From assembly GCA_966252435.1 (NCBI GenBank), contig CBINPE010000033.1, positions 1-38,547 on the forward strand: a stretch of 38,547 nucleotides of DNA, written 5' to 3'. The position numbers and the translations under genes are program-made. The notes beneath the pieces were generated by a model that did no database searches, was not told where the DNA came from, and worked only from the letters and a program-made list of their open reading frames with translations. The stretch comes from an uncultured Burkholderiales bacterium (lineage in GTDB: Bacteria > Pseudomonadota > Gammaproteobacteria > Burkholderiales > Burkholderiaceae_C). This document shows, one piece after another, positions 1 through 38,547 of the stretch. The number at the start of each line of letters is the position of its first letter. The first letter of the stretch is position 1.

Positions 1-1
1 G

Positions 2-1198
<1,197 letters not shown>

Positions 1199-1291
1199 GT
1201 CGTTGGCACCAGGCTGCCCGGCACCGGATCGCCAGCGCGACCATGCCGGGCGCCTGTCCGCCTGCAAGCTGTCTGCCCTCCTTCTGCTTCC

Positions 1292-2098
1292 ATGCGCGCC
1301 GATCAACTGATCGTTCAACGCGGCCTGGCGCCGACGCGTTCGGCCGCCCAGCGCCTGATCGACGCCGGTGGCGTCCACTGGCTCAGCCCGCGGGGCTGGA
1401 CCGCCCCACGCAAGGCAGGCGAGGACTTGCCCGAGTCCTGCGAACTGCGTGTCCAGGATGACGCGGAACTGCGCTACGTCTCGCGCGGGGGCCTCAAGCT
1501 GGAGTCCGCCTTGTCGCATTGCGGACTCTCGGTGCAGGGCCTGCGCTGCCTGGACGCGGGCCAGAGCACGGGCGGCTTCACCGACGTGCTGCTGCAGCAG
1601 GGCGCCGCGTGCGTGGTCGGCCTGGACGTGGGCCATGGCCAGTTGCATCCGCGCCTGCGGAGCGACCCGCGCGTGCAGTGCTTCGAGGGCGTCAACGCCC
1701 GTGACGTCACCGGCACGGCCTTCGCGGCCCAGACCGCACCGCACAGCATGGGGCTGGTCACGGGCGACCTGTCGTTCATCTCGCTCACCCTGGTGCTGCC
1801 CACGCTGGCACGCTACCTGGCACCGGGTGCGCACCTGCTGATGCTGGTCAAGCCGCAGTTCGAGCTGCAGCCTGGGCACATCGGCAAGAACGGCGTCGTG
1901 AAGCCCGACCCCGCCTTGCACGCGCAGGTGCAGGCCCGCATCGAGGCGGCACTGGCCACCCTGTCGCTGCAGCGGCGTGACTACTTCCGCAGCGCCATCC
2001 AGGGCGGCGACGGCAACACCGAGTTCTTCATCTGGGCCCAGCAGGCTGGCACGCCGGCCGACACCGTTGTTTCTTCTTCATCCCGAGGTTCGTCATGA
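1292..2098 (+). CDS. tlyA: TlyA-family RNA 2'-O-methyltransferase (S4 domain plus FtsJ-like methyltransferase), annotated as hemolysin A in many genomes
   Basis: ATG at 1292. An N-terminal S4-like segment (RADQLIVQRGLAPTRSAAQRLIDAGGV) is followed by a SAM-methyltransferase glycine motif (LDAGQSTGGFTDVLLQQGA…VGLDVGHGQL). The stop overlaps the metF start (ATGA at 2095-2098). Confidence 0.8.
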   Translation: MRADQLIVQRGLAPTRSAAQRLIDAGGVHWLSPRGWTAPRKAGEDLPESCELRVQDDAELRYVSRGGLKLESALSHCGLSVQGLRCLDAGQSTGGFTDVLLQQGAACVVGLDVGHGQLHPRLRSDPRVQCFEGVNARDVTGTAFAAQTAPHSMGLVTGDLSFISLTLVLPTLARYLAPGAHLLMLVKPQFELQPGHIGKNGVVKPDPALHAQVQARIEAALATLSLQRRDYFRSAIQGGDGNTEFFIWAQQAGTPADTVVSSSSRGSS

Positions 2099-2952
2099 GC
2101 ACATCCACCAAGGCCCTGCCGCTGAGCCTGGAGTTCTTCCCTCCCAAGACCCCCGACGGCGTGACCAAGTTCGCCGCGACACGCCAGCAGCTCTATGCGC
2201 TGCAGCCCGAGTTCTGCTCCGTCACCTACGGCGCAGGCGGCTCCACCCAGGAGGGCACCCTGTCGGCCGTGCAGGCCATCCTGTCGGAAGGCGTCGAGGC
2301 CGCGCCGCATTTCTCCTGCATCGGCGCCAGCCGCGAGTCGATCCGCGAGAAGCTGGCCCAGTTCAAGGCCGCGGGCATTCGCCGCATCGTGGCCCTGCGG
2401 GGTGACCTGCCCAGCGGCTACGGCGGCTTCGGCGAATTCCGCTATGCCAGCGACCTGGTGAGCTTCATCCGCAGCGAAACCGGCAGCCACTTCCACATCG
2501 AAGTCGCCGCCTACCCCGAGATGCATCCGCAGGCCCGCTCGCCGCAGGCCGACCTGCAGGCCTACGCGGCCAAGGTCAAGGCCGGCGCCAGCTCGGCCAT
2601 CACCCAGATGTTCTTCAACAAGGACGCCTACTTCCGCTTCGTCGACGAAGCGCGGGCGATGGGCGCCGAGGTACCCGTGGTGGCGGGCATCATGCCCATC
2701 ACCAACGCCGGCAACATCATCCGCTTCGCGGACAGCTGCGGCACCGAGATCCCGCGCTGGATGCGGTTGCGGCTGCAGGGCTTCGGCGATGACGTCGAAT
2801 CGATCAAGGCCTTTGGCCTGGACGTCATCACCGAGCTGTGTGATCAGCTGCGCACGGCGGGCGTGCCCGGCCTGCACTTCTACACCATGAACCAGAGCAC
2901 CGCCACCCTGGAGATCTGCCGCCGGCTGGGGCTGGGCCAGGGCTCTCGCTGA
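2095..2952 (+). CDS. metF: 5,10-methylenetetrahydrofolate reductase
   Basis: Full-length MetF-like translation (LSLEFFPPKT…, HFSCIGASRE…, VALRGDLP…). Translationally coupled to the upstream gene. Confidence 0.92.
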   Translation: MSTSTKALPLSLEFFPPKTPDGVTKFAATRQQLYALQPEFCSVTYGAGGSTQEGTLSAVQAILSEGVEAAPHFSCIGASRESIREKLAQFKAAGIRRIVALRGDLPSGYGGFGEFRYASDLVSFIRSETGSHFHIEVAAYPEMHPQARSPQADLQAYAAKVKAGASSAITQMFFNKDAYFRFVDEARAMGAEVPVVAGIMPITNAGNIIRFADSCGTEIPRWMRLRLQGFGDDVESIKAFGLDVITELCDQLRTAGVPGLHFYTMNQSTATLEICRRLGLGQGSR

Positions 2953-3079
2953 AGTTCACGCGCCGTGCGCGCAGAAGAGGACCCCACAAGACAAGGCCCC
3001 CGACGAGGGGGCCTTGGCGGCATCTTGAGCGATGCGGAGGGAGCCATCGCTCGCGTGTGCGAGAGGGGCCAACCCTGGA

Positions 3080-3111
3080 CGCCAAAGCGTGAGAATTCTC
3101 ATGCTTTGGCG
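3080..3111 (+). terminator. 32-bp near-perfect palindrome (cgccaaagcgtgagaattctcatgctttggcg) followed by tcttattgc; probable intrinsic terminator for metF, possibly bidirectional
   Basis: Read directly. The reverse complement is identical except for one G/T position, and the palindrome is centred on GAATTC. A T-rich tract follows on the plus strand. Confidence 0.5.
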
Positions 3112-3141
3112 TCTTATTGCATGTCTATGCAATGAATTGCA

Positions 3142-3306
3142 TCACAGGCGACGCACGCCCAGTTTGCGCAACAGCTTGAGGTATTGCAGCTGGGCGTGGA
3201 GCCGTTCCATTTCCTGGCGCAATTCAAGCAGCGCGCGGGCTGTGGCTTCGAAAGGGGTGCCTTGGGGCACCGGGAGGGGATTGGAGGGAGTGGAAGGAGT
3301 GTTCAT
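3142..3306 (-). CDS. Hypothetical small protein (54 aa; MNTPSTPSNPLPVPQGTPFEATARALLELRQEMERLHAQLQYLKLLRKLGVRRL)
   Basis: ATG (complement of 3304-3306) to TGA (complement of 3142-3144). It is too short for the supplied ORF track. The C-terminal half is predicted amphipathic helix. There is no clear Shine-Dalgarno. Confidence 0.25.
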   Translation of the reverse strand: MNTPSTPSNPLPVPQGTPFEATARALLELRQEMERLHAQLQYLKLLRKLGVRRL

Positions 3307-3453
3307 TGGAACGAGTCACATACGCTGCAATAGATCGCATCGTCTCGTCGCCATGCCCCAGGGTCAACCCCTCGAATAGGGTGAGCACCGCAGCAAAGTT
3401 GTAGCAATTCGCAACCAGGTTTTCAGGGCCTCGGTTCGCGCGAGTGGAAGCAT

Positions 3454-4020
3454 TCACTCGCGTTGCCAGCTCACGCCGTCATCCGTGATCAATGCATCCA
3501 AGGGGTGGTCGTCAGGTTCGGCACGCAGCAAGGGCAGGAAGCCGTTGGAGTAGCACAGGCCCACCGTGAGAGGACGTGGCTGCATGGCCTGCACGGTGCG
3601 GTCGTAGAAGCCTCCGCCATAACCCAGGCGCACGCCGGCCGGTCCGTAACCCACGCAAGGCAGGAGCAGCATGTCAGGCTGGAAGGCCTCGGTGCCCTTC
3701 GGCTTGGGAATGTCGAAAGCGTCCAACTCGGTGGGACAGCCCGGGTACCACACGTGGAACTGCAGCGAGCCCGTGGCCTTGTCCACCACGGGCAGGCCGA
3801 TGCGGCGATCGGAGGCAGCCTCGGACCAGCGGTACAAGGCCGGCAGCGGATCGAACTCGCCCTTGATCGGCCAGTAGGCCCCGATGGCTTTTTCGCGCCG
3901 CCCGGCCAGCCACACACGCAGCACACTTTGCAGCTGCACGGCGCGCTCCAGACGATCGGGCAGCCCCAGGCGGGCCGCGATGAGTTTGGTTCTGATGGCT
4001 TCTCTATCCGTGGTTGACAT
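3454..4020 (-). CDS. 5-formyltetrahydrofolate cyclo-ligase (MTHFS family), paralog 1
   Basis: Start chosen at the internal Met (MSTTDREAIRTKLIAARL…; complement of 4018-4020). Signature LGYGGGFYDRT and IGAYWPIKGEFD are present. Adjacent to folate gene metF. Confidence 0.8.
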   Translation of the reverse strand: MSTTDREAIRTKLIAARLGLPDRLERAVQLQSVLRVWLAGRREKAIGAYWPIKGEFDPLPALYRWSEAASDRRIGLPVVDKATGSLQFHVWYPGCPTELDAFDIPKPKGTEAFQPDMLLLPCVGYGPAGVRLGYGGGFYDRTVQAMQPRPLTVGLCYSNGFLPLLRAEPDDHPLDALITDDGVSWQRE

Positions 4021-4101
4021 GTGTGCGTTCTCCAAGATCAGGGGTGGATCCGGGACAGCGACCCTCGGGGAGGCATTGTGCGACAGCGCAATGCCTCGCA
4101 C

Positions 4102-5502
4102 TCACGCTGGCAACGCGGGGAAGATCTTGCCCGGGTTCATGAGGTCGTGAGGGTCGAGGGCACGCTTGACCGCTCGCATCATCGCCACCCCTTCCTCACC
4201 CACTTCTTGCTGCAGGAACGCCATCTTGTGCAGCCCGATGCCGTGCTCGCCGGTGCAGGTGCCCTCCAGGCGCAGCGCTCGCGCCACCAGGGCCTGGTTG
4301 AGGCGTTCGGCCACTTCGCGCTCGGCGGGTTTGTGCGGATCGATCAGGTAGCACATGTGGAAGTTGCCGTCTCCGACATGGCCGACGATGTAGTACGGCA
4401 GGCCGCTCGCCTCGGCCTCGGCCACCGACGCCAGGAGGCACTCGGCCAGGCGCGAGATCGGAACACAGGCATCGGTGGTGATGCAGCGACAGCCAGGCCG
4501 CATCTGCAACGCCGACAGGAAGGCATGGTGGCGCGCCTTCCACAGACGCTGTCGGTCTTCCGGGTGGGTGGCCCATTCGAAGCCGCGGCCGCCCTGCTCC
4601 ACGGCCAGCTGCTGCACCAGCTCGGTCTGCTCAGCCACCGCAGCAGTGCTGCCATGGAACTCCATCAGCAACAGGGGCGTCTCCGCCAGGCCAAGGTGAT
4701 CGTGCTGGTTGACGGCGCGCACCGCATTCGCATCGAGCAGCTCGCAGCGCGCCACGGGCACACCGACCTGGATCAGCGCGATGGTGGTGCGCACCGCCGC
4801 CTCCACCGAAGGGAAACTGCAGACGGCTGCCGTGATGGCTTCGGGCTGCGGGTACAGGCGCAGCGTCACTTCGGTGATGATGCCCAGCGTGCCCTCGCTG
4901 CCCACGAACAGGCGCGTGAGATCGTAGCCGGCCGCCGACTTGCGGGCCCGTGTGCCGGTGCGGATCACCTCGCCTTGCGCGCTCACCACCGTCAGCCCCA
5001 GCACGTTCTCGCGCATGGTGCCGTAGCGCACGGCATTCGTCCCGCTGGCACGTGTGGCGCACATGCCGCCCAGGCTGGCATTCGCACCCGGATCCACAGG
5101 AAAGAACAGGCCGGTGTGGCGCAGCGCCTCGTTCAACTGCAGGCGCGTCACGCCCGCCTGCACTGTCACGCTCAGGTCTTCGGGATGCAAGGCCACGATC
5201 TTGTTCATGCGTCCCAGGTCGACGCTGACACCTCCCCGCACGGCCAGCACATGACCCTCCAGCGAGGAACCGGTGCCAAAAGGAATGAGAGGGACCTGGT
5301 GCGTTGCGGCCCAGCGCGCCAGTGCCACGGCCTCTTCGGTGGACTCGCAGAAGACCACCGCGTCGGGCGGTGCCATGTCGAAAGGCGACTCGTCGCGCCC
5401 GTGCTGCTCGCGGACCGCGGGCGCCGTGCTGCACCGTTCGCCGAACAAGCCACGCAGAGCGTGCAGGGCCTGCGGCGTCCAGGGGGATTGGGGAAGTGTC
5501 AT
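4102..5502 (-). CDS. FAD-binding oxidase, GlcD / D-lactate dehydrogenase (cytochrome)-like
   Basis: FAD-binding PCMH-type region (VVFCESTEEAVALARWAATHQVPLIPFGTGSSLEGH). C-terminal …HVGDGNFH…GTCTGEHGIGL… is typical of the GlcD/DLD family. Start set at MTLPQSPW (complement of 5500-5502); the longer ORF reaches 5586. Confidence 0.85.
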   Translation of the reverse strand: MTLPQSPWTPQALHALRGLFGERCSTAPAVREQHGRDESPFDMAPPDAVVFCESTEEAVALARWAATHQVPLIPFGTGSSLEGHVLAVRGGVSVDLGRMNKIVALHPEDLSVTVQAGVTRLQLNEALRHTGLFFPVDPGANASLGGMCATRASGTNAVRYGTMRENVLGLTVVSAQGEVIRTGTRARKSAAGYDLTRLFVGSEGTLGIITEVTLRLYPQPEAITAAVCSFPSVEAAVRTTIALIQVGVPVARCELLDANAVRAVNQHDHLGLAETPLLLMEFHGSTAAVAEQTELVQQLAVEQGGRGFEWATHPEDRQRLWKARHHAFLSALQMRPGCRCITTDACVPISRLAECLLASVAEAEASGLPYYIVGHVGDGNFHMCYLIDPHKPAEREVAERLNQALVARALRLEGTCTGEHGIGLHKMAFLQQEVGEEGVAMMRAVKRALDPHDLMNPGKIFPALPA

Positions 5503-5705
5503 GGCCTCGCGCCCTCGCTGCTGCAACGTCGGCATTCTGCCGCTGGCCCATGTATCGATCGAGGTGATGGTTTCCGAACCGCTCACACCAGCAACACTTC
5601 TTTACCTCCTGCGCGTCGGCCCGCAGCACGGATGTGGCGTTGGAAGGTGGCGTGACGAACGCCACGTTTCTCTCTCAACCAACCACTCGAAATAAGGTAC
5701 TGAAC

Positions 5706-6059
5706 ATGCTGAACATCAAGACGCTCGTGAGCACCGGCCTGGCCCTGATCTGTGTTGCAGGCATCGCGCAAGCGGCCACCCCCGCCAAGGCAACCGCCAC
5801 GCCGGCCGCTCAAACCGAGGTGCAGCCTGCCAAGGCCGCCGCTGCCGATGCCACTACCGCCGGCGCGCAAGATGTGAAGACCACCGATTCTGCAAAGCCG
5901 GCCAAACCCGCCAAGCCTGCCCAGGCCAAGCACAAGGCCGAAGGCGAGACGCCCGTGGGCCTGAAGACCACGCCGGCGGATGCCAAGTCCAAGCCCGCCG
6001 CTGCGCCGGGCGCCACGACCGCCACGCCTGCGGCCGACGCAACCAAGGCCACCCAGTGA
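5706..6059 (+). CDS. Small secreted low-complexity Ala/Lys/Pro/Thr-rich protein (hypothetical)
   Basis: ATG at 5706 gives a Sec-type signal peptide (MLNIKTLVSTGLALICVAGIAQA). A roughly 95-aa tail follows, rich in A, K, P, T with repeated PAKPAKPAQAK. A strong terminator lies downstream. Confidence 0.55.
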   Translation: MLNIKTLVSTGLALICVAGIAQAATPAKATATPAAQTEVQPAKAAAADATTAGAQDVKTTDSAKPAKPAKPAQAKHKAEGETPVGLKTTPADAKSKPAAAPGATTATPAADATKATQ

Positions 6060-6100
6060 GGCAAGTCACGCCCCCACGGGCGTTGAGATGACTGTCGCGC

Positions 6101-6150
6101 AAGGCCGGGGCATCCGCCCCGGCCTTGGCGCGTTTCCGTTTTCCGTTGTT
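6101..6150 (+). terminator. Rho-independent terminator (10-bp GC stem aaggccgggg/ccccggcctt followed by a T-rich tract)
   Basis: Read directly: stem 6101-6110 / 6117-6126, loop catccg, then ggcgcgtttccgttttccgttgtt. Confidence 0.7.
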
Positions 6151-6227
6151 GTCCGTGGTTGGAAGGATGGGGGCGTTCACGCCGGCTGCCGGCGGCCCCA
6201 TCCCGCTCAACGCCGATAAGGCACTTC

Positions 6228-6596
6228 TCAGGCCCGCACACCCCCGATGGGCACGCTGCGCGGCACCTGACGCGCGAGCCAGCGCAGACCGCGCCGCAGC
6301 ACACGGCTTGCGGTCAGGGGCGGCTCCAGCAGCTCGAAGCGGGCCTCGGGCCAGCCCTCGATCACCACCTGGCAACCGGCCGGCAGGAACACCCGCTCGC
6401 CGGCGGACACCCAGATGTCCGAGGGCAGGAGACTGTTGCCGCGACGCGCGGTCAGCGTCAGCCAAGCGCGGCCCTCTCTCACCTTGAACTCACGCCCCCC
6501 CCTGCCGATGCGCAGGGTGATGGCCTCGCCGGCCGGCAGGGACCAGACCGAAGACGCATCAGACTGTTGCATATTTCTCATCAATTGGGTTTCCAT
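6228..6596 (-). CDS. DUF2917-like small protein (hypothetical)
   Basis: ATG (complement of 6594-6596) preceded by AAGGAAAG. 122 aa with a recurring W/G pattern (…REGRAWLTL…VIEGWPEARF…) that I recall from DUF2917 proteins, which usually sit divergent to a LysR gene, as here. Confidence 0.55.
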   Translation of the reverse strand: METQLMRNMQQSDASSVWSLPAGEAITLRIGRGGREFKVREGRAWLTLTARRGNSLLPSDIWVSAGERVFLPAGCQVVIEGWPEARFELLEPPLTASRVLRRGLRWLARQVPRSVPIGGVRA

Positions 6597-6631
6597 GGCG
6601 CTTTCCTTTGACTGACTGGACGTGCAGCTTA

Positions 6632-6645
6632 ATTAACGATGTAAT
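6632..6645. promoter_or_regulatory. Candidate LysR-type binding site (T-N11-A dyad ATTAACGATGTAAT) in the divergent intergenic region
   Basis: Palindromic ATTA…TAAT read directly, between divergent genes 6228-6596(-) and 6685-7752(+). Confidence 0.35.
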
Positions 6646-6684
6646 GCGCTGTCCAATGAGATCGCCGCGATAAATTGATTCAGT

Positions 6685-7752
6685 TTGGTCATGAGTTCAG
6701 CGCCCCAGCCCGCCCGCCAGCGTCCTCTTTCCGTCGGTCCCCTGCGCGCTTTCGAGTGCGTGGCCCGGCTGCTCAGCTTCCGTGCCGCCGCGGAGGAGCT
6801 TCACCTCACCCAGTCGGCCATCAGCCGCCAGATCCAGGCGCTGGAGGAAGAACTCGGGGCGAGCCTGTTCTCGCGCGGCACGCGGCACGTCGAACTCACG
6901 CAGGACGGGGCCATCCTGCTGCGGGCCGTCGCACCCTGGCTGGACCGCCTCGACGCCAGCGTGCGGCAGATCCGGCATGCCAAGGGGCGCCGCGTGGTCA
7001 GTGTCAGCACCTTCGCCTCTTTCGCCTCGCTGTGGCTGATCCCGCAGCTGGGCGAGTTCCAGCGCCAGCATCCCGACATCGACATCCGCATCTCGGCCAA
7101 TGACACGCTGGTCGACCTGGAGGCCAACGATGTCGATGTCGACCTCGTGCTGCGCTACGCCAGTGCGCAGCAGGTGCCCAGCGGGGCGCAGCATCTGTTC
7201 GGCGAGGTGCTGACGCCCGTCATCAGCCCATGGCGGCAGGCCCGCATCGATTCGGGCGACATCCCGCCCCTGAAGCAGTTCCAGGACCTGACGCAGCACA
7301 CCCTCGTGGAAGAAGAGGACTGCGGCAACAACAGCGCCTATTTCTCGAGCTGGCGCTGCTGGCTCGAACACGTGGGGCAGCCGCAGCTGCAGCCCAGGCG
7401 CTGGCTCTTCCTCAACTACACGCACCAGCAGGTGCAGGCTGCCCTGGCCGGGCAGGCGGTGGCGCTGGCCCGCATGGCGCTGGTGTCGGACCTGATGGAG
7501 CGCGGTGAATTGCTCGAGCCCTTCGGGTCCCAGCACCGCATCACGAGCCCCTACGCCTACTGGCTGGCGGTGGCGCCGCACAGCCGCGAGCGCTCGGAGG
7601 TGCAGGAGTTCGGCCAGTGGGTGATGGCGCGCGCCGAGCAGACCCGCCAGCGCATGGGCCTGGTGCCCACGGTGGCGGGACCCGCCCAGACGGACACCGG
7701 GGCGCCCCGGTCTTCCGCCCTCAATCGCAGGCGACCACGCCGTGCTCAGTGA
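6685..7752 (+). CDS. LysR-family transcriptional regulator
   Basis: N-terminal HTH (LRAFECVARLLSFRAAAEELHLTQSAISRQIQALEEELGASLFSRGTRHVELTQDG) followed by a LysR substrate-binding domain. Confidence 0.88.
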   Translation: MVMSSAPQPARQRPLSVGPLRAFECVARLLSFRAAAEELHLTQSAISRQIQALEEELGASLFSRGTRHVELTQDGAILLRAVAPWLDRLDASVRQIRHAKGRRVVSVSTFASFASLWLIPQLGEFQRQHPDIDIRISANDTLVDLEANDVDVDLVLRYASAQQVPSGAQHLFGEVLTPVISPWRQARIDSGDIPPLKQFQDLTQHTLVEEEDCGNNSAYFSSWRCWLEHVGQPQLQPRRWLFLNYTHQQVQAALAGQAVALARMALVSDLMERGELLEPFGSQHRITSPYAYWLAVAPHSRERSEVQEFGQWVMARAEQTRQRMGLVPTVAGPAQTDTGAPRSSALNRRRPRRAQ

Positions 7753-8350
7753 CTATCAGCATCAGCGGCTGGTCGTGCGCCTGCGGCGCCCATTCGCCCT
7801 GGGGCAGCTCGCAGAACGACCAGGCCACCCCCACGGTGGTGACATGCGGATGCCCCGCCAGCCAGCGGTCGAAGTAGCCGGCGCCGTAACCCAGCCGGTG
7901 CCCCGAGCGCGTGAAGCCGACGCAGGGCACCAGCACCACGTCGGGCACGACAGGCGCACCGTCCACGCAAGGGATCCCGCACTCGTCGCGCAGGGTGGGC
8001 TCACCGCCCGTCCAGGTGCGGTAATGCATCCGGGGCGGCTGACGCTGGGCGAAAGGCAAGGCCCAAGCTTGAACAGGCCCATCCGGGGCCCCGGCCGCCT
8101 GCCGGTAAAGCAGGGGCGCGTTAAATTCGCCACGGATCGGCCAGTACAGGCCGAGGGACTGGGGCTCGAGCTGGCGCAGGAGCAACTGCAGACAATCTGC
8201 CAAAGCAGCCTGGGCCGTCGCAAAATCGGGGTGGCCGGCAAACGCTTCACGGCGTGCCAGCAGGGTGCGGCGCCAGTGCGCATGCGAGGCGCCCTCCCCG
8301 TCGGGAACGACAAGCGCAGCAGGAGTGGGTGGAGGGGTCTCGGCAGTCAA
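7721..8350 (-). CDS. 5-formyltetrahydrofolate cyclo-ligase (MTHFS family), paralog 2; start uncertain
   Basis: Signature GYGAGYFDRWL and LGLYWPIRGEFN are present. The longest ORF starts at 8482, but that would overlap the slt start on the other strand. The only nearer canonical start is the TTG at 8350, so the 5' end is given with low confidence. The 3' end overlaps the convergent LysR gene by about 30 nt. Confidence 0.7.
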   Translation of the reverse strand: MTAETPPPTPAALVVPDGEGASHAHWRRTLLARREAFAGHPDFATAQAALADCLQLLLRQLEPQSLGLYWPIRGEFNAPLLYRQAAGAPDGPVQAWALPFAQRQPPRMHYRTWTGGEPTLRDECGIPCVDGAPVVPDVVLVPCVGFTRSGHRLGYGAGYFDRWLAGHPHVTTVGVAWSFCELPQGEWAPQAHDQPLMLIVTEHGVVACD

Positions 8351-8382
8351 GTTCAGGACATTCAGTGACAGGTGCAAGCAAC

Positions 8383-10503
8383 GTGATTCATTCTCATCAA
8401 GCGCCGGCAGGCAGCCAACCCGATCGACCGAACCACAGGGTCGGGCCAGTATATGGGCGCTCCCTGCGGCGCTGGACGGCATTCGGGCTCGGGCTGTGCG
8501 CCTGGCTGGCAGGCCTGGGTGCCGCGCTTCCGGTCCAGGCGCAAAGCGGCGACCAGACCATCCTCGACGCCCGCGAGGCCTTCCGCAAACGCGACCGCAA
8601 CCGCCTGGCGGCAGCCCGCGCCGCAGCCATGGCGGCCAAGCATCCGCTGGCCGCCTGGGTCGACTACTGGGACATGAACCTGCGCATCGGCGAACTGCGC
8701 ACCACCGACGTGGAGGAGTTCTACACGCGCTGGAAGGACACCTACCTCGAGGATCGTTTCCGCAACGATTGGCTGCTCGAGCTGGGTCGTCGTCGTGACT
8801 GGACCGCCTTCGCCGCCGACTTCCCGCGCTTTCGCATGAACGACGACCGCGAGGTCACCTGCTATTCGCTCCTGATCCAGCAGCAACAAAAAGGCAGCGA
8901 CGTGCACGACGCCGCCCTGGCGGCCTGGCTGGCCCAGCCGGATGCCGACACCGGCTGCCTGGCGATGGCCGGCGCGCTGTTCGAGGCCCGCCAGTTCACC
9001 GAGGCCGACATCTGGCGCAAGGCCCGCTTCGCGGTCGACGCTGGGCGGCCGAAGGCGGCCCGCCAGGCCATCGGATTGCTGGGCGAGGTCGAGGCCAAGA
9101 GCCTGAACGAATTGCTCGACAGCCCGGCACGCTTCCTGTCGCGCAAGGAAGGGGTCTTCAACCGGCTGCAGGCCGAGCTGGCCACGCTGGCCCTGATGCG
9201 CATGGCGACCAACGACCCCGCCACCGCCGCCACGCAGCTGGGCGACCGCTGGGAGCGCAAGCTGCCCAAGGACCTCGCCGCCTGGGCCTGGGCCATGGTG
9301 GGCAAGCAGTCGGCCATCAACCTGCTGCCCGAGGCGCACGAGCACTTCCAGCGCGCGGCCAAGCTGCTGGTGGCCAGCGAGAAGGCCGACAAGGGCGCGG
9401 TCAAGGAACTCGACTTCCCCGACGACACGCTGGCCTGGAAGGTGCGCTCCGCACTGCGCGCCCCCCGAGGCCCCCAGTGGGGGCAGGTGCTGCAGGCGAT
9501 CGCTGGCATGACGCCGGCGCAGCAGCGCGACGCCACCTGGGTCTACTGGAAGGCCCGCGGCCTGCAGGCCCAGGCCGACAGCCGCCGCGACCCGCTTGAG
9601 GCCGATGCCATGCGCGTCCAGGCGCGTGAGCTGCTGGAGAGCATTGCCGGCCAGTTCAACTTCTACGGCAAGCTCGCCTCGGAAGACCTGGGGCGTCCGA
9701 TCCCGATCCCGCCCAGCCCCGCCCCCCTGACCGCAGAGGAGCGCGCGGCGACGGTGCGCAACCCCGGCCTCAACCGCGCCCTGAGCCTCATCGCCATGGG
9801 ACTGCGCGGCGAAGGCGACCGCGAGTGGAACTTCACCCTGCGCGGCATGGACGACCGCCAGCTGCTGGCCGCGGCGCAGTGGGCCTGCGACCGGGAGGTC
9901 TGGAAGACCTGCATCAACACCAGCGACCGCACCAAGCTCGAGATCGACCTGAACCAGCGCTTCCCCATGCCCTTCCGCCGCGAGGTGCTGGCCCAGGCGC
10001 AGGAGATCGGCCTCGACCCGGCCTACGTGTACGGCCTGATCCGCCAGGAGTCGCGCTTCATCATGGATGCCCGCTCCTCGGTCGGCGCCTCGGGCCTGAT
10101 GCAGCTGATGCCTGCCACGGCGCGCTGGACCGCGCGCCGCCTGGGCCTGTCCTACTCCGCCGACCTCATCACCGACCGCGACACCAACCTCAAGCTGGGC
10201 ACCACCTACCTGAAGCTGGTGCTGGACGACCTGGGCGGCTCGCAGGCGATGGCCGCCGCGGCCTACAACGCCGGGCCGAGCCGCCCACGGCGCTGGCGGG
10301 AAGGGCCGACGCTGGAAACTGCCGCCTGGGCGGAAAGCATCCCCTTCAACGAAACCCGGGACTATGTGAAAAAAGTGCTGTCCAACGCCACTTACTATGC
10401 CGCCCTGCTTGGCAACGACAAGCCCTCGCTCAAAACTCGCATGGGCAAGCTGATCGGGCCGCACGACCCCGAGACCCCTGCGGCCGACCGCGAGCTGCCC
10501 TGA
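8383..10503 (+). CDS. slt: Soluble lytic murein transglycosylase (Slt70 family)
   Basis: C-terminal lysozyme-like SLT domain (GLIRQESRF…SSVGASGLMQLMPATA…AYNAGPSR). The long superhelical N-terminal region is typical of Slt70. GTG at 8383 is preceded by AGGTG. The signal region contains SLRRWTAFGLGL, a possible twin-arginine motif. No in-frame ATG precedes the signal peptide. Confidence 0.85.
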   Translation: MIHSHQAPAGSQPDRPNHRVGPVYGRSLRRWTAFGLGLCAWLAGLGAALPVQAQSGDQTILDAREAFRKRDRNRLAAARAAAMAAKHPLAAWVDYWDMNLRIGELRTTDVEEFYTRWKDTYLEDRFRNDWLLELGRRRDWTAFAADFPRFRMNDDREVTCYSLLIQQQQKGSDVHDAALAAWLAQPDADTGCLAMAGALFEARQFTEADIWRKARFAVDAGRPKAARQAIGLLGEVEAKSLNELLDSPARFLSRKEGVFNRLQAELATLALMRMATNDPATAATQLGDRWERKLPKDLAAWAWAMVGKQSAINLLPEAHEHFQRAAKLLVASEKADKGAVKELDFPDDTLAWKVRSALRAPRGPQWGQVLQAIAGMTPAQQRDATWVYWKARGLQAQADSRRDPLEADAMRVQARELLESIAGQFNFYGKLASEDLGRPIPIPPSPAPLTAEERAATVRNPGLNRALSLIAMGLRGEGDREWNFTLRGMDDRQLLAAAQWACDREVWKTCINTSDRTKLEIDLNQRFPMPFRREVLAQAQEIGLDPAYVYGLIRQESRFIMDARSSVGASGLMQLMPATARWTARRLGLSYSADLITDRDTNLKLGTTYLKLVLDDLGGSQAMAAAAYNAGPSRPRRWREGPTLETAAWAESIPFNETRDYVKKVLSNATYYAALLGNDKPSLKTRMGKLIGPHDPETPAADRELP

Positions 10504-10554
10504 CCTCCTTCCGCCCCTCCACCGCATGCCCCGAGCCCGAAGAAGCCCTCTGCC

Positions 10555-11541
10555 ATGACGACGCTGCGCAACATCCTGCTCCTCGGCGGCACCGGCTTCG
10601 TCGGGCGCAGTGTGTGCGCAGCCCTGGTGACGCGCACGGGCGCGGGCTCCGGGCGCCTCATCGTCCCGAGCCGGCACCCCCAGCGCGCGACGCACCTGCG
10701 CCCCCTGCCCACGGTGGAGCTGGTGCAGGCCGACCTGCATGCCGACGACGACCTCCTGCGCCTGGTGCGCCAAGCCGACGCGGTCATCAACCTGGTGGCG
10801 GTGCTGAACGGCCGCCGGCAGCGCGTCGAGCAGGTGAATGTGCAACTGCCGCAACGCCTGGCGCGGGCCTGTGCCACGGCCGGCGTGCGCCGGCTCATCC
10901 ACGTGAGCACCCTGGGCGTGTCGGTGCCCCCGGGGGCGGCCCCTGCCCCGCCGCCCTCACAGTACCTGCGCACCAAGGGCGAGGGCGAGGCGGCCCTGCG
11001 CGCCGCACCGGGGCTGGACCTGACCGTCCTGCGCCCCGCCGTCGTCTTCGGCGAGCAGGACCATTTCGTGACTTTGTTCGCGCGCCTTCAGGCCGTGCTG
11101 CCGTTCATGCCGCTGGCGCGCAGCACGACGCGCCTGCAACCGGTGTGGGTGGAGGACCTGGCGCGTGCCGTGGTGCACAGCCTGGACCATCCGAAGACCA
11201 TCGGCCAGACCCTCGAATGCGCCGGCCCCCAGGTCATGACCCTGGCGGACATCGTGCGCTTGGCAGGGGCATGGTCGAACCACCCGCGGCCGATCCTGCC
11301 GCTGCCTGCCTGGGTGGGCTACCTGCAAGGCCTCCTGATGGAACTGCTGCCCGGAGAGCCACTGCTGTCGCGTGACAACATCGCCACCTTGTCGGTGATG
11401 AACGTCGCCGGGGGTGAGCTGCCCGGCCTGCGCCTGTGGGGCATCGAGCCGAGCCCCATGTCCAGCGTCATGCCGGCCGTGCTCGGACACCAGCAGGGTC
11501 CGGCCCGCCTCGATGCCTGGCGACGACGACACAGAACCTGA
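10555..11541 (+). CDS. NAD(P)H-binding protein, atypical SDR / NmrA / complex-I NDUFA9-like
   Basis: N-terminal Rossmann motif (LLLGGTGFVGRSVCAAL). The size and sequence pattern match NAD-dependent epimerase/dehydratase-like proteins. Confidence 0.85.
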   Translation: MTTLRNILLLGGTGFVGRSVCAALVTRTGAGSGRLIVPSRHPQRATHLRPLPTVELVQADLHADDDLLRLVRQADAVINLVAVLNGRRQRVEQVNVQLPQRLARACATAGVRRLIHVSTLGVSVPPGAAPAPPPSQYLRTKGEGEAALRAAPGLDLTVLRPAVVFGEQDHFVTLFARLQAVLPFMPLARSTTRLQPVWVEDLARAVVHSLDHPKTIGQTLECAGPQVMTLADIVRLAGAWSNHPRPILPLPAWVGYLQGLLMELLPGEPLLSRDNIATLSVMNVAGGELPGLRLWGIEPSPMSSVMPAVLGHQQGPARLDAWRRRHRT

Positions 11542-11587
11542 CCGGCACATCAGCCCCGCTCCCTCCCCTTCACTACGAACCAGCACC

Positions 11588-12268
11588 ATGCAACTCTTCA
11601 TTGGCAACAAAAACTACTCGTCCTGGTCCATGCGCCCCTGGGTGCTGATGAAGCAAGCCGGCATTGCCTTCGAAGAGGTGATGGTCCGCTTCGACAGCTT
11701 CCAGAACGATTCGAGCTTCAAGACGGCCATGTCCAAGGTTTCGCCGGTGGGCAAGGTGCCGGTGCTGGTGGACGACGGCTTCGCGGTGTGGGACACCCTG
11801 GCGATCGCCGAGTACCTGGCCGAGCGCTTCCCCCAGCACCAGCTGTGGCCCGCCGATCCCAAGGCCCGGGCACGGGCACGCAGCGTGTGCGCCGAGATGC
11901 ACTCCGGCTTCCCCCACCTGCGCAGCCACATGGGCATGAACATCGAGGCCTACCTTCCCGAGGTGGGTGAGCGCATCCTGCGCGAGAACGGCGCGGTGCG
12001 GGCCGACGTCGACCGCGTGATCGACCTGTGGACCGAGGCCCTGACGGCCTTCGGCGGCCCGATGCTCTTCGGGCGCTTCAGCATCGCCGACGCCTTCTTC
12101 GCCCCGGTGGTGATGCGTTTCAAGACCTACGGTGTGCCGACCCCGGGGCCGGTCGAGGCCTATGTGCAGAACGTGGCCGCCCTGCCAGGTGTGCAGGCCT
12201 GGGTGCAGGACGCGCTGCGGGAGAAGGACTTCCTGGCCTTCGAAGAGCCCTACCGCCGCAACCGATGA
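11588..12268 (+). CDS. Glutathione S-transferase family protein
   Basis: Start at the ATG of MQLFIGNKNYSSWSMRPWVLMKQAGIAF…; the listed ORF extends upstream in a non-coding-looking stretch. It has a thioredoxin-like N-terminal domain and a GST C-terminal domain. The stop overlaps the cca start (ATGA). Confidence 0.85.
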   Translation: MQLFIGNKNYSSWSMRPWVLMKQAGIAFEEVMVRFDSFQNDSSFKTAMSKVSPVGKVPVLVDDGFAVWDTLAIAEYLAERFPQHQLWPADPKARARARSVCAEMHSGFPHLRSHMGMNIEAYLPEVGERILRENGAVRADVDRVIDLWTEALTAFGGPMLFGRFSIADAFFAPVVMRFKTYGVPTPGPVEAYVQNVAALPGVQAWVQDALREKDFLAFEEPYRRNR

Positions 12269-13503
12269 CACTGCGGAAATGGTTGGTGGGGGGCGCCGTG
12301 CGCGACGCCCTCATGGGCCGTCCCGTGGAGGACCGCGACTGGGTGGTGGTGGGGGCCTCTCCCCAGGAGATGCTGAACCGCGGCTTCCTGCCGGTAGGGC
12401 AGGACTTCCCGGTGTTCCTCGACCCCGTGACGCACGAGGAGGTGGCCCTGGCGCGCACCGAGCGCAAGACCGCCCCGGGCTACCACGGCTTCAGCTTCCA
12501 TGCTGCCCCCGACGTGACGCTCGAGGAAGACCTGCGCCGCCGCGATCTCACGATCAACGCCATGGCACAGGACGAGTCGGGCACGCTGGTCGACCCCTAC
12601 GGCGGCCAGCGCGACCTGGCGGCCAAACTGCTGCGCCACGTGTCCGAGGCCTTCTGTGAAGACCCGGTGCGTATCCTGCGGGTGGCGCGCTTCGCGGCGC
12701 GCTGGCCGGACTTTCGGGTCGCCCCTGAGACCGAGGCCTTGATGCGCCAGATGGTGCGAGACGGCGAGGTCGACGCGCTGGTCAGCGAGCGGGTGTGGCA
12801 GGAGCTGTCGCGCGGGCTGATGTCGGCGCAACCCTCGCGCATGTTCGCGGTGCTGCGTGACTGCGGTGCACTGGCACGCCTGCTGCCGGAGGTCGACCGC
12901 CTGTGGGGCGTGCCGCAGCGGGCCGAGCATCACCCCGAGGTCGACACCGGCGTGCACGTGATGATGGTGGTCGACACGGCGGCACAGTCACAGGCTCCCT
13001 TGAGCGTGCGCTTCGCCTGCCTGGTGCACGACCTGGGCAAGGGGACCACGCCGGCCGCCGAGCTGCCGGGCCATCCCGACCATGAGCCGCGCGGCGCGGC
13101 GCTGGTGGCCGGCCTGTGCGAACGGCTGCGCATCCCCACCGAATGCCGTGCCCTGGCCGAGGTGGTGGCGCGCGAGCATGGTGCGGTGCACGGCAGCGAG
13201 CGCCTGGACGCCGCGGGCGTGGTGCAGCTACTGACGCGCTGCGACGCACTGCGCCGTCCCGAGCGCTTTGGCGAGGTGTTGTGGGCTTGCGAATGCGATT
13301 CCCGAGGCCGGCTGGGTTTCGATGCGGCGCCCTACCCGCAGCGCCAGGCACTGTGGCGGGCGCTGCAGGCGGCCCGCAGCGTGGACACCGCCCGCATCGC
13401 GCGGGACTGCGCGCAGCGGGGGCTGACAGGCGTGCGGGTGGGCGAGGCGATCCAGGCGGCCCGGACCGCGGCCGTGGCGAGCGTCCTGGGCGCACCGGCC
13501 TGA
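12265..13503 (+). CDS. cca: Multifunctional CCA-adding tRNA nucleotidyltransferase with HD phosphohydrolase domain
   Basis: N-terminus MTLRKWLVGGAVRD…DRDWVVVGA…RRRDLTINAMA is the class-II nucleotidyltransferase head. A C-terminal HD motif is present (…LVHDLGKG…). Confidence 0.9.
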   Translation: MTLRKWLVGGAVRDALMGRPVEDRDWVVVGASPQEMLNRGFLPVGQDFPVFLDPVTHEEVALARTERKTAPGYHGFSFHAAPDVTLEEDLRRRDLTINAMAQDESGTLVDPYGGQRDLAAKLLRHVSEAFCEDPVRILRVARFAARWPDFRVAPETEALMRQMVRDGEVDALVSERVWQELSRGLMSAQPSRMFAVLRDCGALARLLPEVDRLWGVPQRAEHHPEVDTGVHVMMVVDTAAQSQAPLSVRFACLVHDLGKGTTPAAELPGHPDHEPRGAALVAGLCERLRIPTECRALAEVVAREHGAVHGSERLDAAGVVQLLTRCDALRRPERFGEVLWACECDSRGRLGFDAAPYPQRQALWRALQAARSVDTARIARDCAQRGLTGVRVGEAIQAARTAAVASVLGAPA

Positions 13504-13532
13504 CCGGCAGGACCAGCCGGGGCCTGCGGACC

Positions 13533-14243
13533 TCAGGCGGGCACTGCGCTGCGCAGGCCCAGCGCGTCGAGCACCTTGTTCGCCACCAGCGTCGAGGACT
13601 GCGGGTTCTGGCCAGTGATGAAAGGCGCGTCCTGCACAACGAAAGGCTGCCATACCGGCACCCCCTCAAACACGGCGCCCAGCGCCCGCAGCCGCGTCTC
13701 CAGCGCGAAGGGGACGACGCTGGCCAGGCCTACCGCCTCCTCCTCCGCATCGGTGAAGGCATTGATCCGCCGGCCTTGGACCACCGGACGGCCATCGGCC
13801 CGGCAGGCCGAGACCAGGCCGGCCGCGCCATGGCAGACTGTGGCGATCACACGGCCGGTCGCGAAAGCAGCCTCGACCGCGCGCCGCACGCCCGGGTCGC
13901 CCGGCAAGTCCCACATCGTGCCGTGCCCGCCGGGCAGGAACAGGGCGTCGAAGCCGGCGGCATCCACTTCGGCGGCCACCTGCGTGTCCCGCAACTGGGC
14001 CTGAAGCCGTGTGTCGGCCAGCAGCCGCTCGACGGCTGGCCCGTTCTGCCCGGCGGGCTTCACGCTGCCCGGCTCCAGCGGCACCGGTCCGCCCGCGGGC
14101 GAGGCCAACACGACCTCGGCGCCGGCATCAACGAAGGCGTAATACGGTGTGGCGAGTTCCTCCGCCCAGATGCCGGTGGCCCGGCCGGTGTCGCCCAAGC
14201 GGGCGTGGGAGGTGACGATCATCAGGATGCGTGTCTTGCGCAT
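13533..14243 (-). CDS. DJ-1/PfpI-family protein (type-1 glutamine amidotransferase-like)
   Basis: Start at MRKTRILMIVTSHAR (complement of 14241-14243). A conserved nucleophile-elbow Cys lies in ATVCHGAAGL. Confidence 0.85.
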   Translation of the reverse strand: MRKTRILMIVTSHARLGDTGRATGIWAEELATPYYAFVDAGAEVVLASPAGGPVPLEPGSVKPAGQNGPAVERLLADTRLQAQLRDTQVAAEVDAAGFDALFLPGGHGTMWDLPGDPGVRRAVEAAFATGRVIATVCHGAAGLVSACRADGRPVVQGRRINAFTDAEEEAVGLASVVPFALETRLRALGAVFEGVPVWQPFVVQDAPFITGQNPQSSTLVANKVLDALGLRSAVPA

Positions 14244-14372
14244 GGCGCTCTCCAAATCAAGAAGAAAAGGTGGGAAGGCGCCCAATCTATCCCCCTCGTT
14301 GCGAGCGATAAACTGCCGAGCAAGAACATCATTCATTACATCAGGTTAAAAACCTCTCCGGCCCTGACCGCT

Positions 14373-15293
14373 ATGCAACGCACCTTCGATCCCATGCAGC
14401 TGGGCAGCATCGAGCTGTTCTGCCAGGCGGCCACGCTGGGCAGCTTCACCGCCGCTGCGCAGCAGGCCGGCGTGACGCCGGCCGCGGTGAGCCGCTCGGT
14501 CAGCCGGTTGGAAGCGCGGCTGGGCGTGCGGCTGTTCGTGCGCTCCACGCGGCAGATCCGGCTCACCGTCGAAGGACAGCTGTACCACGAACATTGCCTG
14601 CAGGCCCTCGCGCAGATCGCGGAGGCAGGCCGGCTGGTGACGGGCCAGCAGGCTGCACCGTCCGGCGTGCTGCGCATCAGCGCGCCGACCACGTATGCCC
14701 ACCACCGACTGTTCCCCTTGCTGCCGCGGTTCGCCGAGGCCTTTCCCGAGGTGCGGCTGGAAGTCAGCGTGTCGAACCGCAACGTCGACCTGGTCGAAGA
14801 CGGGTTCGACCTGGCGATCCGGGCCGGCACCCCACCCGACTCCAACCTCGTGATCCGTCCGCTGGAAAGCCTGAGCCTGGGTGTGTTCGCGGCCCCTGCC
14901 TATCTCCGGCGCCACGGCAGGCCGCGCACGCCGCAGGACCTGAATGACCACGACTGCATCCAGTTCATCCTGCCCAGCACCGGCCGGCCCCTGCCCTGGC
15001 TGTTCAGAAGCCGGCAGGGGGAGGACGAAGAGCACCTCCCTGAAGGCCGCGTCAAGGTGCTGGGTGACGTGCTGGGGTGCCTTCATCTGGCGCAGGCGGG
15101 TGGCGGGATCGCCCAGGCCTTCCACGTCATCGCCGACAAGGCGGTGCGCAGCGGCGAGCTGGTCGAGCTGCTCAAGCCTTATGCAGGGCGCACCCGCGCC
15201 TTCTCCATCCTCTATCCGCGCAACCGGCATCTCGCCGCGCGGGTGCGGGCCTTCGTCGATTTCCTGCTGGCGGCCCGCAGTGGGGGGATGTGA
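14373..15293 (+). CDS. LysR-family transcriptional regulator, divergent from the DJ-1 gene
   Basis: HTH (LFCQAATLGSFTAAAQQAGVTPAAVSRSVSRLEARLGVRLFVRSTRQIRLTVEGQ) plus a substrate-binding domain. It is in frame with a long spurious upstream ORF (13116-15293); the start is taken at the ATG at 14373. Confidence 0.85.
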   Translation: MQRTFDPMQLGSIELFCQAATLGSFTAAAQQAGVTPAAVSRSVSRLEARLGVRLFVRSTRQIRLTVEGQLYHEHCLQALAQIAEAGRLVTGQQAAPSGVLRISAPTTYAHHRLFPLLPRFAEAFPEVRLEVSVSNRNVDLVEDGFDLAIRAGTPPDSNLVIRPLESLSLGVFAAPAYLRRHGRPRTPQDLNDHDCIQFILPSTGRPLPWLFRSRQGEDEEHLPEGRVKVLGDVLGCLHLAQAGGGIAQAFHVIADKAVRSGELVELLKPYAGRTRAFSILYPRNRHLAARVRAFVDFLLAARSGGM

Positions 15294-15350
15294 CTTCCCG
15301 TAAAGTGGCGCGATCCACTTCGTTCGCATCGCCGCAGGGCGTCATTCCGC

Positions 15351-17045
15351 ATGAAGGACTTCCATTCGTTGATCGCTCGCCTGCTGACCCTGGCATGGCT
15401 GCTGCCGACCCTCTGCGCCGCCCAGGCACCGGCCGAGCCTCCCTCCTCGCCGCAGACTCCCCGCTACACCTTTTCATGGCCACTCGACGAGAGCACCCCC
15501 AAGCCGCGTGGCGGCACGACCCACGGCGCGCCCGTCACGCTGGACCGCGGGCCCAGCGAGGCCTGGAAAGCCCTGCAGGCGCCGGGCCTGAGTGCGCTGG
15601 AGCGTGACCGCCGCGCCATCCTCGCGATGGCGGGCACCTACCGCGTCAGTTTCGATTTCCTCGAGGTCGACAGCTATGGCGCAACGCCGTCCGCACAGCA
15701 GCCGGCGCGCGCCCCCTACCAGTCCTGGGGCACGGAGAAGGTCTACGTCGACCAGGACGGCCGGGGACGGGACGGCGTGATCAGCCTCGTGCACATCCTG
15801 GAGATGCGCGTCGTCGATGCACAAGGCGTGGCCAGCGAGCCGATGGTGGTCAAGCACTGGCGTCAGGACTGGACGTATGAGCCAGGCGCGATCGTCGAGT
15901 ACCTGGGCCGCGATCGTTGGCGCCGGCGCGTGCTCGGCCTGGAAGAGCGGCGCGGCGCCTGGCTGCAAACGGTTTACCAAGTGGACGAGTCGCCCCGCTA
16001 CGCGAGCCTGGGGCGCTGGCAGCACAACACCAGCTTCTCGACCTGGCTGAGTGGCGAGACCTGGCGGCCACTGCCACGGCGCGAGTGGAGCGTGCGCCAG
16101 GACTACCACGCCCTGGTCGGCACCAACCGCCACACCATCGGCCCCACCGGCTGGACGCAGGAAGAGAACAACCTCAAGACCGTGCTCACTCCCCAACGGC
16201 ATGTCGACCCCGCCCATCCCTACCTGGGACGCGAATACGGCATCGCACGCTACGAGCGGCTGGTTCCCACCGGCGGCGAGGGCGGCACGGACTTCGCCGC
16301 CGCCGACCGCTACCAGGCGCGCACACGCCTGTTCTGGCAGCGCGTGCGCAATGCCTGGTCGGATGCCTTCGTCCGGCATGGCACCGTCACCTTGCGCGGG
16401 CCAGTCGACCAGCTCGGCCTGTTCGTCCCCCTGTTCGAACACGCCGAGCAGATCGCATCAGAAGACAAGGACAGCGCAAGCCCCGGCGAGGCGCAGCTGA
16501 TCCGCTCGGTCCTGACCGACATGGGCGTGCCTGAACGCAAAAAGGGGAGTGCGACATCCGCACTCCCCTTTGCCCTCCCCGAGCAAACTCAACGCAGCTT
16601 GACCAGGCCATTGAGCACCTGGTCCAAACCGCCGAACACCGAGATCTTGTCGATGCGCTCGGCCACGCGCTCCAGCGTCTCCAGCTCCTTCAGGCGCAGG
16701 GCGACGGGGTTGTCCTCCATCACCTTGGCGGTGTTGAGCAGGGAACGCGTCGCCGCGGTTTCCTCGCGGCGGCGGATCACGTTGGCCTCGGCCGACTTCT
16801 CGGCCTCGACCACCCGGGCCAGGATGGTCTTCATCTCGCCCGGCAGCACGATGTCCTTCACGCCCGCGCTGTCCAGCTCCAGCCCGAAGGCGGAGAGCTT
16901 GCGACGCACGTGGCTGGTCACTGCCTCGTCGATCAGCGACTTGTTGTCGAGCAGCGCGTCCAGCGTGCGGGTGCCCACCGCTGCGCGCAGCGCGAACTGC
17001 AGCTCGCGGTACAGGTGCTCGGCCGGCTTGTTCAGTTGCGCGTAG
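15351..17045 (+). CDS. Hypothetical exported protein. The nominal ORF runs to 17045, but its last ~150 codons are antisense to the convergent SPFH gene and are probably not genuine.
   Basis: Signal peptide MKDFHSLIARLLTLAWLLPTLCAAQA, followed by about 380 aa of ordinary composition (…WRQDWTYEPGAIVEYLGRDRW…). No in-frame stop occurs before 17045. The frame reads through the terminator hairpin at 16544-16568. No family recognised. Confidence 0.5.
   Translation: MKDFHSLIARLLTLAWLLPTLCAAQAPAEPPSSPQTPRYTFSWPLDESTPKPRGGTTHGAPVTLDRGPSEAWKALQAPGLSALERDRRAILAMAGTYRVSFDFLEVDSYGATPSAQQPARAPYQSWGTEKVYVDQDGRGRDGVISLVHILEMRVVDAQGVASEPMVVKHWRQDWTYEPGAIVEYLGRDRWRRRVLGLEERRGAWLQTVYQVDESPRYASLGRWQHNTSFSTWLSGETWRPLPRREWSVRQDYHALVGTNRHTIGPTGWTQEENNLKTVLTPQRHVDPAHPYLGREYGIARYERLVPTGGEGGTDFAAADRYQARTRLFWQRVRNAWSDAFVRHGTVTLRGPVDQLGLFVPLFEHAEQIASEDKDSASPGEAQLIRSVLTDMGVPERKKGSATSALPFALPEQTQRSLTRPLSTWSKPPNTEILSMRSATRSSVSSSFRRRATGLSSITLAVLSRERVAAVSSRRRITLASADFSASTTRARMVFISPGSTMSFTPALSSSSPKAESLRRTWLVTASSISDLLSSSASSVRVPTAARSANCSSRYRCSAGLFSCA
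16533..16568 (-). terminator. Rho-independent terminator of the SPFH gene (stem ggggagtgcg/cgcactcccc, U-tract on the minus strand)
   Basis: Hairpin read directly at 16544-16568. The preceding A-run on the plus strand gives a U-tract on the minus strand. It sits 20 nt past the minus-strand stop at 16589-16591. Confidence 0.7.
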
Positions 17046-17722
17046 GCGGTGAGCACGTCCGTGTAGCGGAAGGTCGCCGACAGGTTGACGCGCAGGCCGA
17101 CCTTGTCACGGGTCAGGATGTCCTGGCCCGTCACCTCGACCGACTGCAGACGCAGGTCCACCTGCTCCACCGCCACGTTGCGGTTGAACTTCCAGAAGGC
17201 GTGTGAACCCGCGGGCAGCAAGCGGTTGATCTGGCCGTCCACCCACAGCAGGCCCACCGCGTGGTCGGGCACCTGGACCTGCAGCACGCCGCCCAGGCCG
17301 CTCACCGCACGCTGGCGCATCTGTGTCTGGATCAGCCGAGCGACCACCGGGGCAGGCACCTCGGCGGAGTCGGCCAGGTCGATCACCTCGACCGCGATGT
17401 CGAGCAGTCCCTTCCAGTAGAGGCGGCGCGTGCCCGGTGCCAGCACCTCGACGAGGATGCCGTTCTCAGTGCGCAGGCCGACCTGGTTCTCGCCCAGTTC
17501 GACACGCACGAAGTGCGCCGACACCACCTCGGGCTCGCAGGCCAGCAGGTACTCGCCGAGGCGGTGGTTGAGGGCCGGCTGCTCGAGGGCGAACCTCTCG
17601 ACCTCGGGGCGGCGCAGCCCGGTGAACAGCCAGTGCGTGCCTGAGGGCAGGACACGCTCGAAGTCCCCCTCGCGCAGCAGCAGGCCACGCTCGTTCTTCT
17701 TCACAATCACTCGATGGAACAT
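16589..17722 (-). CDS. SPFH/Band-7 (stomatin/slipin-like) domain protein
   Basis: Start at MFHRVIVKKNERGLL (complement of 17720-17722), preceded by AAAGGGGA. SPFH core (…ILTRDKVGLRVNLSATFRY…) and a coiled-coil C-terminus (AEKSAEANVIRRREETAATRSL…). Confidence 0.85.
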   Translation of the reverse strand: MFHRVIVKKNERGLLLREGDFERVLPSGTHWLFTGLRRPEVERFALEQPALNHRLGEYLLACEPEVVSAHFVRVELGENQVGLRTENGILVEVLAPGTRRLYWKGLLDIAVEVIDLADSAEVPAPVVARLIQTQMRQRAVSGLGGVLQVQVPDHAVGLLWVDGQINRLLPAGSHAFWKFNRNVAVEQVDLRLQSVEVTGQDILTRDKVGLRVNLSATFRYTDVLTAYAQLNKPAEHLYRELQFALRAAVGTRTLDALLDNKSLIDEAVTSHVRRKLSAFGLELDSAGVKDIVLPGEMKTILARVVEAEKSAEANVIRRREETAATRSLLNTAKVMEDNPVALRLKELETLERVAERIDKISVFGGLDQVLNGLVKLR

Positions 17723-18061
17723 GGAAGTCCCCTTTCGTTTTTCTTCATGACTCAAAACTAGGTGCCGTTACAGCCGGGGACGGCGGACGGCCAGGGCACG
17801 GAGAACGGGCATTACCCGGCACCAGCACCGCCTCGTCGCACCATGTGCATCGACAAGGCCTGCGCCGGCTGGAGGCAAGCAAGAACCCCGGCGGGCTGAC
17901 CGCGCGGGCCATCCCCGCTGACGGGCCGCCCGGCACGCGCCCCAGCCCGTCCGCAACGCGCCTCCCTGACGCGAACCGGGTGGGGCCGAAGGCGACGCCC
18001 GTGGCGTCCGCATCCGGCGGGTGGTCTTTCGACCGTCTTCACTGCGAGGAGACAGGTATGT

Positions 18062-18130
18062 CTGTCAGGAAGGATTCGAACCTTCGACCTACGTCTTTCC
18101 AGGACGTTGCTCTACCCAGCTGAGCTACAG
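18062..18130 (-). pseudogene. tRNA-like fragment / pseudo-tRNA
   Basis: The minus strand reads CTGTAGCTCAGCTGGGTAGAGCAACGTCCTGGAAAGACGTAGGTCGAAGGTTCGAATCCTTCCTGACAG. D-, anticodon- and T-arms are canonical, and the anticodon loop is CTGGAAA. The 3' acceptor strand CTGACAG has no complementary 5' strand. Instead it can pair with a downstream hairpin, gacag-gtatgt-ctgtc at 18051-18066. Confidence 0.4.
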
Positions 18131-18194
18131 TGGTGGCACCCCGGGAATCGAACCCGGCATCTCCTTGTGCAGGAGCCCCTCTCCAGAGGGCGCC
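18131..18194 (-). pseudogene. 64-nt tRNA-like minihelix with encoded CCA, not a canonical tRNA
   Basis: The minus strand reads GGCGCCCTCTGGAGAGGGGCTCCTGCACAAGGAGATGCCGGGTTCGATTCCCGGGGTGCCACCA. Acceptor-like ends pair (GGCGCCC with GGGTGCC), and a T-arm (CCGGG-TTCGATT-CCCGG) and CCA are present. The segment is about 10 nt too short to hold both D- and anticodon arms. It abuts the previous fragment. Confidence 0.35.
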
Positions 18195-18340
18195 GTTTCA
18201 GAACCCCACACCTTCAGGTGGCATGCCCCCAGCCGACCAGGACCGAATCCCGGGACCAGGCGCACCGGCGGGGCGGACGATCGTCCTAACCCCTGGCCTG
18301 TGAACGTGAAGGCGCATCAGGTTCCAAACTTGTCGCCCGC

Positions 18341-18916
18341 CTAACTCAGGCGGGATCCCTTGGGCAGGCGAGCCGCCAGCCACTCGTGCACGTCAGCCCG
18401 GATGTGCCTGCCTTCGAGCAGGAAGTTCTCGAAGCGGCTGGGCACATAAGGCAGGTACAGCAAGGGCATGCCGGCTTCCTCCGGGGTGCGGTCGGCCTTG
18501 CGTCCGTTGCACGGGCCGCAGGCCGACACCAGGTTCATCCAGCTCCAGCGGCCGCCGCGCGACTCCGGCAGGATGTGCTCGCACTGCAGCTCGCGCTCGG
18601 CAAAGCGCTGGCCGCAATAGGCACAGGTGAAACGGTCGCGGCGGAACAGCTTGAGGCTGCTAAACACCGGCACGATGTCGAACAGGTTGATTTGCGACGC
18701 ACCCGACAGGGCGATGATGGGATGGATCTCGATCACCGACTGACGGCCGGTGGCCGCGTTCCATCCGCCGCGCAGCGTGCACAAGGGGCCCGCGCCGTCG
18801 ACCCACGCCACCGCGTCGCGTGCGTAGTGCAAGGCGGCCTGTTCGCGGGTGATCCACGCTTGCGGCGTGCCCTGGATGTCGAGTTGCAGCACATGGGTGT
18901 GTGATTCAGGTTGCAT
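18341..18916 (-). CDS. HNH endonuclease family protein
   Basis: Start at MQPESHTHVLQLD (complement of 18914-18916), preceded by a strong AAGGAGG. C-terminal HNH zinc-finger signature (CAYCGQRF…EHILPESRGG…NLVSACGPCNGRKADR). The TAG stop lies inside a hairpin (cccgcc-tgagtta-ggcggg). Confidence 0.8.
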   Translation of the reverse strand: MQPESHTHVLQLDIQGTPQAWITREQAALHYARDAVAWVDGAGPLCTLRGGWNAATGRQSVIEIHPIIALSGASQINLFDIVPVFSSLKLFRRDRFTCAYCGQRFAERELQCEHILPESRGGRWSWMNLVSACGPCNGRKADRTPEEAGMPLLYLPYVPSRFENFLLEGRHIRADVHEWLAARLPKGSRLS

Positions 18917-18969
18917 GGGTTGCCCTCCTTTCTGCGGGCGATCGGTGGTGTCGATGCCATGCGCTTGGG

Positions 18970-19040
18970 GGTGACCGACCGGAGTCGAACCGGTACCTGT
19001 GGATTCACAGTCCACGGCTCTGCCATTGAGCTACGGCCAC
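18970..19040 (-). tRNA. tRNA-His (anticodon GTG)
   Basis: Minus-strand GTGGCCGTAGCTCAATGGCAGAGCCGTGGACTGTGAATCCACAGGTACCGGTTCGACTCCGGTCGGTCAC + C. The acceptor stem contains one G•U pair. Anticodon loop CTGTGAA. Position -1 is T rather than the usual encoded G. Confidence 0.8.
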
Positions 19041-19076
19041 ACCCAAGCACACGGGTGGTTGAACAAAGAAGAAAAG

Positions 19077-19152
19077 TGGTCTCGGCGGCAGGGCTCGAAC
19101 CTGCGACCCCGTGCGCCCAAGGCACGTGCGCTCCCAACTGCGCTACACCGAG
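19077..19152 (-). tRNA. tRNA-Pro (anticodon TGG), CCA encoded
   Basis: CTCGGTGTAGCGCAGTTGGGAGCGCACGTGCCTTGGGCGCACGGGGTCGCAGGTTCGAGCCCTGCCGCCGAGACCA. Clean cloverleaf. Confidence 0.9.
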
Positions 19153-19168
19153 ATGAAACAGGACAAAC

Positions 19169-19253
19169 TGGTCCCCTCGGTCCGAGTCGAACGGACATGC
19201 CTTGTGGCCACGGCTTCTGAGACCGCTGCGTCTGCCAATTCCGCCACGAGGGG
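19169..19253 (-). tRNA. tRNA-Leu (anticodon CAG), class II with long variable arm, CCA encoded
   Basis: CCCCTCGTGGCGGAATTGGCAGACGCAGCGGTCTCAGAAGCCGTGGCCACAAGGCATGTCCGTTCGACTCGGACCGAGGGGACCA. Confidence 0.9.
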
Positions 19254-19285
19254 ATGAATGAATGAATAAATCAGCGAATGAACAC

Positions 19286-19361
19286 TGGTCTCGGTGGCAG
19301 GGCTCGAACCTGCGACCCCATGCTCCCGAAGCATGTGCGCTACCAGCTGCGCCACACCGAG
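19286..19361 (-). tRNA. tRNA-Pro (anticodon CGG), CCA encoded
   Basis: CTCGGTGTGGCGCAGCTGGTAGCGCACATGCTTCGGGAGCATGGGGTCGCAGGTTCGAGCCCTGCCACCGAGACCA. Confidence 0.9.
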
Positions 19362-19371
19362 AAAAAGAAAC

Positions 19372-19448
19372 TGGTGCCCCGTGCACGATTCGAACGTGCG
19401 CCCCCCGGCTTCGTAGACCGGTGCTCTCATCCGCTGAGCTAACGGGGC
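19372..19448 (-). tRNA. tRNA-Arg (anticodon ACG), CCA encoded
   Basis: GCCCCGTTAGCTCAGCGGATGAGAGCACCGGTCTACGAAGCCGGGGGGCGCACGTTCGAATCGTGCACGGGGCACCA. Confidence 0.9.
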
Positions 19449-19469
19449 AGAAAAAAGAAAGCCATCATC

Positions 19470-19545
19470 TGGCGTCGCGTGCGGGATTCGAACCCGCGTT
19501 CCCGGAGTGAAAGCCCGGCGTCCTGGTCCCCTAGACGAACGCGAC
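19470..19545 (-). tRNA. tRNA-Glu (anticodon TTC), CCA encoded
   Basis: GTCGCGTTCGTCTAGGGGACCAGGACGCCGGGCTTTCACTCCGGGAACGCGGGTTCGAATCCCGCACGCGACGCCA. The D-arm (GTCTAG…AGGAC) resembles the E. coli tRNA-Glu arrangement. Confidence 0.9.
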
Positions 19546-19713
19546 AGAACGAAAAACTCCCATGACGGTTGTGCTCCAGCGCGAGTGCGGGTGACCCGCC
19601 CAGCGCCCTCGCTGCACGATGCCGATCTGTCCGGCAGCGCACATCCCGGCCACCCCGTGCTGAAGGGGGCTTGGCTCGACCGTGTGCTCGAACACACCCG
19701 TCATGAGACTGTT

Positions 19714-19789
19714 TGGAGCGGACACCGGGTCTCGAACCCGGGACCTCGACCATGGCGTGGTCGCGCTCTACCTGCTGAGCCATGTCCGC
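19714..19789 (-). tRNA. tRNA-Gly(GCC)-like with an atypical anticodon loop (ACGCCAT, i.e. A32-C33 instead of U33), CCA encoded
   Basis: GCGGACATGGCTCAGCAGGTAGAGCGCGACCACGCCATGGTCGAGGTCCCGGGTTCGAGACCCGGTGTCCGCTCCA. Perfect acceptor stem, U73, canonical 76-nt cloverleaf. Only positions 32-33 deviate from the usual loop. Confidence 0.65.
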
Positions 19790-19940
19790 TGAAAATTTGA
19801 GCCATGCGCAATGCCTGCGAGCGCGCAGCCCTCAGGCCCGCACACGGCTCGTGGTGCAGGCGGCCCACCCAGTTGTGGGATCACACCTGCGGCAAATTGT
19901 TAAAGAGCGTGGCGGGTGGCAGCACCACCCCAGACTTGAG

Positions 19941-19984
19941 ACAAAAAACAAAAAGGCCCGGATTCCTTGACAGGGATCCGGGCC
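19941..19984 (-). terminator. Strong Rho-independent terminator on the minus strand (stem ggcccggat/atccgggcc, then UUUUUGUUUUUUGU)
   Basis: Hairpin 19955-19984 read directly. The plus-strand A-run 19941-19954 gives a U-tract on the minus strand. The same stem sequence recurs at 37719-37745 on the plus strand. Confidence 0.75.
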
Positions 19985-20399
19985 TCGAAGAGAAATTCGA
20001 GTCGCAGGGTGTGCGCCTAAGCGCTCCCCATGCCCGGGTGCGGAAAATCCTCCTCCCAGCCCTGTGCGGCAAAGCAGGGTCGGCCAAGGTGGGCCGGATG
20101 CCGACTGGCGTTGGCCAACGTGACGCCGCCCAGCGTGCAACCCAGACCCGCCTGCTTGCCGGCGAACGAACGCAGGCCCTGGAAGGGCAGCAGACGTTGC
20201 AGGGAGGAGCGATTGGTTTTCACGATGGACTCGGTGGAAGTGAGGGATTGAAGAAGGGGTCAAACGAAGCTGCATCTGATGCAGCGAGATCGAACTGTAA
20301 AGATTCTTCACTTTTCGGTCAAGCACTTCTTCGTTATTTTTTTCGAAGGCGTGAAACGGCTCGTTAAGATCCCCGCTCCGCAGCCAGCCTTTGAGGACC

Positions 20400-20894
20400 A
20401 TGCCGACGCCCTGGGTCTCATCACTTGTCCATCGCAGCCTGGACCGCCTGTGCACCGCCTTCAGCCTGCTGGTACTCCCCCTCGCCACGCTGCTGCTGTT
20501 GCAATGGCCGCTGCGTGATGTGCTTGGCGCCTATTCGCGCCAGGCCAACGACATGGCCCAATGGGTCTTCGCGCTGTACGTGGCCGTGGCCCTTCGCCAC
20601 ACCACGCGGCAAGGCCGCCACCTCGCTGCGACGGCGGTGAGCACCCGCTACTCCGAGGCCTGGCGACGGCGCCTGGCACGCTGGGGACATGCCTTGGCCG
20701 TGCTGCCCTTCGCCATCTACGTGCTCGTCTCGGGGGCACTGATGGTGTGGCGGGCACTGCAAGCCACCGAGGCCTTTCCTGATACGGGCAATCCGGGCTA
20801 CTTCATCGTCAAACTCAGTGCGTGGCTGATGGCATTGCTGATGGCCCTGCAGGCCCTGGCCGACTTGGGCACCCCGCGTGCAGGCACCCCATGA
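20400..20894 (+). CDS. dctQ: TRAP transporter small permease (DctQ family)
   Basis: 164-aa hydrophobic protein with 4 predicted transmembrane segments. ATG at 20400 preceded by GAGGA. The stop overlaps the dctM start (ATGA at 20891-20894). Confidence 0.8.
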   Translation: MPTPWVSSLVHRSLDRLCTAFSLLVLPLATLLLLQWPLRDVLGAYSRQANDMAQWVFALYVAVALRHTTRQGRHLAATAVSTRYSEAWRRRLARWGHALAVLPFAIYVLVSGALMVWRALQATEAFPDTGNPGYFIVKLSAWLMALLMALQALADLGTPRAGTP

Positions 20895-22309
20895 ACGGCC
20901 TTTGGATGTTCGCCGCAGCGATCGTGCTGACGGTGTCGACGGGCCTGCCCGTCTATGCGGTGCTGCTGCTCGTGAGCGCGGCCTTCGCCTTGGCCGGCGT
21001 GTGCACAGGCGCCATCGACGCCAGCCTGCTGCAGGCGCTGCCGACGCGGCTGGTCGGCTTGCTGGAGCACGACCTGCTGCAAGCCCTGCCCTTGTATGCC
21101 TTGATGGGATCCTTGCTCAACCGGCTGCCGCTGGCCGGCGAACTGCATCGGGTGGGCCATCGGCTGACGGCTCGCAGCCCGGCGGCCGCCGAGCTGTCCG
21201 CCCTCGGCGTGGGCGCGCTGCTGGCGCCGATGAATGGCTCGGTGGGGGCCAGCCTCCATACGCTGTCGCGGCGGGTGGTGCCACAGGTGCTCCAGGCCGG
21301 AGCGCCGCCCGCGCAAGCCGCGGCCACCTGGTGCGTGGCCAGCACCCTCGGCGTCCTGATCCCGCCGTCCCTGGTGCTCCTGCTGCTGGGCGATGCCATG
21401 ATGCGCGCACACACGGAGGCCGTGAACCTCAGCGGCGCCGCCGTGCGCATCATCAACACGCAGGATGTGATGCACGCGGCGCTGTTGCCCGGCGCCCTGA
21501 TGCTGCTGTTGTCGATGGCCTGGGTGGCCTGGCGCGACCGCCATCGCCCACGCGGCGACGTGCGTGTGACACGCGGCCAGATCGCCACCACGGTGGGCGT
21601 GGCGCTGACCCTGGCCATCCTGCTGGGCAGTGTCGCGCTGGGACGCCTGTATGCCGTGGAGGCCGCCGCCACGGGCTGCGCCTTGCTCACGCTGTACGCC
21701 GCACTGCGGCGCCAGCTGGACCGCCCCCTGTGGCGTGCCGTGTTGGACGACACGCTGTCGCTGACCGGCATGCTGTTCGCGCTCCTGGTCGCCGCCACGG
21801 CGTTCTCACTGCTGTTGCGTGCCTTCGGGACCGACCATCTCATCGCGCAGGCCCTGGCGCTGCTGGGCGACCGCCCCTTGACGATGCTGGTGTGCGTGCT
21901 GCTGGGGCTGGTGGCCACCTCGTTCGTGCTGGATGCGTTCGAGATGATCTTCCTGGTGATTCCGCTGGTGATGCCCCCCGTGCTGAGGGTGGTGCCGGAC
22001 GCCGCATGGGTGGCCGCCCTCACGCTGCTGGTGCTGCAGGCCGGCTTCCTGCTGCCGCCCTTTGGCTATGCCGTGGTGATGGCCCAGGCCCTCAGCCCGG
22101 CACGGCCGGGCTGGCGCCCCCTGGCCCGCGCCTTGCTGCCGCACCTGCTGATCCTGCTGGGCCTGATCGCCGCCTTGCTGGCCTGGCCCGGCCTGGTCCA
22201 TTGGGGCCGCTCGGGAGAGGCCCTACCCACGGCCCAGGTCATGAGCGCGGAAGAAGCCGAGCGGCTGATGCAGCAGCAGGGCACGCAGCGCGACGAGGAA
22301 GCCCCATGA
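20891..22309 (+). CDS. dctM: TRAP transporter large permease (DctM family)
   Basis: 472-aa polytopic membrane protein. Start at MNGLWMFAAAIVLTV… Typical DctM length and hydrophobicity. No DctP binding-protein gene is adjacent. Confidence 0.88.
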   Translation: MNGLWMFAAAIVLTVSTGLPVYAVLLLVSAAFALAGVCTGAIDASLLQALPTRLVGLLEHDLLQALPLYALMGSLLNRLPLAGELHRVGHRLTARSPAAAELSALGVGALLAPMNGSVGASLHTLSRRVVPQVLQAGAPPAQAAATWCVASTLGVLIPPSLVLLLLGDAMMRAHTEAVNLSGAAVRIINTQDVMHAALLPGALMLLLSMAWVAWRDRHRPRGDVRVTRGQIATTVGVALTLAILLGSVALGRLYAVEAAATGCALLTLYAALRRQLDRPLWRAVLDDTLSLTGMLFALLVAATAFSLLLRAFGTDHLIAQALALLGDRPLTMLVCVLLGLVATSFVLDAFEMIFLVIPLVMPPVLRVVPDAAWVAALTLLVLQAGFLLPPFGYAVVMAQALSPARPGWRPLARALLPHLLILLGLIAALLAWPGLVHWGRSGEALPTAQVMSAEEAERLMQQQGTQRDEEAP

Positions 22310-22324
22310 GGGGCGCGGCGCGGC

Positions 22325-23356
22325 TCAGAGGTTGTTGCTCGCCGAGACCAGGTCGTTGTAGGCCTTGATGGCCTTCTCGACACTGCCTTCGACCATCCAC
22401 CCCGAGCCAGGCTTGAGCATCATGCGCTCGCCTTCGCTGTAGGGCACCCGGTCGCGGACACGGCGCACACGTTCCTTCGCGGCCTTGCGCATGTTCTCGG
22501 TGGCCGACTCGAAGAAGGTCCATTTCATCGACAGCTCCTCGCGATGCGCCTTGGCATAGGCCAGCGCCTCGTCGGTGATCTTCTCGTAGGCCGCCAGCTG
22601 TTCACCGGCCTTGGCAGCGTCGAAGTCTTCCTCGCCAATGGTGGCCGCTAGCTGCTTGGCCTTGCGCATCAGGGCCATCTGGAAGTAGGTCGCCTTGCGA
22701 CCCTCGGTCTTCTCGACCTCGGCCAGCTGGGCCTCGAGCACCGCGTCGTTCTCGGTCTCCAGCGCTTGCGAGAACGCCGTGCTGGCATGGCTGAAGGCAT
22801 CGAAACTGGCCGCCAGCAGCGTGTGCAGCTCCTTGCCCTTGGCGAACTTGTCGTCCTTGTAGTTCTCGCGGTCGTAGTAGGGGTAGGCCTCGGCCACCGC
22901 CTTGTCCAGGGCGCTCAGGGCTTCGATGTAGGCCTTGCCCGCCGCATCCAGGGTGGCCATCGCCGGCTTCATGGCAGCGGCCTGCGCGAAGGTCGTGCGG
23001 CACTTGGTCACGGCATCGCTGTTCATCGAGTACAGGCCGTAGACCACACGCTCCTTGCCGGTGGGACCGACCTTCATGTCCTTGACCCAGCTGCTGTAGC
23101 GCGCGATGGTGCGCTCGGCGCTGCCGTCCAGCTGGTTGAAGCAGTCGATGTAGCCATTGAGCTTGGCCGAGGCATCGGCCTGGGCAGGCGCCGCGGAAGG
23201 GGCGTCCGCCGAGCGGGACGCGCTCGGCGCAGCGGGTGCGCTGGTGTCGGCCTTTCGGTCGCAGGCGGTCAGCGTGACACACATCGCGACAGCCAAGACA
23301 AGGGACGGAGAATTGAAATTCATGACTTTCTTCGGGGAATGTAAAAAGGGAGGCAT
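22325..23356 (-). CDS. Lipoprotein, DUF3829/YiiG-like (tentative)
   Basis: Start at MPPFLHSPKKVMNFNSPSLVLAVAMCVTLTAC, with lipobox LTAC. About 320-aa mature protein, helical and rich in Ala, Lys, Glu. An alternative start lies 11 codons downstream (23323). Confidence 0.7.
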   Translation of the reverse strand: MPPFLHSPKKVMNFNSPSLVLAVAMCVTLTACDRKADTSAPAAPSASRSADAPSAAPAQADASAKLNGYIDCFNQLDGSAERTIARYSSWVKDMKVGPTGKERVVYGLYSMNSDAVTKCRTTFAQAAAMKPAMATLDAAGKAYIEALSALDKAVAEAYPYYDRENYKDDKFAKGKELHTLLAASFDAFSHASTAFSQALETENDAVLEAQLAEVEKTEGRKATYFQMALMRKAKQLAATIGEEDFDAAKAGEQLAAYEKITDEALAYAKAHREELSMKWTFFESATENMRKAAKERVRRVRDRVPYSEGERMMLKPGSGWMVEGSVEKAIKAYNDLVSASNNL

Positions 23357-23383
23357 TGTCACAGCCCTTCCCGGTCCCGCACC

Positions 23384-23851
23384 ATGCCTGCATTGCCCTC
23401 GCTTCGACCCAGCGGCCGCGACCAATCCCCGCGCCTGAAGGCCGGGCGGGCGCTGCAGTTGCTGTGGCTCCTCATCGCCACGCTGGCGCCTGCGGGCGCC
23501 CTGCCTGCCCCCGACGCCGATCCCACGGTGCAGGTACGGCTGCGCATCCCTGCCCTGCCGAAGGTGAAGATGTCGGTCCAGATCGGGGAGAACCGCTTCT
23601 ACCGCGTCGACAACCACGCGGGCCGCGCCAGCGTGCTGGACCTCGGGGCGCTGGAGCTGGGGTGGCAGACCTTCAGGCTCCATGACGTCCGCTTCTTGGA
23701 TGGCACCTCCGCGGTTCCGGCCGTGCCCCCCGCCCTGTCATGCAGCGGCGGCTTCGCCCTGGAAGCAGCGGCCGGCCAGCGCAAGGCACGGGAGCTCGCG
23801 CTGAGCATGCAACTCGACCCCGAGGGCCGGCTTCGCTGCACGATCCGCTGA
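23384..23851 (+). CDS. Hypothetical protein with possible signal peptide; start uncertain
   Basis: ORF MPALPSLRP…ALQLLWLLIATLAPAGALPAP… An alternative ATG at 23570 has a good Shine-Dalgarno (AAGGTGAAG) but would lack the signal sequence. The ORF lies only about 27 bp from the divergent lipoprotein start. Confidence 0.35.
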   Translation: MPALPSLRPSGRDQSPRLKAGRALQLLWLLIATLAPAGALPAPDADPTVQVRLRIPALPKVKMSVQIGENRFYRVDNHAGRASVLDLGALELGWQTFRLHDVRFLDGTSAVPAVPPALSCSGGFALEAAAGQRKARELALSMQLDPEGRLRCTIR

Positions 23852-23859
23852 AGCCCCCC

Positions 23860-26745
23860 TCAGGGGTTGGCCATGACGCTGAAGAAGTCCACGGGATAGA
23901 CCATCTCGTAGCCGTAGAAGCCGTAGCTCTGCGTGTTGGCGCCCACCTGCATGGTGTTGAACTCGTTGTGGGACCGCGAGGCCAGCGTGGCCCAGGTCGG
24001 CCGGGTGTCGTACCACTCGGGGTGCGGGACCGCCCCGACGGCCAGGCGTTGGCGGTACAGGCGGTCCAGGTAGGCCAGCGGGTAGTCCAGCAGGGTGTGG
24101 CCGCCGGAGTAGGTGCGGGTGACCTCGGAGTACGCGAACCCGATGTTGTTGTCGACGTAGCCGTACTTGACCACGTAGTTCATGGTCTGGAACAGCATGT
24201 CCTCGATGGTGGGGTACGGGATGCCTGCCCCCTTGCCAGCGGCCGCCATCAGCTTGTCCTGCTCGTAGAACTTGATGACGTTGGACAGCAGCGGCCCGGC
24301 CATCCAGGGGTTGGTGCCGTTCGCCCCCGCCACGCCGTTGCTGTTGTCCATCAGGGTCATCGTCCAGTAGCCCGTGCCCTGGCTGGCGTTGTTGACGCCG
24401 ATCACGGCGGAGCTCACGGTGCGCGTGGCCGGGTTGTAGCCCACGTGGTTGAGCGGGGTCTGCCACCACTGGATGAGGTGGTTGACCAGCTGCCCGTTGA
24501 CCGTCTTGTGGTAGTTGGCGTCGCCCGTCACGCGCACGTACTCGTTCATGACGTACAGCGGCCAGCCATAGTCCCGCTCGGCCTCGCGGTACTGCGAGAC
24601 ATCGAAGGGCGTCTTGAAGAAATACGGCGTGACGTGCTTCCACCAGTTGGCGATCTCGGTCAGAACCTCCAGCGAGCGCTTGTCGCCCGTCAGCAGGTAC
24701 AGGTCGCTCAAGCCGCTCACGTGGGCATGACCCCAGTGCATGTTGCGCACCTGGTGGTCTTCGTTGTTGTGCCCCTGCGCATGGATCTCGCCGGCAGGCT
24801 GCTGGCCCATGGCCTGCCAGGCGGCCGCCGTCTCCCAGTAGCCGCTGCGCGGACCGTGGGCCACGTCGATGTCGGCGAAATGGCGGGTGCTGATCTCGCC
24901 CAGCTGGAACCAGCGCTGCTCGCCCGTGCGGACGAATTCGTGCAGGAAGGCGTTCGCGCCGATGTGCGTGTCGTTGTAGAAGGCCGGGATGCGCACGCCA
25001 TTGACGACGTCGTTCCAGCCCGCGCGCAGGCGGTCACCGTAGTCGCGCCAGCCGAACATCGTGGCGTCGCCGCCGAGGTCGTCGGGGTCGTTGCGCGTCA
25101 CGCTCTGGGGCGTGGGCTGCTCGATGCTGGGAATGTAGATGTCCTTCAGCAGCATGGCGCTGTAGCCGGTGTTGGTGTTCGGGTTGCCCACGGTGATGTC
25201 GCCGAAGACGCCGGAGCTGGCATACCAGGACGGCGCGGCCGTCAGCTCCAGGCGGTGGCGCTGGTAGCCCTTGTTGAGGTCGATGAGGGCTGAGGTGGCA
25301 GCTTGCGTGTCACCGAAGGCGAAGCGCAGCTGGTGCGTCTTGGCCCCGCCCGGACGGGTGAAGTAGAAGCTGTTGGGGCGCTTGTAGCGCGTGCCCGACT
25401 GGGCTGGCACGGTCGTGTCCGCGGCCCCGCCGAGCGAGCGCTCGGCGAACAAGGCGGCAGTGAGCGTGTGGTCCTTGACGTTGAGCTCGATCGGGTACTG
25501 CTGCCAGAAGTCCCGCACCATCAGGCTCAGGTGGCGCGCGCCGCTGTCCAGCGCCAGCCAACCCGGTGCACGCAGGCCGCTGCCCACACCCGTGTAGCTG
25601 AACGTGTTGCCCTGGTCATCACCGTTGTCGAAGATGAACTGGCCGTTCTGCAGGAGATAGTGCTCACCGCTGACCGTGCCGCTGGCGCTGGCGTCCTTGT
25701 CCAGGCCGAAGCGGTACTGGGCCGGCGTGTCGGCCAGGTAGTTCCAGCGCAGCCCATAGCCGCGCGCTGCGAAGGCCAGTGGGGACCCCGCCGGATGGGC
25801 TGCATCGACATCGGCCTCCGCCCGGTCGTCGATGACGGTGAAGTCGATGTCGAGCTTGTCGGAGCCTGCATAGGCGGCATAGCGCACCAGGTACTTGATG
25901 AGCGTCGCGCCGCTGCTGTTGGTCAGCGCACCGCGCGCACGGATGACCGCGCGCACCGGCCCTTGCTCCTCGACCGTGATGTCGGGGTTGGCCGCCTGGC
26001 TGGCGGTGTACTGGACGCCGTCGGCGTTGACCATGAAGAATTCGCCCGCGCCGAGCACCTGCTCGCCGGCGTCGAAGACACCGTTGTGATCGGCGTCGCG
26101 CCATAGGGCGGTGACCAGGCCGCGCGCATTGAGCACGAAGCGGATGGCGCCGGTGTCCACGGTGGTGTTGCCGCTGGCCTGGGCCACGCTCACCCCGCGC
26201 GGCACGGCAGCGCGCACCACGCTGCCGCCGTAAGCGAGACGGTAGTTCTTGGCGGCACCCACGTCGGTGACGAACTGCACCAGGGCCGACTTGACGGACC
26301 CGTCCGGCCAGGACGCCAGGGTGTCGATCTGCGAAGGCACTTCCTGGGCACCATCACCGGTCTCGAGCCGGACGTTGGCCAGCGAGCGCAGTGCCCCCTG
26401 GGGGAAGGGGATGCCGCTGCGCACAGGGATAGAACCTGCCGTTGGCGCTGCAGCCAGCGTGAGGGGAATCACGCCTGCATTGGCAGCAGGTGCGGGGGCG
26501 GTCCCAGGGCCCAGGCCGCCACCCGTACTGCCACCGCCACTGCTGCCGCCGGTCCCGGTGCCTCCGCCTGCGCCGCTGCCGTTCCCATTGCCACTGCCGT
26601 TCGGAGAAGTCGTGCCTCCCGCGGAGGCTGCCGGCCCGTTGGCCTCCGTGCCGTCGGAGTTGCAGCCGGCCCCGGCACCCAACATCAGCATGGCCAGCAA
26701 CCACGCCCCCAACCGGCCTACACCCCCGAACGAGGACGACTTCAT
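23860..26745 (-). CDS. Large secreted lipoprotein (about 960 aa) with a Gly/Ser/Asn-rich linker; putative carbohydrate-active enzyme of unknown family
   Basis: Start at MKSSSFGGVGRLGAWLLAMLMLGAGAGC, preceded by GGAG. A low-complexity linker (GNGNGSGAGGGTGTGGSSGGGSTGGG) is followed by about 850 aa of globular sequence with His/Trp/Tyr-rich conserved-looking blocks (…HWGHAHVSGLSDLYLLTGD…, …GYWTMTLMD…). The family was not recognised from sequence alone. Confidence 0.8.
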   Translation of the reverse strand: MKSSSFGGVGRLGAWLLAMLMLGAGAGCNSDGTEANGPAASAGGTTSPNGSGNGNGSGAGGGTGTGGSSGGGSTGGGLGPGTAPAPAANAGVIPLTLAAAPTAGSIPVRSGIPFPQGALRSLANVRLETGDGAQEVPSQIDTLASWPDGSVKSALVQFVTDVGAAKNYRLAYGGSVVRAAVPRGVSVAQASGNTTVDTGAIRFVLNARGLVTALWRDADHNGVFDAGEQVLGAGEFFMVNADGVQYTASQAANPDITVEEQGPVRAVIRARGALTNSSGATLIKYLVRYAAYAGSDKLDIDFTVIDDRAEADVDAAHPAGSPLAFAARGYGLRWNYLADTPAQYRFGLDKDASASGTVSGEHYLLQNGQFIFDNGDDQGNTFSYTGVGSGLRAPGWLALDSGARHLSLMVRDFWQQYPIELNVKDHTLTAALFAERSLGGAADTTVPAQSGTRYKRPNSFYFTRPGGAKTHQLRFAFGDTQAATSALIDLNKGYQRHRLELTAAPSWYASSGVFGDITVGNPNTNTGYSAMLLKDIYIPSIEQPTPQSVTRNDPDDLGGDATMFGWRDYGDRLRAGWNDVVNGVRIPAFYNDTHIGANAFLHEFVRTGEQRWFQLGEISTRHFADIDVAHGPRSGYWETAAAWQAMGQQPAGEIHAQGHNNEDHQVRNMHWGHAHVSGLSDLYLLTGDKRSLEVLTEIANWWKHVTPYFFKTPFDVSQYREAERDYGWPLYVMNEYVRVTGDANYHKTVNGQLVNHLIQWWQTPLNHVGYNPATRTVSSAVIGVNNASQGTGYWTMTLMDNSNGVAGANGTNPWMAGPLLSNVIKFYEQDKLMAAAGKGAGIPYPTIEDMLFQTMNYVVKYGYVDNNIGFAYSEVTRTYSGGHTLLDYPLAYLDRLYRQRLAVGAVPHPEWYDTRPTWATLASRSHNEFNTMQVGANTQSYGFYGYEMVYPVDFFSVMANP

Positions 26746-27088
26746 CAGCATCTCCATACAACCTACAACCGCCCGCGCTGCAAGAGCATCGGGAACATCT
26801 TGGCAACCGCGCTGCGTAGCAAGACATGGCACGAGCCGATGAACTTGCCCTGCCTCGTCGCCGTTGCAGGATAGAGTAAATTCAGCCTAAAGCCAGGTTC
26901 ATTTCAATTCTTAACACCGCAACAGCGACGGTGGCTCCTTACAAAGAATTGCACACACTTCATCCACCCGGCAGGAGGCCAGAATGCCTCGATGGCGGCC
27001 CGGGCACGCAAATGGTCACCGTTTGATACGGGCCTGCAGACAGGCTCTTCCATAATGCGCCCTGCGTCATCCAAAACCTGTCCCCGTC

Positions 27089-27841
27089 ATGATCCCTGCC
27101 CTCCCCGGAGCCACCGAGTCGGTGCGCCAGGCCCTCCAGGCCCTGGTGACGGATCTCGGTGCCCAGGCGGGGCCTGCCTTCGTCGGCCTGGTGCTGTATG
27201 GCGGGCTGGCGCGGGGGCGCTACCGGCCCGGACGCAGCGACGTCAACGTGGTCGTGCTGCTGGACCCCGCGGATGCCGCCATGCTCAAGGCCATCGCACC
27301 CGCCTTGCGCCAGGCCCGCCGTGCGGCGGCCGTCGACGCGCTGCTGATGACGCCGGCCGAGGTGCCACTGGCCGCGCTCGACTTTCCCACCAAGTTCCTC
27401 GACATCCAACACCACCACGTGGTGCTGCATGGCAGCGGGGATCCCTTCCAGAACCTCGCCCTGCCGCGCGCGGCCGTGCAGCGGCGCATCGCGCAGTCGC
27501 TGCGCAACCTGCTGCTGCGCCTGCGTCACCGCTACCTCACCATGGTCGACGAGCCGCAAGGCCTGCACACGGCCCTGGCCGGCATGGCACGTCCGCTGGC
27601 CATCGAGTTGTCGGCGCTGCTCCAGGTGAGCGGGCACGCCGTGCCGGGGGAAGACCGCACCGCCGCGATCTATGCCGCTGCTGCCCGGACCTTGCAGCTC
27701 GACGCCACCGTGCTGTCCGAACTGGCCGGCCTGCGCGACGGTGCCTCCAGCGTCGATGCCCCCGTCCTGTTCGGCCGCGTGCTGGCCCTGCTGTCCCAGC
27801 TGGCTGACCGGGTTGACCAGCAAGCGGCAGGAGAGCCCTAG
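27089..27841 (+). CDS. Nucleotidyltransferase-domain protein (Pol-beta superfamily; ANT(3'')/AadA-like architecture)
   Basis: Motif GLVLYGGLARGRYRPGRSDVNVVVLLD matches the minimal nucleotidyltransferase pattern hG[GS]…[DE]h[DE]h, followed by a helical C-terminal domain. 250 aa. Only 43 bp separate it from the next gene. Confidence 0.75.
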   Translation: MIPALPGATESVRQALQALVTDLGAQAGPAFVGLVLYGGLARGRYRPGRSDVNVVVLLDPADAAMLKAIAPALRQARRAAAVDALLMTPAEVPLAALDFPTKFLDIQHHHVVLHGSGDPFQNLALPRAAVQRRIAQSLRNLLLRLRHRYLTMVDEPQGLHTALAGMARPLAIELSALLQVSGHAVPGEDRTAAIYAAAARTLQLDATVLSELAGLRDGASSVDAPVLFGRVLALLSQLADRVDQQAAGEP

Positions 27842-27884
27842 GGCCTGCCTCCGTCAGCCAAAGAAAGAAACGCAAAGGCGCACC

Positions 27885-28829
27885 GTGACCCTGCCCGTGC
27901 TTTCCGACCTGCTCAACCTGAGCGGTCCGGCCTTTCTGCTGTTCTACGCAGCCGCCTTCGTCGCCGTGCTGCTGCTGGGTCGTTGGATGAAACGGCACCT
28001 TCTTGCCACGGTGGCGCCCCTGAGCGGCGCGGGCCATCGCCTGTCGGCCTATGAGCTGGCGAGCCTGGCCGGAGGACCGGAGCGCGCCATCGCCACCGCG
28101 CTGACCCGCTTGTCGCACCAGGGCCTGCTGGCCCCCGCAACGGAGGGGCCTGCGGGCTTCGTGGTCCGGCAACCTCTGCCTGCACAGGCTCATGAGCTGG
28201 AGAAGATGCTTCACCGGGAAGTCGAGCTGCGGCGCGACAGCAACCCGCCCAGCCTGTTCATCCTGAGCCGCATCGCGCTGCACACCGGCCCCCTCGAACG
28301 CCTTGACGCGGCGCTGAGAAAAGGGGGCTGGCTGGTCGACCCGTCGAACGCACGCGTGAACGGCGTGCGCCTGCTGGTGACGCTCCTGTGGCTGGGCCTG
28401 ATCGCCCTGGGCGTGGCCAAGACCGGCATCGGCCTGTCGCGCGACAAGCCGGTGGGCATCCTGATGTTCTTCCTGCTCGTCACGGTGCTGACCGGCTGGT
28501 TCACACGTGGGCTGCCCCGGCGCACGCCCCGTGGTGACGCCTTCGTGAACGACCTGACGCGGCGCAACGCCGCCCTGCAGACCACTTTGGCGCGAGGCAG
28601 CCAGAGCCAGCACAACGTCTCCCACGAAGACCTGATCCTGGCGGTGGCCCTGTTCGGCACCCCCGTGCTGGCGAACGGGCCGCTGGCGTGGATGCTGCCG
28701 CCGCTGTCCACCGGGAGTGCCGGCAGCGGCGGCGGCGACAGCGGTTCGTCCTCGTCGAGCTGCGGCGGGGGTGGCGACTCCTCGTGCGGCGGCGGAGGCT
28801 GTGGCGGCTGCGGAGGAGGCTGCAGTTGA
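27885..28829 (+). CDS. TIGR04222-like membrane protein with Gly/Ser/Cys-rich C-terminal tail
   Basis: GTG at 27885 preceded by AAAGG. Three hydrophobic segments (AFLLFYAAAFVAVLLLG; VRLLVTLLWLGLIALGVA; VGILMFFLLVTVLTGWF). A YELASLAGGP motif is present. The C-terminus is …STGSAGSGGGDSGSSSSSCGGGGDSSCGGGGCGGCGGGCS, with 6 Cys in the last 25 aa. The positive-inside rule places the tail in the cytoplasm. Confidence 0.7.
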   Translation: MTLPVLSDLLNLSGPAFLLFYAAAFVAVLLLGRWMKRHLLATVAPLSGAGHRLSAYELASLAGGPERAIATALTRLSHQGLLAPATEGPAGFVVRQPLPAQAHELEKMLHREVELRRDSNPPSLFILSRIALHTGPLERLDAALRKGGWLVDPSNARVNGVRLLVTLLWLGLIALGVAKTGIGLSRDKPVGILMFFLLVTVLTGWFTRGLPRRTPRGDAFVNDLTRRNAALQTTLARGSQSQHNVSHEDLILAVALFGTPVLANGPLAWMLPPLSTGSAGSGGGDSGSSSSSCGGGGDSSCGGGGCGGCGGGCS

Positions 28830-28834
28830 AAACG

Positions 28835-29824
28835 ATGATGACGAACATAAAGAAGGCCGTGACGCAGACGATCTCGAAGGTCCTGCATGGGACCCCCGTG
28901 CCGCCCACGTCCACACCGGCCCCCTGCACCCCGCTCACGCTGGGGCTGGGCATCGGCTGGCGCCCCGAGCTGGCCTGGATGATCGAACGCCGGCCCGACC
29001 TCGGCTTCGTGGAGCTGCTCGTCGAGAACCACCTCGGTGGTGTGCCAGATGCCGTCCACCTGCTGCGCGAACGCGGCCTGACGGTGCTGCCGCACGGCGT
29101 GTCGTTGTCGCTGGGCAGCGCCGATCTGCCCGACCGCGAGCGCCTGCTCGCCCTGGCGAGCCTGGCCCGCCAGATGGATGCGCCGCTGGTCAGCGAGCAT
29201 CTGGCCTTCGTGCACGCGGGCGGGCACCACAGCGGTCACCTGCTGCCGCTGCCACGCACGCGCGAGGCACTGGAAACCGCCGTGCGCAACGTGCGGGCCG
29301 CCCAGGCGCTGCTGCCGGTGCCGCTGGCGCTGGAGAACATCGCCAGCCTGCTGGAATGGCCCGGCGCCGAGATGAGCGAGGCCGACTTCTGGGCCGAGCT
29401 GCTCGACCGCACGGGCGCCCTGATGCTGCTGGACCTCGAGAACCTGTACGCCAACCGCCGCAACCACGGCCTGGACGAGCGGGCTTTCATCGACCGCCTG
29501 CCGCTTGACCGCGTGGCCTATGTGCACGTCGCCGGGGGCGTGACCGACAGCGAAGGGCTCTACCACGACACCCATGCCCATCCCGTTCCCTCGCCCGTGC
29601 TGATGTTGCTGCAGCACCTGTGCGAACGCCACTGTCCGCCCGGCGTCCTGCTGGAGCGTGACGACCACTTCCCTGCGCCCGCCGCCCTGCACGACGAGCT
29701 CGACGCAATGGCCGCCCTGCTGAGTGCTGGGCGCGCCCCCCGCTCCCGCACGCCCCGCCCAGGCACAGCCCGTGGGACTGCGTCCGGCCAGGCCCATCCG
29801 CACCATGACGATGTCCCTGCGTGA
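28835..29824 (+). CDS. DUF692 family protein (multinuclear non-heme iron oxidative enzyme, MNIO; MbnB/TglH/HvfB/BufB-like)
   Basis: LTLGLGIGWRPELAWMIERRPDLGFVELLVENHLGG…VLPHGVSLSLGS…LVSEHLAF… is the characteristic DUF692 TIM-barrel N-terminus. ATG at 28835 lies 6 nt after the upstream stop. A roughly 30-aa N-terminal extension precedes the domain. Confidence 0.88.
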   Translation: MMTNIKKAVTQTISKVLHGTPVPPTSTPAPCTPLTLGLGIGWRPELAWMIERRPDLGFVELLVENHLGGVPDAVHLLRERGLTVLPHGVSLSLGSADLPDRERLLALASLARQMDAPLVSEHLAFVHAGGHHSGHLLPLPRTREALETAVRNVRAAQALLPVPLALENIASLLEWPGAEMSEADFWAELLDRTGALMLLDLENLYANRRNHGLDERAFIDRLPLDRVAYVHVAGGVTDSEGLYHDTHAHPVPSPVLMLLQHLCERHCPPGVLLERDDHFPAPAALHDELDAMAALLSAGRAPRSRTPRPGTARGTASGQAHPHHDDVPA

Positions 29825-30308
29825 TCAGCAGGCCGCGCTGCTGGCGGCCCTGGTGGCGAACGGCCCGGTGCCGCCCGGCTGGAACGCCGAGCGCGTGCAC
29901 GCCATGGCGCGCTCCCTGATGCAGAAGCGGGCACGCGGGATAGGACGCAGCTGGCCCACCCTGAAGGCCTTGCTGGGCGATGACTTCGATGCCCGCTGCG
30001 CCGCCTATGCCCGGGTCCAGCCGCTGCCGCAGCACGGCGGCCCACTGGCCGACGGTCGGCTGCTGGCGCGCTGGCTCGAGCGGCAGGGCCTTCCCCTGAG
30101 CGATGCGGTGCGTCGCCAGGCGCTGGCGGTGGACCAGCGCTTCTTCACCCATCATCCCGCCTGGCCAGCGCGCCGCTGGCCGAGCCTGCGCCTGTGTTGG
30201 CTGCCCCAGGCCCAGAGCTGGTTGCTGGCGCTGCACGTGCCGGGTTGGCTGGACCACCAGGTCCAGGTGCGCTGGCCACATGGCTGGCCCCATCCGCATA
30301 TCCGTTGA
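29805..30308 (+). CDS. DUF2063-like partner protein of the MNIO (MbnC/TglI/HvfC/BufC-like)
   Basis: Overlaps the DUF692 stop by about 20 nt, suggesting translational coupling. 167 aa starting MTMSLRDQQAALLAALVANGPVPPGW… Its position and size match DUF2063 partners. Similarity is judged by eye only. Confidence 0.7.
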   Translation: MTMSLRDQQAALLAALVANGPVPPGWNAERVHAMARSLMQKRARGIGRSWPTLKALLGDDFDARCAAYARVQPLPQHGGPLADGRLLARWLERQGLPLSDAVRRQALAVDQRFFTHHPAWPARRWPSLRLCWLPQAQSWLLALHVPGWLDHQVQVRWPHGWPHPHIR

Positions 30309-30348
30309 AATCTCACGAAAGCGCCGGGTGCCCTATAGTTCCGGCGCG

Positions 30349-32643
30349 ATGCGAATCCGGCCCCTCCTCTTCCTCGCCGCGGCGGCAGTGCTCGTGCCGG
30401 GGTTCTTGGCTGCCATCATTGCCATCGAGAAGGTCAAGGAGGCCGAGCGCGAAACCGCCCTGCGCGGGCTTCACGAGACCGTCCGGGCCACCGCCCTGCT
30501 GATCGACCGCGAGATCCAGGGCTCTCTGGGCACCCTTTCCGCGCTGGGCAATTCACCCCATTTGCAGAACGACAACCTCGCATCCTTCTACAAGGAAGCG
30601 CTCGCGGTGGACCACCAGCCCTACGTCTGGACCCTGCTGTTCGATGAGGAGGGCACCCAGAAACTCAACACCTCCCTGCCCTTCGGCACCCCCTCTCCCC
30701 CCGCCTCGCAGCAAGCGCGCGAGCGCGTCAGTCAGGTGCTGTCGACCGGACGCCCGCTGGTCACCGACCTGTTCATCGGCCCTGTCACCAAGCGGCTCAT
30801 CACCACTGTGTATGTGCGCGCCAAGGCCGCCTCGGCCCGGCCCTACGTCGTGGCCCAGGCTTTCGCGGTGGACCGCTGGCGCAAGACCGCGCTGCAACCG
30901 CGCGGCCAAGCCGACTGGATCGTGGCGGTCCTCGACCGCCAAGGCCGGTTCATTGCCCGCAGCCACCAGGCCGACAGCCTCCTGGGGCAATCCGCGCGGC
31001 CCGAGCTGGTGGCGGCGGCCGCCGCCGCCCCGGAGGGGCTGATCCGCCACCGGACCCTGGAAAACGTCGACGCCTACGACGCCTTCGTGCATTCCGAGCT
31101 GACCGGCTGGACCATCGCGGTCGCCGCACCGGTGGAAACGATCGAATCGTCGGCCTGGCAGGCCGTCTCATGGCTGGTGGCGGGGCTGTGCATGGCGCTG
31201 GGGGGCGCCCTGGCAGTGGCGGGGCTGATCGGCCGCCGCTTTGTGCAGGCCCTGGCCGTCACCTCGCAGGCCGCCGCAGCCTTGGGCAACGGCCGTCAGC
31301 CCGAGGTCAAGCCCACCACGGTGCACGAGATCAATGTGCTCAACGAGGCCTTGCTCGATGCCGGCCGCCTGCTGTCGGCCGAACGGCAGACACGGGAGCA
31401 GGTGGAAGCGGAGCGGGCCGAGCTGTTGCGCAAGGAGATCCTGGCGCGCGAGAAAGCCCAGAAAGAGAACGCGGCCAAGGACCAGTTTCTGGCCATGCTC
31501 GGCCACGAGTTGCGGAACCCCTTGGCGGGCATCGCCGGCGCCACCACCCTGCTGATGCGGGGCCGCTCCGACGAAGCCTCGCTGGCCCGCTACCTGGGCA
31601 TCATCGACCGCCAGAACCGCCACCTGACCCGCATCATCGACGACCTGCTCGAAGTCAGCAGGGCGATGTCAGGCAAGATCGTGCTCTCGCCAGCTCCGAT
31701 GGATCTGTCAGACTGCGTGAATCATTGCGTCGACGCCCTGCGCACCAGCGAGCGTGCCCAGGGCCATCCCCTGGTGATGGAGACCCAGGCGACCTGGGTG
31801 AACGCAGACGCCGTGCGGATGGAACAGATCGTGAACAACCTCGTGACCAATGCGCTGAAATTTTCCCCGCCGGGCGGAACGGTCTGGGTGCGCCTGCGGC
31901 CGACCGAAAGCCAGGCTGTCCTGGAAATCAGCGACGAGGGCGCGGGCATCGGTGCCGATCTGCTACCGCACGTGTTCGAGCCCTTCGTGCAGGGGCCCAA
32001 CCTGCCGGGCCGGTTGCAGAGCGGCCTGGGCATCGGGCTGGCGCTGGTCAAGCAGCTGGTGCGGCTGCACGGCGGCGAAGTCCATGCCCACAGCCAGGGC
32101 GAAGGGCTGGGCAGCACCTTCACCGTCACCCTGCCACGGATGGGGGCACAGGCCCCGTCCTCCACCATGGAGCCCCGGGTCAAGCCGTCAGGATGCCGCG
32201 TCCTGGTGGTGGACGACAACCCGGATGCCCGCCTGACCACGGTCGAGCTGCTGCGCAACATGGGCTATGAGGTGGAGGAAACCGCGGACGGCCCGCAGAC
32301 GCTGGCCCGGCTCACCGAGTGGCAGCCCGACGTCATCGTCATGGACATCGGCCTGCCTGGCCGGGACGGCTATGCGGTGGCGGCAGACCTGCGGCGCCGA
32401 CCGGAGCTCGACCGTGTGTCCCTGATCGCCCTGACGGGCTATGGCCAGGACCTCTCACGCCGCGAGGCGGTCGCCTCGAAATTCGACGACCACCTTGTCA
32501 AGCCCGTGAAACCGGATAGGCTCATGGCCACCATCGAACGACAATTGCGGACCCGGCAGCCGGGCAGGTCTCCCCCGCCAGAACCGCCGCTTGCCTCGCA
32601 GTCTCCTCGCCCCGCCGGGCTTCCTGACCGGACTTTGACCTGA
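30349..32643 (+). CDS. Hybrid sensor histidine kinase / response regulator (periplasmic sensor domain, HisKA, HATPase_c, C-terminal REC)
   Basis: Two transmembrane segments bracket a roughly 270-aa periplasmic domain. H-box FLAMLGHELRNPLAGI. ATP-binding N/G boxes (NLVTNALKFS…, GLGIGLALVKQLVRLHGG). A C-terminal receiver domain (RVLVVDDNPDARL…DVIVMDIGLPGRDG…). Confidence 0.9.
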   Translation: MRIRPLLFLAAAAVLVPGFLAAIIAIEKVKEAERETALRGLHETVRATALLIDREIQGSLGTLSALGNSPHLQNDNLASFYKEALAVDHQPYVWTLLFDEEGTQKLNTSLPFGTPSPPASQQARERVSQVLSTGRPLVTDLFIGPVTKRLITTVYVRAKAASARPYVVAQAFAVDRWRKTALQPRGQADWIVAVLDRQGRFIARSHQADSLLGQSARPELVAAAAAAPEGLIRHRTLENVDAYDAFVHSELTGWTIAVAAPVETIESSAWQAVSWLVAGLCMALGGALAVAGLIGRRFVQALAVTSQAAAALGNGRQPEVKPTTVHEINVLNEALLDAGRLLSAERQTREQVEAERAELLRKEILAREKAQKENAAKDQFLAMLGHELRNPLAGIAGATTLLMRGRSDEASLARYLGIIDRQNRHLTRIIDDLLEVSRAMSGKIVLSPAPMDLSDCVNHCVDALRTSERAQGHPLVMETQATWVNADAVRMEQIVNNLVTNALKFSPPGGTVWVRLRPTESQAVLEISDEGAGIGADLLPHVFEPFVQGPNLPGRLQSGLGIGLALVKQLVRLHGGEVHAHSQGEGLGSTFTVTLPRMGAQAPSSTMEPRVKPSGCRVLVVDDNPDARLTTVELLRNMGYEVEETADGPQTLARLTEWQPDVIVMDIGLPGRDGYAVAADLRRRPELDRVSLIALTGYGQDLSRREAVASKFDDHLVKPVKPDRLMATIERQLRTRQPGRSPPPEPPLASQSPRPAGLPDRTLT

Positions 32644-32667
32644 CCCTTGCCTGCCGAATAGAAAACC

Positions 32668-33039
32668 ATGACGACCAACGAAGACATCCGAATTGTTGTG
32701 GTGGACGACGATGTCGACGCCGCCGAGGTCCTGAAAGACCTGCTCGAGCTGGACGGCTACAGGGTCTGGGTGGCGCACGACGCCCTGCAGGCCCTGACAC
32801 TCGTCGCCCAGCACCAGCCGGACGGTGTGCTGCTGGACCTGGGCCTGCCGGACATGGATGGCCTGGAGGTGGCGCGGCGCCTGCGTGCCCAGGAGGGCGC
32901 CAAGCTCGTGCTGGTGGCCGTCACCGGACGCGGCAGCGAGGAGGACCGCATGGCGGCCGATGCCGCCGGCATCGACTACGTGCTGGTCAAGCCCCTCGAC
33001 ACCCAGCTGCTGGCACGCATCTTCCCGCCGGTGGGATGA
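32668..33039 (+). CDS. Single-domain response regulator (CheY-like receiver)
   Basis: IRIVVVDDDVDAAEVL…GVLLDLGLPDMDGLEV…LVAVTGRGSEED…VLVKP: canonical receiver-domain motifs. 123 aa. Confidence 0.9.
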   Translation: MTTNEDIRIVVVDDDVDAAEVLKDLLELDGYRVWVAHDALQALTLVAQHQPDGVLLDLGLPDMDGLEVARRLRAQEGAKLVLVAVTGRGSEEDRMAADAAGIDYVLVKPLDTQLLARIFPPVG

Positions 33040-33042
33040 GGC

Positions 33043-33058
33043 GGGGCCGGGGCCCCGC
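33043..33058. terminator. GC palindrome (ggggccggggcccc) between convergent genes; possible bidirectional terminator hairpin
   Basis: Read directly. It lies in the 27-bp gap between the response-regulator stop (33039) and the minus-strand gene end (33067). No clear U-tract. Confidence 0.35.
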
Positions 33059-33066
33059 ACCCACGC

Positions 33067-34254
33067 TCACCAGGCGCTCGAGCGGATCTGCGACTCCCAC
33101 TTTCCCCGCACCACCTTGTAGGCGGCCACGGCGCTGTAGGTCTGCTCGCCCTGCTCGTTCCACTTCATGTAGCCGGTCACCGGCACGTAGCTGTCGATCT
33201 GGCGCAGCGCCTCGGTGATCTTCTGCGGATCGGCCGAATCGACGCGGCGCATGGCCGCCGCCACCTGGTACATGGCGTCGTAGGTGTAGTGGCTGCCGTA
33301 GGCCACCTCCGTGTTGAAGCGGGCCTGGTACTTGCGGATGAAGCCGGTGCCGTTCGGGAAGTCCCGCGCCTCCAGGATCCCGGACGTGGCGAAGATCGGC
33401 ATGGGGTGCGCCTTCTTCAGCATCAGGGGTGATTTGAGGGTGTCACCCCCCAGCACCGGAATGTCCGTCAGGCCAGCGGCTTCCATGACCGGCAGCAGGG
33501 CCTCCACCTGGAAATCGTCCAGGGTCGTGATGAGGGCCTGCACCTGCAGCGCCTTCATGCGGGCCACCACGGCGCTGAAGTCCTTGGACTTGTCGCCGAA
33601 CGTCTGCTGCAGGACCACCTCCTTCTTGGCCGCCTGCAGCTGCGCCACGGCGCCGGCGGCAAGGTCCTTGCCATAGGGGGTTCCGTCGTCCAGCACGGCG
33701 AAGCGCGTGGCGTTGAAGCTCTCGACCGCGAAGCGGCCCATGGCCTTGGCCTGCAGGTTGTCATTGGCCACCAGGCGGAAGGTGGTGGGCAGCCCCAGGG
33801 CGGTGTACTTGGGGTTGGTGGAGATGGCCAGCTGCGGGATGTGGGCCTGCGCATACACCGGCGCGGCCGGAATGCTGACCCCCGAGTTGAGATGGCCGAT
33901 GACCACCGCCACCTTGGCGTCCACCAGTTGGTGGGCCACCTTCACGCCCTGCTCCGGGTTCGAGGCGTCGTCGACGGAGACGACCTCCAGCTTGACCGGC
34001 TTGCCGCGCAAGGTGAAGCCCGCCTGGTTCAGCTCCTCCACCGCCAGTATGACCCCGTTGAGCATGTCCTGCCCGCGTGCGGCGAGCTCCCCCGACAACG
34101 GCTGGGCCACGCCGATCTTGACAACCGCGGGCGCCCCCGGATCGCAAGCTTGCAACAGGCCGGCCAGCGCACAGGCTGACAGGCATGACAGCGCCCGCCG
34201 ACGTGTCAGGGTGGCGGTGTTCAGACCGGGGCGGGAAGAGGCGGTGGTATGCAT
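33067..34254 (-). CDS. ABC transporter substrate-binding protein, branched-chain amino acid (LivK/LivJ) family
   Basis: Start at MHTTASSRPGLNTATLTRRRALSCLSACALAGLLQAC, preceded by GGAG. A Tat-like RRRAL motif followed by a Cys suggests a lipoprotein. The body matches type-I periplasmic binding proteins (…KIGVAQPLSGELAARGQDMLNGVILAVEELN…). Confidence 0.88.
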   Translation of the reverse strand: MHTTASSRPGLNTATLTRRRALSCLSACALAGLLQACDPGAPAVVKIGVAQPLSGELAARGQDMLNGVILAVEELNQAGFTLRGKPVKLEVVSVDDASNPEQGVKVAHQLVDAKVAVVIGHLNSGVSIPAAPVYAQAHIPQLAISTNPKYTALGLPTTFRLVANDNLQAKAMGRFAVESFNATRFAVLDDGTPYGKDLAAGAVAQLQAAKKEVVLQQTFGDKSKDFSAVVARMKALQVQALITTLDDFQVEALLPVMEAAGLTDIPVLGGDTLKSPLMLKKAHPMPIFATSGILEARDFPNGTGFIRKYQARFNTEVAYGSHYTYDAMYQVAAAMRRVDSADPQKITEALRQIDSYVPVTGYMKWNEQGEQTYSAVAAYKVVRGKWESQIRSSAW

Positions 34255-34560
34255 CAGAGACTCCATCGAAGGCCATCGTAGGGGGGGATGAGCGACGTGG
34301 CAGCAGCACAGCCTGCCGGGGGCACCAGATCGGGACTGCGGCGGACGCTTGCTGCGCTTGCCATCCTGGCTGATGCCAGTCGTCGCTGCCACGCAAGCGA
34401 CGCGCCAGCACAGCCATCCGAACCCGGCCGGAACCCACGGGACGGAGCATCGCACGACAAACCACACGCCCGCCACTCCTGTGGCGGGCCCATGCAACAG
34501 GTGCTGCCCTCAGAGATGCCTGTCAATGCGGGTACGCCTTGCCCCTGCCGTAGGGAAATC

Positions 34561-34590
34561 CGCCCCATGGGGGCGGAAACGCGCCCTGCC
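34561..34590 (-). terminator. Hairpin ccgcccc-atg-ggggcgg downstream of the pepP stop; candidate terminator
   Basis: Palindrome read directly at 34561-34577. A modest U-rich run follows on the minus strand. Confidence 0.35.
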
Positions 34591-34606
34591 CGGTTCGCAA
34601 GCGCAC

Positions 34607-36001
34607 TCATTCCCGCATCAGTGCCTCAATGTCCTGCGGCTGGACCGGTACGCCCCGGCTGATCAGCTCGCAGCCCGTGGGGGTGACCACCGCGTCGTCC
34701 TCGATGCGGATGCCGATGTGCCAGAATGCTTCGGGCACCCCTTCAGCCGGACGCACGTACAGGCCGGGCTCCAGCGTCACCACCATGCCCGGCGCCAGGA
34801 CGCGCGAGGGCTTCTTGACCACGGTCCCGCCCATCCCGTCGGGCTGGGCCACGGGCTCCTCGTCGCGTGAGAGGTATTCACCCACATCGTGCACATCGCG
34901 GCCCAGCCAGTGACCGGTGCCGTGCATGTAGAACTGGCGGTAGGCGGCGCTTTCGATCACGGCGTCCACGTCACCCACGACGTCGCGCCGCAGCAGGCCC
35001 AGGTCCAGCATGCCCTGGGACAAGACCCGCACCGCGGCGTGATGGGCATCACGCTGGCGGGCCCCCGGGCGTGTGGCCGCCGCGGCGACGTCCTGGGCAC
35101 GCAGCACCAGTTCGTACAGCGCCCGTTGCGGGGCCGAGAAACGCCCGTCCGCGGGAAAGGTGCGGGTGATGTCGCTGGCATAGCCGTCCAGCTCGCAACC
35201 CGCGTCGATGAGGCACAGCTCGCCAGGCCGCAGGGGCGCGGCACCGGCCGCGTAATGCAGCACGCAGGCATTCGCCCCGGCCGCCACGATGCTCGGGTAG
35301 GCGGGGCTTTGCGAACCTGCGCGGCGGAACTCATGCAGCAGCTCGGCCTCGATCTCGTACTCCGCCACGCTGGCCGCGCCGGCCCGGAAACGCGCCGCGC
35401 AAAAACGCATGGCGCGCAAGTGGGCGTCGGCCGAGATGCGCGCGGCGCGGCGCATCGTGTCGAGCTCCCCGGCATCCTTGACCAGCCGCATCTCCGCCAC
35501 CAGGGCGCCCAGGTCCCGCAGCACGGCGGGACACTCGACGCCCGCCCGGCTGCGAGCTCGGACGTTGTCGAGCCAACCTTGCACCCGGGCCTGCAAGCCA
35601 GCCTGGGCAAAGGGGAACCACACCGCGGGCTGTCCCGCCAGGCACTCCGGCATCAGTTCGTCAATCTGTCCCACGGCATAGGCCTGGTCCACACCCAGGG
35701 CCGCCGGCGCCGCCTGCGGACCGAGCCGCACGCCGTCCCAGATCTCGCGCTCCAGGTTCTTTTCCCGGCACAGCAGGATGCTGCGGCCGTCGGCAAACAG
35801 CACCAGCCAGGCCTGGGGTTCGTCAAACCCGCTGAGGTAGTGGAAGTTGCTGTCGGGGCGATACGGGTAGTGGGTGTCCGCGTTGCGCAGCAGCTCGGGA
35901 GCGGTCGGCAGCACGGCCACACCACCGCCCTGGGCACTCAGCTGGGCGGCGAGCTGGGCACGGCGACGGACGAATGGGGAGTCGGAAGACACGGCGGTCA
36001 T
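34607..36001 (-). CDS. pepP: Xaa-Pro aminopeptidase (M24B family)
   Basis: N-terminal AMP_N-type domain plus C-terminal pita-bread fold with metal ligands (…LIDAGCELDGYASDITRT…, …HGTGHWLGRDVHD…, …VTLEPGLY…). Confidence 0.92.
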   Translation of the reverse strand: MTAVSSDSPFVRRRAQLAAQLSAQGGGVAVLPTAPELLRNADTHYPYRPDSNFHYLSGFDEPQAWLVLFADGRSILLCREKNLEREIWDGVRLGPQAAPAALGVDQAYAVGQIDELMPECLAGQPAVWFPFAQAGLQARVQGWLDNVRARSRAGVECPAVLRDLGALVAEMRLVKDAGELDTMRRAARISADAHLRAMRFCAARFRAGAASVAEYEIEAELLHEFRRAGSQSPAYPSIVAAGANACVLHYAAGAAPLRPGELCLIDAGCELDGYASDITRTFPADGRFSAPQRALYELVLRAQDVAAAATRPGARQRDAHHAAVRVLSQGMLDLGLLRRDVVGDVDAVIESAAYRQFYMHGTGHWLGRDVHDVGEYLSRDEEPVAQPDGMGGTVVKKPSRVLAPGMVVTLEPGLYVRPAEGVPEAFWHIGIRIEDDAVVTPTGCELISRGVPVQPQDIEALMRE

Positions 36002-36147
36002 GAGAAGGCTCTCGTGGAAAAGAAGGACGAAGAAAGCAAGCCCGAAAACGGTGGCATGCCGGGAAGTGTGCCTTCATCTGTCCGGGCTGGGCCGGGGAAC
36101 CTATCTTTTCCTCATGAAAAGAAGCGGGAGGCCACCACGGAAAGACC

Positions 36148-37200
36148 TTACCTGAGGTCACTGCGCCGCTGGCGGGGGTGCGGCAAGGCGTGCCGCACCT
36201 TGAGGGTGGTGGGTTCGGTGATGGCGGTCGGCTGCAGGACACGCTGCTTGTCCTCCCGCTTCTTGATCGCCACGCTGTCGTGGCGCAGGCGGCGCAAGGC
36301 GCGGTACAGGGCCTCGTCCTCGACAGGTGGCTTGCGGCTCGCGCTCGGGGCCGGGCTGGCGGATGCATGGGGGGGCAGCTCCACCACATCCATCACCAGA
36401 GGCGGCGGCACGGTGATGCCGCGCAGCGCGGCGGCGCTGGGTGCGGGGCTGGAGACCGGCGCAGCCGGGGGACGGGCCGGCGAGACCACCACAGGCGTGG
36501 CGGCCGGGCGCTGGATCGCCGGGGAGGGACGGCTGACGTCACGTTGCCGCAGCTCGGGCTTCACGGCCTGCTTCTTGCGCGCCTTCTCAAGGGCCGCCTC
36601 GCGCAGCTGCTGCAGGCGCAGGCGCAGGAAGTTGGCCATGTTCTCGATGGGTTCGCTGCCGCTGAAGGCGTCCGTCTTGGGAAGCAGGAGCTGGCGCTTG
36701 TCGGCCAGGCGCAGGCACAGGCGCGCACTGCGGTTGCGGCGCAGGTGACGCAGCGTGAAGCCCAGTTCGGCGCTTTCCTGCACGGTGACCTCACGGATGT
36801 TGCCGATGGCGACCTGGTGCACCGTGTGACCCAGGCCGCGTTGGAACCACAGACTGTTGCCGCTCACGGCCACGCGCTCCCAGCGCTGCAGATCCAGCGC
36901 CAGGGCAGCCAGCACGCCCAGCACACCGGCCAGCATGAGCCAGGGCGACAGCATCGAACTCCAGACCAGGCCCACGCCCCAGGCCAGGCCGGCACAGGCT
37001 GCCAGGCCCACGACGGGAAGCAGGGTGGGATCGGCCGTTCGGTAGACCGTGCGCTGGTAGGTGCAGGCTTCGGCTTCGCCGGAGGCCAGCGGCGACCAGG
37101 CCCACAAAAGCGCCTTGATGGTGCGACCGAGCAAAGCGTGCGCCATCAGGGCGCCCCCGAGCGCCAAACCCAGCAACATCAATGACTCGAGGGCTTTCAC
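36148..37200 (-). CDS. Hypothetical membrane protein with Pro/Ala-rich C-terminal region
   Basis: About 3 hydrophobic segments in the first 110 aa, then a basic, Pro/Ala-rich low-complexity tail. The start (GTG at 37200 or ATG at 37179) is uncertain. No family recognised. Confidence 0.55.
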   Translation of the reverse strand: MKALESLMLLGLALGGALMAHALLGRTIKALLWAWSPLASGEAEACTYQRTVYRTADPTLLPVVGLAACAGLAWGVGLVWSSMLSPWLMLAGVLGVLAALALDLQRWERVAVSGNSLWFQRGLGHTVHQVAIGNIREVTVQESAELGFTLRHLRRNRSARLCLRLADKRQLLLPKTDAFSGSEPIENMANFLRLRLQQLREAALEKARKKQAVKPELRQRDVSRPSPAIQRPAATPVVVSPARPPAAPVSSPAPSAAALRGITVPPPLVMDVVELPPHASASPAPSASRKPPVEDEALYRALRRLRHDSVAIKKREDKQRVLQPTAITEPTTLKVRHALPHPRQRRSDLR

Positions 37201-37398
37201 CCCAGCACCATACCCAATGCCACCCGGGCTGGAAAGAGGTTCTTCCCATGGAGAAAGCGACTTCCGGCACGCACCCCTCGAAACAGGGGGATGGCCGGCC
37301 TGGCGGTCATGCGCCCCCCGCCCGGTGCATCGGCCATGGATGCCAATTTATTCATGCCCCGGCGAGCGGAGGCGGGGCAAAAATCTTTGAGATTCCGC

Positions 37399-37427
37399 TT
37401 GACGGTGACGTAAAGAGTCTTTACAGT
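37399..37427 (+). promoter_or_regulatory. Sigma-70-like promoter (TTGACG, 17-bp spacer, TACAGT)
   Basis: Read directly: TTGACG at 37399-37404, TACAGT at 37422-37427. The predicted transcription start is near 37434. Confidence 0.45.
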
Positions 37428-37433
37428 TCAATC

Positions 37434-37768
37434 CACTCGCAGCGGCAGACGCTGCACACCTTCAAGGTCCCTCCTCGCCACCCTTCACTCAGAGCCCATC
37501 GTGAAATCCTTTGCCTCCTTCGCCAACCCCACGCTGCCCGTGCAGGCCGCGTGCGTGTTCGTGTTCGGCAAGGCCGCCGTGGCGCTGGATAACGCCGCGA
37601 CGAACAAGCCGAATTTTTCCCAGAGTCAACAACCCGCTTACTGGTCCGCCAACGATCAGGAGCCGCCGGGCCGGGGAGGATGCGCATGAAGCGCTGACCT
37701 CCCACTCGATCACGTCGAGGCCCGGATTCCGCCAGGATCCGGGCCTTTTTCTTTCCTTCTTCCTTTCC
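37434..37768 (+). other. Compact orphan transcription unit (promoter to terminator, about 335 nt). It contains a GTG-initiated 62-codon ORF (37501-37689) with no Shine-Dalgarno. It could be a small RNA or a small-protein gene.
   Basis: It lies between the promoter at 37399-37427 and the terminator at 37719-37768. The ORF MKSFASFANPTLPVQAACVFVFGKAAVALDNAATNKPNFSQSQQPAYWSANDQEPPGRGGCA has no recognisable family. Confidence 0.3.
37719..37768 (+). terminator. Strong Rho-independent terminator (stem ggcccggat/atccgggcc, then tttttctttccttcttcctttcc)
   Basis: Read directly. The stem and immediate flanks (tcgaggcccggat…atccgggccttttt) match the minus-strand terminator at 19955-19984. Confidence 0.75.
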
Positions 37769-38069
37769 ATGCCGGTCGATTCACGGTCATGGTCCCAGCG
37801 TCATGAAGACGCATCGCTCTTTAACAATTCGCCGCGAACACGCCTGCACAACTGGGTTCAGTGCGTGTTCGCCCAACCAACCATGGACATCTCATTGCGG
37901 GTGTGTTCCAGCCCAGCGGCCGGACACGTGTCCCACGCAGCGCAGGGACGGCCGCAATGGGCGGCGCAGGGACGCCTGCGCCGCCCAGCGAGAGCGCTTT
38001 GCAGCGGAACACCGCACTCGCGCTGGAGCACACCCGCAATGAGATTCTTGATGTTTTTGTAAGGGCCAG

Positions 38070-38146
38070 GCCCGCGTAGCTCAGCAGGCAGAGCAGCCGC
38101 CTTGTAAGCGGCAGGTCGCGCGTTCGAGACGTCGCCGCGGGCGCCA
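38070..38146 (+). tRNA. tRNA-Thr (anticodon TGT) with an imperfect T-stem, CCA encoded
   Basis: GCCCGCGTAGCTCAGCAGGCAGAGCAGCCGCCTTGTAAGCGGCAGGTCGCGCGTTCGAGACGTCGCCGCGGGCGCCA. The acceptor, D- and anticodon arms are perfect. The T-arm pairs only 3 bp and has one extra nucleotide before the acceptor strand. Confidence 0.6.
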
Positions 38147-38243
38147 CCCACCAACACCAAGCCTCTGCGGAGCGAAAGCTCGAGAGGCGTAAATCGGCCG
38201 CAACGATTGGGCGGCACCGGAACCCGTCACCGGAACCATCCCT

Positions 38244-38321
38244 GGGGGTGTAGCTCAATTTGGGTAGAGCGGCCGCCTTGCAAGCGGCAGGTCGCAGGTT
38301 CGATCCCTGTCGCCTCCACCA
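38244..38321 (+). tRNA. tRNA-Ala (anticodon TGC), CCA encoded
   Basis: GGGGGTGTAGCTCAATTTGGGTAGAGCGGCCGCCTTGCAAGCGGCAGGTCGCAGGTTCGATCCCTGTCGCCTCCACCA. The Ala identity pair G3•U70 is present. Confidence 0.85.
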
Positions 38322-38326
38322 CACAT

Positions 38327-38402
38327 GCTCCGTTAACTCAGTGGCCAGAGTGCCGACCTGTCTCGTCGGAAGCCGCGGGTTCGAATCCCGCACGGGGCGC
38401 CA
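38327..38402 (+). tRNA. tRNA-Asp (anticodon GTC), CCA encoded
   Basis: GCTCCGTTAACTCAGTGGCCAGAGTGCCGACCTGTCTCGTCGGAAGCCGCGGGTTCGAATCCCGCACGGGGCGCCA. Discriminator G73. Confidence 0.88.
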
Positions 38403-38408
38403 GTCCAA

Positions 38409-38484
38409 GCCGTGATAGCTCAACCGGTAGAGCGCCAATCTGAAGAGTCGGGCGTTGGAGGTTCGAACCCTCCTCACGGAGCCA
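38409..38484 (+). tRNA. tRNA-Phe(GAA)-like, CCA encoded, with G1•A72 and A29•C41 mismatches
   Basis: GCCGTGATAGCTCAACCGGTAGAGCGCCAATCTGAAGAGTCGGGCGTTGGAGGTTCGAACCCTCCTCACGGAGCCA. Good D- and T-arms. The anticodon loop is CTGAAGA. Two stem mismatches lower confidence; it could be a pseudo-tRNA. Confidence 0.5.
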
Positions 38485-38547
38485 GTCCACGGAGACCTTA
38501 GCCGAGAGAGGACTAGCGGCAGCGGTCTTGAAAACCGAAGGCCCAGC

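Follow-up and report, generated by a model that had tools for sequence, protein, structure and literature searches.

A conserved ~540-nt RNA with two tRNA-like modules lies upstream of an SPFH gene in Burkholderiales

What are two abutting tRNA-like pieces doing between an SPFH gene and a tRNA cluster? They lie on the minus strand of contig CBINPE010000033.1 from an uncultured Burkholderiales bacterium, of which the whole 38,547-nt stretch was analyzed and is called the window here. An earlier note placed them correctly with respect to the SPFH gene and the tRNA cluster (Table 1) and offered two readings: scar tissue of an integration and excision event at a tRNA, or an RNA resembling tRNA that is processed and has its own function. 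Comparison with related loci shows that the pieces, termed M1 and M2, are modules of a single noncoding RNA of ~540 nt, which is conserved and whose helices covary. The second reading had the right direction; its unit is ~540 nt rather than the 64 nt of M1, and it goes with the SPFH gene rather than with the neighboring HNH gene.

Table 1. Features of the locus, in order of position in the window
Feature	Positions	Strand	Basis or description
SPFH/Band-7 ("slipin family") protein, 377 aa	16589–17722	−	Pfam PF01145; PDB stomatin matches
Whole conserved structured RNA, ~540 nt	17761–18302	−	Alignment A1, RNAalifold, paired-column counts
3' half of the RNA	17771–18010	−	Variable hairpin H12 (17922–18010) and multihelix 3' domain H13–H17 (17771–17920)
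GNRA-tetraloop hairpin GGUCGAAAGACC	18023–18034	−	Nearly invariant; helix 11
Optional hairpin 3' of M2, GACAG-ACAUAC-CUGUC	18051–18066	−	Counterpart in about half of the relatives
M2 tRNA-like element	18066–18130	−	D, anticodon, and T arms plus tRNA tertiary-contact bases; helices 7–10; alignment A2
M1 tRNA-like minihelix	18131–18194	−	6-bp acceptor stem, linker with conserved GG, one hairpin, T arm, discriminator A, encoded CCA
Closing long-range helix, 5' strand GCCA (GCCG in relatives)	18219–18222	−	Pairs with CGGC at 17764–17767
5' domain of the RNA	18223–18298	−	Helices H1/H2 (GGC..GGGGU / GCCCC.GCC, 18267–18298) and long hairpin H3 (18223–18265)
Possible weak sigma-54 −24/−12 box TGGAAC-N5-GCGC	18312–18326	−	Read by eye, just upstream of the RNA
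HNH endonuclease-domain protein, 191 aa	18341–18916	−	PF14279/PF01844; preceded by AAGGAGG
tRNA cluster, 7 genes (Gly, Glu, Arg, Pro, Leu, Pro, His)	18968–19789	−	ARAGORN, tRNA model

Two tRNA-like modules in one conserved RNA

The sequence agrees with the earlier description of M1 as a piece with paired ends, a perfect T arm, one further arm, and an encoded CCA. It reads GGCGCC ... CCGGG-UUCGAUU-CCCGG-GGUGCC-ACCA; one of the six acceptor pairs is G-U, the further arm is the hairpin CUCCU-GCACA-AGGAG, and there is neither a D arm nor an anticodon arm. A search of the window for further copies of this 64-mer returned only M1 itself. M2, as also described before, has D, anticodon, and T arms and no 5' acceptor strand: it scores 50.2 bits against the Rfam tRNA model, and the match is confined to model positions 5 to 66, so that both acceptor strands are absent. 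Its acceptor helix, missing here, is 4 bp (UGGA/UCCA) in most relatives and ranges overall from 0 to 4 bp. The anticodon loop is not conserved in sequence and is a tetraloop in some relatives. The hairpin reported on the 3' side of M2 exists as well. ARAGORN makes M2 an odd 71-nt tRNA-Ser(gga) with its anticodon at position 31 and, across the relatives, calls it Ser, Ile, Gly, or Ala depending on the locus; such elements therefore risk annotation as genuine tRNA genes. We rejected a genuine tRNA gene, given the short or missing acceptor stem and variable anticodon loop of M2 and the two missing arms of M1, and a covariance-model check for a complete, normal tRNA, as proposed in the earlier note, found neither module complete.

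The RNA that contains both modules runs from CACAGG at its 5' end to GCUGUAACGGCACC at its 3' end and fills the gap between the HNH and SPFH genes. It ends ~40 nt upstream of the start codon of the SPFH gene (PF01145), on the same strand, and a strong Shine-Dalgarno sequence (AAGGAGAA) precedes that gene. The RNA takes in the "GC-rich spacer," the 285 bp (positions 17756 to 18040) that had been read as mere noncoding DNA and that are its 3' domain. The terminator hairpin ascribed to the HNH gene was not borne out: a promoter and terminator scan of positions 17650 to 18960 gave no terminator-like and no sigma-70-like site, and what follows the HNH stop codon belongs to the conserved RNA, as its 5' part.

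Evidence for the structure comes from alignment A1, which holds 36 loci. RNAalifold returned 95 pairs for this alignment, 60 of them with compensatory changes. The proposed structure comprises 17 helices. Its 99 pairs, counted over the 36 sequences, are formed in 95.1% of cells, compared with 34 to 46% in slid controls, and 62 of them show double (compensatory) changes, compared with 26 to 34 in the controls; in a shuffle test, the observed pairing value was reached in none of 500 shuffles. Changes on both sides occur in 12 of the 16 pairs of H3 in the 5' domain and, in the 3' half, in all five pairs of H12, 11 of 12 in H16, and all seven in H17. The closing helix (alignment columns 177 to 180 with 689 to 692) is 96.5% paired; covariation is uninformative there, since the columns are nearly invariant, and in our sequence the fourth pair is an A-C mismatch. 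The GNRA hairpin has a GAAA or GCAA loop in the relatives. The domains that flank M1 are conserved to the same degree as M1 itself.

These comparisons bear directly on the idea that the pieces are incomplete tRNA copies that an integration and excision event left behind. The adjoining tRNA cluster and HNH gene, and an M2 devoid of acceptor strands, are what such a pseudogene or scar could look like. The comparison of orthologous loci that was suggested as a way of detecting an insertion instead found the element present and covarying there: the modules recur at the same place in at least ~45 loci, their stems are kept across genera by compensatory changes, and they sit inside a larger covarying structure whose arrangement is fixed relative to the SPFH gene. 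In the window itself, Pfam found no integrase domain among the 29 larger open reading frames, and the 64-mer has no repeat copy. The comparative data refute the scar reading, to which we attach next to no credence.

Both modules are conserved with compensatory changes among 39 related sequences. In all 39, the acceptor stem of M1 has 6 to 8 bp and no more than one unpaired position, and 32 distinct stems are represented among them; its T arm (helix 6) covaries, and NCCA is kept in 36. An acceptor/T-arm minihelix with CCA is recognized by RNase P, the CCA-adding enzyme, and some synthetases. M1, with or without M2, could be released as a small tRNA-like RNA with a CCA end, to be aminoacylated or used in another way as a substrate (a minihelix donor or a decoy, for instance), and the remainder would then be only a processing scaffold; this corresponds to the second reading of the earlier note. 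The minihelix with its discriminator A and encoded CCA, the conservation of NCCA, and the precedent of Mycobacterium smegmatis YrlA, which is cut by RNase P and acquires CCA (PMC4201824), all favor such a product. Against it, the encoded CCA is missing from two relatives (L066 and L138) and from the Burkholderia and Photobacterium leaders, one aligned RNA (L001) lacks M1 altogether, the acceptor sequences vary freely with no conserved identity elements visible, and the flanking domains are conserved equally well. We consider release of M1 as the main purpose of the RNA improbable.

Gene neighborhood and distribution

In relatives, the gene order is tRNA array, HNH, RNA, SPFH, and then the RNA ligase gene rtcB, which lies downstream of the SPFH gene in 30 of 39 SPFH loci. 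Sister genomes have an alternative order of tRNA array, HNH, Ro60, YrlA, and RtcB; the YrlA RNAs of these loci score 74 to 82 bits, above the Rfam gathering score. Ro60 follows the SPFH gene at one locus only (L037). The seven-gene tRNA cluster seen here is a short form of the arrays in relatives, which contain up to 23 genes. Neither an RtcB nor a Ro60 homolog was found within the 38.5-kb window, so that the link to RNA repair depends here on the relatives.

The RNA tracks with the SPFH gene. Full-length copies occur in at least ~45 Burkholderiales loci from many genera, each directly 5' of an SPFH gene. Full-length profile matches comprise 40 genome loci, of which one is truncated at a contig end and one lacks its middle part, and at least six metagenome contigs, two of them likewise truncated, and the SPFH gene is directly downstream wherever the contig reaches. 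A metagenome pattern scan with GGTCGMAAGACCAN{1,3}GCCG was unspecific, the RNA being present in 6 of 120 contigs among the matches listed. At three loci (L037, L067, and L187) the HNH gene lies 1 to 2 kb away and the RNA remains beside the SPFH gene. Conversely, of 80 HNH loci, ~40 have no SPFH gene, and the RNA is absent from these. The SPFH protein has no evident membrane segment, and its residues 184 to 374 are stomatin-like; its AlphaFold2 model is poor (mean pLDDT, 60.7; pTM, 0.37).

The HNH gene, which indeed begins after a strong Shine-Dalgarno sequence, had been taken for a possible selfish passenger. That idea finds no support: the protein is ~80% identical across genera, and the gene starts 40 to 60 nt after the last tRNA of the array in most of the 80 loci and occurs both with and without the RNA. 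The gene closes the tRNA array at its 3' end and is not specific to the RNA. The protein consists of an HNH domain, nearest to the HNH domains of IscB and Cas9, and ~90 N-terminal residues, with no RuvC domain found by Pfam. This kinship, together with an RNA that begins at most ~40 nt from the HNH stop codon in most loci, raises the question of whether the RNA is a guide or partner of the nuclease, as omega RNA (HEARO) is of IscB. About half of the HNH loci do without the RNA, however, and no HNH gene adjoins the RNA at the three loci named above or in Burkholderia, E. coli, Photobacterium, and Subdoligranulum; there is also no RuvC domain and no match to HEARO in Rfam. The distribution of the two contradicts a guide function, which we regard as highly improbable.

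Homologs of the SPFH gene in Burkholderia, Photobacterium, Subdoligranulum, and E. coli are preceded by long leaders with T-arm or tRNA-like modules. Clear sigma-54 boxes (TGGCAC-N5-TCGC) stand before those of Burkholderia and E. coli; such boxes are found with the proteobacterial ones among these distant leaders, and RtcB is encoded downstream in all except E. coli. The weak sigma-54 box of our locus is absent from most Sphaerotilaceae relatives. In two tractable hosts, Burkholderia cenocepacia and E. coli (~30% of its complete genomes), the SPFH homolog stands behind a possibly related leader. The B. cenocepacia homolog (L205) aligns with the 5' domain (alignment A4); its score of 62.9 bits on R1, the covariance model of the 5' domain, is so by construction, as L205 was used in building the model. 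R1 failed to pick up the leaders of E. coli, Photobacterium, and Subdoligranulum, and we therefore claim no homology of the scaffold beyond Burkholderiales. A megablast search of positions 15000 to 23000 against phages and plasmids yielded nothing useful, viral contigs contained a single E. coli-like SPFH locus, and a phage protein search found none. The RNA/SPFH unit does not look like a phage element.

Relation to described RNAs and tRNA arrays

According to bioRxiv 10.1101/312249, Burroughs and Aravind (2016) predicted a "band 7-associated tRNA," or b7a-tRNA, encoded beside Band-7 and RtcB, and this RNA is described there as functionally redundant with YrlA and unvalidated. Our RNA appears to match that class as it is described second-hand: both are tRNA-like noncoding RNAs adjoining a Band-7/SPFH gene, for our RNA within RtcB RNA repair operons in most relatives, and both are occasionally combined with Ro60, as seen here in L037. 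The phrase "strongly resembles an authentic tRNA" used of the class fits M2, which would be the b7a-tRNA proper, in its score on the Rfam tRNA model, with the difference that M2 has no acceptor stem here. Set against the same description, the tRNA-like element is only one module of a ~540-nt RNA, which adds a second mimic (M1) with a CCA end, the GNRA hairpin, covarying 5' and 3' domains, and long-range closure; the unit is also joined to a tRNA array and an HNH gene, and in our window RtcB is lacking. What may be new is that a second tRNA mimic exists and has an encoded CCA, that the scaffold is large and closed, and that the unit is linked to tRNA arrays. The b7a-tRNA has no family in Rfam 15 and no RefSeq annotation.

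The Ro60 (Rsr)-bound RNA YrlA (RF02553) is another close system. It too is a tRNA mimic encoded within RtcB repair operons, it presents a T arm, an acceptor-like segment, and a D arm in the order seen across the M1/M2 junction, from which a weak YrlA match arises, and in sister genomes Ro60, YrlA, and RtcB occupy the equivalent slot after HNH. The M. smegmatis YrlA is cleaved by RNase P and has CCA added (Chen et al. 2014, PMC4201824). In contrast, our RNA is five times larger, its modules are each closed on themselves, whereas YrlA is one permuted tRNA closed by the Ro-binding stem, and its partner is an SPFH protein rather than Ro60. Identity with YrlA was rejected, as the RNA scores 27.7 bits against an Rfam gathering score of 69 and the window has no Ro60/TROVE gene. 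We also dropped the interpretation of the GNRA hairpin as the Ro60-binding motif of YrlA (GNCGAAN0-1G). The sequence GUCGAAAG fits that motif, and L144 has the same hairpin beside Ro60, but GCAA replaces it in 11 of 39 relatives and GUCCGCAAGGAC in Burkholderia, and L144 was picked by the search pattern itself.

With the tRNA-like domain of tmRNA and with mascRNA, M1 shares an acceptor stem, a T arm, a reduced D region, and a CCA end. Its match to the mascRNA-menRNA family of Rfam is nonsignificant (20 bits; E value, 0.24), and M1 is embedded in a larger RNA. A one- or two-piece tmRNA was discarded, with none reported by ARAGORN and none by Rfam at E values up to 10; HEARO, riboswitches, and group I introns had no Rfam support at the same limit. 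For the array, there is a counterpart in the tRNA array units with HNH genes known from Mycobacterium, its phages, and plasmids (Morgado and Vicente 2018, PMC5966550). Both have dense same-strand tRNA genes, and in both the protein-coding gene that accompanies these most constantly is an HNH gene; the arrays considered here are chromosomal, belong to Burkholderiales, and are coupled to RNA repair modules.

Possible role of the RNA

The RNA lies immediately 5' of the SPFH gene, on the same strand and ~40 nt from its strong Shine-Dalgarno sequence; this could be the position of a cis-acting leader, i.e., a very large riboswitch-like or protein-binding 5' untranslated region (UTR) controlling SPFH and, where present, RtcB. 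Such a leader might sense tRNA-handling enzymes, the status of damaged tRNA, or the SPFH protein itself. The scan of positions 17650 to 18960 gave no separate promoter or terminator, and since a sigma-54 promoter precedes the RNA in Burkholderia and E. coli, the RNA is there the 5' UTR of the operon transcript. On the other hand, we saw no terminator, U-tract, or conserved anti-Shine-Dalgarno segment, the stretch separating the RNA from the Shine-Dalgarno sequence is poorly conserved, and ~540 nt with 17 helices and two tRNA mimics far exceed known leaders; the sister module, moreover, has the trans-acting YrlA within a similar operon. Purely cis-acting control appears unlikely, though by no means negligible, and a leader role and a role as RNA partner are mutually compatible.

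We favor a trans-acting role. It is reasonably probable that the ~540-nt noncoding RNA to which the two tRNA-like modules belong partners the SPFH protein in tRNA repair, and we infer from gene context and predicted structure that the RNA is likely a Y-RNA-like cofactor or scaffold of that protein. The RNA would be cotranscribed with the SPFH mRNA, at this locus by readthrough from the tRNA cluster and HNH gene or from the weak sigma-54 box, and in Burkholderia and E. coli presumably from the clear sigma-54 promoter. YrlA and YrlB are excised as stable RNAs from the rsr-yrlBA-rtcBA operon. By analogy, our RNA may then be excised as a stable species in which both tRNA mimics would be held within a junction closed by long-range helices. 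M1, an acceptor/T-arm minihelix with ACCA, would be an ideal substrate for RNase P and the CCA-adding enzyme, while M2 would contribute an L-shaped body whose "anticodon" loop is noncoding and whose acceptor stem is short or absent. Bound to the oligomeric SPFH protein, the RNA could offer tRNA-like surfaces to RtcB, RNase P, the CCA-adding enzyme, and modification enzymes. In such a complex the RNA, as a scaffold, a cofactor, or a decoy, may help to sense or repair tRNA that nucleases have damaged, and would be the counterpart of Ro60 with its Y RNA.

A bolder extension can be offered only tentatively. The b7a-tRNA may be the most recognizable part of an undescribed large ornate RNA, with two mimics in a closed scaffold of ~500 nt, which together with a soluble, cage-forming stomatin-like protein would make up a Ro/Y-RNA-like or vault-like ribonucleoprotein for tRNA damage surveillance and repair. 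M1 might be released or nicked by RNase P and 3' processing, and tRNA arrays, HNH gene, and particle could together form an anti-ribotoxin island.

The favored role as an SPFH partner in tRNA repair bears on what the RtcB repair operons of bacteria act on and on the roles of SPFH/Band-7 proteins and Ro60 partners. The ~540-nt covarying RNA supplies boundaries, helices, and predicted processing sites as a target for experiments.

Locus layout and an RNA conserved between the HNH and SPFH genes

The window is a fragment of a Burkholderiales chromosome with ~68% G+C, and its neighbouring genes are ordinary chromosomal ones. In a scan of the window, no sigma-70 promoter or terminator was found between the tRNA cluster and the SPFH gene, where a weak sigma-54-like box lies at 18326-18312 on the minus strand. 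The earlier note had given the HNH gene a terminator hairpin of its own, and no terminator-like site follows that gene. Neither RtcB nor Ro60 was found in the 38.5 kb.

Features of the window and of the ~540-nt RNA
Feature	Position	Strand	Remarks
tRNA genes Gly, Glu, Arg, Pro, Leu, Pro, His (seven)	19789-18968	minus	short version of relatives' tRNA arrays
HNH-domain ORF, 191 aa	18916-18341	minus	preceded by AAGGAGG
Stretch without credible ORF, ~620 nt	between HNH and SPFH ORFs	minus	
5' domain of the RNA			helices H1-H3
Long-range closing helix			GCCG/CGGC
M1, CCA-ending minihelix	18194-18131	minus	GGCGCC...CCGGG-UUCGAUU-CCCGG-GGUGCC-ACCA
M2, acceptor-less tRNA-like element	18130-18066	minus	Rfam tRNA model, 50.2 bits
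Optional hairpin			
GNRA hairpin			GGUCGAAAGACC; nearly invariant
Variable hairpin			
Long 3' domain			matches the stretch 17756-18040
SPFH/Band-7 ORF	17722-16589	minus	
CCA-adding enzyme/poly(A) polymerase family gene	12028-13503	plus	PF01743, PF12627, HD domain
RiPP precursor-modifying enzyme gene, MbnB/TglH/ChrH type	28688-29824	plus	PF05114
Second tRNA cluster, Thr, Ala, Asp, Phe	38070-38484	plus	extreme window end; strand opposite first cluster

In about half of 80 HNH loci, the entire stretch downstream of HNH is conserved, beyond M1 and M2. An alignment of 36 loci (A1) places this conservation between CACAGG (window 18302) and GCUGUAACGGCACC (17774-17761), ~40 nt ahead of the SPFH Shine-Dalgarno sequence, so that what had been taken for a GC-rich non-coding spacer is the 3' domain of the RNA. 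RNAalifold predicted 95 pairs on A1, 60 of them with compensatory changes. When this structure was scored together with the 4-bp M2 acceptor, 95.1% of cells were paired, versus 34-46% in slid controls; 62 pairs were changed on both sides, versus 26-34; and the covariation score was 0.36, versus 0.05-0.08. None of 500 shuffles reached the observed values. The proposal that M1 and M2 are the scar of an integration at a tRNA is contradicted by the distribution, with both elements conserved and covarying within a larger RNA.

Three further features of the window were observed. The CCA-adding enzyme family gene, called as a 412-aa gene in the related locus L081, lies ~5 kb from the RNA, which is probably ordinary chromosomal synteny; small ORFs lacking a Pfam match adjoin the PF05114 gene, with which they may form a RiPP cluster; and the second tRNA cluster may extend past the window edge.

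Two tRNA-like elements

M1 had been described accurately as having acceptor-like ends (here 6 bp), one further hairpin, a perfect T arm and an encoded CCA (as ACCA). Since A1 is ragged at the M1 acceptor, each of 39 sequences was inspected individually: the acceptor has 6-8 bp, leaves no more than one position unpaired, is built from 32 different stems (for example, GGUCAU/AUGACC, GGUGAUG/CAUCACC, GGUGCCG/CGGCACC and GAACGAU/AUCGUUC), and is followed by NCCA in 36 of the 39. The account of M2 also stands: because its match to the Rfam tRNA model spans positions 5-66 only, it is without acceptor strands. The M2 acceptor amounts to UGGA/UCCA and is lost altogether in the window. The ARAGORN call for M2 is a forced one, a 71-nt "tRNA-Ser(gga)" whose anticodon sits at position 31. 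M2 retains the D-loop GG, U8, A14, G15/C48 and the T-loop, and its "anticodon" loop varies freely (GAU, CAU, GGA, GCA or, on a short stem, a tetraloop). Neither element is a decoding tRNA. Two loci carry truncated RNAs: L001 (4577-5040) is without M1 and keeps M2 and the scaffold, while L072 (1611-2069) is without the M1 T arm and M2, an absence that may reflect either a genuine deletion or an error in metagenome assembly.

Across the M1/M2 junction there is a weak match to YrlA, 27.7 bits versus the Rfam gathering score of 69. Membership in YrlA was rejected, the score reflecting a shared order of T arm, acceptor and D arm. In Mycobacterium smegmatis, RNase P cuts the acceptor-like stem of YrlA and CCA is then added (PMC4201824), a precedent for processing at M1. 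It is possible that the CCA-ending M1 is released and has a role of its own, although such an M1 is not universal in the family.

Linkage to SPFH and to repair genes

The HNH protein has 1581 homologs, the best 120 of which are 78-100% identical. Scanning one genome per species gave the 80 HNH loci, in Piscinibacter, Rubrivivax, Aquabacterium, Ideonella, Caldimonas, Variovorax, Ramlibacter and others. In 74 of these, HNH lies 3' of the last gene of a same-strand tRNA array, in most with a gap of ~40-60 nt, and the median number of tRNA genes within 4 kb is 7 (maximum, 23). This pairing echoes the mycobacterial tRNA arrays that carry HNH genes (PMC5966550). Chromosomal arrays, with as many as 23 tRNA genes on one strand, occur in Sphaerotilaceae and related Burkholderiales (L008 1848-3948 and L015 1532-3958; also L012, L037 and L010), and the window holds a 7-gene version.

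Full-length matches to the RNA sequence profile occur only directly upstream of an SPFH gene, and the profile search did not find the RNA in the ~40 HNH loci without SPFH. Where a distance of 1-2 kb separates HNH from the RNA, as it does in L037, L067 and the metagenome contig L187, the RNA still adjoins SPFH. This makes SPFH, not HNH, the partner of the RNA, and the idea that the RNA is a guide of the HNH protein is contradicted by its distribution.

HNH is followed by one of three arrangements: RNA, SPFH and RtcB (30 loci); Ro60 (Rsr), YrlA (RF02553; 74-82 bits, exceeding the gathering score of 69) and RtcB; or RtcB alone. In a further 8 RNA-SPFH loci RtcB is absent or lies out of range, as in the window, and in L037 the order is RNA, SPFH, Ro60. 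The RNA is conserved and covarying, strictly linked to SPFH, and set in a repair-operon context. The Ro60 ORF (PF25045, PF05731), YrlA and RtcB of L008 (4600-7974) fill the SPFH-RNA slot of relatives; this module is also present in L010, L012, L015, L019, L026, L029, L033, L057, L064 and L070. In L013 (8335-8540), ~2 kb downstream of the SPFH-RtcB module, matches to the Rfam families isrK (51 bits) and C4 antisense RNA (73.5 bits), both P1/P4-type phage RNAs, suggest a neighbouring prophage-like element. On the low-GC metagenome contig L144 (60-310), a YrlA-like T arm and D arm, then GGGUCGAAAGACCAUUGCCGG, lie directly upstream of an ORF that reads by eye like Ro60/TROVE; its hairpin and the GNRA hairpin of the SPFH-associated RNA are identical, which may be coincidental given that this pattern served to pick the contig.

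SPFH homologs, RNA class and proposed role

The SPFH protein lacks an evident membrane segment and matches stomatins over residues 184-374, in PDB entries with 16 to 64 chains; the AlphaFold2 model is of low confidence (pLDDT 60.7). The N-terminal half appears to carry the motif hxVxVxxxExGLLxxdGxxxxxLxPGxHxxf three times (residues 1-33, 71-103 and 146-179), an apparent repeat of the beta-hairpin that normally opens the SPFH domain.

Distant homologs also have leaders. In Burkholderia cenocepacia (63% identity), SPFH and then RtcB come after a sigma-54 box (TGGCAC-N5-TCGC), a 5' domain of recognisable homology, an M1 minihelix that lacks CCA and an M2 with a GAAA tetraloop as its anticodon loop. 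SPFH and RtcB are preceded by two complete tandem tRNA-like elements in Photobacterium (39%) and by two T arms in Subdoligranulum (37%). In E. coli (55%), SPFH and a nucleotidyltransferase follow a sigma-54 box and a one-T-arm leader; the leader is found in 1632 of 5426 complete genomes and carries no annotated feature in RefSeq. The E. coli island sits between yjbD and lysC (L208, strain 13C1079T, 4313-7728; also L204), with the sigma-54 box TGGCACGCTTCTCGC, a leader of ~340 nt, a slipin-family SPFH gene, the nucleotidyltransferase and a convergent zeta-toxin gene.

Burroughs and Aravind reportedly described, in a 2016 abstract, SPFH/Band-7 modules with "a novel tRNA-like molecule" as scaffolding cofactors. 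M2 fits this class, b7a-tRNA (short for band 7-associated tRNA), for which Rfam 15 has no family and whose name had no other use in the literature searched. The closest description has it occasionally swapping with YrlA beside Ro60 and presents it as experimentally unvalidated (Wang, Chen, Wolin and Xiong; bioRxiv 10.1101/312249). The RNA is a real, functional-looking member of this predicted class and, as far as checked, goes beyond published descriptions in its second tRNA mimic with an encoded CCA, its closed scaffold of ~540 nt and its coupling to tRNA arrays and HNH.

Possibly the RNA serves purely as a cis-regulatory leader, which is the main rival reading, although no terminator or anti-Shine-Dalgarno element was found. 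We favor instead a model in which the RNA would be co-transcribed with SPFH, as the promoter and terminator scan suggests, and excised as a stable RNA, like YrlA and YrlB. It may then bind the SPFH protein and offer its two tRNA mimics to RtcB, RNase P, the CCA-adding enzyme or modification enzymes, and would thereby contribute to damaged-tRNA handling, whether as scaffold, cofactor or decoy.

Follow-up and report, generated by a model that had tools for sequence, protein, structure and literature searches.

Gene organisation of the locus

The locus described here lies in a 38,547 nt stretch of DNA from an uncultured Burkholderiales bacterium (the window) and contains three tightly packed, co-directional ORFs on the + strand, which encode a TIGR04222 membrane protein, an MNIO (DUF692) oxidase and an MNIO partner protein (Table 1). 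All three were confirmed in the window exactly where the first-pass annotation had placed them. The TIGR04222 gene starts with GTG, and an independent gene caller assigns it the same coordinates on a metagenome contig of identical sequence. The MNIO gene is taken to start at the ATG at 28835; the independent caller picks an in-frame TTG at 28826, which gives a product of 332 aa and a 4-nt overlap with the stop codon of the TIGR04222 gene. For the partner gene the same caller picks 29772, and the N-termini of homologues align with an MSL at 29811. There are 43 nt 5′ of the TIGR04222 gene, 5 nt (or the 4-nt overlap) between it and the MNIO gene, and a 20-nt overlap between the MNIO and partner genes.

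Table 1. Features of the cassette and of the adjoining genes, in window coordinates
Feature	Position	Strand	Evidence and remarks
Nucleotidyltransferase-like protein, 250 aa	27089..27841	+	Directly 5′ of the TIGR04222 gene; sub-threshold Pfam match, motif, synteny
TIGR04222 membrane protein, 314 aa	27885..28829	+	NCBIfam model, AlphaFold2, hydropathy, homologues; putative substrate
Disordered C-terminal tail, residues 270-314: MLPPLSTGSAGSGGGDSGSSSSSCGGGGDSSCGGGGCGGCGGGCS	28692..28826	+	pLDDT ~50; putative modified core
MNIO (DUF692) oxidase, 329 aa	28835..29824	+	PF05114 match, conserved motifs
MNIO partner protein, 167 aa	29805..30308	+	DUF2063-like fold, PF26136 (precomputed), PME-type 2
Hybrid sensor histidine kinase	30349..32643	+	Cache-like sensor, HisKA, HATPase and receiver (Pfam); directly 3′ of the partner gene
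Single-domain response regulator	32668..33039	+	PF00072, 86.6 bits; co-directional with the kinase

Gaps of this size leave no room for a separate precursor gene inside the cassette, and the earlier statement that the flanking gaps show no such ORF was borne out. The same holds more widely, since the MNIO core motif begins 2-20 nt past the TIGR04222 stop codon in most lineages, so that a precursor gene cannot fit. A search for small Cys-rich precursors near 24 cassettes supported none, although it used single-linkage clustering without composition correction and was noisy, its one big cluster being Arg/Pro/Cys-rich alternative-frame junk; it is weak evidence against a precursor, and the missing intergenic space is the stronger argument. 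A 56-aa Cys-containing intergenic ORF (26904-27074, - strand) was considered as a precursor and dropped because it is not conserved. The G+C content is 68% across the window and 71% in this region. A long antisense ORF (28211-29806, - strand) was discounted because it mirrors the MNIO gene, and shadow frames of this kind are common at such G+C. A promoter and terminator scan of 26500-33500 returned nothing exceeding shuffled expectation.

The TIGR04222 membrane protein and its tail

The product of the first gene matches the NCBIfam model TIGR04222 over its entire length (profile 1-229/229) with 138.4 bits against a cut-off of 43 (E = 2.8e-40), which bears out the family named in the first-pass annotation, and it has 1560 homologues at E <= 1e-3. 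Hydropathy and an AlphaFold2 model (pLDDT 86.6) agree on three long hydrophobic helices at residues 14-39, 156-185 and 191-207, as claimed earlier, with a soluble region of ~120 aa separating TM1 from TM2. A further conserved hydrophobic stretch (250-270) is modelled by AlphaFold2 as a short broken helix and not as a canonical membrane span. The protein thus fits the published description of the family, in which several TM segments lead into a Ser/Gly stretch of low complexity dotted with Cys (PMC12452194).

A conserved LxPP segment precedes the tail, which is predicted to be disordered (pLDDT ~50, AlphaFold2). The only Cys residues of the protein (293, 301, 306, 309 and 313) all lie in the tail, where they are interspersed with Gly, Ser and Asp. 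Four of the five belong to a Cys-Gly pair, and the terminal CGGCGGGCS is exactly that quoted in the first-pass annotation. Across 96 homologues G305, C306, G307 and G308 are invariant, C309 and G310 are nearly so, and 93 of the 96 carry CGGC inside the last 14 aa. Where loci had been picked independently of the tail, a terminal CGGC or CGG(G)CGG was found in 24/25 Cys-bearing tails, which upholds the conservation expected of the tail, and 81% of tail Cys residues (83/103) are followed by Gly. The mean Cys count is 5.0 in the tail as against 1.7 elsewhere in the protein. The tail with its terminal CGGC is also found in homologues assigned by name to Microcystis, Microcoleus, Planctomycetota and Myxococcota. 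Between close relatives tail length differs through in-frame GGC-type insertions and deletions, and in one cassette, from a Gemmatales MAG (L007), the TIGR04222 protein has zero tail Cys.

The MNIO enzyme and its partner

The second gene was proposed to encode a DUF692/MNIO protein, and this is well founded: it matches PF05114 (MbnB_TglH_ChrH) with 269.2 bits (threshold 25; E = 4.1e-80; profile 2-261/263) and also passes a xylose-isomerase-like TIM-barrel model (39.5 vs 31.1 bits). Its metal-ligand motifs are intact, the residues of H(G), (E)H, E(N), D..N, H(vAG), D.H and E(RD) being identical in 3bww, TglH and MbnB; we take these conserved positions to be the iron ligands, from the MbnB and TglH structures. 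The corresponding HG, EH, EN, DxxN, HxAG, DTH and ERD motifs are kept in 20/20 TIGR04222-linked MNIOs. The ERD motif lines up with what has been proposed as the catalytic base in FonB. The catalytic Asp is followed by Asp, Glu or Gly, as opposed to Phe in the Lys-Cys group, a point against the reading proposed below. An N-terminal extension of ~35 aa is lineage-specific. The solved structures closest to the enzyme are 3bww (E = 4e-31) and then TglH (E = 1e-29), and the NCBIfam models rank in the order BufB, HvfB, ApyH, ChrH and MbnB. Although the BufB and HvfB models are the nearest, the enzyme is a member of neither family, as it scores below both equivalog cut-offs (203.8 vs 310 for BufB, NF050167; 170.9 vs 360 for HvfB, NF003818), and their chemistry therefore cannot be transferred to it with confidence.

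The third gene had been described as encoding the DUF2063 partner. Its position and its MNIO-partner fold support the role of partner; the DUF2063 label does not stand, since the match to PF09836 (residues 8-73 against profile 2-66) reaches 15.7 bits with a gathering score of 27.2 (E = 0.018), and two homologues are similarly weak. The product and all listed homologues carry a precomputed PF26136 (SCO6045_C) annotation. Its AlphaFold2 model (pLDDT 92, pTM 0.82) comprises five helices followed by a three-stranded sheet, and Foldseek ranks MbnC first and TglI (146 residues aligned) second, with weak E-values. A PDB sequence search with the partner returned nothing meaningful; its family comprises 1143 cluster representatives. 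Lying directly behind the MNIO gene, lacking the DUF2063 signature and structurally related to NGO1945 (3dee) or TglI, the protein is a PME-type 2 partner.

Conservation of the cassette

The order TIGR04222, MNIO, partner is found in 18/18 genomes of Myxococcota, Planctomycetota and Actinomycetota that were fetched via the partner, using a 10-sequence partner alignment, and again in the loci L024-L027, so that the gene order noted at the outset is conserved across three phyla. These three genes are the only ones common to all loci compared, and neither a protease nor an exporter gene recurs alongside them, L024-L027 included. The membrane protein changes fastest (38% identity) while the MNIO holds 63-75%, which is the pattern expected of a substrate and its enzyme. 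The HMM scores and the cross-genome conservation are far beyond chance, and a conserved gene order together with a Cys-Gly tail across phyla is what a model with the tail as substrate predicts.

Neighbouring genes

The gene directly upstream of the cassette encodes a protein that scores below threshold with NTP_transf_2 (PF01909; 18.5 bits, threshold 21), and the MntA model matches one of its homologues with 20.9 bits. Tested against the Pol-beta-type nucleotidyltransferase motif G[GS]x9-13 D x [DE], its own motif GGLARGRYRPGRSDVN has Asn in place of the second catalytic carboxylate, and these features (GG…SDVN, with Asn at the second carboxylate) are invariant in 9/9 sequences. Judged by its sequence, the product is nucleotidyltransferase-like only and falls outside the Pol-beta type; a PDB sequence search with the alignment of this family returned nothing meaningful. 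In L005 and L025-L027 the protein keeps 63-80% identity, against just 38-63% for TIGR04222; within the source clade it is better conserved than TIGR04222 and the partner and about as well as the MNIO. Among metagenome loci fetched via the upstream protein, TIGR04222 lies directly 3′ in four of the five that were informative. By gene order, then, the nucleotidyltransferase-like gene is a recurrent accessory next to TIGR04222 in the source and related clades, and its recurrence immediately 5′ of the cassette is a new observation of this study.

Downstream, the hybrid kinase is linked to the cassette in L005 and L024, where the single-domain response regulator is also conserved, and this arrangement is not seen in L025-L027 and L006-L023, so that the linkage is confined to the closest relatives. 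The kinase is a possible regulator of the cassette. In the source lineage, the conserved nucleotidyltransferase-like protein, and possibly the hybrid kinase and regulator, go with the cassette.

Membrane topology of the tail

Which side of the membrane the tail occupies matters, as it decides whether a product would buffer periplasmic copper or work inside the cell. The cytoplasmic location proposed by the first-pass annotation is favoured by our predictions, with a charge bias in this direction in 94/96 homologues and no fourth canonical span. Near-invariant basic residues in the TM2-TM3 hairpin loop count against it, as does a published prediction that the tail is periplasmic (Leprevost et al. 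2025, PMC12452194). The MNIO and its partner are both without a hydrophobic signal (maximum 19-residue hydropathy 1.37 and 0.90), and since neither has an export signal, modification would take place in the cytoplasm. Were the tail periplasmic, a cytoplasmic enzyme would have to act prior to its translocation, and we know of no precedent for modification before translocation of the C-terminal tail of a polytopic protein.

Proposed function and alternative explanations

We propose that in this TIGR04222–MNIO–partner cassette the substrate is the membrane protein's own Gly/Ser/Cys tail and no free peptide is involved, a reading drawn from sequence comparison and structural models to which we assign a probability of roughly 0.55. 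The soluble MNIO and partner would pair as a heterodimer, like MbnBC, TglHI and HvfBC, with the tail docked by the small beta-sheet of the partner or by the hydrophobic pre-tail segment (LAVALFG…LxxLxPP), and a di- or tri-iron site would use O2 to oxidise the tail Cys residues. By analogy with BufB, HvfB and FonB, to which the enzyme is closest and which prefer Cys followed by Gly, the most likely product would be 5-thiooxazole, with a loss of 4 Da per Cys; all three install this heterocycle, and FonB favours Cys paired with Gly (PMC13097082). Soft metal ligands would thereby be clustered on a membrane tether, with copper as the probable metal, and the tail, once modified in the cytoplasm, could stay there, as we favour, or move to the periplasm. 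Modification of the tail would mean that MNIO enzymes work on membrane proteins of full size, beyond small peptides, and that bacteria carry membrane-tethered heterocycle metal sites, a class so far uncharacterised. No experiment showing a modified TIGR04222 tail was found in the literature.

One third of TIGR04222-bearing genomes are without MNIO genes and more than a quarter of TIGR04222 proteins are without a C-proximal Cys (Leprevost et al., PMC12452194), which indicates that the family has a function independent of modification. These figures, with the Cys-free tail of L007, would suit a TIGR04222 protein that is an accessory membrane component (as anchor or scaffold, or through a CxxC metal site left unmodified), likened to the DoxX that accompanies bufferin genes, while the MNIO-partner substrate is encoded elsewhere; CGGC could bind metal unmodified and is by itself a plausible metal or redox site. 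We regard this as rather unlikely, since in 18/18 loci the membrane protein gene occupies the place of the precursor in the precursor, MNIO, partner order of bufferin and oxazolin clusters, the loci have no further gene in common, the search near cassettes (noisy as it was) found no conserved small Cys-rich ORF, the lone Cys-containing intergenic ORF of the window is not conserved, and Cys-Gly pairs are the known preference of the closest MNIOs. If the tail is the substrate, the chemistry could still be another, namely oxazolone-thioamide formation as by MbnB, Cys beta-carbon excision as by TglH, or a new cross-link joining the closely spaced Cys residues. The enzyme lies under every equivalog cut-off, TglH is almost as near as 3bww, the match of the partner to TglI spans 146 residues, and PME-type 2 partners are also used by the pearlin, aminopyruvatide and biphenomycin MNIOs, whose chemistry differs; but BufB and HvfB rank well over ApyH, ChrH and MbnB, TIGR04222-linked MNIOs have been placed near the bufferin and oxazolin enzymes (Leprevost et al., PMC12452194), and Cys-Gly pairs suit enzymes that form 5-thiooxazole, which makes such departures decidedly unlikely.

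The membrane protein might instead be a very large leader, its modified tail being exported and cut off to yield a small Gly/Cys-rich metallophore in a classical RiPP-like manner. The published periplasmic prediction, the suggestion that the N-terminal part aids biogenesis (PMC12452194) and the LxPP segment, which could serve as a cleavage or recognition site, lend themselves to this idea; with no protease or exporter gene conserved with the cassette, and with charge bias and the missing fourth canonical span favouring a cytoplasmic tail, we hold it to be highly improbable. Given a genome of 70% G+C, the 71% G+C of the region and the GGC-type indels, the tail might be suspected of being a meaningless low-complexity run of GGC, AGC and TGC codons, but the indels preserve the reading frame, 96 sequences show little or no variation in the CGGC columns, and the tail recurs from Microcystis to Myxococcota; a composition artefact is effectively refuted by these conservation data. 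An extension of our preferred reading, in which the tail is the substrate, would have the whole polytopic protein modified and retained, with a cytoplasmic heterocycle tail. In the source clade the SDxN nucleotidyltransferase-fold protein, as a fourth dedicated component, would prime or regulate the modification, and the modified tail would sense metal or redox state through coupling to the adjacent hybrid histidine kinase and would not be a secreted metallophore; as a whole this picture is improbable.

Comparison with known systems

In methanobactin synthesis (MbnABC), MbnB is a distant relative (42 bits); the substrate there is a leader-core peptide, which undergoes cleavage and secretion, and the product is oxazolone-thioamide. 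TglHI of the 3-thiaglutamate pathway is nearer, TglH being the second-closest solved MNIO and TglI the second-best structural match of the partner; this pair removes the beta-carbon of a single C-terminal Cys attached to a scaffold peptide, and the source locus gives no hint of a peptide-aminoacyl-tRNA ligase or of that pathway. The captophorins (BufABC, HvfABC and FonABC) share with the locus the order precursor, MNIO, partner, the nearest MNIO models by score, a Cys-rich substrate with Cys-Gly pairs, the ERD catalytic-base motif and, by analogy, probably a copper-binding 5-thiooxazole product. Captophorin precursors, be they peptides or proteins, are small, carry a Sec signal and are secreted, whereas the source locus has a 314-aa polytopic protein that lacks a signal peptide. 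A captophorin partner is a complete PME-type 1 protein (DUF2063+RRE), whereas the partner here fails the DUF2063 HMM; the locus thus lies outside captophorin clusters as defined by a PME-type 1 partner and a Cys-rich precursor peptide (Gadgil et al. 2026).

The closest counterparts are the TIGR04222–MNIO clusters with non-DUF2063 PME-type 2 partners catalogued by Leprevost et al. (Microb Genom 2025, PMC12452194), who proposed the tail as substrate. These have the same three components in the same order, the same type of Cys-rich low-complexity tail, a partner of NGO1945/TglI fold likewise without the DUF2063 signature, and an MNIO near the bufferin and oxazolin enzymes. They had reached the hypothesis of the first-pass annotation independently; its membrane-anchored tail as substrate agrees with the conserved order and Cys-Gly tail, and its implied novelty does not stand, as the association, the substrate idea and the non-DUF2063 partner had already been published. 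The catalogued TIGR04222 members are mostly from Actinomycetota, and among the partners fetched here those from this phylum are short and made up of helices alone (hmm positions ~6-95), whereas the source locus has the full 160-aa form with the three-stranded sheet, like the partners of Myxococcota and Planctomycetota. It also adds the downstream hybrid kinase and regulator, and has a nucleotidyltransferase-like gene directly upstream, which the main text of that study does not mention. On topology the present analysis leans towards a cytoplasmic tail and theirs towards a periplasmic one. For a test of tail modification the locus is a compact candidate, comprising four genes and a full-length partner and having five Cys to follow. 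The disagreement over topology and the recurrent nucleotidyltransferase-like gene are the points to carry forward.

Organisation and conservation of the cassette

The first-pass annotation proposed that a membrane protein encoded directly ahead of a DUF692 (MNIO) and DUF2063 pair carries, in its C-terminal tail, the substrate of that pair. Three co-directional ORFs are present as described in 27885-30308. When genes were called independently on an identical contig from a metagenome, gene 1 came out at these coordinates, and gene 2 (from a TTG at 28826) and gene 3 (from 29772) were given slightly earlier starts; the N-termini of gene 3 homologues line up with the MSL at 29811. Genes 1 and 2 lie 5 nt apart, or overlap by 4 nt with the TTG start, and the last 20 nt of gene 2 are shared with gene 3, so that no separate precursor ORF can fit inside the cassette. 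Opposite the tail-coding region and the MNIO gene, the complementary strand holds a long ORF with a high third-position G+C, which is best taken as a shadow ORF, of a type common at 70% G+C.

Coordinates of the cassette, its neighbours and related features (window unless a locus is named)
Feature	Position	Strand	Description
Gene 1	27885-28829	+	TIGR04222 membrane protein, 314 aa
Gene 2	28835-29824	+	MNIO/DUF692
Gene 3	29805-30308	+	partner protein, 167 aa
Upstream gene	27089-27841	+	nucleotidyltransferase-like, 250 aa
MNIO N-terminal extension	28835-28940	+	35-45 aa in the window lineage
MNIO N-terminal extension, L005 (related locus)	5019-5160		as above
Antisense ORF	28211-29806	-	531 aa
PcRGLX-like gene	23860-26832	-	990 aa
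tRNA array	18060-19789	-	Ser-GGA, His, Pro-TGG, Leu-CAG, Pro-CGG, Arg-ACG, Glu, Gly-GCC (eight genes)
tRNA array, window end	38070-38484	+	Thr, Ala, Asp, Phe (four genes)
TIGR04222 gene, L007 (Gemmatales MAG)	3-869		no tail Cys
Partner, L008-L023 (actinobacterial loci)	~6000-6330		helical N-terminal part only

Eighteen loci came out of a genome scan with the partner, twelve of them from Nocardia and the others from Hyalangium, a Gemmatales MAG, Antrihabitans, Rhodococcoides, Paractinoplanes and Herbihabitans. Every one has the genes for TIGR04222, MNIO and partner in this order on one strand; only these three genes are common to all loci, and the order is also kept in four further metagenome relatives. 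In three relatives, identity to the window is 38% for the membrane protein, 46-52% for the partner and 63-75% for the MNIO, a ranking that would be expected if the membrane protein were a substrate constrained mainly in short motifs. Two actinobacterial loci (L016 and L022) have a tandem TIGR04222 pair, the first copy in L022 being without a Cys tail, and the cassette of the Gemmatales MAG is complete apart from the tail Cys.

The membrane protein and its cysteine tail

The suggested TIGR04222 assignment is confirmed by a score of 138 bits against the NCBIfam cut-off of 43. Hydropathy and an AlphaFold2 model (pLDDT 86.6, pTM 0.78) concur on the three transmembrane segments predicted earlier, with long helices at residues 14-39, 156-185 and 191-207. 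The model places a structured region of ~120 residues between helices 1 and 2 and two short helices after the third long one, renders the conserved hydrophobic segment 250-270 as a broken helix of 11+4 residues that does not span the membrane, and leaves residues 271-314 disordered. All Cys residues of the protein (293, 301, 306, 309 and 313) are in the tail, four of the five being followed by Gly.

Of 96 homologues of ~300 aa, 93 have CGGC among their final 14 residues, and the alignment shows full conservation at G305, C306, G307 and G308 and near-invariance at C309 and G310. These homologues were gathered by word index, and the tail may have biased their selection. Because of this possible bias the count was redone on loci fetched via the partner or the upstream gene, where CGGC or CGG(G)CGG ends 24 of the 25 Cys-bearing tails and Gly comes next after 83 of 103 tail Cys. 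The named homologues include cyanobacteria, Planctomycetota and Myxococcota, which rules out the tail as a by-product of high G+C.

The side of the membrane on which the tail lies can be given only tentatively. Counting Lys+Arg in the 15-residue flanks, a crude topology method, gave means across the 96 homologues of 8.2 for the side with the large loop and the post-TM3 segment and 3.2 for the side with the N-terminus and the TM2-TM3 hairpin, the former side being the richer in 94. Helix 1 is preceded by an uncharged or acidic flank and followed by a basic one (RWMKRH); in a protein with no more than three true spans, this puts the tail in the cytoplasm, as first predicted. Against this stand the near-invariant Lys179 and Arg186 in the short TM2-TM3 hairpin loop, and Leprevost et al. 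call the tail periplasmic, by a method that they do not name (PMC12452194). On the charge bias the tail may well be cytoplasmic, the hairpin residues and the published statement pointing the other way.

The MNIO enzyme

Gene 2 was rightly recognised as a DUF692 protein, scoring 269 bits against Pfam PF05114. Among NCBIfam models it comes nearest to BufB (204 bits) and HvfB (171 bits), with ApyH, ChrH and MbnB far below, and it falls under the equivalog cut-off of all five; of the solved structures, 3bww (E = 4e-31) is the closest, then TglH (E = 1e-29). Residues at seven motifs (HG(V)SLSLG, SEHLAF, LALEN, LLDLENLY, VHVAGG, HDTH and LLERD) are identical in the aligned 3bww, TglH and MbnB, and the motifs are invariant in all 20 collected TIGR04222-linked MNIOs. 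Judging by the MbnB and TglH structures, we take the conserved motif residues to be the iron ligands. The ERD motif lines up through its Asp with ERDF of 3bww, and the residue beside this Asp is Asp, Glu or Gly in TIGR04222-linked MNIOs. In FonB, Asp249 is the proposed catalytic base and its neighbour Phe250 the selectivity residue (PMC13097082), a pair of positions that this alignment fits. The MNIO of the window lineage has an N-terminal extension containing a conserved K/R-A-V-T/S…S-K/R-V-L stretch; most lineages, the other phyla included, have a core motif that begins 2-20 nt past the TIGR04222 stop.

The partner protein

The product of gene 3, previously taken for a DUF2063 partner, gave no profile match at E <= 0.01, and at a relaxed threshold its DUF2063 match (residues 8-73) reached a sub-threshold 15.7 bits against 27.2, two homologues matching equally weakly. 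Precomputed annotations assign Pfam PF26136 ('SCO6045_C') to it and to all listed homologues, and its family grew from ten close homologues to 181 by profile search and to 1143 cluster representatives in a scan of the whole library. An AlphaFold2 model built from 79 sequences (pLDDT 92, pTM 0.82) has five helices followed by three strands and matches 3dee (NGO1945, score 9.6), 8hci_C (TglI, 8.3 with 146 residues aligned) and two MbnC chains, 7dz9_C (6.5) and 7tcr_C (6.0); Foldseek also placed MbnC and TglI at the top, at TM-scores of 0.46-0.48 with weak E-values. The role and fold of the earlier assignment therefore stand, whereas membership of the DUF2063 family does not, and DUF2063 genes are reported to be absent from TIGR04222-MNIO clusters (PMC12452194). 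Actinobacterial partners match only positions ~6-95 of the 164-position profile and lack the three-stranded sheet of the window partner, so substrate docking may differ among lineages.

Neighbouring genes

The protein encoded directly upstream of TIGR04222 matches a nucleotidyltransferase model below its threshold (18.5 against 21 bits), and a homologue scores 20.9 bits against the MntA model. Its gene adjoins TIGR04222 in the relatives L005 and L025-L027 at 63-80% identity, where TIGR04222 identity is only 38-63% and the genes further upstream differ among the loci. A metagenome scan with this protein gave six loci, five with enough downstream sequence; TIGR04222 comes next in four of these five, followed by the MNIO where the contig allows, and the adjacency holds down to 32-33% identity. 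In all, the gene recurs before TIGR04222 in the window, L005, L025-L030 and L032. GG…SD.N and FLDIQRHH are invariant in 9/9 sequences, and Asn takes the place of the second catalytic carboxylate (SDxN, not DxD/E). The protein, which the main text of PMC12452194 does not mention, is a possible fourth component of the system.

Directly downstream of the cassette, without a gap, are a hybrid histidine kinase and a response regulator, kept only in the closest relatives. Divergent from the cassette is the PcRGLX-like gene, whose product carries, close to the N-terminus, a long linker rich in Gly, Ser and Thr; the domain is named for a rhamnogalacturonan lyase. Neither of the two dense tRNA arrays has rRNA nearby, and the Ser tRNA, at only 71 nt, is short given the long variable arm usual in its type.

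The tail as a candidate substrate

The three components and their folds, the completeness of the active-site motifs and the conservation of the Cys-Gly tail are the established part of this reading. MNIO and partner both lack a hydrophobic signal and would form a cytoplasmic complex that docks on either the tail or the conserved pre-tail segment and oxidises the tail Cys, with 5-thiooxazole as the most probable outcome; this would leave a membrane-tethered metal-binding cluster. The nearest characterised MNIOs install 5-thiooxazole on Cys, FonB preferring a Cys-Gly pair, and their products bind copper (Gadgil et al. 2026, PMC13097082). According to Leprevost et al. (Microb Genom 2025, PMC12452194), Cys are interspersed in the Ser/Gly tails of TIGR04222 proteins, which account for 40% of those Cys-containing proteins that lack a signal peptide and are encoded just ahead of an MNIO gene, and subsets of them are probably MNIO substrates; one third of the genomes with TIGR04222 genes have no MNIO genes, and more than a quarter of TIGR04222 proteins are without C-proximal Cys. 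We judge it slightly better than an even bet (about 0.55) that the tail is the substrate of the MNIO-partner pair, and hold 5-thiooxazole as the specific chemistry with less certainty.

The interpretation in the first-pass annotation was largely right, with two qualifications, the family of the partner and the side of the tail. Full-text literature searches up to mid-2026 found no experimental work on TIGR04222-MNIO proteins, and the locus is a good candidate for such work. The system is no discovery: it belongs to a kind already catalogued from genomes.
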